Shown here: positions 1 through 39,448 of the stretch, one piece after another | How positions within the stretch are numbered: position 1 is the first letter of the stretch | Layout of the letters: each line of letters opens with the position of its first letter | Source: an uncultured Gammaproteobacteria bacterium | GTDB taxonomy: Bacteria > Patescibacteriota > Patescibacteriia > Magasanikbacterales > JBBTQS01 | DNA: 39,448 nt | Assembly: GCA_964554065.1 (NCBI GenBank) | Contig: CAZKMQ010000002.1 | Location: 1-39,448, forward strand | Direction of reading: 5' to 3' | Translations under genes and position numbers: made by a program | The notes under the pieces: generated by a model | Seen by the model: the letters and a program-made list of their open reading frames with translations, nothing else | Databases searched by the model: none | What the model was told of the DNA's origin: nothing

Positions 1-52
1 AATATAGGTTTATGATTATATTAGGTTGCTCTAATAACATATGGGGGTGTAA

Positions 53-1360
53 ATGAAGAGAATTCCAAATATTCCTTGGCTTGATCGAGAGGAGGTCAAG
101 GATATCGTGCTCAAGCTTTTTGATTTGGGTTTGATCAAGGTTGATGATACGTTCAGCCTGCCGCTCAAAAGTGGCGGGAAAACTGACGTTTACATTAACT
201 TGCGTGATGCGCGGAGTAAACCAGAAGCATTGCGGTATTTGGCCGGTGTGTTTACCAGGCCGCTTCGCATTGCAGACTGCAAGCGTTTCGTTGAGGTGCC
301 GGATGCGATTTCGTGCCTTGCGCCTTTGGTCGCAGAGCAGTTGAGCATTCCTTATGTCACAGTACGCAAACAGGGCAAAAGTGGCCATGCGACAAGTGGC
401 AAATTCATTGGTGAGCTTAATGCCAGTGAGCCTGTGTGCATTATCGACGATGTAATCACAGATGGCGCTTCCAAAAAACCTGCGATACATGTAATGCGTG
501 ATCGTGGAGTAAATGTGGATGCTGTCGTGGTGCTTGTAGATCGCATACGTGCCTGGGATCAGGATGGTTTTTCTCACATTCTTCAAGTGCCGGTTTGGGC
601 TGGCATGACGCTGCATGATGTGCGACGAGTGTTGATCGAAGAAGGTCGGATGCGTCGGTGCGATCCTGCGATGGAGAAGAAGAATCCAATTATACTTGCG
701 CTGGACATTCGCGATCCGCAACAGCTCCTGCCGATCCTGGAGCGCTTGCGCCCGCTTGGGTGTACGCTCAAGGTGAATGACTTGGTGTTTGAGGAGGGTT
801 TCAAACACTTGCTTCCGGAATTGCAAGTGTATGGTCGTGTCATGGTGGACATAAAGGGCCACGATATTCCTAACACTCTTAACAACATCAGCATGCGTTT
901 GTCCAAGTACGAGCCGTGGGCAGTCACGGTTCATGCGTCTGGTGGCACAAAGATGGTGGAACAGATTGCTGGCATTACTAGCCAGATCGAAACCAAACTG
1001 CTTGCCATTACTGTACTCACTTCACTCAAGGATGAGTGCAGGGACATTTATGGCAAGGAAGCGAGCGCTAAAGTCATGGATTTGGCTAGGATTGCCATGG
1101 ATGCAGGAGCCAATGGTCTGGTGTGCAGCGCACATGAGGTCAAAGCATTGCGTGAGGTTTATCCAGAAGCATTGCTAGTTACTCCTGGTCTGCGAAGTCC
1201 TGGAGCTGATGCTGGTGATCAAGAGCGTGTTGCAACACCTGCCGTGGCTAAGAAGAACGGGGCAGATGGGCTGGTCATGGGTCGTCAGATCATGAACAGT
1301 ATGGATCCAGTAGCTGAAGTGAAGCGCGTGCTCACTAAGGAGTTGGGGATCGTGCTGTAA
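53..1360 (+). CDS. pyrEF: Bifunctional orotate phosphoribosyltransferase / OMP decarboxylase (PyrE-PyrF fusion)
   Basis: The N-terminal half has the PRPP-binding motif VCIIDDVITDGASK. The C-terminal half has OMP decarboxylase motifs (ILALDI, DIKGHDIPNT, GLVMGRQI). It is a single uninterrupted 435-aa ORF with a GGGGG SD-like run upstream. Confidence 0.85.
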   Translation: MKRIPNIPWLDREEVKDIVLKLFDLGLIKVDDTFSLPLKSGGKTDVYINLRDARSKPEALRYLAGVFTRPLRIADCKRFVEVPDAISCLAPLVAEQLSIPYVTVRKQGKSGHATSGKFIGELNASEPVCIIDDVITDGASKKPAIHVMRDRGVNVDAVVVLVDRIRAWDQDGFSHILQVPVWAGMTLHDVRRVLIEEGRMRRCDPAMEKKNPIILALDIRDPQQLLPILERLRPLGCTLKVNDLVFEEGFKHLLPELQVYGRVMVDIKGHDIPNTLNNISMRLSKYEPWAVTVHASGGTKMVEQIAGITSQIETKLLAITVLTSLKDECRDIYGKEASAKVMDLARIAMDAGANGLVCSAHEVKALREVYPEALLVTPGLRSPGADAGDQERVATPAVAKKNGADGLVMGRQIMNSMDPVAEVKRVLTKELGIVL

Positions 1361-1380
1361 CAGCAAAAACAGCGAAAAAA

Positions 1381-1415
1381 GGCTGTATAGTTAACTCTAT
1401 ACGGTCTTTTTGTTT
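1381..1415 (+). terminator. Intrinsic terminator after pyrEF
   Basis: A 10-bp stem (ggctgtatag / ctatacggtc, two G-U pairs) with loop ttaact is followed by tttttgttt. Confidence 0.75.
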
Positions 1416-1453
1416 AAATTTAGCAAAATAATAGAGAAACGTCCACCCAGGAC

Positions 1454-1482
1454 TTGACAAAATTATCAAAATATGCTATAGT
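1454..1482 (+). promoter_or_regulatory. Sigma70-like promoter (TTGACA-N17-TATAGT)
   Basis: The -35 hexamer is a perfect consensus at 1454-1459, with 17-nt spacing to TATAGT at 1477-1482. A second candidate (TTGTAT-N18-TATACA, 1567-1596) lies just upstream of the RNA element. Confidence 0.6.
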
Positions 1483-1611
1483 GGCCAGTTCACAGTACTA
1501 CTGTGCGCATTACAACGAGGAGAGAGTGGATAAAACAGGTGGATTTTTCTGCCTGCAAAAGATGGTTTGTATTCTCTTTTCGTAAAGATCTATACAAGCC
1601 ATTTTTTGTTT

Positions 1612-1718
1612 CAGAGTGAGTAACGTGTAGAGGAGGGAACGCTTCAATTTGGACTGGCTTAAAATATATATTCGGCCTTAAGTCCATTGTGCAGCTCTTC
1701 TGCACTTTACTCGCTCTG
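1612..1718 (+). ncRNA. Structured 5' leader element, copy 1 (long irregular hairpin, unassigned family)
   Basis: P1 is about 24 bp (1612-1635 with 1695-1718; one mismatch, three G-U pairs). P2 is GGACU/AGUCC (1651-1655 with 1681-1685). P3 is GGC(U)/(G)GCC, capped by a 14-nt loop UAAAAUAUAUAUUC. It is homologous to 2578-2677 with compensatory changes. Confidence 0.65.
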
Positions 1719-1774
1719 ATTGTCCGAACGTTTCGGCATGAAGATTGAGAATACGCTCTTCCTTGGAGGGAAAA

Positions 1775-2440
1775 ATGAGCGCAGGATTCGATAGTAACTT
1801 CGCCCAGAACAGCAACCCCAAGACCAGCCGTGAGGACGGCGAGAAAGATGTCTTCGTCCCGGCCACTGTGGTCAAGGTAGAGGATGTGAAGCTGCGCCAG
1901 GCGCGGCTGGAGCGGATCGCAAGCGATCCGCGGTTCAAGAAGGAGTCGAAGTCGCAGAAAGAGCGCTTCACGCCGGAGTTCGAGATGTACATCTGCACCC
2001 GAGTTGGGTGCGGAACCAGCATGTCTCCGGCACAGGCGCTAGTGCCAGACCGGAGTGTATTCAGCAAGGAGTTGGGCAAGGAGAAGTTCTTGACCGATGA
2101 CCTGAAGGTGCTCGCGGTCTGCGGTCGCAGATGCGTCGAGCTCAAGTACGGACCAGATTGCAGGTCTTACCGCCACAACCTGGTCTATCGGCAGCTGCTC
2201 TCTGATCAGCAGCGCGACTACGAGCGCAAGCAGCGCAGAGCGCAGTATTTCCCGCGGTCGGAGCGTAAGGCTCCGGGCGCAAAGACCAAGGGCGCCTTCG
2301 GCAACGTCCAGAACTCCGGCTCGGATTCGTACCGGGCCAAGAAGGCGGCGAAGCGGGCTGCCTCCAAGGAGCTTCGCGACGGCATGAAGGGCAGCGAGAA
2401 CGGTCAGACCGGTGCTGACCGCGCTGGCAAGAAGAAGTAG
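1775..2440 (+). CDS. GC-rich hypothetical protein with a Cys4 zinc-ribbon-like module and a Lys/Arg-rich C-terminal tail (paralog A)
   Basis: The ATG at 1775 follows GGAGGG by 4 nt; the ORF-track start at 1745 is a TTG with no SD. Motifs are C-x4-C (CTRVGC) and, about 35 aa later, LTDDLKVLAVCGRRC. The tail is basic (KKAAKRAASK...GKKK). A sampled line is 62% GC, and long spurious antisense ORFs fit the high GC. Confidence 0.7.
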   Translation: MSAGFDSNFAQNSNPKTSREDGEKDVFVPATVVKVEDVKLRQARLERIASDPRFKKESKSQKERFTPEFEMYICTRVGCGTSMSPAQALVPDRSVFSKELGKEKFLTDDLKVLAVCGRRCVELKYGPDCRSYRHNLVYRQLLSDQQRDYERKQRRAQYFPRSERKAPGAKTKGAFGNVQNSGSDSYRAKKAAKRAASKELRDGMKGSENGQTGADRAGKKK

Positions 2441-2537
2441 CCGACTTCTTCGCCAAGTCCTAGCCCACGCTAGGCAAACCAACGGAACGGGGTGATGATG
2501 CAACGCGTGTCACCCCAATCCAACTGATCAGTTCACT

Positions 2538-2566
2538 TTGTGGAATGATCTGAGGATTTTTACAAT
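2538..2566 (+). promoter_or_regulatory. Promoter candidate (TTGTGG-N17-TACAAT)
   Basis: The -10 TACAAT at 2561-2566 has 17-nt spacing to a weak -35. The predicted start, around 2573, lies immediately 5' of leader copy 2. Confidence 0.5.
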
Positions 2567-2577
2567 AAATACTCTAT

Positions 2578-2677
2578 CAGAGTGAGGAATGTGAGAGGAG
2601 GGCACACATAGAGATAGGCTTAAAATCTAATTTCGGCCTTTAAATCTCGACCAACTTCTCCCACATTCCTCACTCTG
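2578..2677 (+). ncRNA. Structured 5' leader element, copy 2
   Basis: P1 is 23 bp (2578-2600 with 2655-2677; one mismatch, one G-U pair). P2 is GAGAU/AUCUC (2611-2615 with 2644-2648). P3 is AGGC(U)/(G)GCCU, capped by a 14-nt loop UAAAAUCUAAUUUC. Blocks shared with copy 1 are CAGAGUGAG, AGAGGAGGG, GGCUUAAAAU, UUCGGCCUU and CUCUGAUU. Confidence 0.65.
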
Positions 2678-2747
2678 ATTCGTTATGTGTTTACGCACGT
2701 GATGAAAAAGAGTAAAATCTAGAACAGTTCCTAGGAGGGATGTTCAC

Positions 2748-4076
2748 ATGTCTGACTCGAAAGAGAAAGACCGTCGGCCTCGTCGTCCTCGACAAGGTCA
2801 GAGTAGCGGTGGTAACATCGCATCGTCAATTGCAGGCTGGCAGTTCCAAGGGACTGATCCAGCAGGAGTGAACCTGCTCGAGCAGGTTCGCGAGAATCTT
2901 CGTGCGCGGGAGGAGTCTGAATCGGAGGAGCAGGAAAATCGTGCTCCGTTCAAGGTGCAGCCGCCGGAGATGGTGGAGTGCACAATGGATGATTGCGACA
3001 AGGAAGGTCCTTTTCTTTTCCGCAAGGCCTCCACTCCGAGAACTGACAAGATCGCCTTGTTCCTTCACAAGGACGAAAGCGATCTGACCGCTGATGACAT
3101 CCTTACCGTGGCTACGTGTCGTCGGTGTGGTCGTCGTTCCAAGAACACGTCGCCCATCGTGACCGTCTGGCGCATTGTCGTCGGGTGTATCGGTGACGAG
3201 GAGGGTTTCAGGCCTCGGCGGGGGAAGGATTCGCAAGTCAAGACTCGCAAGCCGAGTCGGGCAGAGCAAATCCGTCAGCAGAAGCTGGAAGAAGGCGGAA
3301 AGGAATGTGGTCAGAAAGGGTGTCAGTTCGTACTGATGCCTGATCAGGTTCGGTTCCCCAGTGATCTTGGAGAGCTGGCATCAGTTGCTGGCGTCGAGGT
3401 TGGGGAGTTGGGCTGCGATCACGTCTTTGACTTGATTCGGTGCAAGAAGCACTTCAAGCCGACCTGGGGTATGGACTTTCGCAGCAAAAGCGTGACTGAT
3501 TACCAGAGTACCAAGGATGGTATTCTGGCGGCACGTGAGTTGGTTGAGATCGAGGCTCAGGAAGAGCTCGCGGAGTGTGAGCAGCAGGCCAAGGCCAAGG
3601 AGGCTCGGCTTGCCAAGAAGAAGGAGCTTCGTGAGGCTCGACTTGCTAGCAAAGCGTCTGCTCCTAAGAAGGCAGATGCTGATGCTCATCGCAAGACTAA
3701 GGGGCGTCGTGCTTCCACCAAGAAGCGCAGTTCTCGTCCGCGATCTTCTGGTGGTGACAAGGGGGGTGGCTCTCGTCACTCTTCCGGAAAGGCGCATCAA
3801 GCACCTAGCTTGAGCTCATCGCAGCGAAGTGATGACGAGCGACAGCCGAGAATCTGGATCACGAAGGCTTCGCAGCCTGTGGTCACGAAGATCTCAGGTC
3901 TTTCGAAGATCGCCATGGAGATCAGCTCCATGAGTCTGGATACTGATGACCTGAGTCAGGAAAGCGCAGATGCGCTGGCTTGGGCAAAGATGTTCGTCTT
4001 GGCGGAGAAGTTCGGAAGCAGCACGAAGAAGCTGCATCCGCCACAGATGGTCGTCGAAATGCTCACCGTCAACTAA
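2748..4076 (+). CDS. GC-rich hypothetical protein with two Cys-rich zinc-ribbon-like modules, a charged coiled-coil and a basic low-complexity region (paralog B)
   Basis: AGGAGGG lies 8 nt upstream of the ATG. Module 1 is CTMDDC...LTADDILTVATCRRC, which aligns with paralog A. Module 2 is CGQKGC...CDHVFDLIRCKKH. The middle is K/R/E-rich (AKAKEARLAKKKELREARL, KTKGRRASTKKRSSRPRSSGG). Confidence 0.7.
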   Translation: MSDSKEKDRRPRRPRQGQSSGGNIASSIAGWQFQGTDPAGVNLLEQVRENLRAREESESEEQENRAPFKVQPPEMVECTMDDCDKEGPFLFRKASTPRTDKIALFLHKDESDLTADDILTVATCRRCGRRSKNTSPIVTVWRIVVGCIGDEEGFRPRRGKDSQVKTRKPSRAEQIRQQKLEEGGKECGQKGCQFVLMPDQVRFPSDLGELASVAGVEVGELGCDHVFDLIRCKKHFKPTWGMDFRSKSVTDYQSTKDGILAARELVEIEAQEELAECEQQAKAKEARLAKKKELREARLASKASAPKKADADAHRKTKGRRASTKKRSSRPRSSGGDKGGGSRHSSGKAHQAPSLSSSQRSDDERQPRIWITKASQPVVTKISGLSKIAMEISSMSLDTDDLSQESADALAWAKMFVLAEKFGSSTKKLHPPQMVVEMLTVN

Positions 4077-4079
4077 ATT

Positions 4080-4650
4080 CCTCACTAACGTGAGGTCCTT
4101 ACATCATGTTCTGTGGTGTAAGGGGATGGGGTGGCTTAGTTAACAGCTAAGTCACTCCCGCCCAATTCTATTCATCGCTCAATTTTCAAACTTTTCACAG
4201 AGCGGTGATTAGATAGGGTGTCATCAGATGCTCTACTGTCTATACTTTTGACAAAGGGCTTACCAGCCTGGTTTTACAAAGGGTGCGTACCGGAAAAATC
4301 TTTCAGTACATATGACAGACATGACGTTAAGTAAAAGACGTCACTGGATCGTTCTTGCAGCCGACAGCATTGCAATGTCAGTCTTATAAAAGCCACGAAG
4401 TGGTCAGCTGGCGGTGTGAATGGAAGATTGTGAAAACCTCATTTTAAGAGGGGATTAACAATCGGAAACCGGCGCCTGTATGCAGGCAGCAATGTCAAGA
4501 CGAAAAAACAAACAGGGGAGGATCGCTGGATTGCTCTGCATTCCAAACACTCCCTATCCCACAGCAAGACAAGCGCACATTATATCCCCACTCTCTCTTG
4601 TCTTGCTATGGGAGACAATAAATCGGTCGTATGGCCGGTTTTTTGTTTGA
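4080..4650 (+). other. ORF-free, hairpin-rich region ending in an intrinsic terminator (candidate ncRNA or long structured 3' UTR)
   Basis: The six-frame track has no ORF of 60 aa or more between 4086 and 4722. Hairpins seen by eye include 4080-4095, a 12-bp stem around 4127-4157, a 15-bp stem ccacagcaagacaag/cttgtcttgctatgg(g) around 4559-4612, and a terminator at 4622-4648. Confidence 0.35.
4622..4648 (+). terminator. Intrinsic terminator
   Basis: The stem is atcggtc/ggccggt (7 bp, two G-U pairs) with loop gtat, followed by ttttttgttt. Confidence 0.6.
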
Positions 4651-4663
4651 AAAAAATTTGCTA

Positions 4664-4692
4664 TTGCATAAAAACCCATATATTTGTATACT
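4664..4692 (+). promoter_or_regulatory. Promoter (TTGCAT-N17-TATACT) for the HU gene
   Basis: Hexamers and spacing were read directly. The site lies 38 nt upstream of the ATG at 4730. Confidence 0.55.
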
Positions 4693-4729
4693 TTTGTCAC
4701 ATTGTTAATAACCCTTAAGCTATCATACT

Positions 4730-5014
4730 ATGGCAAAAGGCCTTTCAAAGTCACAGCTCATGACAGAGCTTAGTGAAAAGTGGGGTGTTTCAAAGAAAGA
4801 AGCAACCGAAATGTTTGAAGGATTTATCGATTTGGTGTTTGACCACGTTAAATCTGATGGGGAGCTTATGCTTCCAGGAATGGGTAAGCTAGTAAAAGCG
4901 CATCGTAAAGCGCGCATGGGACGCAATCCAGCAACTGGTGAGGAAATTCACATTGCTGCAAAAACCGTTGTAAAGTTCCGTGTTTCAAAATCTGCTAAAG
5001 ACTCAATTCTGTAA
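4730..5014 (+). CDS. hup: HU/IHF-family DNA-binding protein
   Basis: It is 94 aa with family signatures: KSQLMTELSEK..., MLPGMGKLVKAHRKARMGRNPATGEEIHIAAKTVVKFRVSK (the beta-arm RNP motif). Confidence 0.9.
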   Translation: MAKGLSKSQLMTELSEKWGVSKKEATEMFEGFIDLVFDHVKSDGELMLPGMGKLVKAHRKARMGRNPATGEEIHIAAKTVVKFRVSKSAKDSIL

Positions 5015-5035
5015 ATTTAGACGTTTATTGAAAAA

Positions 5036-5059
5036 CCTGCCTGAAAAGGTGGGTTTTTT
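5036..5059 (+). terminator. Intrinsic terminator after hup
   Basis: The stem is cctgcc/ggtggg with loop tgaaaa, followed by a T6 run. Confidence 0.55.
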
Positions 5060-5071
5060 GGTATATTTAGC

Positions 5072-5100
5072 TTGACAAAGTCGATTATTTGTGTTATTCT
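5072..5100 (+). promoter_or_regulatory. Promoter (TTGACA-N17-TATTCT)
   Basis: The -35 is a perfect consensus with 17-nt spacing. Confidence 0.55.
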
Positions 5101-5219
5101 AGGAAGTACTTTGTCGACCATGTATGTACAGGAAACACGGCATGTTGCGCGTGTTTAGGTTTGAAAGCTGTTGTACAAGATACAGGTTACATCTTCGCCG
5201 TAAGGCAAGGGAGTTGAAA

Positions 5220-6311
5220 ATGACAAAGTTGATTGAGTTCCTGAAAAAATTAGGTGAGGCAATCCTCATCTTGGTTTGCTCCTTTAAGTGGGGCTTCTTG
5301 CCACAGAAGTTCTCTCCAGAGTTCGACTGGAGAAACAAACCAAAAACTCGAGTATCTGAAGGTGTTGTGGTCTGGTACTCGTGTGCATTGAGTATTGTCT
5401 TCAGTTGGTACATTGCTGAAGACGCGCTTCTTGTGTGGTTTAACCCATGGATCTACTTGATCCTTCCATTTGCTGTACTTCTTCTTGGTTTGCCACTGCT
5501 AATGCTCATTCAAGATAATAGAAGCGGGTATGCTCATCGCTCTTGGTCGTCTACGTTCAAGCTGAACGCTAGTGCAGTTTTCTTTGGGGCAGTCCTGTTT
5601 GTTGGGTCTGCGCTCATAGCAATTGCGATGAGTTCTAGCTATGCATGGTATCAGTTACTAGTTGTGGTACTTTGTGCTCAGCTAGTCGCTGTCACACTTT
5701 TTTTCATTCTGAATCCAGATACCAGCATGAATGAGAGAAAGAGAGCAGGAGGATTCCTAGTTGCTGCGCTTGTGTCATGCTCTATGACGCTTTTCATGTC
5801 GTTCTACTACTTTCTCATGCTTGTTAGTGTGGTGGTAGTGGGTGCGGCGTGGGTGCATCGTGGTCGTGATCTCTGGAAGGACATCCGAATAGAGGTACAT
5901 CGTAGTATCTGGGGGAAGCTCGAAGCCGAGGCGAACATTCTTCATTTAGAGCTTAAGCTCACGCAGAAGGCTGCAAAGATAGCTGAGGCTGATCTTGCTT
6001 TGCAGGTTGAAGTTGCTAATAAAGCAATCGAAACAGTGGATCTAATGCGAAAAGGAGAAGCGGAATTGTTGCGTAAGATTAATGATCTGACGCTGAAGCT
6101 CACTGATATCTGTGAGTTCAAGTCCACGTTGGCTCTGATCATCACCAGAATTCGCAACGACCGGCGTCGCGGAGACAAGCATCTTGGTGAAGCGCGACGT
6201 GATCTAGAACGATTCTTCGCAGTTCTGGTTCCTGACGAGAATGAGAGGCTTGCGCAGTACTACCGGGCAGAACACCCAGACGAGGAAAGGGCCAAGCAGG
6301 CTGTCTCGTGA
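5220..6311 (+). CDS. Multi-pass membrane protein with a C-terminal cytoplasmic coiled-coil; function unknown
   Basis: The start is set at MTKLIEF, with GGGAG 7 nt upstream; the track start at 5124 has no SD. There are several hydrophobic helices followed by heptad-like segments (LELKLTQKAAKIAEADLALQVEVANKAIE...). Confidence 0.6.
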   Translation: MTKLIEFLKKLGEAILILVCSFKWGFLPQKFSPEFDWRNKPKTRVSEGVVVWYSCALSIVFSWYIAEDALLVWFNPWIYLILPFAVLLLGLPLLMLIQDNRSGYAHRSWSSTFKLNASAVFFGAVLFVGSALIAIAMSSSYAWYQLLVVVLCAQLVAVTLFFILNPDTSMNERKRAGGFLVAALVSCSMTLFMSFYYFLMLVSVVVVGAAWVHRGRDLWKDIRIEVHRSIWGKLEAEANILHLELKLTQKAAKIAEADLALQVEVANKAIETVDLMRKGEAELLRKINDLTLKLTDICEFKSTLALIITRIRNDRRRGDKHLGEARRDLERFFAVLVPDENERLAQYYRAEHPDEERAKQAVS

Positions 6312-6369
6312 ATAGTTTAAAAAAACAACTAGAGTGTGATTGTTGAGTAACACTCAGCGATTGAACTCT

Positions 6370-6407
6370 CCCCGCATACGCGACGCGTATGCGGGGTAGT
6401 TTTTTTA
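6370..6407. terminator. Bidirectional intrinsic terminator between convergent genes
   Basis: The stem is a 13-bp perfect palindrome, ccccgcatacgcg a cgcgtatgcgggg, followed by T7. On the other strand its flank is AGAG rather than a T-run, so minus-strand function is doubtful. Confidence 0.8.
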
Positions 6408-6806
6408 TTTAGACTTTAAAAGTTGGCTATACTTTGCGCGTTGGCTATACACCATGTACATGATTAAGCCAAAGGCAATGTATGCAGGTGTTCCTCTCAA
6501 AGTTATGTATTGTAGATCGGTAAAAACATGGAATAGTAAGAAGTTGAATGTAATAGGAACCATGAGCAGTGCTGCCAAGGCAACGTAGCGGTTTGTAAGG
6601 AATGCAATGCCACAAATCAATGAGATGATGCCAATAGTAGGGAATATGTATCCTGTTGATACGATTGCTTGAATAAGTGGCCAGCCTTTATCAGTGAATA
6701 GTTCTGGTGAATATGCAGCCGTTGGCAAAAAACCGAACTTTGAACCGGCGAGAAAGAGCAGGAAAAGTCCTGTGATTATGCGAATTGTGTGGTGAAGATA
6801 TTTCAT
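6405..6806 (-). CDS. DoxX-like small integral membrane protein
   Basis: It is 133 aa with four hydrophobic helices. The opening (LLFLAGSKFGFLP...) resembles the DoxX family, but the call rests on resemblance only. Confidence 0.5.
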   Translation of the reverse strand: MKYLHHTIRIITGLFLLFLAGSKFGFLPTAAYSPELFTDKGWPLIQAIVSTGYIFPTIGIISLICGIAFLTNRYVALAALLMVPITFNFLLFHVFTDLQYITLRGTPAYIAFGLIMYMVYSQRAKYSQLLKSK

Positions 6807-6811
6807 ATAGT

Positions 6812-6840
6812 TTATAAAAACCCCGGGCGCGAGCCCGGGG
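6812..6840 (-). terminator. Intrinsic terminator after the minus-strand HU gene
   Basis: The GC-rich stem ccccgggc/gcccgggg is followed on the minus strand by tttttataaa. Confidence 0.75.
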
Positions 6841-6849
6841 TTGATTCAT

Positions 6850-7215
6850 TTATACTGTAGGTGCTGGTGGCTCTGGGGCAGGTGTAGGTTCAGGAGCGGG
6901 CTCAGGCGCTGGCTCTGGCTCACTTGGCCCGCCTTGGGATTTCTTTAGTGCTTCTTTAAGGTTCTTTCCAGCTTTGAATTTTGCTACTTTGGTTGGGTGG
7001 ATTGTGATTTTCTCTGATGTGTTCTGTGGATTCACACCAATGCGCCCTGCGCGCACGCGTGATGAGAATGTACCAAATCCTGCAAGTACTACTTCGCCAT
7101 CCTTAGCCAATTGGCTGGTGGCTATATCCATGAAAGCCTGCACCATATCTTCTGCTTCTTTTTTTGTGACATTTGCCCGTGCTGAAATTGCTTCAGCGAG
7201 TTCTGATTTGTTCAT
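6850..7215 (-). CDS. hup: HU-family DNA-binding protein with a Pro/Glu/Ala-rich C-terminal extension
   Basis: The HU core is MNKSELAEAISAR...FGTFSSRVRAGRIGVNPQNTSEKITIHPTKVAKFKAGK, followed by the tail GGPSEPEPAPEPAPEPTPAPEPPAPTV. AGAGGGG is the SD upstream. Confidence 0.9.
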   Translation of the reverse strand: MNKSELAEAISARANVTKKEAEDMVQAFMDIATSQLAKDGEVVLAGFGTFSSRVRAGRIGVNPQNTSEKITIHPTKVAKFKAGKNLKEALKKSQGGPSEPEPAPEPAPEPTPAPEPPAPTV

Positions 7216-7296
7216 AATGATACCCCTCTTTTTGAGGCTAAGATTTACATCCCTAATATATCATAAATTAGGGAAATAATCATGGTGTGGAAAACT

Positions 7297-8811
7297 TTAC
7301 CGTGCGTATTCCATAACTCGAGTCTCTCGAATCACGATCACTTTGATCTCACCAGGGTGCTTAAGCTCTGCTTCAATCTCGCGTGCAATATCTTTTGCCA
7401 TGTTGTATGCGCCATAGTCATCAAGCTCTTTTGGGTTCACAAATACACGGATTTCACGTCCTGCTTGAATAGCATAAGCCTTTTCAACTCCTTTTTGTCG
7501 CAAGGCAATGTTTTCCAAATCTTCAAGACGTTGCACATATTGTTCGTATGAATCGCGGCGTGCTCCAGGGCGAGCGCCTGATAGTGCATCAGCAACTTTG
7601 GAGATTGATCCTAGTAATGTCTTAGGCTTGTCTTCATGGTGTGCAATGCAACAGTATGCGATCTCTTCTGGGTAGTTGAACTTTTTCATAATAGTGTACC
7701 CAATTTCTGGGTGTCCGCCTTGTGTCTCGTGATCTACAGCCTTTCCAATATCGTGGAAAAGTCCAGCAATCTTAGCAGCTTGTGGGTCAGCGCCAAGTTC
7801 TTTAGCTAGCATTGTACACATATATGCTACTTCTTTGGCGTGGTTCAGCTGGTTTTGGCCGTAACTTGTTCGGTATTTCAAGCGTCCTAGGATTGAAACC
7901 AACTTAGGGTCTGTTCCTGTAATACCAAGTTCGTATAATGTTTCTTCACCAGCTTTTTTAATGTCCAAAGCCAGTTCTTTCTTTGCTTCTTCTACGAAAT
8001 TCTCAATGCGAGCTGGGTGAATTCGTCCGTCTTTAATTAGTTTTTCAAGTGCGATGCGTGCTACCTGACGACGAATTGGCGCGTAGCTGGCAATAGTAAC
8101 CACGCCAGGAGTTTCATCGATAATAAGTTCACAGCCAGTAAGACGCTCAATGGTTCGGATATTGCGTCCTTCTTTCCCAATAATGCGCCCTTTCAAATCT
8201 TCACTTTCAAGCTTAACCGTTGATGTGGCGTTTTCAGAAATACAAGATGCAGCATAGCGTTCCATTACTGTGCTCAAAATTCGGTTGGCTTTGCGGTCGT
8301 ACTCTTCTGAGTTAGCGTGATCAAGCTTCATAATGCGCATAGCCAAGTCTTCGCTTGCGCTTTTTTCCACTTGATTAAACAGTTCTTCCTTAGCTTCTTC
8401 AACTGAAAGTCGAGCAACTCCTTCTAGTTTTTTAACTTCTTGCTGACGGATTTGTTCTACTTCACCAGCTTTATTTTTTACCATTTCAATTTGTTCCTTG
8501 AGTTTTTCTTGGCGATCTTGGAACTCCATGAGCTTATTGTCAAACATGCTTTCACGCTTTTCAATACGTGATTGCATCTGCTTGAGTTCGCCGCGGCGGT
8601 TATTCTCTTCTTTTTTTGCTTCATCCAAAACTTTCATAGCCTTATCCTTAGCTTCCAGCATAATTTGCTGTTGCTTAGTCTTGGCTTGAGTGATCATTTT
8701 GTCAGCCTTGGCCTCCATTGAATTGGCATTAGCTGCGGCAATTTGCTTACGCAAAAGATACCCAACTAAAAGACCAATCAACGCGGCAATTATAATGATA
8801 AATTGTTGCAT
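7297..8811 (-). CDS. rny: Ribonuclease Y
   Basis: The architecture is an N-terminal TM helix, a coiled-coil, a KH domain (GRIIGKEGRNIRTIERLTG) and an HD domain (HDIGKAVDHE...HH). It is collinear with Bacillus Rny and ends in the conserved VIRETRVMEYAR. The start is set at MQQFIII; the alternative start at 8838 adds 9 aa. Confidence 0.9.
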   Translation of the reverse strand: MQQFIIIIAALIGLLVGYLLRKQIAAANANSMEAKADKMITQAKTKQQQIMLEAKDKAMKVLDEAKKEENNRRGELKQMQSRIEKRESMFDNKLMEFQDRQEKLKEQIEMVKNKAGEVEQIRQQEVKKLEGVARLSVEEAKEELFNQVEKSASEDLAMRIMKLDHANSEEYDRKANRILSTVMERYAASCISENATSTVKLESEDLKGRIIGKEGRNIRTIERLTGCELIIDETPGVVTIASYAPIRRQVARIALEKLIKDGRIHPARIENFVEEAKKELALDIKKAGEETLYELGITGTDPKLVSILGRLKYRTSYGQNQLNHAKEVAYMCTMLAKELGADPQAAKIAGLFHDIGKAVDHETQGGHPEIGYTIMKKFNYPEEIAYCCIAHHEDKPKTLLGSISKVADALSGARPGARRDSYEQYVQRLEDLENIALRQKGVEKAYAIQAGREIRVFVNPKELDDYGAYNMAKDIAREIEAELKHPGEIKVIVIRETRVMEYAR

Positions 8812-9024
8812 ACGCGTGTGCGTATTTCTAAGATGCAAATATGCGGACCAATGGTCCGTGCGTGATCTAGTGAGTTTTTCCCCGAGAAATCAGCATAATG
8901 GGGAACAAAGGAGTTAAAGTCAAACTATCTCTACACATCGATTCTTCCGCAAACAACAGCACTCAGAAATACCAGTTATGTTTATAAGAATATAGTATGC
9001 TCAGCATACCGTATTTGGGTGAGG

Positions 9025-9053
9025 TTGACAAGAGTATCCACATATGGTAGGCT
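9025..9053 (+). promoter_or_regulatory. Promoter candidate (TTGACA-N17-TAGGCT)
   Basis: The -35 is perfect and the -10 is weak. An alternative -10, TACAAT, lies at about 9075-9080. Confidence 0.4.
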
Positions 9054-9120
9054 TTTCGTCTGCGCTGTTATGCGGTACAATAGTGCAGCCTGAGAACTCA
9101 AAAACACATAGGAGGGGTTA

Positions 9121-9456
9121 TTGAGTAATCAAAGTAGTAATTCTGGACACGCGATGTGTGTCAAATGCAAGCGGGAATATCCCATTCCTGCGTGTGTTAC
9201 CTCGTCCATTGATTCCATGGAGCGCGCCAAGTCTCGCAGGGGAGAGCTCGGTGCACTGACTATGGAGGATGTGGTCAAGTATCATGTTCATTGTGGTAGA
9301 GATTCACGGCATGTTGTCGGAGAGATCCACCAGCTTCGCACAGTAATGAGTCAGATAAGCCGTATTTCGCGGCGCAAGTCTGGCGTTACCACGCGCAAAG
9401 CATCCACTGCAAGGACTCGCGGTGGCCGAAAAGATCGTACGCGTACATACGCGTAG
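9121..9456 (+). CDS. GC-rich small Cys-rich protein with an Arg-rich tail (paralog C of the 1775/2748 family)
   Basis: A TTG start follows AGGAGGGG by 5 nt; an in-frame ATG lies at 9154. The motifs are CVKCKREYPIPAC...LTMEDVVKYHVHCGRDSRH, which align with LTADDILTVATCRRCGRR and LTDDLKVLAVCGRRC. The tail is RRKSGVTTRKASTARTRGGRKDRTRT. A sampled line is 58% GC. Confidence 0.6.
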   Translation: MSNQSSNSGHAMCVKCKREYPIPACVTSSIDSMERAKSRRGELGALTMEDVVKYHVHCGRDSRHVVGEIHQLRTVMSQISRISRRKSGVTTRKASTARTRGGRKDRTRTYA

Positions 9457-9477
9457 AGTACAAACAATCCAATAAGG

Positions 9478-9530
9478 CTCTGAGAATAACGCGCGTCCTA
9501 TACCGGGACCATTTCTCAGAGCTTTTTCTT
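9478..9530 (+). terminator. Intrinsic terminator (long hairpin)
   Basis: The 10-bp stem gctctgagaa/ttctcagagc encloses a sub-hairpin and is followed by tttttcttttt. Confidence 0.65.
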
Positions 9531-9531
9531 T

Positions 9532-10194
9532 TTAGAAAGTTTTTGTTTGCCAGTTTTTTGAATCAAGTTCAGCAATTTCATGCGCATCTTCAAGTGAGTA
9601 TTCTCCAATTGATGTGCGTGTTAATTTTTCTGCAAACGCTCCACATCCCAAAGCTTGGCCAATATAATGAACCAGAGTGCGGATGTATGTTCCTGTTGAA
9701 CACTTTACTTCTAGTGTTGCGTGGCATGGATCAATTTTTAAGATGTTTATTGAGTGGATGTTTATGGTGGATGGTTTGCGTTTTATTTCTTTGCCTTGGC
9801 GGGCAAGTTCATACAGTTTTTTGCCTTTGACTTTTTTGGCGGAAAACATTGGCGGGGTTTGCTTAATTTGGCCGATGAACTGTGGAATGGTTTTTTCTAA
9901 AAGCTCATGAGTAATTGGTGTGTTCAGCGGGGTGGGGGAAACCACGCCATCAATATCTTGGGTATCTGAAGTTGCGCCAAAATGAGCAGTGACGTGATAG
10001 GTTTTGTCTAGTATTTTGAATTCATCCAAGCGGCGTGTGGATTCGCGGCTGATCCCAACAATAAGTAAACCTGATGCAAACGGATCAAGTGTGCCGGCAT
10101 GGCCGATGCGGCGCTCGCCGGTGATTGACCGGAGTTTGGCGACAATATCGTGAGATGTCCAGGAAATCGGCTTGTTTATGAGGATAAATGGCAT
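9532..10194 (-). CDS. truB: tRNA pseudouridine-55 synthase
   Basis: TruB motifs are present: GHAGTLDPFASGLL (catalytic Asp), PPMFSAKKVKGKKLYELAR and CSTGTYIRTL. Confidence 0.9.
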   Translation of the reverse strand: MPFILINKPISWTSHDIVAKLRSITGERRIGHAGTLDPFASGLLIVGISRESTRRLDEFKILDKTYHVTAHFGATSDTQDIDGVVSPTPLNTPITHELLEKTIPQFIGQIKQTPPMFSAKKVKGKKLYELARQGKEIKRKPSTINIHSINILKIDPCHATLEVKCSTGTYIRTLVHYIGQALGCGAFAEKLTRTSIGEYSLEDAHEIAELDSKNWQTKTF

Positions 10195-10277
10195 GGGGTT
10201 GGTAGCGACGAAATTGAGGAAAGTGGGAATGTATTTCCAATTTCCGAGATAAGGAAGTTCAAGCGAGCAAAGCGAGC

Positions 10278-10306
10278 TTGACAGATTTAATGATTTCTGC
10301 TATTAT
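10278..10306 (+). promoter_or_regulatory. Promoter (TTGACA-N17-TATTAT)
   Basis: The -35 is perfect with 17-nt spacing. An adjacent imperfect palindrome, tcaagcgagcaaagcgagcttga, overlaps the -35. Confidence 0.6.
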
Positions 10307-10397
10307 CTCCTGTCCGCTCATTTAATACAAATGGCTTCAGATGCTTGGGATAACCTAGGCATCTGCAGCTACAGGAGCTGCGAAAAGCGAGGTAGTC

Positions 10398-10724
10398 ATG
10401 GAACAGACTGCAAAAAGCAAACTCATGATGGATCTGCTGGTTCTGTCTGGGGATTTTCCCGAGACCATGAGTTTGATCAATGGAAGCCGAGAGCAAGGAG
10501 CGGAAAGGTTGCTCTACGCACTTGGCTTTGTCTACTGCGATGCGCTGGAAAATGGACTGTTGTCCAAGCGAATCAAAAAGGCAATTATCGCAACTGGAGA
10601 TTTTCTGCTTGAGCCTGGTTGTTGGGAAAACCGCCAGAAGATGCATTGCTTGGCAGGACTGCTCAAAGACGCGGCAATGTCGTTGATGACGCAGGGGCAG
10701 AGGGATAAGTTGCGAGCGGTGTAG
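10398..10724 (+). CDS. Hypothetical small helical protein (orphan)
   Basis: GAGGTAG lies upstream of the ATG, and the gene has plus-strand promoter and terminator signals. The translation is protein-like, whereas the longer antisense ORF (10287-10790) is rich in C, H, Q, R and S and lacks signals. Confidence 0.55.
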   Translation: MEQTAKSKLMMDLLVLSGDFPETMSLINGSREQGAERLLYALGFVYCDALENGLLSKRIKKAIIATGDFLLEPGCWENRQKMHCLAGLLKDAAMSLMTQGQRDKLRAV

Positions 10725-10791
10725 TTCATACAGTGTGTTGTGATTAATAGCTCGCTGATGCACATACCCATTTGTTATAATCACGCACAAT

Positions 10792-10828
10792 CCACCACTT
10801 ACTTAACGTGAGTGGTGGCTCTTTTTTT
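10792..10828 (+). terminator. Intrinsic terminator
   Basis: The 8-bp stem ccaccact/agtggtgg is followed by ctcttttttt. Confidence 0.75.
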
Positions 10829-10837
10829 ACTCTAATC

Positions 10838-10865
10838 TTGCTTTTTTTAGCGATTTTGCTATACT
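10838..10865 (+). promoter_or_regulatory. Promoter (TTGCTT-N16-TATACT) directly upstream of infB
   Basis: The -10 ends 9 nt before the infB ATG, which implies a leaderless or near-leaderless mRNA. Confidence 0.45.
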
Positions 10866-10874
10866 CTCACCACT

Positions 10875-12893
10875 ATGAACGTCACTGAATTAGCCCGCAG
10901 AATGCGAATGAACACACACACGCTCCTGGAAATCCTCCCGGAGTTTGGTTTTGATATTGGTAAAAAGGCTATTAAGGTGGATGATCGTGTGGCGCAGAAG
11001 ATTATGCGGCAAAGTCGTCGTATTAAGGAGTCTTTGGAAAAACGCAAGAAAGTTGAAGCTGATAAGCAGAAGCAGCTTGAGAAGGAAATGCGTCAGGAGC
11101 GCGGTGAATCAGTGTCTATTCCTGATGTAATTACGGTTCGGGATTTTGCGGATCGTCTTGGGTTGCCGGTGACTGCGGTTATTACTGAGTTGATGAAAAA
11201 CGGGATTTTGGCAAATTTGAATCAAAATATTGATCGGGATACGGCTACGGTCCTTGCTGAAGACTTAGGATTTACTGTGGCTACAGATGAAGGTGAGGAT
11301 GAATCTGGAGAAAGCACTGAAGTTGTTGATGCATTGGAAACTGCGCTTGAAAGTCAGAATAAAGACAAGATGCAATCACGTCCTCCAGTTGTTGTGGTGA
11401 TGGGGCATGTTGATCATGGTAAAACACGGTTGCTTGATAGTGTGCGCGAGACCAATGTGATTGATACTGAGTCTGGAGGAATTACGCAGCATATTGGTGC
11501 GTATCAGGTTTCAAAACAAGACCAATTGATGACTTTTATTGATACTCCAGGACATGAGGCGTTCACAGTGATGCGAAGTCGTGGTGCTCGGATTGCAGAC
11601 ATTGCTATTCTGGTGGTTGCCGCAGACGACGGCGTGATGCCACAAACTGTTGAGGCGATTAATATTATTCAGGCGGCGAAGTTGCCAATGATTGTAGCGA
11701 TTAATAAGATTGATAAGCCAGAAGCTAATGTTGAGAAAGTAAAGACAGAATTATCGCAGCGCAACATTGTTCCAGAAGAGTGGGGAGGTAAAGTTCCAAT
11801 GGTTTCTATTTCAGCTAAGGATGGAACGAATATCCCTGACCTTTTGGATACTATTTTGCTAGTGGCGGAAATGGAAACAGAAAATATTAAGGCGGTTCCA
11901 GGACGTGCTGCTGTGGGAACAGTGATTGAATCGCACGTGGATAAAGGTGAGGGTCCAGTTGCAACTATTTTAGTTCAAGCTGGAACATTGAATCGTGGTG
12001 ATGCACTTGTTGTGAACAATCAAATTTATGGAACAGTACGAGCGATGCGCGATTATACTGGCGCTGATGTTTCTGCGGCAGAACCAAGTACACCGGTGAA
12101 AATTCTTGGGTTTAAGTCTGCGCCGCAGGTCGGGGACATTCTTGATGTGTCGCAAAGAAAGAGCGCAACTAAAGTTAAAAAGACTCGCGGCAGTGGTGCA
12201 AAACCTCCAGTAACTCAACAAGCAGCTGCAGCTGAAAATGAAGATGATGGAAAGAAGAAGGTTTTGAATATTGTTATTCGTGCTGATGTACTTGGTTCAT
12301 TGGAAGCGATCACTAACTCTATTGAAAAGTTTCAACACGAAGAAGTTGCTGTTAAGGTTGTATCTAAAGGCCTTGGAAATATTACAGAAACAGACGTTGA
12401 TAAAGCGCAAGGAAGTGGAGCTCAGATCTTTGCATTCCATGTGCAGGTGCCAGCAACAGCAAAAGAGCTTGCCGGAACCAAGGAAGTTAAAGTGAAGAAG
12501 TTCGAAGTGATTTATGCGCTGCTTGAATATATTGAGGATGAGTTGCAAAAGCTCTTGCCATCTGAGAAGATTGTAACTGAGCATGGGACAGCGCAGGTGT
12601 TGGCGATTTTCCGTACAGATAAGTCAGGTATGACAGTTGGTTGTAAGATTACATCTGGGAAATTTGTTAAGGGGGCTAAAATTCGTGTCACTCGTGGCGA
12701 ATATCAAGAGGGAATTGGTGTGGCGGAAAGTTTGCAAATTGGAACATCAAAAGAATCTGAGGTGCACGAGGGAACTGAATTTGGTATGCGCTTTGATGGG
12801 AAGACAAAGGTACATGTTGATGATATACTGGAGGCCTATACTGAAGAAATTAAGGAGCGTAAGATTGCATTCAAGCATCTTGCGGATAAATAA
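10875..12893 (+). CDS. infB: Translation initiation factor IF-2
   Basis: GTPase motifs are present: [13 protein letters not shown] and NKID. The C-terminal IF2 domains are typical. Confidence 0.95.
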
Positions 12894-12901
12894 AAACATA
12901 T

Positions 12902-13219
12902 ATGGATTTAACAGATGCAAACTTTCAAAAAGAAGTTCTTGAGTCAGACAAGCCGGTGCTTGTGGATTTCTGGGCGCCGTGGTGTGGTCCATGTCAGATT
13001 ATTAAGCCGATTATGGAAGATTTGATTGCAGAGTATGCGGACAAGGACATTGTGATCGGAAAGATGAATGTGGATGAGAACGGCGAGACTGCTAGTAAGT
13101 TCGGAATTATGAGTTTGCCTTCTTTCAAAGTGTTCAAGGGCGGCAAGATTGTCAATGAGGCAGTTGGTGGAATTGGTCGTGATGGTGTTGTGAAATTGAT
13201 TGAAAGCGCTTTGGAATAA
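12902..13219 (+). CDS. trxA: Thioredoxin
   Basis: It is 105 aa with the active site WAPWCGPC. Confidence 0.95.
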   Translation: MDLTDANFQKEVLESDKPVLVDFWAPWCGPCQIIKPIMEDLIAEYADKDIVIGKMNVDENGETASKFGIMSLPSFKVFKGGKIVNEAVGGIGRDGVVKLIESALE

Positions 13220-13240
13220 TTTTATTTGTGGTGGATTTTA

Positions 13241-13272
13241 AAAGCCCTCGACTAATGGTCGGGGCTTTTTGG
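13241..13272. terminator. Bidirectional intrinsic terminator
   Basis: The stem is agccc(t)cgac/gtcggggct, flanked by aaaa on one side and ttttt on the other, between convergent genes. Confidence 0.75.
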
Positions 13273-13293
13273 TTAGTGGTTTTTTTGTTTGGA

Positions 13294-13743
13294 CTAGTTG
13301 TCCACCCAACGGCATGGTGGGAATCCGGTTCTTGGGATTTTCACCCGGTCGATTCGCATGGCTAATGAGCGAATGTTATGTTCCGGGTTGCTGTGAATGT
13401 GCCGCGCTAGAGCCACTTCAACATCGCAGCGCATGGAGATGATCTCTATCTCGTAGTCATAGTTGCGGCCATGTGTGAAGTATGGAGAAATTTCCCAGAG
13501 AGCTATGTTGCAGTTGTCTACAACGATACACTCGCGGCCTTGCTTGACAGCATGAACGAACTTACTCCAGCAGTACATGTGTGCTTGAGTGAGTTCCTCT
13601 GGGTTGAAACGGAATTCTCCAGAGATCGAGTCGATGAAGTACCTGTCGGCACTGCATACTGTTGCGTCTTTGAAGTGTTTTTCTTGGTAGTGAGTTTTCC
13701 CAGAGCCGGGAATACCACGCATGATCTTGATTTGCTTGGCCAT
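13294..13743 (-). CDS. P-loop NTPase / nucleotide-kinase-like protein
   Basis: The start is set at MAKQIKIM, preceded by GGAGGAC. A Walker A motif (GIPGSGKTH) is present. The small size of about 149 aa resembles AAA_33 / polynucleotide-kinase-like proteins, but the family assignment is tentative. Confidence 0.55.
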   Translation of the reverse strand: MAKQIKIMRGIPGSGKTHYQEKHFKDATVCSADRYFIDSISGEFRFNPEELTQAHMYCWSKFVHAVKQGRECIVVDNCNIALWEISPYFTHGRNYDYEIEIISMRCDVEVALARHIHSNPEHNIRSLAMRIDRVKIPRTGFPPCRWVDN

Positions 13744-13800
13744 TTTGTCCTCCAGTGCCCTAGGTAAAACAAGAAAATATAATAGCATGAAATTGGGATT

Positions 13801-13846
13801 TTGTCAAGCTATTGTACTTGACAAACAATCAAAAATTTGCTAGTGT
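13801..13846 (+). promoter_or_regulatory. Promoter (TTGACA-N17-TAGTGT) embedded in an 8-bp perfect inverted repeat
   Basis: The inverted repeat is ttgtcaag (13801-13808) and cttgacaa (13817-13824), and it overlaps the -35 at 13818-13823. Confidence 0.45.
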
Positions 13847-13999
13847 TATCTAGCTAATCCCAAGCGGGAGAAGCTACCATAATTCTGCGTAAAGTTCGTG
13901 GTCCGCTGTGAAACCGGCACGAGGTAGAGGCATGGGAAACATGTTGCGCTAAACCCGCAATGTAGTGAGAGTTTTTTACAATAGATAGAGAGGTGAAAC

Positions 14000-15379
14000 A
14001 TGACTGTTCGTACCGGTCGTGTAAGTGCCCAGGAGAAAGCGCGTCGCGAACGCGTTGCAGGAAGTCTTGCTGGTAAGTTCGGCAAAGCTACTGACATGAT
14101 TCTCCAGGGAAAGCGTACACCTGATCAAGCAAAAGTACTGGAGCGAGCGCTACAAGCGTTTCGTGATGGTCAGCTTGTGGGTGTTGTGTGTAGAGCGCAA
14201 ACCGCAGATGCAGCACAGCTGCAGCCAGTATTGTCACTTCTTGTGGCAGACTCGGCTATGCCTGATGATCTGAAGAAGTACTTCCGCCAACGTGGTGTGC
14301 GGTACATCGGTGAGATCTACAAGCTGATCTGGGATAATCGCGGTAAGGGCATGCGTGAGCGTCGTGAGCAAGTCTTTGACTTTCTTAAGTTGACGCTTGG
14401 TTTGCCAGAACAAGTGAACGTGGATGTGATGTGGCGGCCCCCATACTGGGACGATGCAGGATTCCTCGCTTTGCTGAACCAGCCTGTGGGCGCAGTGGTG
14501 ACTGATACTGGTTATTACGATCGCGGCAAGCATGGTAGAGGAAGCTATCGTCCAGGTCATCGTTGGATGTATGCTAGAAAAACCCGGATGCGTTTTCTGC
14601 ATGAAAAGGGTATTCACTACGCTGGTGACTATCTGCGGTCTGGTCGTGTTCCTGAACCTGGTTCCCATGGTACTACTCTGGGTGACTGGGGTATGGGATC
14701 GATTAAGAACAAGCAGTCCACCTTGCAGAAGAACAGTGGGTTGTGGGCTGCTGCGCTTGTGCCACTGGACTGGTCTGCTCCTAAGGAGATTCCGTCTGAG
14801 TGGGTGGAAGAGCTGCTGCTGATCGATCAAGAGATGGCAGAAGACGAAGCTCGTGCTTTAGAGCGTGAGCAAGAAGCACAGCGCAAGCATGAAGAGCAGT
14901 ACAATCTTGAAGAGCGTAAGCGCCGGGTGTTTGAAAAATCTCACGGATTGATTTATGCATTTCGAGCGTCTTTGGCTTCTCCTACTGACGTTTATGAGTA
15001 TCTAAGGGGGTTGAATCTCTTTCGGTCGGTGGATGAGCTCGAGATTTCTGTGCGTAACTCCATCACTTTGCGTAACGCCAGAATTCGTTTTGTTGGTGAG
15101 CTGGTCTGTAGAACTGAAGCGGAGTATCTCAGGTTCAAGAATTCTGGTAGGAAGTCCTTGAAGGAGATCAGGGAAGCTCTTGCAGAGATGGGGTTGTCCT
15201 TGGGGATGTTCCAGGATCCGATTTCGCTGGGTTACCTTAATGCGGTTCTGAGTGTTTGCAAAACAGGTGTTTCATCTGCGCAACAAGACTACGAGTTGAT
15301 CAAGGGTGCTCTTATCAAGCATAGAGCGGCGACAAATCCTGATCCACTGGCTGAAGCGTGGGAGGACGCTGAAGAGTAG
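14000..15379 (+). CDS. GC-rich hypothetical protein with a C-terminal RNA polymerase alpha-subunit CTD-like (helix-hairpin-helix) domain
   Basis: GAGGTG is the SD. The C-terminal segment [60 protein letters not shown] matches the RpoA CTD pattern (LELSVRxxNCLKxxxIxxIGDLxxxTExELLxxxNxGKKSLxEIKxxLxxxGLSLG). A sampled line is 57% GC. Confidence 0.65.
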
Positions 15380-15402
15380 TAGTCTAGCATCGTAACTAAC
15401 AA

Positions 15403-15440
15403 GGCCCAAGCAGCAACAACTGCTTGGGCCTTTACTTTTG
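15403..15440 (+). terminator. Intrinsic terminator
   Basis: The 11-bp perfect stem ggcccaagcag/ctgcttgggcc is followed by tttacttttg. Confidence 0.8.
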
Positions 15441-15468
15441 TCTGGTTTTTCGCCACAATGGAGTCACT

Positions 15469-18363
15469 ATGGAGAAATACGATTTTAAAAAGTCTGAGAA
15501 AAAGTGGCAGAAGTATTGGGAAAAGCATGGCACATTTCGTGCGCATGATTTTAAAATGGATAAGCCAAAGTATTATCCGCTTGTTGAGTTTCCTTATCCA
15601 TCAGGAGTTGGTTTGCATGTTGGTCATCCGCGGCCGTATACTGCCTTGGATATTGTTGCGCGCAAGCGGCGTATGGAGGGATATAATGTATTGTTTCCAA
15701 TTGGGTGGGACGCGTTTGGTTTGCCAACAGAAAATTATGCGATTAAGACAGGTCGGCCGCCTGCTGAAGTTACTGCTGAAAATATTGCGAATTTCACAAA
15801 GCAGATTAAGTCTCTTGGTATTGGTTTTGATTGGTCGCGTGAGGTTAACACAACGGATCCATCATATTATAAATGGACGCAGTGGATTTTCTTGCAGTTA
15901 TATAAGGAGGGGTTGGCATATAAAGCGAACATTCCAGTGAATTGGTGTTTGAGTTGCAAAATTGGACTGGCAAATGAAGAGGTTGTTGATGGTGCGTGTG
16001 AGCGTTGTGGTGGTGAGGTGGAAAAGCGTGACAAAGAGCAATGGATGCTTGCGATCACAAAGTATGCTGATCGCTTGCTTGAGGATTTGGACACTGTAGA
16101 TTATATTTCGCGCACAAAAGTTCAACAGAAAAATTGGATTGGAAAAAGCGAAGGTGCTGAATTGGAATTTGCTATTGATGGAAGTGATGCAAAGATTCGT
16201 GTGTTTACAACTCGGCCAGACACATTATTTGGCGCTACGTATATGGTGCTCGCACCTGAGCATGAATTGGTGGAAAGTTTGAAAGAAAAAATAACTAATT
16301 GGGCGGCAGTTGAAAAATATCGCAGCGCCTCACGCAAAGTTAAAGAAATTGACCGAGTGGCTGAAGGTCGCGCTAAGACCGGTGTTGCTTTGGAGGGTGT
16401 TTTTGCGGTGAATCCTGCAAATGAGGAAAAGATTCCTGTTTGGATTGCAGATTATGTTCTTGCATCATATGGAACTGGTGCGATTATGGCTGTGCCAGCG
16501 CATGATGAGCGGGACATGGAATTTGCAAAGCAATTTGATTTGTCCGTGGTCGAGGTTGTTGATGAGGATGGCGTATTGGTGAGCTCAGGTGAATTCGATG
16601 GATTGGATTGGGAGGATGCAAAATGGGCGATCACTAAAAAAGTTGGTGGTAATCGCACTACGCAGTTCAAGTTGCGCGATTGGGTTTTTTCACGTCAACG
16701 ATATTGGGGTGAACCGATTCCTTTGGTGTATTGTAAAAAGTGTGCGGATTGGATTGCATTACCCGAAGATCAGCTTCCACTTGAGTTGCCAATTGTTGAA
16801 AAGTACGAGCCAACAGATAATGGTGAGTCTCCGCTTGCGTCTATTGACGATTGGGTGAAGACAGAATGTCCGAGTTGTGGAGGGTCTGCACGACGTGAAA
16901 CAGATACAATGCCGAATTGGGCAGGGAGCAGTTGGTATTTTTTGCGGTATACTGCAGCGGATGATGAGTTATTTACGCGTGAGAAATCTTGGCAGCGCGA
17001 TTCAATCGAGCACAACGAACATGATGCTGCGGTTTGGGAGACATTTTTGAAAGTGCGTGAGATTGCAAAGAATGAGGGTGTGGACTTTTGGGTGTGTGGC
17101 AGTCTTATGATAAATGCTTTGAATCGCAGTGTGTGGGAGCACATGGATGATCTAGATATTCATGTGCATGGTTGTGATTATGAAAAATTCATTGCTGCAC
17201 TTGTTGGTGCAGGAATGGTTGAAAATAATCGTCGTGAAGGTAGCGTGCAAATTACACATGGTCAGGTTGATGTTGAATTGGTTGAAGTAATTGATGAAGG
17301 TGGTGATGACTATTCTTATTACAGTAATGGGCAGAAGATTCTGATGGCGCATAATGATTTGGAACATGTTGAGCGTGGTTTGTTAAATGGAGTTTCTTTC
17401 AGAACTGTATCGCCATATCATGCGTTATATCAATATACATATTTGAAAAAATATTTTGAGCGTGCAAAGGAGGGTGATGAAGATAAGAAAAAGTTTTTGC
17501 ATGATTATTTGAGTGCGCCAATTAATTATTGGATGGGTGTGGATTGGTACAATGGTGGCATGGAGCACACGGTTTTGCATTTGTTGTATTCACGGTTTTG
17601 GAATAAATTCTTGTTTGATATTGGTGTTGTGCCGACTTCGGAGCCTTATAACAAGCGTACAAGTCATGGATTGATTTTGGCTAAGGGTGGTGAGAAAATG
17701 AGTAAGTCGCGCGGCAATGTTGTGAATCCTGATGAGATCGTGGAAAAGTATGGTGCTGATGTGTTTCGCATGTATGAAATGTTCATCGGGCCGTTTGATC
17801 AGGCAGCTCATTGGGATCCGCAAGGGCTTATGGGTGTGAAACGTTTTATTGATAAGGTTTGGAAGTTGCAATCCAAGGTTGAAGATGCTGAGCAGGATGA
17901 TGTGATGTTGCAGAAAGTGAATTATCTTATTCACAAGGTTAGCGTAGATGTTGAGGCAATGCGATTTAATACTGCAATTTCTGCCATGATGGAATTTGTT
18001 AATTATTGTTCGGGCCTTGATGAGGTGCCGTTGTCTTCAATGCGCTTGTTAGTTAAGGTGTTGTCTCCGTTTGCACCACATATGGCTGAGGAGTTATGGG
18101 AGAAGTGGGGTGATAAAGAATTGTCTATTAGTAAATCTGATTGGCCGCGTGCAAATCCTGACTTATTGATACTTAGTGAAGTTACATATGCGGTTCAGGT
18201 CAATGGTAAGTTGCGTGCAACAATCACAGTTGATGCAGATGTTCCGGAAGATGAAGTGCAGGAATTGGCTTTGGTGCATGAGAAGGTTGTGAAATGGTTG
18301 GATGGCAAAAAACCCAAGAAGGTTATTTTGGTAAAAGGTAAGATGGTGAGCATTGTTGTGTAA
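15469..18363 (+). CDS. leuS: Leucyl-tRNA synthetase with a large inserted domain
   Basis: Motifs are PYPSGVGLHVGH (HIGH), the CP1 editing domain (TRPDTLFGATYMVLAPEH) and KMSKS. The start is set at MEKYDFKKSEKKWQ. About 175 extra residues lie between SSWYFLRY and YNGGMEHTVLHLLYSRFW. Confidence 0.95.
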   Translation: MEKYDFKKSEKKWQKYWEKHGTFRAHDFKMDKPKYYPLVEFPYPSGVGLHVGHPRPYTALDIVARKRRMEGYNVLFPIGWDAFGLPTENYAIKTGRPPAEVTAENIANFTKQIKSLGIGFDWSREVNTTDPSYYKWTQWIFLQLYKEGLAYKANIPVNWCLSCKIGLANEEVVDGACERCGGEVEKRDKEQWMLAITKYADRLLEDLDTVDYISRTKVQQKNWIGKSEGAELEFAIDGSDAKIRVFTTRPDTLFGATYMVLAPEHELVESLKEKITNWAAVEKYRSASRKVKEIDRVAEGRAKTGVALEGVFAVNPANEEKIPVWIADYVLASYGTGAIMAVPAHDERDMEFAKQFDLSVVEVVDEDGVLVSSGEFDGLDWEDAKWAITKKVGGNRTTQFKLRDWVFSRQRYWGEPIPLVYCKKCADWIALPEDQLPLELPIVEKYEPTDNGESPLASIDDWVKTECPSCGGSARRETDTMPNWAGSSWYFLRYTAADDELFTREKSWQRDSIEHNEHDAAVWETFLKVREIAKNEGVDFWVCGSLMINALNRSVWEHMDDLDIHVHGCDYEKFIAALVGAGMVENNRREGSVQITHGQVDVELVEVIDEGGDDYSYYSNGQKILMAHNDLEHVERGLLNGVSFRTVSPYHALYQYTYLKKYFERAKEGDEDKKKFLHDYLSAPINYWMGVDWYNGGMEHTVLHLLYSRFWNKFLFDIGVVPTSEPYNKRTSHGLILAKGGEKMSKSRGNVVNPDEIVEKYGADVFRMYEMFIGPFDQAAHWDPQGLMGVKRFIDKVWKLQSKVEDAEQDDVMLQKVNYLIHKVSVDVEAMRFNTAISAMMEFVNYCSGLDEVPLSSMRLLVKVLSPFAPHMAEELWEKWGDKELSISKSDWPRANPDLLILSEVTYAVQVNGKLRATITVDADVPEDEVQELALVHEKVVKWLDGKKPKKVILVKGKMVSIVV

Positions 18364-18382
18364 ACAGTTTATCCTGAAATTA

Positions 18383-18407
18383 TCCAGGCTAGCGCCTGGA
18401 TTTTTTT
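18383..18407 (+). terminator. Intrinsic terminator after leuS
   Basis: The stem tccagg/cctgga is followed by a T7 run. Confidence 0.7.
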
Positions 18408-18436
18408 GTTGTTGAATTGTACAATGATCTAATTCT

Positions 18437-19735
18437 ATGATTACAAAAATTATACAGTCGCCTTCGCAGCGCTTTGTGTGGGTATGTTTGATTGTGCTTA
18501 TTGTGATGGGGGTGCGAGTATTTGTGCAAGAAAGATATATTACAACTAAAGTGAATATTGAGGATTATGTAGAATTCACAGGAGTTGTAGATAGAGAAGA
18601 GGTAGTGCGTGGGAATCAGCAAGAGTTGATAGTTCGTGATGGTGAGGATGTAACACAAGTAAAGTTGTTCGCTTATCCGCAATATAAGTATGGCAATTAT
18701 ATCCGCGTGTGGTGCAGTCGAAGTAGACCTGAGTCATATTACGGAAGATATTTGCGTATGCAAGGTATTGGTTATATTTGCGACAATTCTGAAGTGGAAC
18801 TTGTTGAGCAAGATGGTGGTTTTTTGTTTAAAAAAATACTCTACACAGTTAGGCGAAAAACCAGTGAGCAGATTAATCGTATTTGGCCAGAGCCGCATGC
18901 TGCGCTCGTAGCAGGAATTTTGTATGGCGCACGCGTTAACATGCCGATGCAGCTCAAAGAGGAATTTTCTATTGTTGGGCTGACGCATATTATGGCTGTG
19001 TCTGGATACAATGTCACAATCATCGCAAATGTGATTATGCATTTATTGCGTGGCGTTGGTGTTAGACGAAAGCGAGCTTTTTGGTTTGTATTTGTTGCAG
19101 TTGTGCTTTTTGTTATCTTTGTTGGATCAAGTGCATCTGCAGTGCGTGCAGGAATCATGGGTATTGTTGGTTTGCTTGGTCGCACACTTGGGCGCGGCGG
19201 AAGCGCCGCGCCATTATTAGTTCTTGCTGCTCTGCTTATGACTTTGCATAATCCTATGGTGCTTCTTTATGATGCTGGATTTCATTTGTCTATGCTCGCA
19301 ACTATTGGATTGATTTATGGATCGCATCGTGTTGAGTTGGTGTTATGGTGGGTGACAGATAGGTTCGAGTTGCGACAGATTATTGCAACAACGATTAGTG
19401 CGATTGCTGCAACAGCACCTTATATAAGCTGGTCATTTGGCAGCGTGTCAATTATTTCACTATTTGCTAACGTAGTTATTTTGCCTGTTATACCTTTGCT
19501 TATGATGAGTAGTGCTGTTGCAGTTGGTGCTGGGGTGTTGAGTGTGTCACTTGGGCTACTAATTGGAAGTGTTGCATGGATAATTTCGTCGTATGTTACT
19601 GCTATTGTGCACTTGTTAGCTCAGCTTCCATTTGCAAATGTGCAGTTTTCGATTTCGTTTTGGATGATGATAGTTATGTATGTTGGTTTATGGTTATTAC
19701 TTCAAAAAAAATTATCACAGTCAGTTGCGCCTTGA
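18437..19735 (+). CDS. comEC: ComEC/Rec2 DNA-uptake channel, N-terminal OB-like plus competence (membrane) domains
   Basis: It is a polytopic membrane protein with the conserved GLTHIMAVSGYNV and SASAVRAGIMG segments. Confidence 0.8.
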   Translation: MITKIIQSPSQRFVWVCLIVLIVMGVRVFVQERYITTKVNIEDYVEFTGVVDREEVVRGNQQELIVRDGEDVTQVKLFAYPQYKYGNYIRVWCSRSRPESYYGRYLRMQGIGYICDNSEVELVEQDGGFLFKKILYTVRRKTSEQINRIWPEPHAALVAGILYGARVNMPMQLKEEFSIVGLTHIMAVSGYNVTIIANVIMHLLRGVGVRRKRAFWFVFVAVVLFVIFVGSSASAVRAGIMGIVGLLGRTLGRGGSAAPLLVLAALLMTLHNPMVLLYDAGFHLSMLATIGLIYGSHRVELVLWWVTDRFELRQIIATTISAIAATAPYISWSFGSVSIISLFANVVILPVIPLLMMSSAVAVGAGVLSVSLGLLIGSVAWIISSYVTAIVHLLAQLPFANVQFSISFWMMIVMYVGLWLLLQKKLSQSVAP

Positions 19736-20499
19736 TTTTGTTTTGTATTTTATATGTGCAGAAATATAATTTAGATGCGAAGATTTATTATCTTGATGTT
19801 GGCCAGGGTGACGCAACACTTATTCATGTTCCTCCACATACGCAAATGCTTGTTGATTGTGGTAAAACCGATCAGGTGCTTGAGGCGATTGGTCGTAATC
19901 AAGCTTATTATGATCGCACTATAGAGTATTTGGTAGTTACTCATGCAGATTTGGATCATTATGGTGGTTGTATTGCTGTGCTTGAGCGGTTTGATGTTGT
20001 GAAAGTGTATTATAATGGCTTGGAAAAAGATTATGATCCAGCGTGGCGTGCTTTTATGAAGGCAATTTATGATTCAGATGCGGAATTGATTGTAATTAGT
20101 GAGCGTGTTCAGTGGGAGATAGGAGGGTTATATATTCGATCGTTAGGTGGCTTGGATTTGAGTGAGGGGAATAACGCGTCAGTGGTTTTGCAACTTTTTA
20201 GTCCAAACGGAGTGCATTTACTAACCGGTGACGCAGAGCGTGAGCGTGAGGAGTATTTGTCTGCAGAATATGGAAATGCGCTGCGCAGCGATATATACAA
20301 GGTAGGACATCATGGTAGTAAGACTTCGTCTACTGATAGTTTCCTGAAACATGTTGGCGCGAGCATTGGTGTTATTTCTGCAGGTGCAGGTAACCAGTAT
20401 GGACACCCTGCAGCTCGGGTAGTGGCTAGACTTAAGCGCTATGGGATTGAAATACTGGAAACATCTGTTCTCGGGGATGTGCATTTTGTGCTATACTAG
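19690..20499 (+). CDS. comEC: ComEC C-terminal metallo-beta-lactamase domain, encoded as a separate overlapping ORF
   Basis: MBL motifs are present: YYLDVGQGDA, VVTHADLDHYGG, LLTGDAE and KVGHHGS. It is in a different reading frame from 18437-19735, and the two overlap around an A8 tract at 19704-19711. The start at ATG 19690 is tentative. Confidence 0.7.
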   Translation: MVITSKKIITVSCALILFCILYVQKYNLDAKIYYLDVGQGDATLIHVPPHTQMLVDCGKTDQVLEAIGRNQAYYDRTIEYLVVTHADLDHYGGCIAVLERFDVVKVYYNGLEKDYDPAWRAFMKAIYDSDAELIVISERVQWEIGGLYIRSLGGLDLSEGNNASVVLQLFSPNGVHLLTGDAEREREEYLSAEYGNALRSDIYKVGHHGSKTSSTDSFLKHVGASIGVISAGAGNQYGHPAARVVARLKRYGIEILETSVLGDVHFVLY

Positions 20500-20504
20500 A
20501 GCAA

Positions 20505-21998
20505 ATGATTTTTATGAAAAAATTAGCAATTGGCTTAGTAGTTTCATTATTTTTGACTGTAACAGCAAGTGCTGCTACAGGTGTTGGATTTGTGCCAAGT
20601 AGTGGTGTGTGGTTTTCAGAGGATGTGTTCTTTGAAGATGACACTGTTAAGTTATATACAGTTGTTGTGAACAATACGTATCAGTCGCTTTCAGGTACGC
20701 TTGGGTTTTATGATAATGATAACTTGATAACTGAGGTGAGTTTTTCAAAAATTAAGTTCGAAGAAGCAAAGCAGGTTGCTGCAACATGGACGCCAAAAGC
20801 AGGAGATCATAATCTAAGTGCCAAGTTCATCACTGTTACTGGAGTTAAGGATGATGGTAGTTCTGAGTCATTAGGTAGTGGATCGTTTACTGGTGGATCT
20901 TCTGTTGTAACCAACTCTCGGTATGTGGATTTAGATACTGATAACGACAATGTTGGTAATGAGGTTGATGATGACGATGATAATGATGGGCTGTCTGACC
21001 AAGAAGAAGTTGGTATTGGTTCAAGTTCGTTAAAAAGTGACAGTGACGATGATGGACTTGGTGATAAACAAGAAGTAGAAAATGGTACTGACCCAACGCG
21101 AGCAGATACAGATGGGGATGGTGTGAATGATCCTGATGATGTGTTTCCTAAAGATGGGGGTGAGTGGTCTGATGTTGACGGCGATGGTATTGGAGATAAT
21201 GGCGATACTGACGATGATAATGATGGTTTGAGCGATAGTGATGAGGCTACACATGGAAGTGATCCGTATAAATCAGATACTGATGGTGATGGTCTTGATG
21301 ATAATTATGAAGTTAGTATTAATTCAGATCCTACAAAAGTGGATACTGATCTTGATGGGTTAGATGATGCTAAGGAAAATACTTTGGGTACTGATGCGCG
21401 CAAAGAAGATACTGATGGTGATGGATTAACTGATGGGAATGAGGTTGATGTAACTGAGACTAATCCGTTGGTTGCTGATTCTGACGGTGATGGGTTAGAT
21501 GATGGTGCAGAACTTGAGTTAGGTACTTCACCTTTGTTCCAGGATTCCGATGCAGACGGTGTTAATGATGATGCTGATCCATTTCCAATGAATAAGAATG
21601 AGTGGATGGATTCAGACGGTGATGGTGTTGGTGATAACGAAGATACTGATGATGATAATGATGGTGTACCTGATGAGAAGGAATTGGAGCTAGGTACAGA
21701 TCCACTTAAGAGTGATACTGATGACGATGGATTGAGTGATAAGGATGAAATTGAGGTAGCATATACAAACCCAACTGTGGCTGATAGCGATAATGATGGT
21801 GCGTCTGATGGGTTCGAAGTTGCGCAAGGTACTGATCCAAATTCTGATGGTTCAGTCCCAGATATTAAAGAAGAAGTTGAAGGCGAAGATGGTGAGCCAA
21901 TGTCTATGCGAAAAGTGCTATTGACCTTGGCGATTATTTCATCGTTAGGTGTGCTATTCTTTGCTGGACTGTATGCTGTTAAGCGTAGAGAAAACTAA
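20505..21998 (+). CDS. Secreted, C-terminally anchored acidic protein with about 15 thrombospondin type-3-like calcium-binding repeats
   Basis: It has an N-terminal signal or TM segment (KKLAIGLVVSLFLTVTASA), repeated D-x-D-x-D-G-x-x-D motifs (DTDGDGLTDGNE and similar), and a C-terminal TM helix followed by KRREN. Confidence 0.75.
   Translation: MIFMKKLAIGLVVSLFLTVTASAATGVGFVPSSGVWFSEDVFFEDDTVKLYTVVVNNTYQSLSGTLGFYDNDNLITEVSFSKIKFEEAKQVAATWTPKAGDHNLSAKFITVTGVKDDGSSESLGSGSFTGGSSVVTNSRYVDLDTDNDNVGNEVDDDDDNDGLSDQEEVGIGSSSLKSDSDDDGLGDKQEVENGTDPTRADTDGDGVNDPDDVFPKDGGEWSDVDGDGIGDNGDTDDDNDGLSDSDEATHGSDPYKSDTDGDGLDDNYEVSINSDPTKVDTDLDGLDDAKENTLGTDARKEDTDGDGLTDGNEVDVTETNPLVADSDGDGLDDGAELELGTSPLFQDSDADGVNDDADPFPMNKNEWMDSDGDGVGDNEDTDDDNDGVPDEKELELGTDPLKSDTDDDGLSDKDEIEVAYTNPTVADSDNDGASDGFEVAQGTDPNSDGSVPDIKEEVEGEDGEPMSMRKVLLTLAIISSLGVLFFAGLYAVKRREN
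20926..21845 (+). repeat. Degenerate tandem coding repeats (gatactgatggtgatgg-type units)
   Basis: The DxDxDG-encoding unit recurs about every 45-70 nt throughout this span. The same unit reappears at about 22098-22360 in the next gene. Confidence 0.7.
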
Positions 21999-22005
21999 TA
22001 CTTTC

Positions 22006-22764
22006 TTGATTGCAGTATTGGCTGGTGTGCTTATGCTGTTTTTTGGTTTTGTGCCGGAAGTTGTTTTGGCTGTTCCAATTGAAGTTAATCTTCAAACTTT
22101 GGATACTGATGGTGATGGTTTGACTGATATTGATGAGAATCGACTATACAAGACCGATCTGTTTAATCCTGATACTGATGGTGATGGATATGGTGACGGG
22201 TTAGAGGTTTCGCGTGGGTACTCGCCACATGCTGGTGATGGAGTACGTATGAGTCAGCATGATTTGGACGGTGATGGCATGAATGACCATTTGGCGTTTC
22301 GAACAAACATGGCTGCTGTAGATACTGACGGTGATGGGTTTGATGATGGTCATGAGTTACGTAATGGTTTTGATCCGCGAGTGAGCTCGCCTGATGTGCT
22401 GAAAAAGAAAATTATCGTTGATTTGAGCGACCAGCAGCTGATGTATTATTGGGGTGATGTTAAGATGGGGCAGATTACAATTTCGTCCGGTCGTCCTGGT
22501 GCGCCATCACCACAAGGCACGTTCACGATTAATACCAAATTGCCAACGCATGTTTATTCTGGGGCTGGATACTACTATCCAAACACCAAGTGGAACATGC
22601 GATTCTTTGGGACACCACCGCGCTCGTATTACATTCACGGTGCTTTCTGGCATGATGATTGGGGGAAACCTGTGAGCGGTGGTTGTATTAATGTGCGGTA
22701 TGAAGATATGGAAGGTTTGTATGGTTGGGCAGATATTGGAACAGAAGTTGAGATTGTTTCATAA
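22006..22764 (+). CDS. L,D-transpeptidase (YkuD domain) with N-terminal TSP3-like repeats
   Basis: The C-terminal YkuD catalytic signature is present: YIHGAFWHDDWGKPVSGGCINV (His...Gly-Cys). The N-terminus has a TM segment and DTDGDG repeats. The start is uncertain: TTG at 22006 or ATG at 22033. Confidence 0.75.
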   Translation: MIAVLAGVLMLFFGFVPEVVLAVPIEVNLQTLDTDGDGLTDIDENRLYKTDLFNPDTDGDGYGDGLEVSRGYSPHAGDGVRMSQHDLDGDGMNDHLAFRTNMAAVDTDGDGFDDGHELRNGFDPRVSSPDVLKKKIIVDLSDQQLMYYWGDVKMGQITISSGRPGAPSPQGTFTINTKLPTHVYSGAGYYYPNTKWNMRFFGTPPRSYYIHGAFWHDDWGKPVSGGCINVRYEDMEGLYGWADIGTEVEIVS

Positions 22765-22785
22765 GTCATGTTATTATAGAAATAT

Positions 22786-22866
22786 ATGTTAGGAAAAATT
22801 GTTAAAGTATTAGTTATATTGGCGATTGTTGGCGCAGTTGGCTTGGTTGTTGCAGCAGCGTTTTAG
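22786..22866 (+). CDS. Possible 26-aa hydrophobic micropeptide
   Basis: The ORF runs from ATG to TAG and encodes MLGKIVKVLVILAIVGAVGLVVAAAF, a single TM helix. Its stop lies 1 nt before the pyrH ATG. No clear SD is present. Confidence 0.3.
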   Translation: MLGKIVKVLVILAIVGAVGLVVAAAF

Positions 22867-22867
22867 T

Positions 22868-23569
22868 ATGCAGCGCAAGACAGTAGTTTTATCAGTTGGC
22901 GGATCAATTGTCTCGCCGCATGATGGTGATGGTGTAGTAATAGTGAAGCGATTGCGCACCATGCTTTTTGCATTTGTTAAAAAGGGGTATCAATTCGTGA
23001 TTGTAGTTGGTGGTGGAGCTCCTGCGCGGGATTTTCAAGGGCGGCTGAAGAAGTTGGGGATTAAAGATGACAAAAGTTTGGACTGGATGGGAATCTTTGC
23101 TACGCATCTTAATGCGCGGTACTTCGGTCGAGTGCTTTATCCGCATGCGAAGTCTAAGATTGTCACTGATCCGGTGAAACATAAGAAAACAAGCGATGCT
23201 ATTGTGATTGCTGGCGGACACAAGCCAGGAGCATCTACTGATCATGTTGCTGCACAACTTGCAAAGAAATACGGTGCTAGTTACATGGTGAACTTGAGCA
23301 ATGTTTCGTATATTTATTCTGCTGATCCGCGCAAGGTGAAAAATGCTAAGCGATATGTTGCTTTGAACTGGAAGCAGATGCAAAAGATCGTGGGGACTAA
23401 GTGGTCACCAGGTTTGCATACGCCTTTTGATCCGATCGCAACTAAAGTCTGCAGGAAAAATGATATTGATGTGGCGGTTATCGGTGGAGATAAGTTGGGT
23501 GAGTTGAAAAATTTGTTGTCTGGAAAGAAATTTAAGGGAACATGGATTAGTTCAAAGGTTCTTGACTGA
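22868..23569 (+). CDS. pyrH: UMP kinase (amino-acid-kinase fold, archaeal-like type)
   Basis: Motifs are VVLSVGGSIV, VVGGGAPARDF and IAGGHKPGASTDHVAAQLA. Confidence 0.7.
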   Translation: MQRKTVVLSVGGSIVSPHDGDGVVIVKRLRTMLFAFVKKGYQFVIVVGGGAPARDFQGRLKKLGIKDDKSLDWMGIFATHLNARYFGRVLYPHAKSKIVTDPVKHKKTSDAIVIAGGHKPGASTDHVAAQLAKKYGASYMVNLSNVSYIYSADPRKVKNAKRYVALNWKQMQKIVGTKWSPGLHTPFDPIATKVCRKNDIDVAVIGGDKLGELKNLLSGKKFKGTWISSKVLD

Positions 23570-23590
23570 ATTTGACCGATCTGATACTAT
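23562..23590 (+). promoter_or_regulatory. Promoter (TTGACT-N17-TACTAT) for rplJL
   Basis: Hexamers and spacing were read directly. The site overlaps the end of pyrH. Confidence 0.5.
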
Positions 23591-23595
23591 ATTTC

Positions 23596-23696
23596 CATCG
23601 CCACAGACAGCAGGCAATTAATAAGACCTGCCGAGGTATAAGCTCCCGCTTTAATATATTGGGATAGGTCGGCTTTATCGATAACTGTGGCAGATG
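23596..23696 (+). promoter_or_regulatory. Candidate L10(L12) ribosomal-protein leader structure
   Basis: A long-range closing stem pairs catc-g-ccacag (23596-23606) with ctgtgg-c-agatg (23685-23696). An internal hairpin is gcagg...cctgc. The position directly 5' of rplJ matches the known autoregulatory leader location. Confidence 0.35.
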
Positions 23697-23717
23697 TGTC
23701 ATAGTTTTTTGTTTTTT

Positions 23718-24245
23718 ATGGCTAAAACACGACAACAAAAAGAAGAGGCAGTACGTGATCTTACAGATACTATTAAAAAAAGCAAGGCAGCAGTCTTTGC
23801 ATCGTTTAGTGGTGTTACTGTAGGGGATGCGCAAACATTGCGTCGCGACTGTCGCAAAGAAGATGTACAATACTTGGTTGCAAAAAAGACCATCATGAAT
23901 TTGGCGTTTAAAAACGCTGGGTACAGTGATGTGGATACCAAACCATTTGAGGGTAATGTTGCAGTTGCCTTTGGTATGGGAGACGAGGTTGCATCAGCAA
24001 AAACATTACACACATTTGCCAAAGCGCACGAAGGGTTCACCATCTTGGGTGGAATTCTTGAAGGGCGCTATATTAACGCTGACGAAGTGAACGCACTTGC
24101 GAAACTTCCAAGTCGTGATGAGCTTTTGGCAAAACTGGTTGGATCTATTGCAGCTCCAATGTCAGGATTTGTAAATGTGTTAGCTGGTGTGCCACGCAAT
24201 TTTGTACAGGTATTATCTGCAATTAAAGATGCCAAAGAGGCATAA
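23718..24245 (+). CDS. rplJ: 50S ribosomal protein L10
   Basis: The start is at [12 protein letters not shown]. The L10 sequence is typical and the gene lies immediately upstream of rplL. Confidence 0.9.
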
Positions 24246-24259
24246 GTAATCAAATCAAT

Positions 24260-24718
24260 ATGAGTGATGAAACAACAACAAATGACGCTCCAGCAGCAGA
24301 AGCTCCTGCAGCGGCAGAAGAAAAGAAAGATGTTGAAGTGCCTGCTAAGTTCAAAGACTTGGTTGGTGAAATTGAAAAAATGTCTGTTCTTGACCTTGCA
24401 GACTTAGTGAAGATTCTTGAGGACAAGTTCGGTGTAAGCGCTAGTGCTCCAATGGCAATGATGGCCGGGCCTGCAGCAGGAGGTGCTGGTGAAGCAGCAG
24501 AAGAAAAGTCAGAGTTCAATGTTGAACTTACTGGTGCTGGATCAAGTAAGATCGCTGTTATCAAGGTGGTGCGTGAAGTAACTGGTCTTGGGCTTAAAGA
24601 TGCCAAAGATATGGTAGACGCGGCACCAAAGGTGATCAAAGAAAACGCACCTAAAGCTGAAGCTGAAGAGATCAAGAAAAAGATCGAAGAAGCTGGTGGA
24701 ACGTGTGAGTTGAAATAA
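24260..24718 (+). CDS. rplL: 50S ribosomal protein L7/L12
   Basis: It has an Ala/Glu-rich hinge and the conserved C-terminal domain [24 protein letters not shown]...[12 protein letters not shown]. Confidence 0.95.
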
Positions 24719-24736
24719 CTTATTATTGTTATTTTA

Positions 24737-24767
24737 AAAGAGCGCCCCGAAGGGCGCTCTTTTTTTA
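24737..24767. terminator. Bidirectional intrinsic terminator
   Basis: The hairpin aaaagagcgcccc gaa ggggcgctcttttttt lies between convergent genes. Confidence 0.8.
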
Positions 24768-27071
24768 CTCTTCTTGAGTAATGTGTCCAAGTTCGAACTG
24801 TCGCAACTCGGTGCCAGCAAGTATCAGTCCAATATTTTTTCGCTCATCAATTGCAAAATCTCGTAGTGATTCCAGATCATCAAAAATGTATTGCACTTGG
24901 AGTTTACCGTCCTCCTTATTAAATACAGCAATTCTTTTTTCCGCAGGATCAAAGATGTACAGCCACTTTGATTCAAACATTGTCCAAATTCGTGTCGCAC
25001 TTTCAAATGATGGGTCAATTCCACCAAGTGTGTACTCTTGTTTCTCACCTTTAGCGTATTGATTGACAGAGCCATCATTGTTGAGCGTCCAAATTAACCC
25101 ATCAATTGTAAAGTTAATTGCATTGGCTAGGTCCGGTGTGCCCTTAGCCCATTGTGTTCCGCTTCCAAATCCTTCTTGGTGGCGTCCGTGCTTGAAGATT
25201 TGGTTTTGTTCTGCTACCAATGTATATAGACGATCGTTGTAAACAAGTGAGTCAGTTATTGCGCCTGCGCCAGGAATATCAAATTCATAAAACTCGTCAT
25301 CAGCTGTGTACTTCCATTGCAAAGCGCTTTCATTAGCGCCATCAATGAAGAATACAAGATCTTCATCAGTTGCAAATGGCACAAGTTGGCCACCTAGAGT
25401 TTCGGTTGCTGTAATTTCCGTACCACGTTCACGCGCTAATAAATTTCCTTCGTTATCATTTACAATAACAAGACCAGTTGTAAGGCGAACATGTTGTGGT
25501 TCGTTCAATCTATATTCAATAGTATTTATAAGTAGGGAAGTGCCTACGTGTTCAGCATGACGAATCTTTTCTTTCAGGTCATCGATGCGCACAGCCAGAC
25601 GGGCAATGGTTTCTTTTTCATCACGCGAGTCAGCAGTTAGGTTTTCCATGCGTGTAATAACGTCATCAATTATCTCGCGTGTTCTGTCTTCTTCATTAAA
25701 GATGAGATTGGATTCAGCAGCGCTGAGCTTAGATTCAATAAGTGAGACCTGAGCTTGGTATGCTGCACGCTTTATCTCTTGAGTTTTGTTGTATTTAAGC
25801 ACGCTCACACTTATAAAGAAAATAATAAGCAAGACAACTCCTGAACTCATAACTATCTTATTAAGCATCGATAGTTTGCCAAAGCGTTCACTTGTTGTTT
25901 CCCATGCATTAGTAAACATTCGTTTCCAGTGGTCAACAAACTCACTGCGCCTTCCACCAAGATTGGTGATTACATAGAAAATAGTTTGCACTACAGTAAC
26001 AGTTGCTACAAATAACCATTTAAGTAGAGACCATACCCACTTACCTGTAACAACTGCTCCTATTCGTGAGTACCTAGCACTGGTGTGTAGTGCTCCTTTA
26101 GCGGCAGCCTTAGCTTGTTGTTTTGTGCGGTTGCTGTATGAGTCAGAAGAAGATTCACGTGATGATTTACGTTCTTCTAACTTGGAACGTAGACGTCCGA
26201 GCACTGATGGTGCAAGCGTCTCTTCTGTGTTTCGTGCTGTGGTAAGTAGGTTGCTGAGTGATTCTACCGGCTTGTTCTTGTTGCTTTTTTTGGTTTTGGT
26301 TTCAGGTGTGGGTGCGTTACGTTCAAGAAGTAGCCCACCAAAAGAAAATCCATTATCAACGTCCTCTAGTGTGTTTTGGAATTGCTTGGTTGATTTTTTC
26401 GGTGGTTTGCCTGATATAAGATTAGTGATTTGCTTGCTGGTAAACCCATCCTCAACATGTGGCGTGCAAAAGAGCACTCGATCTCCAGGGTGAATATCTC
26501 CGGAGATAATATTGTTGAAAAGTTGCTCGTCATCTTCGGTGCTGCCACCTTCTATTATTGCCATCGCACTGTAGTCACCACTTTTTTTGCTATAAGCAAC
26601 AAATCCCAATGGTTCGCCACGTACTGCAAATGATAATGTTGTCTCATTTACAAATCCAACAACAATATGTATTTCTTCTTCATTTGCTTCTATTTGCTTG
26701 AGCAGGGTGTCGCTTTTCTTGTTGATTCGCTCAAGTAAATGCTCGAAGTGTACTGCAATATCTTTGTTCCGAAGTGTTTCATCATAGAATCCAGTCTCCA
26801 ATTCTTCGATCCAGCGATTTAGCGCTTCAATGGTTTTGTAACTGGCTTGGTTGGCCTCAGCCACCATAAATAGGTATCCGCGTCCGTTCTCCTCAGGGTT
26901 TGCTGGTTCTGTGATATGCAAAATAACCTGTGAGCTCTCTGCATCACGGCCTTCTATAAAGAATTCGTGTATATCGATATTGCTTTCAAATCCCTTCATA
27001 GCTTTGACGGGTGGTGGTGTCTCCATTATACTAGAGCTACTATATTGCGCAATGGCATTTTGAGTAAACAT
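24765..27071 (-). CDS. Large membrane protein with an N-terminal PP2C/SpoIIE-like domain, a basic linker, TM helices, a coiled-coil and a beta-rich C-terminal domain
   Basis: IHPGDRVLFCTPHVEDGF resembles the PP2C xGDxLLLxTDG motif. Two hydrophobic helices are WVWSLLKWLFVATVTVV... and IVMSSGVVLLIIFFISVSVL. The C-terminal roughly 280 aa are beta-propeller-like. The start is uncertain (27071, or Met16 at 27026). Confidence 0.5.
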   Translation of the reverse strand: MFTQNAIAQYSSSSIMETPPPVKAMKGFESNIDIHEFFIEGRDAESSQVILHITEPANPEENGRGYLFMVAEANQASYKTIEALNRWIEELETGFYDETLRNKDIAVHFEHLLERINKKSDTLLKQIEANEEEIHIVVGFVNETTLSFAVRGEPLGFVAYSKKSGDYSAMAIIEGGSTEDDEQLFNNIISGDIHPGDRVLFCTPHVEDGFTSKQITNLISGKPPKKSTKQFQNTLEDVDNGFSFGGLLLERNAPTPETKTKKSNKNKPVESLSNLLTTARNTEETLAPSVLGRLRSKLEERKSSRESSSDSYSNRTKQQAKAAAKGALHTSARYSRIGAVVTGKWVWSLLKWLFVATVTVVQTIFYVITNLGGRRSEFVDHWKRMFTNAWETTSERFGKLSMLNKIVMSSGVVLLIIFFISVSVLKYNKTQEIKRAAYQAQVSLIESKLSAAESNLIFNEEDRTREIIDDVITRMENLTADSRDEKETIARLAVRIDDLKEKIRHAEHVGTSLLINTIEYRLNEPQHVRLTTGLVIVNDNEGNLLARERGTEITATETLGGQLVPFATDEDLVFFIDGANESALQWKYTADDEFYEFDIPGAGAITDSLVYNDRLYTLVAEQNQIFKHGRHQEGFGSGTQWAKGTPDLANAINFTIDGLIWTLNNDGSVNQYAKGEKQEYTLGGIDPSFESATRIWTMFESKWLYIFDPAEKRIAVFNKEDGKLQVQYIFDDLESLRDFAIDERKNIGLILAGTELRQFELGHITQEE

Positions 27072-27096
27072 GTGCGCAGATGAAAAATCAATATAT

Positions 27097-27687
27097 ATGC
27101 TTGAACACCTATTTGGTTCAAAGACCCGCGTTCGATTATTGCGATTATTGTATAGAAATCCAGCTCAACAGTACTATGTTCGCGAGATGTCTCGAGAAAT
27201 TAACAGTCAGATTAATGCAGTTCGTCGTGAATTGCAGAATTTAGTTAAGGCTGGATTGGTTGCTGTTGTTGAAAATCCAACTGTTGATCAGATAGAGAGC
27301 ACGCCTGGTGGTACGCGTTGTACCTGGTATGCTTTGTGTCAGGATCATGCATTATATGAAGAGATTGGAGCTCTTATTCTTAAATCTAGGGTGTTTGATA
27401 AGCAGGCACTAGCAAACGAACTACAAAGGATAAGTCCTAATATTCATTCAATGTTGTTTAGTGGCTGTCTTGTTGGTGAAGAGGGTTGTCCGATCGATTT
27501 GTTGTTGATCGGCAAAACGGATATGAAAAAGTTCGATCGTATTATAAAGAAGTATGAGCGTGATTTGGGTAGTACTATTCGATACACTGTCTTTACGCAG
27601 AAGGAATTTAAGGAACGACAACAAATGGTAGATAAGTTCTTGTATGCTATCTATCAAAGTCCTCATGTGATTGTCTATGGAGAATAA
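27097..27687 (+). CDS. Winged-helix transcriptional regulator with a C-terminal nucleotidyltransferase-like domain
   Basis: LFGSKTRVRLLRLLYRNP...YVREMSREINSQINAVRRELQNLVKAGLV is an ArsR-like wHTH. The C-terminal PIDLLLIGK resembles a minimal NTase. The start is set at MLEHLFG; the track start at 27070 would overlap the divergent gene's start codon. Confidence 0.6.
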   Translation: MLEHLFGSKTRVRLLRLLYRNPAQQYYVREMSREINSQINAVRRELQNLVKAGLVAVVENPTVDQIESTPGGTRCTWYALCQDHALYEEIGALILKSRVFDKQALANELQRISPNIHSMLFSGCLVGEEGCPIDLLLIGKTDMKKFDRIIKKYERDLGSTIRYTVFTQKEFKERQQMVDKFLYAIYQSPHVIVYGE

Positions 27688-28075
27688 GATTTATGTTGCG
27701 GTAAATTGTGAGCAGGCAGAGCAGTGTGTTGTGAGATTAATTACGCATGCTAAGGTCAATACAAAAAGTTATGCAGTTCGTGCACAAGATGTACTTAGTT
27801 GTATTGAACAATCATTGAATGAGCATGTGTGTACAATGGAGCAGGTTAGTGGGCTGTTTGTGCAAACCGGAAGCGGTTCATTTATGGCAGGTCGCATCAG
27901 TGTGTCTGCTATTAATGGATTAGCGCAATCATTGAGTGTTCCGGCGCTTTCAGTAGAGGAAATAGCTTTGTTAGATTTTGCTGAGTGTAAGCAATTGTTA
28001 GAATCTTCTCCTATTGACATTTTTGCTATTACCAAGTATGCTAGTGAGCCTAACATACGAGTTAAACAATCATGA
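27677..28075 (+). CDS. tsaB: Short TsaB (YeaZ)-like protein, N-terminal ASKHA half only
   Basis: TGSGSFMAGRISVSAINGLAQSLSVPA matches the TsaB motif GPGSFTGxRIGxxxAxGLAxxxxxP. It is only about 132 aa, against about 230 aa for typical TsaB. Confidence 0.5.
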   Translation: MENKIYVAVNCEQAEQCVVRLITHAKVNTKSYAVRAQDVLSCIEQSLNEHVCTMEQVSGLFVQTGSGSFMAGRISVSAINGLAQSLSVPALSVEEIALLDFAECKQLLESSPIDIFAITKYASEPNIRVKQS

Positions 28076-29595
28076 TTTCTGACTACACAAAGTATAGGAT
28101 CTATGAGATTTTTCCAGGGGCGCTGGTGTGGGTTTTTTTGATTGCTGGTGTTTTCCTTTCATTTGTTAAGCCGTTATGGGTGATTTATTTTATTATCATC
28201 TTTGATATTTATTGGGTGCATCGTGTGATTTATTTTGCTGTATTTCTTACGACGTCGGTTCTCAAGTATAAGCGTGCATTGCGCACTGATTGGTTTGGTA
28301 AATTGCAAAAGGAGAAGTCGGAGTGGGAGGAATATTATCATTGTATTTTTCTACCAGTATATAATGAAGATGTGGGTGTAGTGCGCACGTCTCTTGAAGG
28401 GTTGCTTAAATCAACACTGCCATCATCACGGATGATTGTTGTGCTGGCAGGAGAAGGAAGAAAGCGTGAGCATTTTGAATCGTTTGCGCACCAGCTTAAG
28501 GATGAATTTGGTGACAAGTTCAAGCACTTTTTAATTTCATTGCACCCTGATGATTTGCCGGATGAGATTCCTGGCAAAGGTTCTAACATTCATTATGCTG
28601 GTCATAGGGTACAAGAGTATATTGATGCGCAGAAGATTCCGTATAACCGCGTGATAGTTAGTTGTTTTGATATTGATACTATTGCTCATCCGTCATACTT
28701 TAGCTATTTGACGTATGTTTACTTGAGTCAGCCTAATCCTGAGCGCGCTTCTTACCAGCCGGTACCGCTGTACAATAATAATATGTGGGAGTCGCCATCT
28801 GTGTTGCGTGTGATGGCGTTTGGTACAACTTTTTGGTTGCTTACTGAGTTGCCGCGACCTGATCGAATGGTTACGTTCTCTTCGCATAGTATGAGCTTTA
28901 CTGCATTGGTTGCTGTGGACTTTTGGGAGAAGCGGATTGTAAGCGAGGATTCACGAATATTTTGGCAATGCTATTTGCATTTTGAAGGAGATTATCGTGC
29001 AGTGCCATTATTTTTGCCTGTGTCTATGGATACAGTGCGCGATGATACTTGGTGGGTTAGTATTAAGAACTTGTATAAGCAGCAAAGACGTTGGGCTTGG
29101 GGAGCAGAACATATTCCATACTTGTTGTGGCACTTTCCAAAACACAAGAACATTCCTTGGATGATGAAGTTCAAATATTTGTTCAACATGATTGAAGGAA
29201 AATTTTCCTGGGCCACTGCGGCAATTATGATTTTAGTATTTGGTCGTCTGCCATTGCTTGTTGCAGGAGATGAGGTGCGCAGTACGGTGCTATTTCAAAA
29301 CACGCCGCACATTCTTGAGTGGCTTATGGGAATTGCAATGTTTGGTATTTTGATTTCAATGACGTATAGCTTGATGTTGTTGCCGCGTAGACCAGATAAT
29401 GGAAAAACACCAAGCATGTTTATTATGGCAATTCAGTGGATTTTGTTGCCGATCTCATTGCTTCTTGTTGGTGCGATTCCAGCACTTGATTCTCTTACAC
29501 GTCTTATGACAGGGAATTATTTAGGGTTTGATGTATCTAAGAAAAAACGCGCCATTCCTAGGGTACACACTGACGAAAAAGAATATGCCTCATAA
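28072..29595 (+). CDS. Membrane-embedded family-2 glycosyltransferase (processive type, QxxRW)
   Basis: Motifs are FLPVYNED, SCFDIDT (DxD-like) and QQRRWAWG. It has N- and C-terminal TM helices. Its ATGA overlaps the upstream stop. Confidence 0.7.
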   Translation: MISDYTKYRIYEIFPGALVWVFLIAGVFLSFVKPLWVIYFIIIFDIYWVHRVIYFAVFLTTSVLKYKRALRTDWFGKLQKEKSEWEEYYHCIFLPVYNEDVGVVRTSLEGLLKSTLPSSRMIVVLAGEGRKREHFESFAHQLKDEFGDKFKHFLISLHPDDLPDEIPGKGSNIHYAGHRVQEYIDAQKIPYNRVIVSCFDIDTIAHPSYFSYLTYVYLSQPNPERASYQPVPLYNNNMWESPSVLRVMAFGTTFWLLTELPRPDRMVTFSSHSMSFTALVAVDFWEKRIVSEDSRIFWQCYLHFEGDYRAVPLFLPVSMDTVRDDTWWVSIKNLYKQQRRWAWGAEHIPYLLWHFPKHKNIPWMMKFKYLFNMIEGKFSWATAAIMILVFGRLPLLVAGDEVRSTVLFQNTPHILEWLMGIAMFGILISMTYSLMLLPRRPDNGKTPSMFIMAIQWILLPISLLLVGAIPALDSLTRLMTGNYLGFDVSKKKRAIPRVHTDEKEYAS

Positions 29596-31051
29596 AGAAA
29601 AAAAGTCTCGTCCTTGCATGTGGTTATTTTTTGTTTTCTTCGCGCTTATTGTAGGAGGTGGTTGGTATGGCTACTCTTTTGTAAAAGATGTTTACTCAGA
29701 TTTAAAAAAAGAAGTAGAGATCATATCTGAAGAAATTGGCGAGGGTAGGCTAGAGCAAATTACGCAGATCATGCCGTACTTTTTGGCGCAAGAACAAGAA
29801 CGCACTTTTCTTGTTTTGTTGCAAAATAATACTGAGTTACGTCCTACAGGAGGATTTGTGGGCGCGTATGGGATTTTAACTGTTGATCAAGGTGTAATAA
29901 CTGATTGGTTTGTTCAGGGTTCTGAAGTGCTTGATAATGCAGCCGATGAATCTGTATTAGGATCATCACCTGATCCATTGAAGAAATATATGGCTCAACC
30001 TGTTGCGTATTTTCGTGATGGTAATTGGTCACCAGATTTTCCAACTAGCGCGCAGAACATGCTTGAGCTTTATGATCTTGAAACAGGTGCGCCAAATAAT
30101 TTCGATGGTGTTATAGCTATAACACCCACAGTTCTAGAGGGTGTTATGACACATCTTGGAAGTATAACTGCAGATGGAGTTACTCTTAATGCAGAGAACT
30201 TTACTGAGCGACTTGAGTATGAGGTTGAATTTGGTTATGAACAGCGTGGTGATACTTTTGAAAATCGTAAAGAGTTAATGGGGGAAGTACTTGCAGTAAT
30301 TGTTGAGCGATTTCAGGAGAATTTTATTACGCTGTGGCCAGATATGCTTCGTGTTGCGCTAAAGAGTCTTGACACAAAGCAAATTCTTATGTATTCCAAT
30401 GATGCTGATGTACAAAAAACAATTGTTGCTCAGGATTGGGCTGGAAAAGTGAGTACATTGTCGCCTGAGGTGGATAGCTTCATGGTTGTTGATGCGAACC
30501 TTGCAAGTTTGAAAACCGATCACGCAATAGAACGTAGCTACACTCATCGTGTTTTTAAATCAGAAGAGTCAGGAGAGTGGGAAGGTGAACTGACTATTGA
30601 TTACAAGCATAATGGATCGTTTGATTGGCGAACTTCACGGTATCGAAGCTATACTCGTGTTCTTCTGCCAGAGGGTATCCGGTTTATAAGTGGAACTGGC
30701 GCACTTGTAAAAGATCGGAGTGTTGAACCTGCTGAATTCATCGTGAAAAAAAGTCCGCTTAATAGAACTGAAGTTGCTGGTTTCTTTGCTGTAGAGCCAG
30801 GAAAGACTCATAAGCTGGTGATTCGCTATGCTTTTTCAGATGTAATTGTTAGGTCGATTGATAATGGGTCGTACACATTATTTGTTCAAAAACAACCAGG
30901 CCTAATAGCGCCGCCATTGACGCTTGACCTTGACTTTGGTAAAACTATAACTACTGCCGATCCTTCTGAATCACAGGAGAATTGGGGCGATGACCGCTAT
31001 CAGTTCAGTACTGAACTTAATCAGGACATGAATTTCGCGGTGAACTTCTAG
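29585..31051 (+). CDS. DUF4012-like envelope protein
   Basis: It has a single N-terminal TM helix and the motif LLQNNTELRPTGGFVGAYG, characteristic of DUF4012. The start is set at MPHKEKK. Confidence 0.6.
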   Translation: MPHKEKKSRPCMWLFFVFFALIVGGGWYGYSFVKDVYSDLKKEVEIISEEIGEGRLEQITQIMPYFLAQEQERTFLVLLQNNTELRPTGGFVGAYGILTVDQGVITDWFVQGSEVLDNAADESVLGSSPDPLKKYMAQPVAYFRDGNWSPDFPTSAQNMLELYDLETGAPNNFDGVIAITPTVLEGVMTHLGSITADGVTLNAENFTERLEYEVEFGYEQRGDTFENRKELMGEVLAVIVERFQENFITLWPDMLRVALKSLDTKQILMYSNDADVQKTIVAQDWAGKVSTLSPEVDSFMVVDANLASLKTDHAIERSYTHRVFKSEESGEWEGELTIDYKHNGSFDWRTSRYRSYTRVLLPEGIRFISGTGALVKDRSVEPAEFIVKKSPLNRTEVAGFFAVEPGKTHKLVIRYAFSDVIVRSIDNGSYTLFVQKQPGLIAPPLTLDLDFGKTITTADPSESQENWGDDRYQFSTELNQDMNFAVNF

Positions 31052-31055
31052 AGTT

Positions 31056-32063
31056 ATGTTTATCAAAAAGGTCGGAATCGACCTTGGTACAACTAATGTT
31101 CTGGTATACGTACCTAAGAGAGGGATCATTATCAATGAGCCCTCTGTTGTTGCTATATCAAAAGTTGATCGTAAAGTCTTAGCTGTTGGTAAAGAAGCAA
31201 AGGATATGATTGGGCGCACGCCGGATACTATTGTAGCTGAGCGACCACTTAAAGATGGCGTTATTGCTAATTATAGAACCACTGAAGCAATGTTGCGATA
31301 TTTTATTAACAAGGCGCTTGGAGGAGTACGATTGTTCCGTCCTGAAGTTATGGTTGCTGTGCCTGGTGGTATTACATCAACAGAGCGTCGTGCTGTTATT
31401 GATGCGACTATTGCAGCAGGAGCGCGTGCGGCATACATTATTAAGGAGCCGATTGTGGCAGCAATTGGTGCGGACATCCCGATTGGAAGTGCTTCAGGGA
31501 ACATGGTCGTGGACATTGGTGGAGGAACAGCAGAGATTGCAGTTATTTCTCTGGGTGGTATTGTAAGTAGTGGGAGCGTGCGTATTGGTGGAAATAAATT
31601 CGATAGTGCTATTGCCGAGTTCATTCGTCGTAAGTATGGGTTAGCAGTAGGTGAGCGCACTGCTGAGGATATTAAAATTCAAGTAGGGTCAGCTATGTAT
31701 TTAGACAAAAAATTAGACATGGATGTTCGTGGCCGAGATATGGTTAGTGGTTTGCCGCGTACTATCAATGTTAGTTCGCATGATGTAACTGATGCAGTTC
31801 AGCATGAGCTGCAGGGACTTATCGCTTCTATCAAAGAAGTGTTGCATGACACACCACCAGAGTTATCTGCTGATGTTATGGATAAAGGTATGATTATGTC
31901 TGGTGGGAGTTCTCAGTTGCGTAATCTTGACGAGCTTGTTGCACAAGCAACCGGCGTGCCTACATACTTGGCCGATGAGCCTCTTTTGTGTGTTGCTAAG
32001 GGAACAGGTATTGCACTTGAGAATCTTGAAAGTTACAAGCGAAGTATTCTTGCCACGCGATAA
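31056..32063 (+). CDS. mreB: Rod-shape-determining actin homolog MreB
   Basis: Motifs are GIDLGTTNVLVY, DIGGGTAEIAVISLGG and MSGGSSQLRNLDELV. Confidence 0.95.
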   Translation: MFIKKVGIDLGTTNVLVYVPKRGIIINEPSVVAISKVDRKVLAVGKEAKDMIGRTPDTIVAERPLKDGVIANYRTTEAMLRYFINKALGGVRLFRPEVMVAVPGGITSTERRAVIDATIAAGARAAYIIKEPIVAAIGADIPIGSASGNMVVDIGGGTAEIAVISLGGIVSSGSVRIGGNKFDSAIAEFIRRKYGLAVGERTAEDIKIQVGSAMYLDKKLDMDVRGRDMVSGLPRTINVSSHDVTDAVQHELQGLIASIKEVLHDTPPELSADVMDKGMIMSGGSSQLRNLDELVAQATGVPTYLADEPLLCVAKGTGIALENLESYKRSILATR

Positions 32064-32064
32064 T

Positions 32065-33174
32065 ATGAAGATTGGTATTGATGCATCACGAGCAAATACG
32101 GTGCAGAGGACAGGCGTTGAGAACTACGCTTTTTTTGTTATTCAAGAATTGAAGAAAATTATTTCAGTTGAGCATCAGGTGTTTTTGTATTCACGTGAGA
32201 AGCTTGAAGAGAAGATTGCTCAATTACCAGATCATTGGTCTTCAAATGTTTTGAAAACTCCAGGCAAAAAACTCTGGACACAGCTCAGGTTGTCGTGGGA
32301 AATGTTACGTCGACCAACTGATGTATTATTTGTTCCAGCACATGTTATGCCACTGATTCATCCGAAAAAAACTATTGCTGTAATTCATGACGTGGCTGCA
32401 CTTAGATTTCCAAAGAGTTATTCGTTGTTCGAGCGGTGGTATAATTGGTTCGCCACAAAGCTTGCAGTGAAGCGTGCATGGAAAATTGTAGTGCCGTCGC
32501 AGTTTACTAAAGATGAAATTCTTGAGTTGTTTCCAGTGGTGCGCGCGGAGAAAATTATTGTGGTTGCAGAAGGCTATGATCATATGCAATTTAATTTGGG
32601 CATTGACTCAACGGTATCTGCTCAAGTTCTCGTGCGGTTGGGTATTTCCAAGCCATATATCTTTTTTGTTGGAAGGCTTGAAGATAAAAAAAATATCGTG
32701 ACACTTGTGCGTGCGTATAATCATTTTCGAAAAAGAAATTACGCGCAACTTGTTCTTGGTGGTAAGCCAGGATATGGGTATGAGAAAATAAAACATGTGA
32801 TTGAGCAATCTCCATACAAAAAAGACATTATTGAACTTGGATTTGTAGCACAAGAAGATTTGCCTCATTTGTATGCCGGCGCTAAGGCCTTCTCCTTTGC
32901 AACCAAGTATGAGGGGTTTGGTATTCCTGTTCTTGAAGCACAGGCATGCGGTGCGCCGGCTATAATTCGCCGCGGCAGTGCATGTGCAGAAATTGGTGGC
33001 GCAGCTCAAGTAGGTGAGTCAGTTGAGGATTTGGCCGCGGCACTAGAAAATATTTTTAACCAGGAGCATCCCAAGATAACAAAAGTAGATCAATATTCTT
33101 GGCAACTTTGCGCTCAAAATATCGCCAATATTATATTGTCAAGTAGAAAAAACCACCAGCCCAGTTTGGATTGA
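32065..33174 (+). CDS. Family-4 (GT-B) glycosyltransferase
   Basis: The E-x7-E region is YEGFGIPVLEAQACGAPAI. The start at MKIGIDASR lies 2 nt after the mreB stop. Confidence 0.8.
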   Translation: MKIGIDASRANTVQRTGVENYAFFVIQELKKIISVEHQVFLYSREKLEEKIAQLPDHWSSNVLKTPGKKLWTQLRLSWEMLRRPTDVLFVPAHVMPLIHPKKTIAVIHDVAALRFPKSYSLFERWYNWFATKLAVKRAWKIVVPSQFTKDEILELFPVVRAEKIIVVAEGYDHMQFNLGIDSTVSAQVLVRLGISKPYIFFVGRLEDKKNIVTLVRAYNHFRKRNYAQLVLGGKPGYGYEKIKHVIEQSPYKKDIIELGFVAQEDLPHLYAGAKAFSFATKYEGFGIPVLEAQACGAPAIIRRGSACAEIGGAAQVGESVEDLAAALENIFNQEHPKITKVDQYSWQLCAQNIANIILSSRKNHQPSLD

Positions 33175-33200
33175 TGGTTTTTTGTATAGCGCGTCGTCAA

Positions 33201-33773
33201 CTACTGTATTTCAGCAAGTTGTTCTGCGATGCGCTGTTGGGTACTTTCCAGTACCACACTGTTGGTGTCGCAGTGATAGCATTCCCATGCTGAGCCGTTA
33301 AGCACCAAAGGGAAACTGCTGCATTTGTCGCAGGTCATTTCACGTTGGTCAATACCAAAGCCACACCAGCTACACTGCAATTGAAATGGCCGTTCAAGGT
33401 TTTGAACACGTTTGAGTGTTTTGGGGATCATTTTACAGACTAGGCATCTGAATCCGCCGTCCTTTGTCTTTGCGTGCAGTTCGCCGATGAATTGCGTTAG
33501 AAGAGCTATGATTTCAGGTGCAACCACAGGTTGCTTAGTTGTCAGAGGGTGAAGAGCTCGATGGAGCTTGTCCACAACCGAAGGAATTGACTGCTCTGGA
33601 ATTTCGGTTTTGCGTGCAAGCCTTACTAGTGACTCAATTCCACACCGCGCTACAAGCATTGCCGCGTGGTCTTGAGTGCTGCGAATATGTTGTGGAATTT
33701 CACTGATTTGTTCTCGGAGAATTTCAACCAGTGAAATGTGGAACTTTTGCAGATCTGGCATTTTGTTCTCCAT
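33201..33773 (-). CDS. Hypothetical protein with a C-terminal double zinc-ribbon (four CxxC pairs)
   Basis: The Cys pairs are CLVCK...CSWCG...CDKCS...CYHCD. It is an orphan with no recognisable enzymatic motif. Confidence 0.5.
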   Translation of the reverse strand: MENKMPDLQKFHISLVEILREQISEIPQHIRSTQDHAAMLVARCGIESLVRLARKTEIPEQSIPSVVDKLHRALHPLTTKQPVVAPEIIALLTQFIGELHAKTKDGGFRCLVCKMIPKTLKRVQNLERPFQLQCSWCGFGIDQREMTCDKCSSFPLVLNGSAWECYHCDTNSVVLESTQQRIAEQLAEIQ

Positions 33774-33844
33774 TTATGATCTGGGAAAATCATAGTGTGT
33801 ATTCTTTCAATTGTCAAGTTTGTGCTAAAATACAACCAAATCCT

Positions 33845-34762
33845 ATGATTACATTCTCATTTCTTGATTTAAAAAAACACCTCACTGAAGCATGGAATAA
33901 CGGCACTATTAACCATGCTTATTGTATTTCTGGGCCAAAAGGTGTTGGGAAGCAGCTTCTTATAGAAAAATGTATGGAACAGTGGTTTCCAAATAAAGCC
34001 ACAGCTGTTGGAAGTGTTTTTACAATTTCTCCACTTGAAGGCAAAAAAGATATTGCTATTGAACAAGTTCGAAGTATTCGGTCGTTATTAGTTGGTGGGA
34101 GTTTGTTTAGCAGTAAGCGAATAATTATTATAAAACCTGCTGATAAGATGAGTGCTGCTGCAGCAAATGGATTGCTTAAGATTCTAGAAGAGGCGCCACG
34201 TGACACCACTTTTTTCCTGTTAGCTGATACATGGCAAAATTTGCCGCAGACAATTCTTTCTCGATGTCAGCGATTTAGTTTGAGTCCAAGTACGAAAGAA
34301 ATGATGGCAGAGGTTTTGCAGATTGGTATAGAAGAAGATGTGGTTAGAAATAATTTTGGCCTATTGGGCAATGCACATATGCAGCTCAATGATCCGGAAC
34401 TACTATTACAACACCAAGAGGATTCTGATCTTTTATATCAATTATTTGCAACGCCTATTCATCTGCAGCGCGAGAAGATTAAGCCTTTTTTGGGTGATAA
34501 AAAGGATCACACTGCGCAAAGGAGGCGCATTGCGCAACTATTTAACACTTGGCAGTGCTGCACTGGAAATGTGATGGAACAGTTGGTAAGACCAGAAAGC
34601 CAGGATGATAATTTTTCCTATGTGCAGGAAAAGGGTGTGACTACTAAGCAGCTTGTAGAAACACAACGTGTACTTACACAGGCAAATCATGATATCATGC
34701 ATAATATCCATCCAAAACTTATTTTTGAAAACATAATGATAACGCTGTATGGCAAACAATAA
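33845..34762 (+). CDS. holB: DNA polymerase III delta' subunit
   Basis: It has a P-loop-like GPKGVGKQ, the segment AANGLLKILEEAP, and LSRCQRF (the SRC motif). The start is set at MITFSFLDL. Confidence 0.8.
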   Translation: MITFSFLDLKKHLTEAWNNGTINHAYCISGPKGVGKQLLIEKCMEQWFPNKATAVGSVFTISPLEGKKDIAIEQVRSIRSLLVGGSLFSSKRIIIIKPADKMSAAAANGLLKILEEAPRDTTFFLLADTWQNLPQTILSRCQRFSLSPSTKEMMAEVLQIGIEEDVVRNNFGLLGNAHMQLNDPELLLQHQEDSDLLYQLFATPIHLQREKIKPFLGDKKDHTAQRRRIAQLFNTWQCCTGNVMEQLVRPESQDDNFSYVQEKGVTTKQLVETQRVLTQANHDIMHNIHPKLIFENIMITLYGKQ

Positions 34763-35828
34763 ATCATTTTACAAATCAGCACTGCTGACGTTCGGCATTG
34801 TACTTCTTGGTGCAAGTTGTGGCGGTGGCGGTGGTGCACAAGATCGTGGTGTATATCGCAGTCCTGATCAAGGCGAGACCTGGGTTTCAACCTCAGCTAT
34901 CTTGACAACAACTGCTCAACAAGGATCACTGGCTGCTGAAGTTGATATTTTGAAATTGGTTCCTGACCCGCAAGATCCACTTATTATGTATGCTGCAACA
35001 CGAGCGCATGGGATTTGGTTTACATATGATGGTGGAAAGTCTTGGAATAGGCCTCGAGATGTTGAGTTTCATACTGCGCGAGTAAATGACATTTCCATTA
35101 ATCCTAACAGTACCTGTCAGCTGTATGCTGCAGTACAGAATACTGTGCAAAAGAGTGACACATGCGGACGAACTTGGAACGGTGTATATAAGAAGGAGGG
35201 TGGTTCAAATAGTAAGTCTGAAACAATTACTTCAGTAGTGATTAATCCTGGGCGTTCAAATGAAATTGTTTTGGGTACATCATCTGGAGCGGTTTTGAGA
35301 AGTATTGACAGTGGTTCAAGCTGGGCGTCGCTTAATCGGTTTGATGATTCAATCAAGCAGGTCATGATTAACCCATCAATTAAGGACACATTCTATGCGG
35401 CAACTGCTGAAGAGGGATTTTTCCGCAGTACAGATGCAGGAGCAACATGGATTAATGTTTCACCAGATGATCGTGACTTTAGAGGGGCTGATGAGTATAG
35501 CTATGGTGTATTTGACACTACAAAAGCAAACACATTGGTTATTGCAACAAAATATGGATTGTTCCGCAGTGAAGATGGGGGAGATAGTTGGTCACCAATG
35601 CCATTAGTTACTGCTCCTGGCGAGGCACTTATCTTTTCCTTGGCAATTAGTCCAACAAATCCTAATCATATTTACTACGGCACACTCAATGCCTTCTATC
35701 GGAGTTTAAACGGTGGTAAAACATGGGAAACCAAGCGTATTCCAACAAATAACGCAGTGACCGCTCTACTCGTTGACAAACAGGACCCAAACGTGGTGTA
35801 CTTGGGAGCGACATCACTAGCACGATAA
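34749..35828 (+). CDS. Lipoprotein with seven BNR/Asp-box repeats (beta-propeller)
   Basis: It has a lipobox (LLGASC) followed by a Gly run. There are seven S/T-x-D-x-G-x-T/S-W motifs: SPDQGETW, YDGGKSW, SDTCGRTW, SIDSGSSW, STDAGATW, SEDGGDSW and SLNGGKTW. Confidence 0.65.
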   Translation: MANNKSFYKSALLTFGIVLLGASCGGGGGAQDRGVYRSPDQGETWVSTSAILTTTAQQGSLAAEVDILKLVPDPQDPLIMYAATRAHGIWFTYDGGKSWNRPRDVEFHTARVNDISINPNSTCQLYAAVQNTVQKSDTCGRTWNGVYKKEGGSNSKSETITSVVINPGRSNEIVLGTSSGAVLRSIDSGSSWASLNRFDDSIKQVMINPSIKDTFYAATAEEGFFRSTDAGATWINVSPDDRDFRGADEYSYGVFDTTKANTLVIATKYGLFRSEDGGDSWSPMPLVTAPGEALIFSLAISPTNPNHIYYGTLNAFYRSLNGGKTWETKRIPTNNAVTALLVDKQDPNVVYLGATSLAR

Positions 35829-35830
35829 TT

Positions 35831-36382
35831 ATGGCATTATTACAAACGGCGAAGGAGGAGGTTGATGCTGCTTTAGCGCATTTAAAAACCGAATTAGCCA
35901 GTATACGCACAGGGCGCGCAAACCCTATGCTTGTTGAAGATATTTCGGTTGTTGCATATGATATGAAGCAGCCAATGAAAAATGTTGCAACTATAACCAC
36001 CCCAGATCCTAAGACTATTATGATTGCGCCATGGGATAAAGGTGTGCTTGGTGAAATTGAAAAGGCGATAACCAGCGCTAAGATAGGCTTGAATCCAGTG
36101 AACGATGGTAATGTAGTACGAGTTCCTATTCCGGCTTTGACAGAGGAGACGCGTAAGGAGCTTGTGAAGACAGTGAAACAACGTCTTGAGAACGTGCGCA
36201 TCCGTATTCGCAAAAGTCGTGATGATGTTCGCGGGAAGATTTCAGCTCAAGAGAAAAGCGGTGAGATTACTGAGGATCAAAAGTTCGCAGATCAAGCCAA
36301 GCTTGATGATATTGTGAAAGAAGCTAATGCAACAATTGAAACAATGGGTAAGGAAAAAGAAAAAGAAATTATGACCGTATAA
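35831..36382 (+). CDS. frr: Ribosome recycling factor
   Basis: It is 183 aa with a typical RRF sequence: LASIRTGRANPMLVEDISV...PIPALTEETRKELVK. Confidence 0.9.
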   Translation: MALLQTAKEEVDAALAHLKTELASIRTGRANPMLVEDISVVAYDMKQPMKNVATITTPDPKTIMIAPWDKGVLGEIEKAITSAKIGLNPVNDGNVVRVPIPALTEETRKELVKTVKQRLENVRIRIRKSRDDVRGKISAQEKSGEITEDQKFADQAKLDDIVKEANATIETMGKEKEKEIMTV

Positions 36383-36383
36383 T

Positions 36384-37691
36384 ATGGCAGACGAAAAAAA
36401 CCTCATGGACAATGTAACTAACTTGGCAAAGACTCGGGGGTTTATCTTCCCGGGTAGTGATATTTATGGGGGTCTTGCTAATAGTTGGGATTATGGTCCG
36501 CTAGGCTCACAATTAAAAAGTAATATTAAGGCTGCATGGTGGAAGCACTTTGTAACTGGTCGTGGTGACATGGTAGGTTTGGACCCTGCTATAATAATGA
36601 ACCCAAAAGTCTGGGAAGCAAGTGGGCATGTTGGTGGTTTTAGCGATCCATTAGTCGAATGTAAGGAATGTCATAAGAGGTTTCGTGCTGATCATTTGGA
36701 TGATGTGACAAAGTGCTCTGATTGTGGCGGAGATATGACAGAAGAAAAAGAATTTAATCTATTGTTTAAAACTTTTCTTGGTGCTTCAGAAGAAACCGCA
36801 AATGTTGCGTACTTGCGTGGAGAAATAGCGCAGGGTATGTTTGTGAATTTGAAAAATGTTATCCAGACCACACGTCGTAAGTTGCCATTTGGTATTGCGG
36901 CAATTGGTAAGGCATTTCGTAATGAAATTACAACCGGACAATTTCTATTTCGCGTGCGAGAGTTTGAGATTATGGAGCTGGAGTATTTTGTTAAGGAGTC
37001 TGAATGGGAGCAGCACTTTGATAAATGGCTTGAGCACATGAAATTATGGCTCAGCAATTGCGGTGTTGATGAAAGCAAGTTGTTCTTTCATGATTTGCAG
37101 GGTAATGATTTGGCACATTATTCCAAGAAAACAATCGACATTGAATATGATTTTCCTTTTGGTCGCAAAGAATTGTATGGCTTGGCGTATCGCGGGGATT
37201 ATGATTTGAAAAAGCATCAAGAACATTCTGGTCAAGATTTGCAATATCAAGACCCATTGACAAAAGAGAAATTTTTGCCTCATGTGGTTGAACCGAGTAT
37301 GGGGTTAGAGCGAACATTCTTGGCGATTTTACTTTCTGCATATACTGAGGAGAGTGTTGGTGAAGATATGCGAGTTGTTATGAAATTTCCAAAGCATTTG
37401 GCGCCAGTACAGGTTGCGGTGTTGCCACTTTCTAAGAAAGATGAGTTGTTGGGGCCTGCAAGTGAGATTGCAGATAGTTTGCGAAAGGATTTTCTTGTGG
37501 ACTTTGATGTAACTCAATCAATTGGAAAGCGGTATCGTCGTCAAGATGAGATTGGAACACCATATTGTGTTACGGTTGATTTTGACTCACTCGAAGATAA
37601 GCAGGTTACAGTTCGTGACAGAGATACTATGGAGCAAGAACGAATTGGAATTAGCGACCTGAGTGATTATTTGAAGAACAAGTTTGCGTAG
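36384..37691 (+). CDS. glyQS: Glycyl-tRNA synthetase (alpha2 dimeric type)
   Basis: It has class II motifs and the typical N-terminus KTRGFIFPGSDIYGGLANSWDYGPLG, plus a C-terminal anticodon-binding domain. Confidence 0.9.
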   Translation: MADEKNLMDNVTNLAKTRGFIFPGSDIYGGLANSWDYGPLGSQLKSNIKAAWWKHFVTGRGDMVGLDPAIIMNPKVWEASGHVGGFSDPLVECKECHKRFRADHLDDVTKCSDCGGDMTEEKEFNLLFKTFLGASEETANVAYLRGEIAQGMFVNLKNVIQTTRRKLPFGIAAIGKAFRNEITTGQFLFRVREFEIMELEYFVKESEWEQHFDKWLEHMKLWLSNCGVDESKLFFHDLQGNDLAHYSKKTIDIEYDFPFGRKELYGLAYRGDYDLKKHQEHSGQDLQYQDPLTKEKFLPHVVEPSMGLERTFLAILLSAYTEESVGEDMRVVMKFPKHLAPVQVAVLPLSKKDELLGPASEIADSLRKDFLVDFDVTQSIGKRYRRQDEIGTPYCVTVDFDSLEDKQVTVRDRDTMEQERIGISDLSDYLKNKFA

Positions 37692-37692
37692 T

Positions 37693-38964
37693 ATGCATAC
37701 CAAATATCAAAAGAAAAAATTAAAGAATGGCGCGACTTTGGTTGCAATGCCGCAAGAGCATACATCGTCAGTGACAATCTTTGTTGGTTTTCCGGTTGGA
37801 TCTCGCTTTGAAGATGCGCGTATTAATGGTACTTCACACTTTATTGAGCACATGATGTTCAAAGGAACAGAGCGTCGACCACATACAAAAGATATTACTA
37901 CGGAGATTGATGCTGCAGGTGCACAGTGGAATGCATTTACAAGTAAAGAGTGGACAGTCTATTACATTAAGATTGATAGTTCGCGCCTTGAAGATGCAGC
38001 AGACTTGATTGAAGACATGCTGTTTCATAGTAAGTTTGAAAATGATGAGTTTCAGCGTGAAAAAGGCGTGATTAATGAAGAGCTTCGCATGTATGAGGAT
38101 ACGCCAGCGCGTGATGTTCAAGAAGAGTTCGAGCTTATTATGCATGAAGGATCACCGCTTTCGTACAAGATTGGTGGTACACCAGAAATTATTAATGCGC
38201 TCACGCGTGATGATTTGGTGAACTATCGTGACAAATTTTATCATCATGACAAAATGGTTGTTGGTGTTTCTGGTCATTACAGCGAAGATCAATTAGCCAA
38301 AGTAGAGACGATTTTTGAAAAAGGAGAGAAGAAAGGTGGTACACCAGAGATGTTGACTTCACAAGCAGCCGATGCAAAGGACATTGTGCGATTGAAATAT
38401 AAGAAAACAGATCAGGTGCACATTGCTTTAGGATTCCCGGCGTTTAAGCGTGGAGACGATCGATTGCCAGCGCTTTCATTATTGCAAGTGATCATGGGTG
38501 GTTCAATGAGTTCACGATTGTTTATTGAAATTCGTGAAAGGCGCGGCCTAGCTTATAGAGTGCGGACAGATATTGAGGTGTACCATGATACCGGTAATAC
38601 TTATGTGCATGCTGGGTTGCATACTGAGCGTATTGATCAGGCACTTGAAGTATTGGTTGCGGAGCTAAAGAAAGTAGCAGCAAATGGCGTAACTGAACAA
38701 GAGCTTGAACACGCTAAGGGGAATGTACGAGGATCAATGATTTTGGCGCTTGAGGATTCAGCAACTGTAGCGCAGTTTTTTGTTGAGCAAGAGCTTCTTG
38801 CGCCGGAGACATTCACGCCTGAGCAGAAGTTAGCTAAGATCGATGCAGTTACACTTTCAGATATTCAGGAAGTGGCTAAAGAGGTTTTTGATTTTACAAA
38901 AGCCAAGCTTGCAGTCATTGGGCCGTTTGATGATCCAAAGCGGTTTGAGAAATTTTTGAATTAA
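37693..38964 (+). CDS. M16-family (pitrilysin-like) zinc peptidase
   Basis: The inverted zinc motif HFIEH is followed by MMFKGT. The length, about 420 aa, is typical of bacterial M16B. Confidence 0.8.
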   Translation: MHTKYQKKKLKNGATLVAMPQEHTSSVTIFVGFPVGSRFEDARINGTSHFIEHMMFKGTERRPHTKDITTEIDAAGAQWNAFTSKEWTVYYIKIDSSRLEDAADLIEDMLFHSKFENDEFQREKGVINEELRMYEDTPARDVQEEFELIMHEGSPLSYKIGGTPEIINALTRDDLVNYRDKFYHHDKMVVGVSGHYSEDQLAKVETIFEKGEKKGGTPEMLTSQAADAKDIVRLKYKKTDQVHIALGFPAFKRGDDRLPALSLLQVIMGGSMSSRLFIEIRERRGLAYRVRTDIEVYHDTGNTYVHAGLHTERIDQALEVLVAELKKVAANGVTEQELEHAKGNVRGSMILALEDSATVAQFFVEQELLAPETFTPEQKLAKIDAVTLSDIQEVAKEVFDFTKAKLAVIGPFDDPKRFEKFLN

Positions 38965-38970
38965 AATTAT

Positions 38971-39448
38971 ATGACAAAAAAATTATTCTGCAATTGGAAA
39001 ATGTATTTGCATGATGAAGATGCAATTGCGCTAGCGTCAGAAATTACAGAGAATTATGGTGCGAGTGAAGGAATCGCAGTGTTTCCATCTGCCGAGGTCT
39101 TGACCAGTGTATTTCATGTTGTTGATGGGTCAGAGGTGTTGCTTGGTGCACAAGATTGTCATTTTGAATCGCAGGGAGCGCATACCGGAGAGATTTCAGC
39201 TGTGAACTTGAGCGAGCTCGGGTGTCAGTATGTTCTAGTTGGTCATAGTGAGCGTCGTGCAGCTGGGGAGACAGATATGGTAGTGCACAAAAAAATGCTT
39301 GCAGCACTTGCTGCTGGATTAACACCTGTATTATGTGTCGGGGAGAACAAGGAACAGCGATCAGCTGGGGAGGCGAAAGAAGTGACTCGTGCACAGATTG
39401 AAGCAGCTACTGTTGATGTCCCGTCAGAAAGTTATATGGTCGCGTATG
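38971..39448 (+). CDS. tpiA: Triosephosphate isomerase (3' end truncated by the window edge)
   Basis: I translated this by hand: MTKKLFCNWKMY...GAQDCHFESQGAHTGEIS...LVGHSERR...VLCVGE. The NWKM, GHSERR and CVGE motifs are present. It is absent from the ORF track because no stop codon falls within the window. Confidence 0.8.
   Translation, partial: MTKKLFCNWKMYLHDEDAIALASEITENYGASEGIAVFPSAEVLTSVFHVVDGSEVLLGAQDCHFESQGAHTGEISAVNLSELGCQYVLVGHSERRAAGETDMVVHKKMLAALAAGLTPVLCVGENKEQRSAGEAKEVTRAQIEAATVDVPSESYMVAY

Follow-up and report, generated by a model that had tools for sequence, protein, structure and literature searches.

The locus and its two hairpins

The window, that is the whole stretch of DNA analysed here, comprises 39,448 nucleotides from a bacterium which an earlier reading of the sequence alone had linked to the CPR; the host is indeed a CPR/Patescibacteria bacterium. 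Towards the start of the window lie two neighbouring genes, g1 and g2, each preceded on the same strand by a long predicted stem-loop, and pyrE-pyrF, HU and RNase Y are encoded nearby. The features of the locus are the following.

1454-1482, + strand: strong sigma-70-like promoter (TTGACA, 17 nt, TATAGT, with TG; 11/12 match)
1610-1721, + strand: hairpin copy 1 (RNAfold; 114.5 bits with covariance model R1)
1759-1771, + strand: conserved Shine-Dalgarno (SD) context of g1, UUCCUUGGAGGGA, with a possible small local UUCCU/AGGGA hairpin
1775-2440, + strand: g1, encoding a 221-aa apparent orphan, basic (K+R 22%), Cys 74/79/116/120/129, GC3 0.80
2538-2566, + strand: weak candidate promoter (TTGTGG, 17 nt, TACAAT; below the scan threshold, read from the sequence)
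2576-2680, + strand: hairpin copy 2 (RNAfold; 96.9 bits with R1; also inverted repeat I1)
2728-2740, + strand: conserved SD context of g2, UUCCUAGGAGGGA, with a local SD hairpin closed by GAACA/UGUUC
2748-4076, + strand: g2, encoding a 442-aa apparent orphan, Cys pairs 78/83/124/127 and 187/192/223/232, GC3 0.61

With the promoter at 1454-1482, copy 1 falls within a leader of about 285 nt. A g2 transcript starting from the weak candidate at 2538-2566 would have its 5' end 3-5 nt ahead of hairpin 2. Upstream of copy 1, at 1567-1596, there is a comparable sequence (TTGTAT, 18 nt, TATACA), and look-alike promoters are present at 9023 and 13816 (family D7). The SD contexts picked out earlier, TTCCTTGGAGGGA at 1759-1771 and TTCCTAGGAGGGA at 2728-2740, were recovered as described; most genes of the window lack an SD, and g1 and g2 have strong ones.

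That the two copies lie in the same orientation and share a fold, as the sequence-only reading had it, was confirmed both from the sequence and with RNAfold. Copy 1 (1612-1718) folds at -49.0 kcal/mol (z -8.1) and copy 2 (2578-2677) at -46.4 kcal/mol (z -9.0), and for each of them 0/200 shuffles were as stable; the minus strand of copy 1 folds more weakly, at only -35.4 kcal/mol. Each copy is predicted to form one long unbranched hairpin of about 105 nt which, in folds of the full leaders, is a domain of its own in both. The layout is common to the two: a basal helix P1, an asymmetric internal loop, P2 (5-6 bp), a UUA or UUAA bulge, P3 (GGCU/GGCC) and an A/U-rich loop. In both copies P1 consists of 22-23 pairs plus one mismatch, and one further U-A pair is available from the flanks. 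The distance from hairpin to open reading frame is similar in both, as had been noted, but the exact gaps to the ATG are 56 and 70 nt rather than 57 and 71. The parts of the predicted fold, taken from the pair table, and the two sequence modules discussed below are as follows.

1611-1635 with 1695-1719, + strand: copy 1, P1
1629-1637, + strand: copy 1, purine tract AGAGGAGGG, SD-like, on the 5' side of P1
1636-1649 and 1687-1694, + strand: copy 1, internal loop, 5' and 3' sides
1650-1655 with 1681-1686, + strand: copy 1, P2
1656-1659 with 1674-1677, + strand: copy 1, P3
1660-1673 and 1678-1680, + strand: copy 1, A/U-rich loop and UUA bulge
1656-1680, + strand: copy 1, apical module (GGCUUAAAAU..UA..UUCGGCCUU plus A)
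2577-2600 with 2655-2678, + strand: copy 2, P1
2594-2602, + strand: copy 2, the same purine tract
2601-2610 and 2649-2654, + strand: copy 2, internal loop, 5' and 3' sides
2611-2615 with 2644-2648, + strand: copy 2, P2, with an extra pair A2616-U2639
2617-2620 with 2635-2638, + strand: copy 2, P3
2621-2634 and 2640-2643, + strand: copy 2, loop and UUAA bulge
2617-2643, + strand: copy 2, apical module

The codon use of g1 and g2 is alien to the host, with GC3 of 0.80 and 0.61 versus about 0.36. A word-indexed search of 5.8e9 proteins gave no homolog for g1 and no real one for g2, and full HMMER searches against 1.84 billion representative proteins (1.84e9) returned nothing real: g2 retrieved itself together with a 21-repeat surface protein (P0124), which was rejected as a spurious match. 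Neither product has a match in Pfam (E<=0.1), PHROGs, NCBIfam, PADLOC or the PDB, nor was a homolog found among phages and plasmids by tblastn or among viral contigs. Judged from these searches, g1 and g2 are true orphans. Synteny offered no help, since the best PyrE-PyrF homologs are only 55% identical and their neighbourhoods unrelated. The two genes had been described as paralogous zinc-ribbon genes. Paralogy is weakly suggested by a colinear alignment in which the Cys pairs match (shuffle p about 0.03-0.05), BLASTP giving E 0.19, and they are at best distant paralogs; of the zinc ribbon, the Cys spacing is present and is its whole basis, there being no match in Pfam. An AlphaFold model of g1 made without an alignment is unusable because its mean pLDDT is 44.

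Conservation within and around the hairpins

The two hairpins are clearly homologous, with 80/104 positions identical and an alignment z of 14.5, while their flanking sequences are unrelated (z 0.3-1.1; 1.8 for the 30 nt upstream). The conservation of the element far exceeds that of the spacers next to it and of the proteins, which can barely be aligned. Five blocks reported as conserved, CAGAGUGAG, AGAGGAGGG, GGCUUAAAAU, UUCGGCCUU and CUCUGAUU, match exactly between the copies. The sequence-conserved parts are the base of P1, where the terminal 10-11 bp of the hairpin are invariant, the purine tract with the sequence AGAGGAGGG, and an apical module, GGCUU..UUCGGCC, in which 22/25 ungapped columns are identical and P3 shows no variation at all; the window contains this apical motif twice, versus 0.00 expected. 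The partner of the invariant purine tract differs between the copies by G-C/G-U changes (CUCUUCU versus CUUCUCC).

Elsewhere in the stem, base pairing is preserved through correlated substitutions. The three double changes proposed for P2 (GGACU/AGUCC versus GAGAU/AUCUC) and the U-A to G-C change at column 10 of P1 are real. All 6/6 changed stem columns on the 5' side have a changed partner (hypergeometric P 1.1e-4), and sliding the partners by 1-3 columns lowers pairing from 96% to 30-47%. The variable pairs number 10, with 4 double compensatory (3 of them in P2), 3 wobble-compatible and 3 disrupted in one copy. A standard swap-shuffle control for covariation gave 44/500, a control that is unable to reach significance because there are only two sequences, and the evidence base throughout is these two copies from one organism. 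Pairing on the + strand includes five G-U cells versus one A-C cell, a bias that, from the sequence, points to selection at the RNA level.

The sharpness with which homology begins and ends at the inverted-repeat ends, the flanks behaving like shuffles, keeps alive the main rival to a leader function: a MITE-like palindromic repeat of about 105 bp with long terminal inverted repeats, inserted or copied upstream of both genes and merely co-transcribed with them, so that any effect on expression would be secondary. The invariant terminal 10-11 bp would suit such an element, as would its AT-richness, which is that of the host and not of the adjoining genes with their alien composition. Its size and whole-length palindromic form, furthermore, recall the Correia elements of Neisseria, the enterobacterial ERIC and the BOX repeats. 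These are sharply bounded imperfect palindromes, about 100-150 bp long, which are transcribed along with neighbouring genes and fold as RNA into long hairpins open to cleavage by nucleases. Those families, however, comprise tens to hundreds of copies, dispersed in either orientation and accompanied by target-site duplications. Here there are two position-locked copies in 39 kb, both on the + strand and at a near-equal distance from a shared SD context upstream of adjacent, probably paralogous genes; within the 39 kb, the scattered copies that the sequence-only reading had named as the sign of a MITE are not found, nor are solo terminal repeats, nor a target-site duplication consistent in any register (the flanks are TT/AT versus AT/AT). 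Transposition, moreover, needs neither a best-conserved apex nor an inner helix, P2, with three compensated pairs, and the G-U bias favours selection on the RNA. A repeat origin is considered unlikely, though it is the strongest competitor.

Correlated changes in the two arms may also arise in DNA, by templated correction of quasi-palindromes, from which they are expected. An element working in DNA could be a site of recombination or binding, like attC, whose single strand folds, or else a quasi-palindrome held symmetric by templated repair and devoid of an RNA function, and the alternation of imperfect palindromes of about 100 nt, in the same orientation, with orphans of foreign composition does recall cassette arrays. 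Yet the attC core sites (RYYYAAC / GTTRRRY) are absent from the ends TCAGAGTGAG ... CTCACTCTGA, no integrase or recombinase is near (the neighbours being pyrE-pyrF, HU and RNase Y), no third copy follows g2, and the pairing is strand-asymmetric, its G-U pairs favouring the + transcript. This explanation is very improbable.

Searches for relatives and known classes

In agreement with the earlier failure to recognise the element as a known family, an Rfam 15 search of the window at gathering thresholds gave no match to it, and a permissive search of 1360-2800 returned only microRNA-precursor noise (14-23 bits, versus gathering scores of 35-245). The covariance model R1, built from a hand-made structural alignment of the two copies, found those two and nothing more in the 39-kb window, and had no match in 13 loci, mostly CPR. 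Scans of genome, viral and metagenome DNA demanded the exact apical motif; they yielded chance matches only, for genome contigs among the matches listed, and every match was refolded without any giving a comparable hairpin. One match, from Saccharibacteria, is a loop look-alike that R1 ruled out. In strain variants, represented by 8 contigs of this organism, both hairpins are identical wherever sequenced and so contribute no further evidence; in two of these assemblies stretches of N fall on or next to the 5' arms of the hairpins. The best reading of these results is that the element is lineage-restricted and belongs to no known RNA family.

Several functional classes were also considered and rejected. 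A guide RNA of the TnpB/IscB type (omega RNA, HEARO), which would lie beside a RuvC/HNH nuclease gene, is contradicted by g1 and g2 lacking a Pfam match at E<=0.1 and by the absence of a HEARO match in Rfam. A type III toxin-antitoxin RNA would consist of short tandem direct repeats (about 36 nt) and a terminator ahead of an endoribonuclease toxin gene; here each gene has just one hairpin, tandem repeats are absent and PADLOC has no match. The hairpin is far too stable for an RNA thermometer and has no U-tract for a terminator or attenuator; a conserved small open reading frame in hairpin or spacer is excluded by frames and lengths that differ between the copies. The element resembles riboswitches in being a conserved structured 5' leader with covarying helices. 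It has, however, no multi-helix junction or pocket, no U-tract terminator or other expression platform, and an SD accessibility independent of the hairpin (see below), and it precedes only two orphan genes in one organism.

Predicted role in the leaders

The presence of an SD-like sequence in the 5' arm of P1, opposite a CU-rich 3' arm, had led the sequence-only reading to propose a translational or protein-binding regulatory switch. In a switch of this kind P1 would open on binding of a protein or ligand, and translation would be turned on or off as the CU-rich arm captured the genuine SD or as ribosomes were drawn to the decoy. The invariance of AGAGGAGGG and its pairing with the CU-rich arm are in keeping with this proposal, as are the strong SDs, unusual in this genome, and in the predicted folds of copy 2 constructs starting at 2602 and 2655 the 3' arm, once released, pairs with the SD region. 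No such capture is predicted in copy 1. In partition-function folds of copy 1 the stretch from SD to AUG had a mean unpaired probability of 0.55-0.59, and in those of copy 2 one of 0.35-0.37, whether the hairpin was intact, lacked its 5' arm or was deleted. Since the presence, absence or opening of the hairpin leaves predicted SD accessibility unchanged across constructs in both copies, an SD/anti-SD switch is unsupported. Furthermore, opening of P1, whether spontaneous or ligand-driven, is implausible: at -46 to -49 kcal/mol, and with the hairpin formed before the SD is transcribed, it is unlikely without an active factor. A single unbranched hairpin also offers no obvious ligand pocket. The switch is accordingly held to be improbable.

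The reading preferred here, to which we give roughly even confidence, is of a lineage-restricted, autonomous stem-loop in the 5' leaders of two neighbouring orphan genes that are probably very distant paralogs. A leader role is supported by the same orientation of the copies and their similar distance (56 and 70 nt) ahead of a conserved strong SD. The stem-loop would act as a static cis-acting element, not as a conformational switch. From its anatomy, the near-perfect stem of 23 bp may be a protective 5'-proximal helix, a substrate of the RNase III type, or both, and the sequence-invariant apex may be what a trans-acting protein recognises; that protein may be one of the basic, Cys-rich products of g1 and g2 themselves, in line with the autoregulation suggested by the sequence-only reading. 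Both genes would thereby come under common post-transcriptional control. With its long double-stranded stem and sequence-conserved apex, the hairpin is probably a protein-recognised stability or processing element.

Two groups of known hairpins are close in form to the element. Those processed by RNase III (the E. coli rnc and pnp leaders; the phage T7 R sites) likewise have a stem of at least 20 bp with an internal loop, lie 5' of open reading frames on the coding strand as autonomous domains, and can occur as homologous copies before successive genes. A continuous helix of about 20 bp or more within a transcript, as such a site needs, is found here in P1 with its upstream promoter. There is no sequence similarity to these hairpins, cleavage is putative and the organism's RNase III lies outside the window; RNase III sites, moreover, need no sequence-conserved apical loop. 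The 5' stabilisers (the ompA, B. subtilis aprE and ermC leaders) are, like this element, stable hairpins near an mRNA 5' end; hairpin 2 would lie 3-5 nt from the 5' end, if the promoter at 2538-2566 is real, and RNase Y is encoded in the window. Known stabilisers are, however, short (10-20 bp) and not sequence-specific, and some 120 nt separate copy 1 from the sole strong promoter; a stabiliser would also leave the conserved apex and the purine tract unexplained.

Should the preferred leader element prove functional, it would provide a case of post-transcriptional control for Patescibacteria, in which, to our knowledge, almost nothing is known of RNA regulation, and a case of an RNA leader far better conserved than the proteins downstream. 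The setting is odd, with alien-codon orphans bearing strong SDs in a genome that mostly lacks them, and may help to show how these reduced genomes express or tame foreign genes. With two copies in one uncultured organism, no wider conservation in the searches made and a function that is only inferred, this is a real but local curiosity, which for now neither resolves nor opens a general question.

On a more far-reaching proposal, hairpin and Cys-rich basic orphans would together form a dedicated RNA-protein module of a new kind, a foreign leader-gene cassette within Patescibacteria. The invariant apex would then be an operator or scaffold for the downstream proteins, in autoregulation or the assembly of an RNP, and the cassette would spread or diversify, its RNA being retained and its protein changing past recognition. 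This proposal is quite improbable. Autoregulatory protein-binding leaders, such as those of ribosomal proteins, are similarly built, as structured cis leaders with a sequence-conserved loop ahead of basic, probably nucleic-acid-binding proteins; unlike them, the element has no identified mimicry of a known rRNA site and no Rfam leader match. The sole Rfam match in the window is an L10 leader, at 23583-23720.

Fold and conservation of the two hairpins

The two structured elements placed by the sequence-only reading ahead of two tandem genes are present, each as one long hairpin on the coding strand. The features concerned are:

1610-1721, + strand, copy 1 of the hairpin
1775-2440, + strand, g1, an orphan gene of 221 aa
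2576-2680, + strand, copy 2 of the hairpin
2748-4076, + strand, g2, an orphan gene of 442 aa

Copy 1 (1612-1718) folds to -49.0 kcal/mol (z -8.1) and copy 2 (2578-2677) to -46.4 kcal/mol (z -9.0); 200 dinucleotide shuffles yielded no fold as good as either. Both copies have the same layout from base to apex: a helix P1 of 22-23 pairs with one mismatch, to which the flanks can supply one more U-A pair, an asymmetric internal loop, a P2 of 5-6 bp, a UUA or UUAA bulge, an invariant P3 (GGCU/GGCC) and an A/U-rich loop. The five conserved blocks listed in the sequence-only reading are all exact in both copies, and the apical motif occurs twice in the 39-kb window, both times within a hairpin, where 0.00 occurrences are expected. 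On the basis of two copies in one uncultured organism, the hairpin is real, statistically sound and outside the known families.

Aligned with each other, the hairpins are identical at 80 of 104 positions (z 14.5). Similarity between the 60 nt upstream of each (z 0.3), and between the spacers that separate hairpin from Shine-Dalgarno (SD) sequence (z 1.1), is at the level of shuffled sequence; the hairpin alone is thus the homologous unit, and its borders, where the inverted repeat ends, are sharp. The sole further block common to both leaders is the 13-nt SD context TTCCTNGGAGGGA.

A structure-guided alignment of the two copies gave 36 ungapped pairs, 26 invariant and 10 variable. Four of the variable pairs are changed on both sides and paired in both copies, three in the 5-bp P2 and one (U-A/G-C) in P1, bearing out the compensatory changes claimed earlier; three are changed on one side via G-U wobble and three are unpaired in one copy. 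A swap-shuffle covariation control gave 44/500, in a test where significance is unreachable with only two sequences. Despite this limit, substitutions in paired columns are strongly correlated: each of the six columns altered on the 5' side pairs with an altered one, out of 10 altered on the 3' side (hypergeometric P 1.1e-4). When partners were slid by 1-3 columns, pairing fell from 96% to 30-47% and every double change was lost. Coding-strand RNA is modestly favoured, because the + strand tally has five G-U cells and a single A-C cell, and copy 1 on the opposite strand folds to just -35.4 kcal/mol.

The sharp borders and invariant termini would also suit a MITE-like palindromic repeat, but we consider this unlikely, as there is no target-site duplication, no solo end and no further copy in 39 kb, position and orientation are locked, the inner helix is compensated and there is a G-U bias. 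A site acting at the DNA level, such as an attC-like cassette site, is highly improbable: the palindromes do alternate with foreign-looking orphan genes, but core sites, an integrase and a third copy are all absent. Templated correction of a quasi-palindrome could mimic covariation at the DNA level, yet would leave the strand bias unexplained. Assignment of the hairpin as a riboswitch, attC site, omega-RNA module or type III antitoxin was rejected, the testable defining features of each being absent.

Leaders of g1 and g2

A strong promoter (TTGACA, 17 nt, TATAGT) lies at 1454-1482, and copy 1 is therefore within a leader of about 285 nt, which as a whole is highly structured (z -8.2). Weak promoter-like boxes, below the scan threshold, closely precede copy 1 (1567-1596) and copy 2 (2538-2566) and might serve as promoters. 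Both genes have strong GGAGG SDs; most genes in the window have none and several are apparently leaderless.

The sequence-only reading had proposed a translational switch between SD and anti-SD pairing. Partition-function folds of both leaders, with the hairpin intact, its 5' arm removed, its 3' arm alone or the hairpin deleted, do not bear this out: copy 1 keeps a predicted mean unpaired probability from SD to AUG of 0.55-0.59, and copy 2 one of 0.35-0.37, whatever the hairpin state, and in all folds the hairpin forms a domain of its own. Its high stability and its early formation during transcription would also keep it from opening without help. Such a toggle is accordingly improbable.

The apex is invariant although the P2 helix beneath it has been rebuilt, which may mark a site of specific recognition, and the purine tract is fixed while its pairing partner drifts via wobble pairs. 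Judged by its anatomy, the long stem could be a substrate for a double-strand-specific RNase or a block to 5'-end-dependent decay. Stem length, fixed apex and fixed purine tract are best read as those of a static leader element, common to g1 and g2, that would be recognised by a protein and govern stability or processing. That the hairpin is a functional cis-acting leader RNA we regard as evenly balanced; any specific role is put forward more tentatively. In its working it would come closest to leader hairpins that are processed by RNase III or act as stabilisers, and to protein-binding autoregulatory leaders. The hairpin, with its putative function, would be a further example of a structured leader stem-loop.

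Several other features of leaders in the window were noted. Strong promoters that resemble one another (ACTTGACAA, about 17 nt, TATGNTA) occur at 1452-1478, 9023-9049 and 13816-13842, ahead of g1, a 111-aa ORF at 9121 and an RpoA-CTD-containing ORF at 14000, all three with long leaders and strong SDs. Strong SDs in the window are limited to a few genes (g1, g2, 6850, 9121 and 14000); starts at 10875, 18437, 20505 and 36384 are among those with none. Several genes carry a -10-like box 7-10 nt 5' of the ATG, which suggests leaderless mRNAs. The g1 leader 5' of copy 1 (1490-1611) has further stable structures, a 17-bp hairpin (1556-1608) and a small one (1536-1555), and base pairing is predicted between its purine tract GAGGAGAGAGUG (1517-1528) and a CU-rich stretch directly 5' of the true g1 SD; the g2 leader has no equivalent of any of these. 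Short spacer ORFs overlap the g1 start (MKIENTLFLGGKNERRIR-stop, within 1738-1794) and lie 5' of g2 (MKKSKI-stop, within 2702-2722); they are probably not meaningful, since neither has its own SD and they differ in frame and length.

Relatives, orphan genes and host

Comparison with Rfam, a check suggested alongside the sequence-only reading, placed the hairpin in no curated family. A covariance model built from the hand-curated structural alignment found only copies 1 and 2 in the window. The same organism is represented on eight contigs from several samples, with hairpins identical in all of them wherever sequenced, and relatives identified by way of PyrE-PyrF have no synteny in common with this locus. 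Exact-motif scans returned chance matches without a comparable stem, among the matches listed for a genome collection (poorly tested by a loose pattern) and in a viral collection; a metagenome collection also gave chance matches only, and evidently lacks the source samples, since the known copies were not returned. No third copy was found in the window, the eight contigs, the PyrE-PyrF relatives or the matches listed by these scans. In two independent assemblies of the organism, runs of N lie exactly over the 5' arm of copy 1 (contig L121, 831-840) and just upstream of copy 2 (contig L120, about 4313-4322); short-read assembly apparently fails at these long inverted repeats.

Both genes are coding, as judged by three-base periodicity, and are true orphans: neither has a homolog among 5.8e9 clustered proteins or a match in Pfam, PHROGs, NCBIfam, PADLOC, PDB, phages or plasmids, and HMMER found no g2 homolog among 1.84e9 representatives, its one other match being an artefact of 21 repeats. 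Their codon use is foreign to the host, and the ribosomal-protein genes of the window are without this bias.

Codon use of g1, g2 and the other window genes (GC3, third-codon-position GC)
GC3: g1 0.80; g2 0.61; others about 0.36
AAG:AAA: g1 23:2; g2 35:5; others 180:181
TTC:TTT: g1 10:0; g2 10:3; others 53:182

This suggests acquisition from a GC-rich source, with no homolog in any database searched. AAG, GAG, TTC and CAG are used near-exclusively. The paralogy claimed for the two proteins is not significant by BLASTP (E 0.19), but their best alignment is colinear (residues 45-120 of g1 with 44-127 of g2; shuffle p about 0.03-0.05) and superposes Cys pairs (74/79/116/120 on 78/83/124/127), a weak but not empty indication that they may be related. 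The host belongs to the Patescibacteria (CPR), and nothing else matches its PyrE-PyrF fusion at more than 55-57% identity. The neighbouring genes, for HU, RNase Y, TruB, IF-2 and LeuRS, are core genes.

Other features of the window

Directly 3' of the g2 stop codon, a small hairpin AAATTCCTCACTAACGTGAGG (4076-4097) and the 3' arm of copy 2 have the 9-mer TTCCTCACT in common. It receives no score from the covariance model, and is probably a chance hairpin or one resembling a terminator, not the remnant of a third copy. A gene-free stretch of 650 nt (4077-4729; core about 4250-4650, +) separates g2 from the HU gene and is a candidate new non-coding RNA: about 390 nt, with a fold z of -4.2 and a 17-bp hairpin at 4557-4613, are enclosed by a promoter-like site (GTGTCA, 17 nt, TATACT; 4218-4246) and, at 4620-4641, an intrinsic terminator, and the stretch has no Rfam match even at E<=1, no tRNA and no tmRNA. 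The window's sole curated RNA family is the L10 leader RF00557 at 23583-23720, 5' of rplJ-rplL (45.3 bits against a gathering score of 44).

Follow-up and report, generated by a model that had tools for sequence, protein, structure and literature searches.

A species-restricted pair of GC-rich orphan genes behind homologous, structured leader RNAs in an uncultured Patescibacteria genome

Two adjoining GC-rich genes, ORF A and ORF B, are found in the genome of an uncultured member of the Patescibacteria (CPR), in one species and a few metagenomes. They raise the question of whether tandem paralogues with a long-spacer Cys4 module and a basic tail define an uncharacterised protein family, as the original prediction proposed. 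Here we analysed the whole stretch of DNA that contains them (39,448 nucleotides, hereafter the window). Our answer is that the pair is a species-restricted orphan without assigned function, not a demonstrable new protein family, and that the best-supported new feature of the locus is the leader RNA rather than the proteins. The two genes are as follows.

1775-2440, + strand: ORF A, 221 aa, pI 9.9, GC3 0.80
2748-4076, + strand: ORF B, 442 aa, pI 9.2, GC3 0.61

Both ORFs were confirmed at these coordinates, as was their high GC content relative to their neighbours (61% in ORF A and 56% in ORF B, against ~38-51% in the other genes of the window). GC by codon position is 0.58/0.45/0.80 in ORF A and 0.60/0.47/0.61 in ORF B, uniform along each ORF, with host genes having a GC3 of ~0.37. 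Judged by composition, ORF A and ORF B are genuine protein-coding genes, because a three-base GC periodicity (GC3 of 0.80 against GC2 of 0.45 in ORF A) is a coding signature. The antisense ORFs, which had been raised as possibly the real genes, show a mirror 'shadow' of this pattern and matched no family in profile searches; GC by codon position fits the + strand frames, which answers that concern. Codon usage also differs from that of 19 host genes, with values in ORF A and ORF B, respectively, of 0.92 and 0.88 for AAG (0.47 in the host), 1.0 and 0.73 for GAG (0.41) and 1.0 and 0.77 for TTC (0.25). Folding z-scores are negative in all 150-nt windows between 1351 and 4650. Synonymous-codon permutation returned folding z-scores of -2.9 for ORF A, -6.3 for ORF B and -3.6 to -4.0 for control genes, and thus selection on RNA structure within the coding parts is not clearly above that in control genes.

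The signals for transcription and translation around the pair are listed below.

1454-1482, + strand: sigma-70-type promoter close to consensus, TTGACA-17-TATAGT, with an extended -10 (TG)
1766-1771, + strand: Shine-Dalgarno (SD) sequence GGAGGG of ORF A, with the ATG at 1775
2690-2718, + strand: weak promoter-like site, TTTACG-17-TAAAAT, 9/12, between hairpin B and the SD
2734-2739, + strand: SD sequence GGAGGG of ORF B, with the ATG at 2748
4077-4651, + strand: gene-free, highly structured region, folding z -7.26

The promoter lies just downstream of the pyrE-pyrF terminator (1376-1411), and transcription probably starts near 1490. The gap between GGAGGG and ATG is 3 nt in ORF A and 8 nt in ORF B. 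Strong SD and sigma-70-type signals had been predicted here and are present. However, they are not like those elsewhere in the window, as had been stated, since most of its genes are without an SD and several look leaderless; ORFs A and B alone combine a full GGAGGG, a structured leader of ~290 nt and foreign codon usage. Taken together, the atypical codon usage, the SD and the leader probably reflect a foreign origin, whether in a virus, a mobile element or another organism. The weak site at 2690-2718 has no counterpart in leader A. The gene-free region ends in a canonical terminator (4620-4641, followed by a T-run) and probably corresponds either to the 3′ end of the transcript of A and B or to a small RNA of its own; it gave no Rfam match, and no third copy of leader or gene was found in 4077-4730. 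The occurrence of TTTTTGTTTRAA at both 1407 and 4640 was considered as a target-site duplication, but more likely represents two terminator T-tracts. No integrase, transposase, recombinase or other mobile-element gene was found in the 39-kb window, nor was an rnc gene. Two HU genes adjoin the pair (4730-5014 and 6850-7215), an adjacency that may be coincidental, and this synteny is not kept in relatives.

We then asked whether either protein has relatives. ORFs A and B matched no family in Pfam or NCBIfam at E ≤ 1, the isolated Cys modules matched none in Pfam at E ≤ 10, no family was assigned from PHROGs or PADLOC, and searches of the PDB with single sequences or a profile were without a match. 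The description of the proteins as uncharacterised therefore stands. The sole family-scan matches both fell on the charged helix of ORF B, one, weak, to a TolA-like low-complexity sequence and one to phrog_10024 (unknown function; E 0.0078). In a word-index search of 5.8 billion protein clusters each protein retrieved only itself, the search for ORF B being saturated by low-complexity words. An exhaustive phmmer search of 1.84 billion representative proteins covered ORF A, ORF B having been searched by the saturated word index, and returned ORF A itself together with two tandem-repeat proteins whose matches are spurious sums of weak similarities. Moreover, neither protein was found in phage genomes, plasmids or viral contigs by tblastn and searches for related loci. 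The claim that the pair defines a family was thus not borne out; because the searches return only A and B themselves, the 'family' amounts to two weakly related tandem genes of one species. Homologues of genes from a foreign high-GC donor would be expected in databases and none was found, which speaks against such a donor. The closest relatives carry pyrE-pyrF genes that are only 53-57% identical; gene order around the pair is not conserved in relatives and no orthologous locus was found for comparison.

The cysteine clusters of the two proteins and the helix of ORF B map as follows.

1994-2134, + strand: Cys4 module of ORF A, C74-x4-C79, 36 aa, C116-x3-C120, with EM just before
2979-3128, + strand: Cys4 module B1 of ORF B, C78-x4-C83, 40 aa, C124-x2-C127
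3306-3452, + strand: possible degenerate module B2 of ORF B, C187-x4-C192, C223, C232-x2-H235
3513-3656, + strand: long charged helix of ORF B, residues 256-303, the sole confidently predicted AlphaFold segment

Module B1 is positionally equivalent to the module of ORF A, and the alignment of the modules has a p of ~0.009. A and B share the motifs EM-x2-C-T-x3-C and LT-DD...C-(x)-RRC, which begin at residues 70 and 74, and shuffles of each protein give the Cys4 pattern by chance with p of 0.0025 (ORF A) and 0.013 (ORF B). Not all of the proposed module survives closer inspection: the F-x-P-x2-EM extension does not fit ORF B, the second half can be aligned only with two indels, and the spacer, given as about 35 aa, is 26-29 aa from the first Cys pair to 'LT' and 36-40 aa between Cys pairs. 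Overall likeness between the proteins is weak (BLASTP E 0.19; Smith-Waterman shuffle p ~0.009), with no similarity between the coding parts at the DNA level. It is plausible that A and B are paralogues from an ancient tandem duplication because the Cys4 clusters occupy the same position and the leaders are homologous, and not because of overall protein similarity. Taken alone, the second module claimed for ORF B (residues 187-235) does not reach significance, with p of ~0.06 against ORF A and 0.57 against B1.

Both proteins are basic and predicted to be mostly disordered. Basic tails had been described for both, and this is accurate for ORF A, whose tail (residues 136-221) is strongly basic, with a pI of 10.6 and 27% Lys+Arg. 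ORF B has an Arg-rich N-terminus followed by two Cys clusters, the long helix and then a basic Ser/Gly/Lys/Arg stretch, which is internal (residues ~300-365), leaving a neutral, predicted helical C-terminus of 77 residues. The charged helix of ORF B is thus predicted as originally suggested, and may be a coiled coil. AlphaFold2, earlier proposed as a check, was run without an alignment and gave mean pLDDT values of 44.5 for ORF A and 46.1 for ORF B, with the Cys modules below 50, such that neither model is usable. Judging from its Cys spacing, the Cys4 cluster probably binds zinc as a ribbon- or knuckle-like module, and from spacing and charge the most likely activity of the proteins would be nucleic-acid binding. 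We note that C-x4-C and C-x2/3-C knuckles with a spacer of 36-40 aa are not the classical geometry of a zinc ribbon.

The leader RNA had received only a passing mention in the original prediction. Upstream of each gene lies a homologous leader with its own hairpin.

1572-1771, + strand: leader A, ~200 nt homologous to leader B, with a hairpin, a small downstream hairpin and conserved UUCCUNGGAGGGA
1611-1719, + strand: leader hairpin A, MFE -51.7 kcal/mol, z -5.8
2532-2740, + strand: leader B, intercistronic, homologous to leader A
2576-2679, + strand: leader hairpin B, MFE -49.9 kcal/mol, z -7.05

The two leaders are 77% identical in a MAFFT alignment and their local alignment scores 95, against 21.7 ± 3.0 for shuffles. 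Each folds into a two-tier hairpin of ~105 nt. In hairpin A an outer stem of ~24 bp, with conserved AGAGGAGGG in its 5′ arm, is separated by an internal loop from the inner stem, and the apical region carries conserved GGCUUAAAAU..UUCGGCCUU. The arms of hairpin B (25 nt) are 92% complementary and its apex sequence matches that of hairpin A; the apical 24-mer of the hairpins is present twice where 0.00 occurrences are expected. The inverted-repeat arms lie ~54-60 nt apart. With double-stranded runs of 13 + 11 bp in hairpin A and 18 + 6 bp in hairpin B, and one mismatch in each, the hairpins have the length of near-continuous double-stranded RNA (at least ~20 bp) expected of an RNase III substrate. 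A comparison of the 35 hairpin pairs, limited to these two sequences, found 24 identical, 5 changed on both sides and 3 on one side with pairing kept, 1 paired indel and 2 that pair in one copy only. Six G-U pairs occur on the + strand, where the - strand would have A-C mismatches. These compensatory changes imply long-term selection after duplication, and on the strength of the two sequences the region qualifies as a putative cis-regulatory mRNA leader whose structure is conserved through compensatory substitutions.

Rfam 15 covariance models applied to 1360-4730 gave only chance miRNA-like hairpin matches far below threshold, the sole match in the whole window being an L10 leader at 23583-23720. 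Searches of the window and of loci from five relatives with a covariance model of the leader (R1) turned up no additional copy. Pattern scans returned 10 matches in IMG/VR, 17 in JGI metagenomes, 12 in GTDB genomes and 2 with a second pattern, which are regarded as chance because none has flanking similarity. A conserved upstream peptide was rejected, as the reading frame of the apical block differs between the two hairpins. An anti-SD switch has in-silico support in leader B but not in leader A: removal of the 5′ arm takes the probability of an unpaired SD from 0.37 to 0.00 in leader B, whilst in leader A it stays at 0.35.

Variation among sample contigs, which cover more than 12 kb, comprises 4 SNPs in total, with 3 in ORF B and 1 in the last codon of ORF A. 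Two of the four variants are stop codons, one at ORF B codon 59 (the SCRA20-1 contig) and one at ORF A codon 221 (a short contig). Both ORFs are intact in most contigs, and the ORF A protein is identical in 8 contigs from several samples. The source samples are SUTE22-1 (SAMN10231899-901), SCRA20-1 (SAMN11854485) and JGI 3300009376 and 3300009106. The concentration of SNPs in the ORFs suggests that the pair is fast-evolving, and given the two stop-codon variants at least ORF B may be dispensable or decaying.

We give a probability of roughly 0.55 to the reading that A and B are real genes, tandem, anciently duplicated and foreign-derived, that they encode Cys4 nucleic-acid binders and that the hairpin leaders are cis-regulatory. 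Under this reading a single transcription unit would run from the strong promoter at 1454-1482 as far as the terminator at ~4645 and take in both genes, each preceded by a copy of one structured 5′ leader. The ~105-nt two-tier hairpin would act as a cis-regulatory element at the RNA level, most plausibly recognised by a double-strand-specific RNase (RNase III type), by a binding protein (possibly A or B themselves) or by both. In this way the hairpin would determine how stable the mRNA is and how well it is translated from the strong SD downstream.

The pair might instead be a decaying piece of foreign DNA, a prophage or mobile-element fragment, with ORFs free of protein selection and hairpins that are leftover signals of the donor. 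The missing homologues, the foreign look of codon usage and translation signals, the predicted disorder of the proteins and the accumulation of SNPs in the ORFs, stops included, are all consistent with this. However, most contigs carry intact ORFs, the ORF A protein is invariant in eight contigs, the signals for transcription and translation (promoter, two SDs, terminator) are undamaged, no mobile-element gene lies nearby, and preservation of leader structure by compensatory change requires long-term selection. We therefore regard such a remnant as unlikely, if credible. Considerably more doubtful is that A and B belong to a described zinc-ribbon or small-regulator family, such as the FmdB-type CxxC_CxxC_SSSS proteins or the DksA/TraR-type C4 fingers, but have diverged too far for sequence methods to reveal it. 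Their Cys4 motif is non-random, and a Cys4 cluster together with low-complexity Ser/Gly/Lys tails occurs in several small zinc-ribbon regulators. Against this stand the lack of any match in Pfam (even for the modules at E ≤ 10), NCBIfam or the PDB, whether by sequence or by profile, and the C-x4-C and C-x3-C knuckles and 36-40 aa spacer, which are unlike those of these families.

Two further explanations were weighed. That the hairpins are elements acting as DNA (a Correia-like MITE, integron attC-like sites or invertible promoter switches) would account for long inverted repeats (25 nt, 92% in copy B) placed twice before genes of foreign composition, and compensatory change would preserve a DNA palindrome as well. 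Yet the homology runs past the inverted repeat to 200 nt, in the same orientation and in register with the SD and ATG, several G-U pairs form on the + strand only, and no recombinase or integrase gene lies in the window. Moreover, no other copy was found in the 39 kb or the scanned collections, both known copies stand before a gene, and a typical inverton would have a longer spacer than this one, which holds no convincing promoter; we consider this explanation highly improbable. Hardly credible is a large GC-rich structured non-coding RNA with accidental ORFs. It would suit the raised GC in an AT-rich genome, the uniformly negative folding z from 1351 to 4650 and the absence of homologous proteins, but not the strong coding periodicity, the perfect and properly spaced SDs, a degree of structure in the coding parts that does not clearly exceed that of control genes, or the absence of an Rfam match.

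In summary, A and B are fast-evolving orphan genes, probably of foreign derivation, behind a conserved and putatively regulatory RNA leader. As things stand they are one more species-specific hypothetical gene pair, and orphan genes abound in the CPR. Should both proteins be produced and bind zinc and RNA, they would offer a compact and experimentally tractable case of orphan-gene acquisition and regulation in the CPR, and the leader would be an RNA motif new to Rfam. The contrast with the host, in which genes with a strong SD, a long structured leader and GC3-rich codons sit among mostly SD-less or leaderless neighbours, informs on the diversity of translation initiation in the Patescibacteria.

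Amongst known proteins, A and B resemble the FmdB-type CxxC_CxxC_SSSS family (PF09723 / TIGR02605) in having two Cys pairs followed by a Ser/Gly/Lys/Arg-rich, probably disordered tail, and a regulatory or nucleic-acid-binding role is presumed for both. However, no HMM match to this family was obtained at any threshold, its CxxC knuckles contrast with C-x4-C and C-x2/3-C in A and B, 36-40 aa rather than ~10-20 separate the Cys pairs, and the proteins (221 and 442 aa) are much longer. Zinc-ribbon and C4 families have two CxxC knuckles and a short β-hairpin spacer of ~10-25 aa, an arrangement that neither A nor B has. The strongly basic, low-complexity tail of ORF A recalls HU proteins with Lys/Ala/Pro tails and the histone-H1-like Hc1, but A and B have no HU or H1-like domain and Cys4 modules are not a feature of HU or Hc1.

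The leaders resemble the autoregulatory leaders of ribosomal-protein genes (e.g. L10), in which a structured and conserved 5′ leader with compensatory change precedes genes for small basic proteins. In contrast to these, the A and B leaders match no Rfam family, precede genes that do not encode ribosomal proteins and are known in two copies. They also share nearly perfect stems of at least 20 bp, an internal loop and a position before successive genes with the lambda N leader, T7 R sites and Correia elements, although without sequence similarity, and they differ from Correia elements in homology that extends beyond the inverted repeat and in that the scans revealed no dispersed copies. The lambda hairpin precedes a gene for a small, disordered, Arg-rich RNA-binding protein, and ORF B has an Arg-rich N-terminus. 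It is a speculative and rather improbable proposal that the Cys4/basic proteins bind the two-tier hairpin ahead of their genes, and that this hairpin, invariant in its AGAGGAGGG arm and in its GGCUUAAAAU..UUCGGCCUU apex, is an undescribed cis-regulatory RNA. Were it true, the locus would amount to an autoregulatory module of RNA and protein complete in itself, comparable with lambda N-nut or with ribosomal-protein leaders and imported into a bacterium with mostly SD-less or leaderless mRNAs.

The original prediction is confirmed in part. Both ORFs are present as it described them, encoding 221 aa at 61% GC (ORF A) and 442 aa at 56% GC (ORF B). GC by codon position (0.58/0.45/0.80 in ORF A and 0.60/0.47/0.61 in ORF B) is even across each ORF, and marks both as frames that code for protein or did so until recently. 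Long ORFs on the opposite strand carry the mirror 'shadow' pattern, e.g. 0.77/0.47/0.59 for 2039-2503(-), and gave no family matches. Selection for RNA structure within the two coding regions was not clearly above that in control genes. The features of the locus are as follows.

Features of the A-B locus
53-1360, + strand: fused pyrE-pyrF (orotate phosphoribosyltransferase and OMP decarboxylase), a single 435-aa protein
1454-1482, + strand: near-consensus promoter, 3′ of the pyrE-pyrF terminator
1611-1719, + strand: hairpin A in the leader of ORF A, ~105 nt, MFE -51.7 kcal/mol, z -5.8
2576-2679, + strand: hairpin B in the leader of ORF B, ~105 nt, MFE -49.9 kcal/mol, z -7.05
4077-4730: gene-free structured stretch of ~650 nt, fold z -7.26 versus shuffles

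The two proteins were rightly called uncharacterised, being without a match in family, structure, phage or plasmid searches. Pfam, NCBIfam, PHROGs and PADLOC returned zero matches to A, B or their isolated modules, no PDB sequence matched any of these, and neither A nor B was matched in phage genomes, plasmids or IMG/VR. A word-index query against 5.8 billion protein clusters retrieved A and B themselves only; for ORF B this word index was the sole search, and it was saturated by low-complexity words. When 1.84 billion representatives were searched exhaustively with ORF A by phmmer, the output was ORF A itself and two tandem-repeat proteins, which were rejected as their scores were sums of weak repeated matches. 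The A-B locus occurs, essentially identical, in a handful of metagenomes. Since no relatives were found beyond these near-identical copies, to speak of a family is an overstatement: A and B are known as two genes of one species. In relatives whose pyrE-pyrF is 53-57% identical the gene order differs, and therefore they offer no orthologous locus for comparison. Orphan genes are common in CPR genomes.

The motifs said to be shared by A and B are real, but looser than first described. EM-x2-C-T-x3-C is exact in both proteins (residues 70 and 74), whereas the LT..DD..C..RRC half aligns only with two indels. The cysteine pairs are C-x4-C and C-x3-C, 36 residues apart, in A, and C-x4-C and C-x2-C, 40 apart, in B. 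BLASTP of A against B gave only a 16-residue match (E 0.19); a Smith-Waterman shuffle test of the modules gave p ~0.009. Moreover, the pattern C-x2-4-C, 15-45 aa, C-x2-4-C arises in just 0.25% (A) and 1.3% (B) of shuffles, and its position is identical in the two proteins. Taken together, the motif match, the module alignment and a non-random Cys4 pattern at equal position lead us to accept a Cys4 module common to A and B, which are probably ancient paralogues. The second module proposed for B (187-235) is not significant alone (p 0.06 and 0.57). A basic C-terminal tail holds for ORF A but not for ORF B, where the basic stretch is internal and the C-terminal 77 residues are neutral, with a helical prediction. 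AlphaFold2 without an alignment gave pLDDT 44.5 (A) and 46.1 (B), with confidence only for a long helix of B (256-303).

The leaders are the best-supported new feature of the locus. Regions 1572-1771 and 2532-2740 are clearly homologous (alignment score 95 versus 21.7 +/- 3.0 for shuffles; 77% identity), and the coding regions of A and B have no DNA similarity. In both hairpins an outer stem of ~24 bp, with invariant AGAGGAGGG in its 5′ arm, is surmounted by an internal loop, an inner stem and the invariant apex GGCUUAAAAU..UUCGGCCUU. The expected count of the apical 24-mer in the window is 0.00, yet two copies are present. Between hairpins A and B, 24/35 base pairs are identical, 5/35 differ in both bases and still pair (4 of these 5 in the inner stem), 3/35 differ in one base and still pair, 1/35 is a paired insertion and 2/35 pair in one copy only. 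Six G-U pairs form on the + strand only, which speaks for an RNA with the same orientation as the genes rather than for a palindrome in the DNA. The leaders had no match in Rfam, and no further copies were found in the window, relatives' loci, IMG/VR, JGI metagenomes or GTDB genomes; pattern matches in sequence collections all lacked flanking similarity and were discarded.

A and B appear to form a single transcription unit. No terminator was found between them, and 3′ of hairpin B, before the ORF B SD, there is a weak promoter-like site. The 574 nt 3′ of ORF B are gene-free and highly structured (z -7.3), and lead to a canonical terminator at 4620-4641. The gene-free 4077-4730 stands out in a genome that is otherwise compact, and contains a promoter-like site at 4218-4246. 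Rfam gave no match to this stretch, nor is it a third leader copy; it may represent an extended 3′ UTR of the A-B mRNA or a small RNA in its own right.

Window GC is ~42% overall and host-gene GC3 ~0.37. Compared with 19 host genes, A and B favour G/C-ending codons to a far greater extent.

Codon fractions in ORF A, ORF B and host genes
AAG: 0.92, 0.88, 0.47
GAG: 1.00, 0.73, 0.41
CAG: 1.00, 0.79, 0.42
TTC: 1.00, 0.77, 0.25
GTC: 0.50, 0.46, 0.05

The ribosomal-protein and HU genes of the window have low GC3 (0.32-0.36), therefore selection for high expression does not explain this bias. Moreover, the original prediction was wrong to liken the SD and promoter signals of A and B to those elsewhere in the window. 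Among ~34 candidate genes, in a rough survey with mechanically assigned start codons, a complete, correctly spaced GGAGGG is confined to A and B, and no more than three or four of the other genes show an SD-like motif of any kind. A -10-like hexamer lies 5-11 nt 5′ of the ATG in the genes at 10875 (IF-2), 18437, 20505 and 22826, and at 36384 TATAAT directly abuts the ATG (hexamers at 0-11 nt: TATACT, TACAAT, TATATT, TATAAT). Such proximity suggests leaderless mRNAs, and that leaderless or SD-independent translation may be widespread in the window. A and B thus depart from the host in their codon usage, their initiation signal and the length of their leaders, which points to foreign ancestry.

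The window belongs to an uncultured bacterium of the Patescibacteria (CPR). The pyrE-pyrF fusion has >1000 full-length homologues (E <= 1e-20; best 55-57% identical), the named ones labelled 'Patescibacteria group', 'Paceibacterota' or 'Minisyncoccia', and is widespread among Patescibacteria. Other genes are of typical housekeeping kind, including two HU genes, RNase Y, IF-2, LeuRS, ComEC and MreB, with an rplJ/rplL region bearing an L10 leader, DUF4012 and glycosyltransferases. The second HU paralogue (6850-7215(-), HU-HIG match) has a Pro/Glu/Ala-rich C-terminal tail (PEPAPEPAPEPTPAPEPPAP). The 459-aa product of 14000-15379(+) has a sole Pfam match, the RNA polymerase alpha C-terminal domain (residues 340-396), with no alpha N-terminal domain detected; its gene lies outside any ribosomal-protein operon, with an SD (GAGAGGTG) and slightly raised GC3 (0.49). 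LeuRS (15424-18363(+)) is long, at 979 aa, and residues 542-627 match PF10706, aminoglycoside 2''-adenylyltransferase (E 2.6e-5; 24.8 bits versus a cut-off of 21). The ComEC 'Competence' and metallo-beta-lactamase domains fall on separate ORFs (18437-19735 and 19576-20499(+)) which share 160 nt, read in different frames, an arrangement that a split gene, a frameshift or a misassembly could explain. No Pfam family was found for 24765-27071(-) (768 aa), 5124-6311(+) (395 aa), 10287-10790(-) (167 aa) or 6405-6806(-) (133 aa); the 395-aa protein has membrane helices and a charged, coiled-coil-like C-terminal half. Strand asymmetry is strong, both in GC skew, which is positive in nearly all 500-nt bins, and in GGAGGG, with 14 occurrences on the + strand and 0 on the - strand. 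GC3 tends to be higher in genes of 1-15400 than of 15400-39448 (0.25-0.45), being raised in pyrE-pyrF (0.52), 5124-6311 (0.50), 10287-10790 (0.50), 13294-13788 (0.57) and 14000-15379 (0.49); genes with an SD, few in number, likewise fall within the first 15 kb.

Across contigs from different samples (>12 kb covered) we identified 4 SNPs, all in ORF A or ORF B, and no single-base differences in >10 kb of flanking genes. In ORF B, positions 2787, 2923 and 3149 account for P14S, S59stop (in the SCRA20-1 contig) and a synonymous change at codon 134; in ORF A, position 2435 gives K221stop, at the last codon, in a short SUTE22-1 contig. This pattern points to weak constraint, and fits rapid evolution or partial decay of the pair. 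The A-B block may alternatively be a decaying foreign remnant, for which the confinement of SNPs to A and B, two of them stops, is the main support. Our preferred reading is of a probably foreign-derived pair of orphan genes that is restricted to one species, evolves fast and has a conserved structured RNA leader.

With moderate confidence we propose that A and B are translated as basic, largely disordered proteins, each with one putative zinc-type Cys4 module, and predicted to act on nucleic acid. The hairpin would be an RNA-level regulator of the A/B mRNA. Being long and almost perfectly paired, it is a plausible candidate RNase III-type substrate, and its invariant apex is a putative protein-binding site, which A or B may recognise. 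An anti-SD switch, in which removal of the 5′ arm frees the 3′ arm to pair with the SD, was tested in silico: the probability of an unpaired SD fell from 0.37 to 0.00 in leader B and stayed at 0.35 in leader A. The switch works for B but not for A, and is therefore not a conserved mechanism. As regards known systems, A and B resemble small Cys4 zinc-ribbon regulators with low-complexity tails and nucleoid proteins with basic tails, and their leaders resemble autoregulatory leaders of basic RNA-binding proteins and RNase III-processed leader hairpins (lambda N leader, T7 R sites). As far as membership could be checked it did not hold for any of the four, and the likeness is one of functional analogy only.

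Follow-up and report, generated by a model that had tools for sequence, protein, structure and literature searches.

The question raised by this locus is what a C-terminal domain of the RNA polymerase alpha subunit (alpha-CTD) is doing on a stand-alone 459-aa protein. Bacterial activators and UP elements classically recruit RNA polymerase (RNAP) by way of the alpha-CTD, a domain that to our knowledge almost always occurs only once per genome, on RpoA. MreB relatives place the host, an uncultured ultra-small bacterium, among the Patescibacteria (CPR) near Magasanikbacteria/Uhrbacteria. CPR bacteria have reduced, transcription-factor-poor genomes with a very small set of regulators, few of which have been characterised. 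We analysed the protein, its gene, and its relatives starting from a 39,448-nucleotide stretch of DNA (the window), for which a preliminary description had been made from the letters of the DNA. The features are summarized in Table 1.

Table 1. Features of the gene, its product, and its surroundings in the window.
Feature	Residues	Position	Strand	Basis or remark
AAA_33 P-loop kinase-like gene, upstream neighbour		13294..13788	-	divergent
Candidate sigma-70-like promoter, TTGTCA-17-AACAAT		13801..13846	+	9/12 in consensus scan; weak evidence
Shine-Dalgarno-like GAGAGGTG		13988..13995	+	4 nt before ATG at 14000; read from sequence
Complete CDS, stand-alone triple alpha-CTD-type protein	459 aa + stop	14000..15379	+	
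d0, helical N-terminal module	25-79	14072..14236	+	alignment, AF2; family motif ALQxFKExRL
d1, degenerate alpha-CTD-like module	80-168	14237..14503	+	hhalign, shuffles, PDB HMM match
d2, second degenerate alpha-CTD-like module	190-262	14567..14785	+	hhalign, shuffles
Long E/R/K/Q-rich helix	266-324	14795..14971	+	AF2 single helix, pLDDT 92-97
Canonical alpha-CTD (= E. coli RpoA 253-317)	340-404	15017..15211	+	
C-terminal helical acidic tail	405-459	15212..15376	+	AF2, alignment
Intrinsic-terminator-like hairpin		15401..15432	+	13-bp stem (8 GC pairs), 6-nt loop, T-rich tail
leuS, downstream neighbour		from 15424/15469		

The open reading frame exists exactly as preliminarily described, and its start is supported by conservation of the N-terminus (MTVRTGR) with that of the homologue P0121 (MSAHTGR). 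The gene is autonomous: it has its own Shine-Dalgarno sequence, a divergent upstream neighbour, and a terminator-like hairpin that begins 22 nt past the stop codon. The preliminary description had credited it with a perfect 11-bp terminator and its own promoter; the hairpin is present with a longer stem than claimed, and the promoter is a candidate indicated by weak consensus matches. TTGACA also occurs at 13818, within the 211-nt divergent intergenic spacer upstream of the gene, and CTTGACA is common to the upstream regions of the gene and of P0121, which is again weak evidence. The upstream 150 nt folded no better than shuffled sequences (z -1.2), giving no sign of a structured 5' leader, and an Rfam search of the leader gave no match. 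The gene was correctly described as GC-rich (51.1%; window, 43.9%; infB and leuS, 42.8-43.8%); the GC and GC3 values of the individual domains revealed no obvious chimeric junction. Its reported place between a P-loop kinase gene and leuS, outside an rpoA context, was also recovered, with trx among the neighbours. The same protein, 100% identical, was present on 5 contigs from at least 3 samples.

Residues 340-404 constitute a true alpha-CTD of RNA polymerase. Pfam PF03118 (RNA_pol_A_CTD) matched residues 340-396 with an E value of 2e-14 (53.5 bits; gathering cutoff, 23.8), and phmmer against the PDB returned 40+ alpha-subunit chains, the best being 9zum_A (E 1.3e-15). The NCBIfam rpoA models, which have cutoffs of 228-523, scored 28-83 bits and aligned over their last ~65 positions only. 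In the AF2 model (pLDDT 86.8), helices 351-359, 365-369, 373-377, and 384-396 (pLDDT >93) form the four-helix double helix-hairpin-helix (HhH) fold, and Foldseek superposed the model on the E. coli alpha-CTD 3n4m_C with a TM score of 0.88, an rmsd of 1.4 Å, and 48% identity. The domain is 48-55% identical to those of E. coli and Caulobacter; the closest RpoA CTDs are of the Bdellovibrionota, Myxococcota, and Desulfobacterota type (71-74% identity). Its identity to the CTDs of its own family is at most 56%, versus up to 74% for these deltaproteobacterial-type RpoA CTDs.

We take the DNA-binding 265 determinant to consist of R265, N268, C269, N294, G296, K298, and S299 (E. coli numbering). In E. 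coli, these residues touch UP-element DNA and E261 touches sigma region 4. In the window protein, R352, N381, G383, K385, S386, and E348 are equivalent to R265, N294, G296, K298, S299, and E261, respectively. Two positions of the 265 determinant are changed, N268 to Ile355 (a difference from the RpoA alpha-CTD) and C269 to Thr356, and the other five are kept; DNA binding by this protein may therefore be weakened. The 261-determinant residues are kept and those of the 287 determinant are kept in part (T372, E373, and E375 for T285, E286, and E288).

The order of the modules is d0, pseudo-CTD, pseudo-CTD, a ~60-residue charged helix, the canonical alpha-CTD, and the tail. In regards to d0, the AF2 model has helices at 10-35 and 41-55 (pLDDT >90); no relatives outside the family were detectable, and hhalign against the other modules was negative. 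Module d1 has the pattern L..YL...GVRYIGE ... LGLP ... W.PPYW.D and aligned with the RpoA-CTD profile at 95.8% probability (hhalign E 6.6e-9, 69 columns); its score was 47.2, and the best of 40 column shuffles reached 16.5. In that alignment, d1 has Asp where the RpoA CTD has R265, and other residues stand in place of the G296-K298-S299 hairpin. Module d2, whose pattern starts with R..H..GIHYAG..L, is basic (mean net charge across the family, +3.3) and matched d1 at 92% (E 6e-7) and the RpoA CTD at 60% (E 9e-5), with shuffles at or below 11.6. A Pfam search detected neither module. An HMM of the N-terminal region searched against the PDB matched the alpha-CTD 2max_A (E 0.008), and alpha-CTDs made up three of its four matches at E<=5; a Foldseek search with the N-terminal model gave almost only alpha subunits and RAD51 HhH domains, each non-significant. 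By profile comparison, d1 and d2 are remote alpha-CTD homologues, and the similarity is specific to the alpha-CTD, including its C-terminal WPP tail.

Helix 266-324, modelled by AF2 in the monomer, carries a net charge of -7 and few hydrophobic positions, and family members have linkers of 4 to 178 aa; the helix may be a spacer or possibly a dimerisation element. The tail has helices at 407-421 and 427-445 of lower pLDDT and is common only to the closest homologue. The whole protein has a pI of 9.1. The preliminary description had thus recognised a real alpha-CTD (it quoted residues 347-403), and the Pfam search and structure model that it proposed as checks both returned one; its statement that the protein ends in this domain overlooked the 55-aa helical tail. 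The two weaker HhH-like segments that it noted are the cores of d1 and d2, which profile-profile comparison relates to the alpha-CTD. The remainder of the protein, said to resemble nothing recognisable, is now largely accounted for by d1, d2, and the long charged helix.

The protein is not RpoA. PF03118 was its sole Pfam match, and the alpha-NTD (PF01193 RNA_pol_L and the PF01000 insert) is absent from it. With no alpha-NTD attached, the window protein cannot be an RNAP core subunit. Its alpha-CTD follows 339 aa of family-specific sequence and a long helix, not the short flexible linker of RpoA, and the gene, like those of the other family members, lies outside the rpsM-rpsK-rpsD-rpoA-rplQ context. 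An artefact or remnant, that is, a mis-split or pseudogenised rpoA or a functionless fragment acquired horizontally, would fit the high GC content relative to the neighbours (about 43%) and the kinship of the domain with Bdellovibrionota, Myxococcota, and Desulfobacterota-type RpoA. The frame is intact, however, with its own ribosome-binding and termination signals, and the identical protein recurs across samples. Moreover, no alpha-NTD open reading frame lies nearby, the flanking ones being the divergent AAA_33 gene and leuS, and the N-terminal 339 aa are kept in 126 clusters. A mis-split rpoA, which the preliminary description had set against its own reading, was rejected because that N-terminal region is conserved in >100 clusters of an autonomous gene and no alpha-NTD is found beside it; the whole artefact reading is effectively refuted.

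Comparison with related systems gave only partial likenesses. In Francisella, alpha1 and alpha2 (PDB 6wmp, PMC3294249) are both full-length alpha subunits; they possess NTDs and form heterodimers within the core enzyme. Provided that the organism has a canonical rpoA as well, the window gene would likewise be its second alpha-CTD-bearing gene, but the product lacks the NTD and has three CTD-type modules. Among 49 bacteria surveyed, with a CPR lineage included, each species had exactly one RpoA homologue (PMC12641261). NCBIfam PRK14906 (beta' with a C-terminal alpha-CTD-like stretch) and PRK07758 (NF005841, a stand-alone protein of ~95 aa) also place an alpha-CTD module outside RpoA, but they have neither the d0-d1-d2 body nor tandem CTD-derived modules. 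Their models matched residues 344-401 weakly (15 bits versus cutoffs of 1437 and 115), and at 14.7 bits the window protein does not belong to PRK07758. The RAD51/RAD51C N-terminal domain, NusA AR1/AR2, the TfoX/Sxy C-terminal domain, and ComEA are small (HhH)2-type bundles too, but none matched significantly in sequence or structure.

The N-terminal 339 aa define a family of about 126 representative clusters (58 at E<=1e-10), and no Pfam, NCBIfam, or PHROG model covers this region. Nearly all members contain the d0-d1-d2 core, and an alpha-CTD follows the core in 44 of the 75 members with room for a C-terminal domain. A subgroup of 9 members has an unrelated C-terminal domain in its place, so the primary function may reside in the N-terminal body. 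Across 40 family alpha-CTDs, R265 is conserved in 36, G296 in 36, and K298 (as K or R) in 37; N294 (26/40), N268 (27/40), S299 (S or T, 28/40), and E261 (E or D, 30/40) are also retained, and residues 287, 289, and 317 are variable. This pattern at the DNA-contact and sigma-contact residues indicates purifying selection, and the family-wide conservation of R265, N294, G296, K298, S299, and E261 makes DNA binding plausible. A 3183-aa protein with 11 matching stretches (P0166) was rejected as a relative, being a Big_7/PKD repeat protein with a spurious match.

On the other contigs, family genes stand singly amid housekeeping genes, and the contexts compared share no conserved operon partner. A DEAD-box helicase gene lies directly upstream of the family gene in two contexts. 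Contigs related to that of the window are JACOUU010000015.1, JBDRNK010000095.1, and JAACAX010000163.1. Narrow peptide patterns matched no family member among the GTDB species representatives, which is not evidence of absence. Literature searches on alpha-CTD-like, stand-alone, or PF03118 proteins and on CPR rpoA turned up no account of such a family. In our best explanation, the window protein is a functional member of an undescribed family carried on Patescibacteria-like contigs.

One reading is a factor associated with phages, mobile elements, or defence, which would take over or survey the RNAP of the host. It is suggested by the GC-richer two-gene islet formed with the AAA_33 ATPase; the latter matches PHROG 2071 (E 5e-22) and the PADLOC CARF-PDDEXK-AAA model (E 2e-12). 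The AAA_33 gene is, however, absent from all other family contexts, whose flanks are housekeeping genes, and the protein itself matched no PHROG or PADLOC profile. Furthermore, tblastn against phage records returned only rpoA contaminants of bacterial origin, two scans of IMG/VR yielded no family member, and a BFVD fold search gave no structural match. On these grounds a phage, plasmid, or defence origin was rejected, and the reading is highly improbable. The one IMG/VR motif match (L096) was a chance match in a collagen-like tail-fibre ORF.

Rather unlikely is an architectural nucleoid-associated protein independent of RNAP, which would bind the minor groove non-specifically with its canonical alpha-CTD, and perhaps also with d2, and bridge or space DNA through its helix, with no dedicated promoter role. 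HhH domains are generic DNA binders without sequence specificity, and (HhH)2 modules serve non-specific DNA binding or protein docking. The conserved DNA-contact residues, the basic d2, the pI of the whole protein, and the lack of a conserved transcription-gene link in any context are all consistent with such a protein. The conservation of E261 and the 71-74% identity to genuine RpoA CTDs, in contrast, suggest constraints beyond simple DNA binding, and d1 has Asp in place of R265 and a diverged second hairpin. In addition, a nucleoid protein would usually be expected throughout a lineage, whereas this family is rare, and the window already contains HU genes. That near-canonical surface, with its 261-determinant and some 287-determinant residues, would also suit a protein decoy or adaptor whose head mimics the alpha-CTD of RNAP and titrates or relocates activators, NusA-type factors, or sigma region 4 without acting on DNA, an idea close to one that the preliminary description had raised. 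We regard this as distinctly improbable: the strongest conservation in the family falls on the DNA-contact residues R265 and G296/K298, which a pure decoy would not need, positions 287, 289, and 317 vary, and no partner gene is linked.

We tentatively favour, at a little less than an even chance, a member of an alpha-CTD-triplication family that acts in trans at promoters and either aids or competes with RNAP. Its likeliest role would be to serve in trans as an alpha-CTD factor on A/T-rich DNA upstream of promoters. The preliminary description had proposed that such a protein could compete for UP elements or for activator contacts, or tether another activity to DNA. The contexts compared provide no link to RNAP, sigma, or promoters, which counts against a promoter role, and no catalytic domain that could represent another activity to be tethered was found in the protein. 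According to this model, the family would have originated by triplication of the RNA polymerase alpha-CTD. Two copies (d1 and d2) would have degenerated, losing the DNA-contact arginine and the second hairpin while retaining the residues that determine the fold (YIGE hairpin, GL..G end of helix 4, and W-P-P tail), and together with d0 they would make up a compact N-terminal body that is constant across the family. The third, near-canonical copy would sit at the tip of the charged helix with its minor-groove DNA-binding determinant kept. This head would bind the minor groove of A/T-rich, UP-element-like DNA, possibly beside sigma region 4 through the E261 equivalent, and the pseudo-CTD body would offer a surface for binding other proteins, be it another copy of itself, RNAP, or a factor. 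The outcome could be an additional upstream anchor for RNAP or the occlusion of sites used by its own alpha-CTDs. A more ambitious version is unlikely: a dedicated trans-acting third alpha-CTD of the lineage, whose head recognises UP-like DNA and touches sigma region 4 and whose body docks on RNAP or on a second copy of the protein, making it a global, tunable regulator of promoter strength.

The family takes the alpha-CTD off the polymerase, triplicates the module, and presents the third copy, with its DNA-contact residues under selection, on a long helix. The pseudo-CTD pair would be a natural case in which a DNA-binding HhH domain has become a protein scaffold. Should the protein instead belong to the nucleoid, the family would still add a clean domain architecture that current databases do not model. 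If it does act at promoters, the protein would represent an upstream-element reader evolutionarily uncoupled from the polymerase core and a new way in which CPR bacteria control transcription globally.

[quoted passage not shown] The ORF was intact, and PF03118 (RNA_pol_A_CTD) was the sole Pfam domain in the protein (aa 340–396, E 2e-14), with a significant score of 53.5 bits against a gathering cutoff of 23.8. A phmmer search of the PDB returned more than 40 alpha-subunit chains, headed by the Caulobacter alpha-CTD 9zum_A (E 1.3e-15). We built an AlphaFold2 (AF2) model on the 125-sequence family alignment (mean pLDDT 86.8); superposition of the modelled C-terminal domain on the E. coli alpha-CTD 3n4m_C gave a TM of 0.88 and an rmsd of 1.4 Å. 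The reported setting of a GC-rich gene between a P-loop kinase gene and leuS was also confirmed, with 51.1% GC compared with 43.9% in the whole window and about 43% in infB and leuS, and with leuS and a divergent AAA_33 P-loop kinase-like gene as neighbours. The Pfam, PDB and AF2 results, together with the GC content and the neighbours, bear out the initial observation, apart from three minor points. A tail of 55 aa follows the domain, which is therefore not at the extreme end of the protein; the terminator stem is longer than the 11 bp originally counted; and the proposed promoter of the gene has consensus matches upstream, but only weak ones.

Coordinates of the target gene and of other features in the window and on other contigs
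Feature	Contig	Position	Strand	Remarks
Target ORF	window	14000..15379	+	459 aa, uninterrupted; read from window
Shine-Dalgarno-like GAGAGGTG	window	13988-13995		upstream of target ORF; sequence reading
Terminator-like hairpin	window	15401-15432		13-bp stem, T-rich tail, 22 bases past target stop codon
alpha-CTD head	window	15017-15211		aa 340-404
AAA_33 gene	window	13294..13788	-	GC3 57%; PHROG 2071, E 5e-22; PADLOC CARF-PDDEXK-AAA model, E 2e-12
Two-gene islet	window	13265-15400		target gene and AAA_33 gene
Terminator-like hairpin	window	13246-13264		other flank of islet
Upstream region of target	window	13789-13999
Upstream region of P0121	L005	4500-4737
leuS	window	15424..18363
LeuS insertion	window	16930-17493		PF10706, E 2.2e-6, 28.3 bits, cutoff 21
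ORF	window	1745-2440	+	60% GC, GC3 79%
ORF	window	2748-4076	+	56% GC, GC3 61%
L10_leader RF00557	window	23583-23720		45.3 bits, gathering score 44
ORF	window	24765..27071	opposite	768 aa
Family paralogue	L100	7869-8711		280 aa
Family paralogue	L100	8850-9632		260 aa; alpha-CTD-like segment straight after d2
Helicase and family gene	L091	2219-3442		DEAD-box helicase gene directly upstream of family gene
Helicase and family gene	L092	4423-5778		DEAD-box helicase gene directly upstream of family gene

A CTTGACA box, a -10-like stretch and a 'CAGGAGGTGGRGRCAYGG'-like segment occur upstream of both the target gene and its closest homologue, P0121; for the target, this region was predicted to fold no better than shuffles (z −1.2). 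The target and AAA_33 genes form a GC-richer islet flanked by terminator-like hairpins, and the AAA_33 ATPase gene is not adjacent to family members on other contigs.

RpoA is the closest known entity, and the target protein includes a true PF03118 member. However, RpoA has an N-terminal domain (alpha-NTD) and an rpoA operon context, and the target has neither; its location outside an rpoA context, as first described, therefore holds. Only the last ~65 positions of the NCBIfam rpoA equivalog models aligned to it, with scores far under the cutoffs. A broken rpoA was rejected because the alpha-NTD is missing, the adjacent ORFs are the AAA_33 gene and leuS, and the N-terminal region is conserved in the family. 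NCBIfam PRK14906 and PRK07758 are precedents for alpha-CTD modules beyond RpoA, and the two alpha subunits of Francisella are each complete, but tandem CTD-derived modules and the N-terminal body described below are absent from all of them.

The family alignment was split into modules d0 (aa 25–79), d1 (80–168), d2 (190–262) and d3 (336–405, the alpha-CTD head). By the phmmer PDB alignment, target positions equal E. coli RpoA positions plus 87. R265, N294, G296, K298, S299 and E261 of E. coli are kept as R352, N381, G383, K385, S386 and E348, and N268 and C269 are changed to Ile355 and Thr356. Among 40 family alpha-CTDs, the equivalents of R265 and G296 were each found in 36, K298 (as K or R) in 37, E261 (as E or D) in 30, S299 (as S or T) in 28, N268 in 27 and N294 in 26. 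These residues belong to the 265 determinant, to which established E. coli studies attribute UP-element minor-groove binding, and to the 261 determinant, which contacts sigma region 4. Module d3 is a canonical alpha-CTD, and the residue pattern indicates selection on its DNA-contact positions. The target alpha-CTD was 71–74% identical to genuine RpoA CTDs (those with a named source being from Bdellovibrionota, Myxococcota and Desulfobacterota-type MAGs) and only 51–56% identical to those of other family members, P0121 included; the N-terminal regions of the target and P0121 were 46–49% identical. This difference could reflect sampling bias, replacement of the domain by one from an rpoA gene, or very strong constraint that holds it near the RpoA consensus, and per-domain GC revealed no clear junction along the gene.

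A profile built from 118 genuine RpoA C-termini served as the hhalign reference for each module, and 40 column shuffles were the control. Module d1 matched the RpoA CTD with a probability of 95.8% (E 6.6e-9, 69 columns, score 47.2; best shuffle 16.5), d2 matched d1 with 92% (E 6e-7, 56 columns, 30.6; best shuffle 11.3), and d2 matched the RpoA CTD with 60% (E 9e-5, 47 columns, 25.4; best shuffle 11.6). Reversed alignments scored below even the shuffles, and d0 matched neither the other modules nor the RpoA-CTD profile. An HMM of the N-terminal region gave four matches at E≤5 among all PDB sequences, three of them alpha-CTDs (2max_A, on d1, E 0.008; 4noi_A, E 0.05; 9zum_A, on d2, non-significant). 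Foldseek matches to a second AF2 model of residues 25–290 alone (pLDDT 84.5) were individually non-significant (E≥0.57), and nearly all were alpha subunits or RAD51-type HhH proteins. The AF2 helices of d1 (89–97, 103–106, 116–131) and d2 (196–202, 208–213, 232–241) follow the order of d3 helices 1, 2 and 4 (351–359, 365–369, 384–396), with a loop at helix 3. In d1, Asp occupies the R265 position, the second hairpin is replaced, and 'GWxPPYW' aligns with the W-P-P tail past the alpha-CTD in RpoA. The profile comparisons, PDB matches, Foldseek results and helix order thus identify the two 'weaker HhH-like segments' noted initially as the cores of d1 and d2, which are degenerate alpha-CTD-derived modules without the DNA-contact residues. 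A long charged helix lies between the N-terminal body and the head: aa 266–324 are modelled as one continuous helix (pLDDT 92–97), dominated by E, R, K and Q with sparse hydrophobic positions, and family members differ in the length of this region (4 to 178 residues).

In the whole-protein homology search, RpoA CTDs dominated and a single full-length relative appeared; residues 1–338 alone retrieved P0121 (46% identity) and a further protein, P0002. Exhaustive phmmer of 1.84 billion cluster representatives gave 126 at E≤1e-3 and 58 at E≤1e-10; one of the 126, P0166, was rejected as a spurious repeat-protein match. PF03118 was found in 41 of the 125 aligned members, with no other Pfam domain. 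The conserved motifs are ALQxFKExRL, YLxxxGxxYVGE, LGLPxxxDxxxGWxPPYWxD, HxxGxxxxGxxL and LxAxxxxPxxWxxPxxxPxxW. NCBIfam, PHROGs and PADLOC hold no model for the N-terminal part, the sole member with a source name is annotated 'hypothetical protein', and literature searches turned up no account of these proteins as a family. Module d2 is present in 118 members: an alpha-CTD is recognisable downstream in 44, 43 are too short past d2 (truncated or ending there) and 31 have another C-terminus; many of the last still finish in a '...GLxLGM'-type sequence and resemble CTDs that have diverged further. In a subgroup of nine members the C-terminal domain is an unrelated one. This variation indicates that d0-d1-d2 is what the family holds constant, with the alpha-CTD as its predominant head. 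Metagenome contig L100 carries two tandem short divergent paralogues without d0.

The window also encodes pyrF, HU, RNase Y, truB, infB, trx, comEC, L10/L12 with leader, mreB, holB, frr, proS-like and similar genes, and its MreB is 79–81% identical to that of MAGs labelled Magasanikiibacteriota, Uhrbacteria and Patescibacteria. LeuS contains a ~190-aa insertion dividing the two catalytic-core halves and matching Aminoglyc_resit (nucleotidyltransferase fold); class I aminoacyl-tRNA synthetases do not usually carry such an inserted domain. Two GC-rich ORFs (genome 44% GC) are K/R/S-rich with Cys-x-x-Cys-type motifs and have no Pfam match, convincing PHROG match or significant mutual similarity. 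The L10_leader precedes rplJ-rplL, the 768-aa ORF that comes next on the opposite strand has no Pfam matches, and the same layout occurs in contig L090.

On other contigs, family genes occur singly among housekeeping genes: adjoining an SMC-like gene or an ABC transporter, downstream of ftsH or (two cases) a DEAD-box helicase, beside L10/L12 in a neighbourhood like that of the window, or near L19 and CCA-adding-enzyme genes. The two helicase contigs are unrelated; the L091 member has an alpha-CTD and the L092 member an alternative C-terminal domain in its place. No conserved partner gene was found across the contexts compared. Phage records, PHROGs, PADLOC, IMG/VR and BFVD gave no phage or defence link for the family, and a mobile-element or phage factor is a very improbable identity for the target protein. 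An artefact or remnant is harder still to credit; the gene is autonomous and conserved.

The protein might be an architectural DNA-binding protein independent of RNAP, which we regard as rather unlikely, or a decoy or adaptor for proteins whose CTD surface works without DNA, which is less likely again. We tentatively favour, at somewhat less than even confidence, one account joining DNA binding by the head to a scaffold body. Like the CTD of RpoA, the head would bind A/T-rich minor-groove DNA; promoter-upstream sites are the most plausible targets, sigma region 4 is a possible contact, and the pseudo-CTD body would act as a protein-interaction scaffold. The net outcome would be either additional anchoring of RNAP or competition with its own CTDs.
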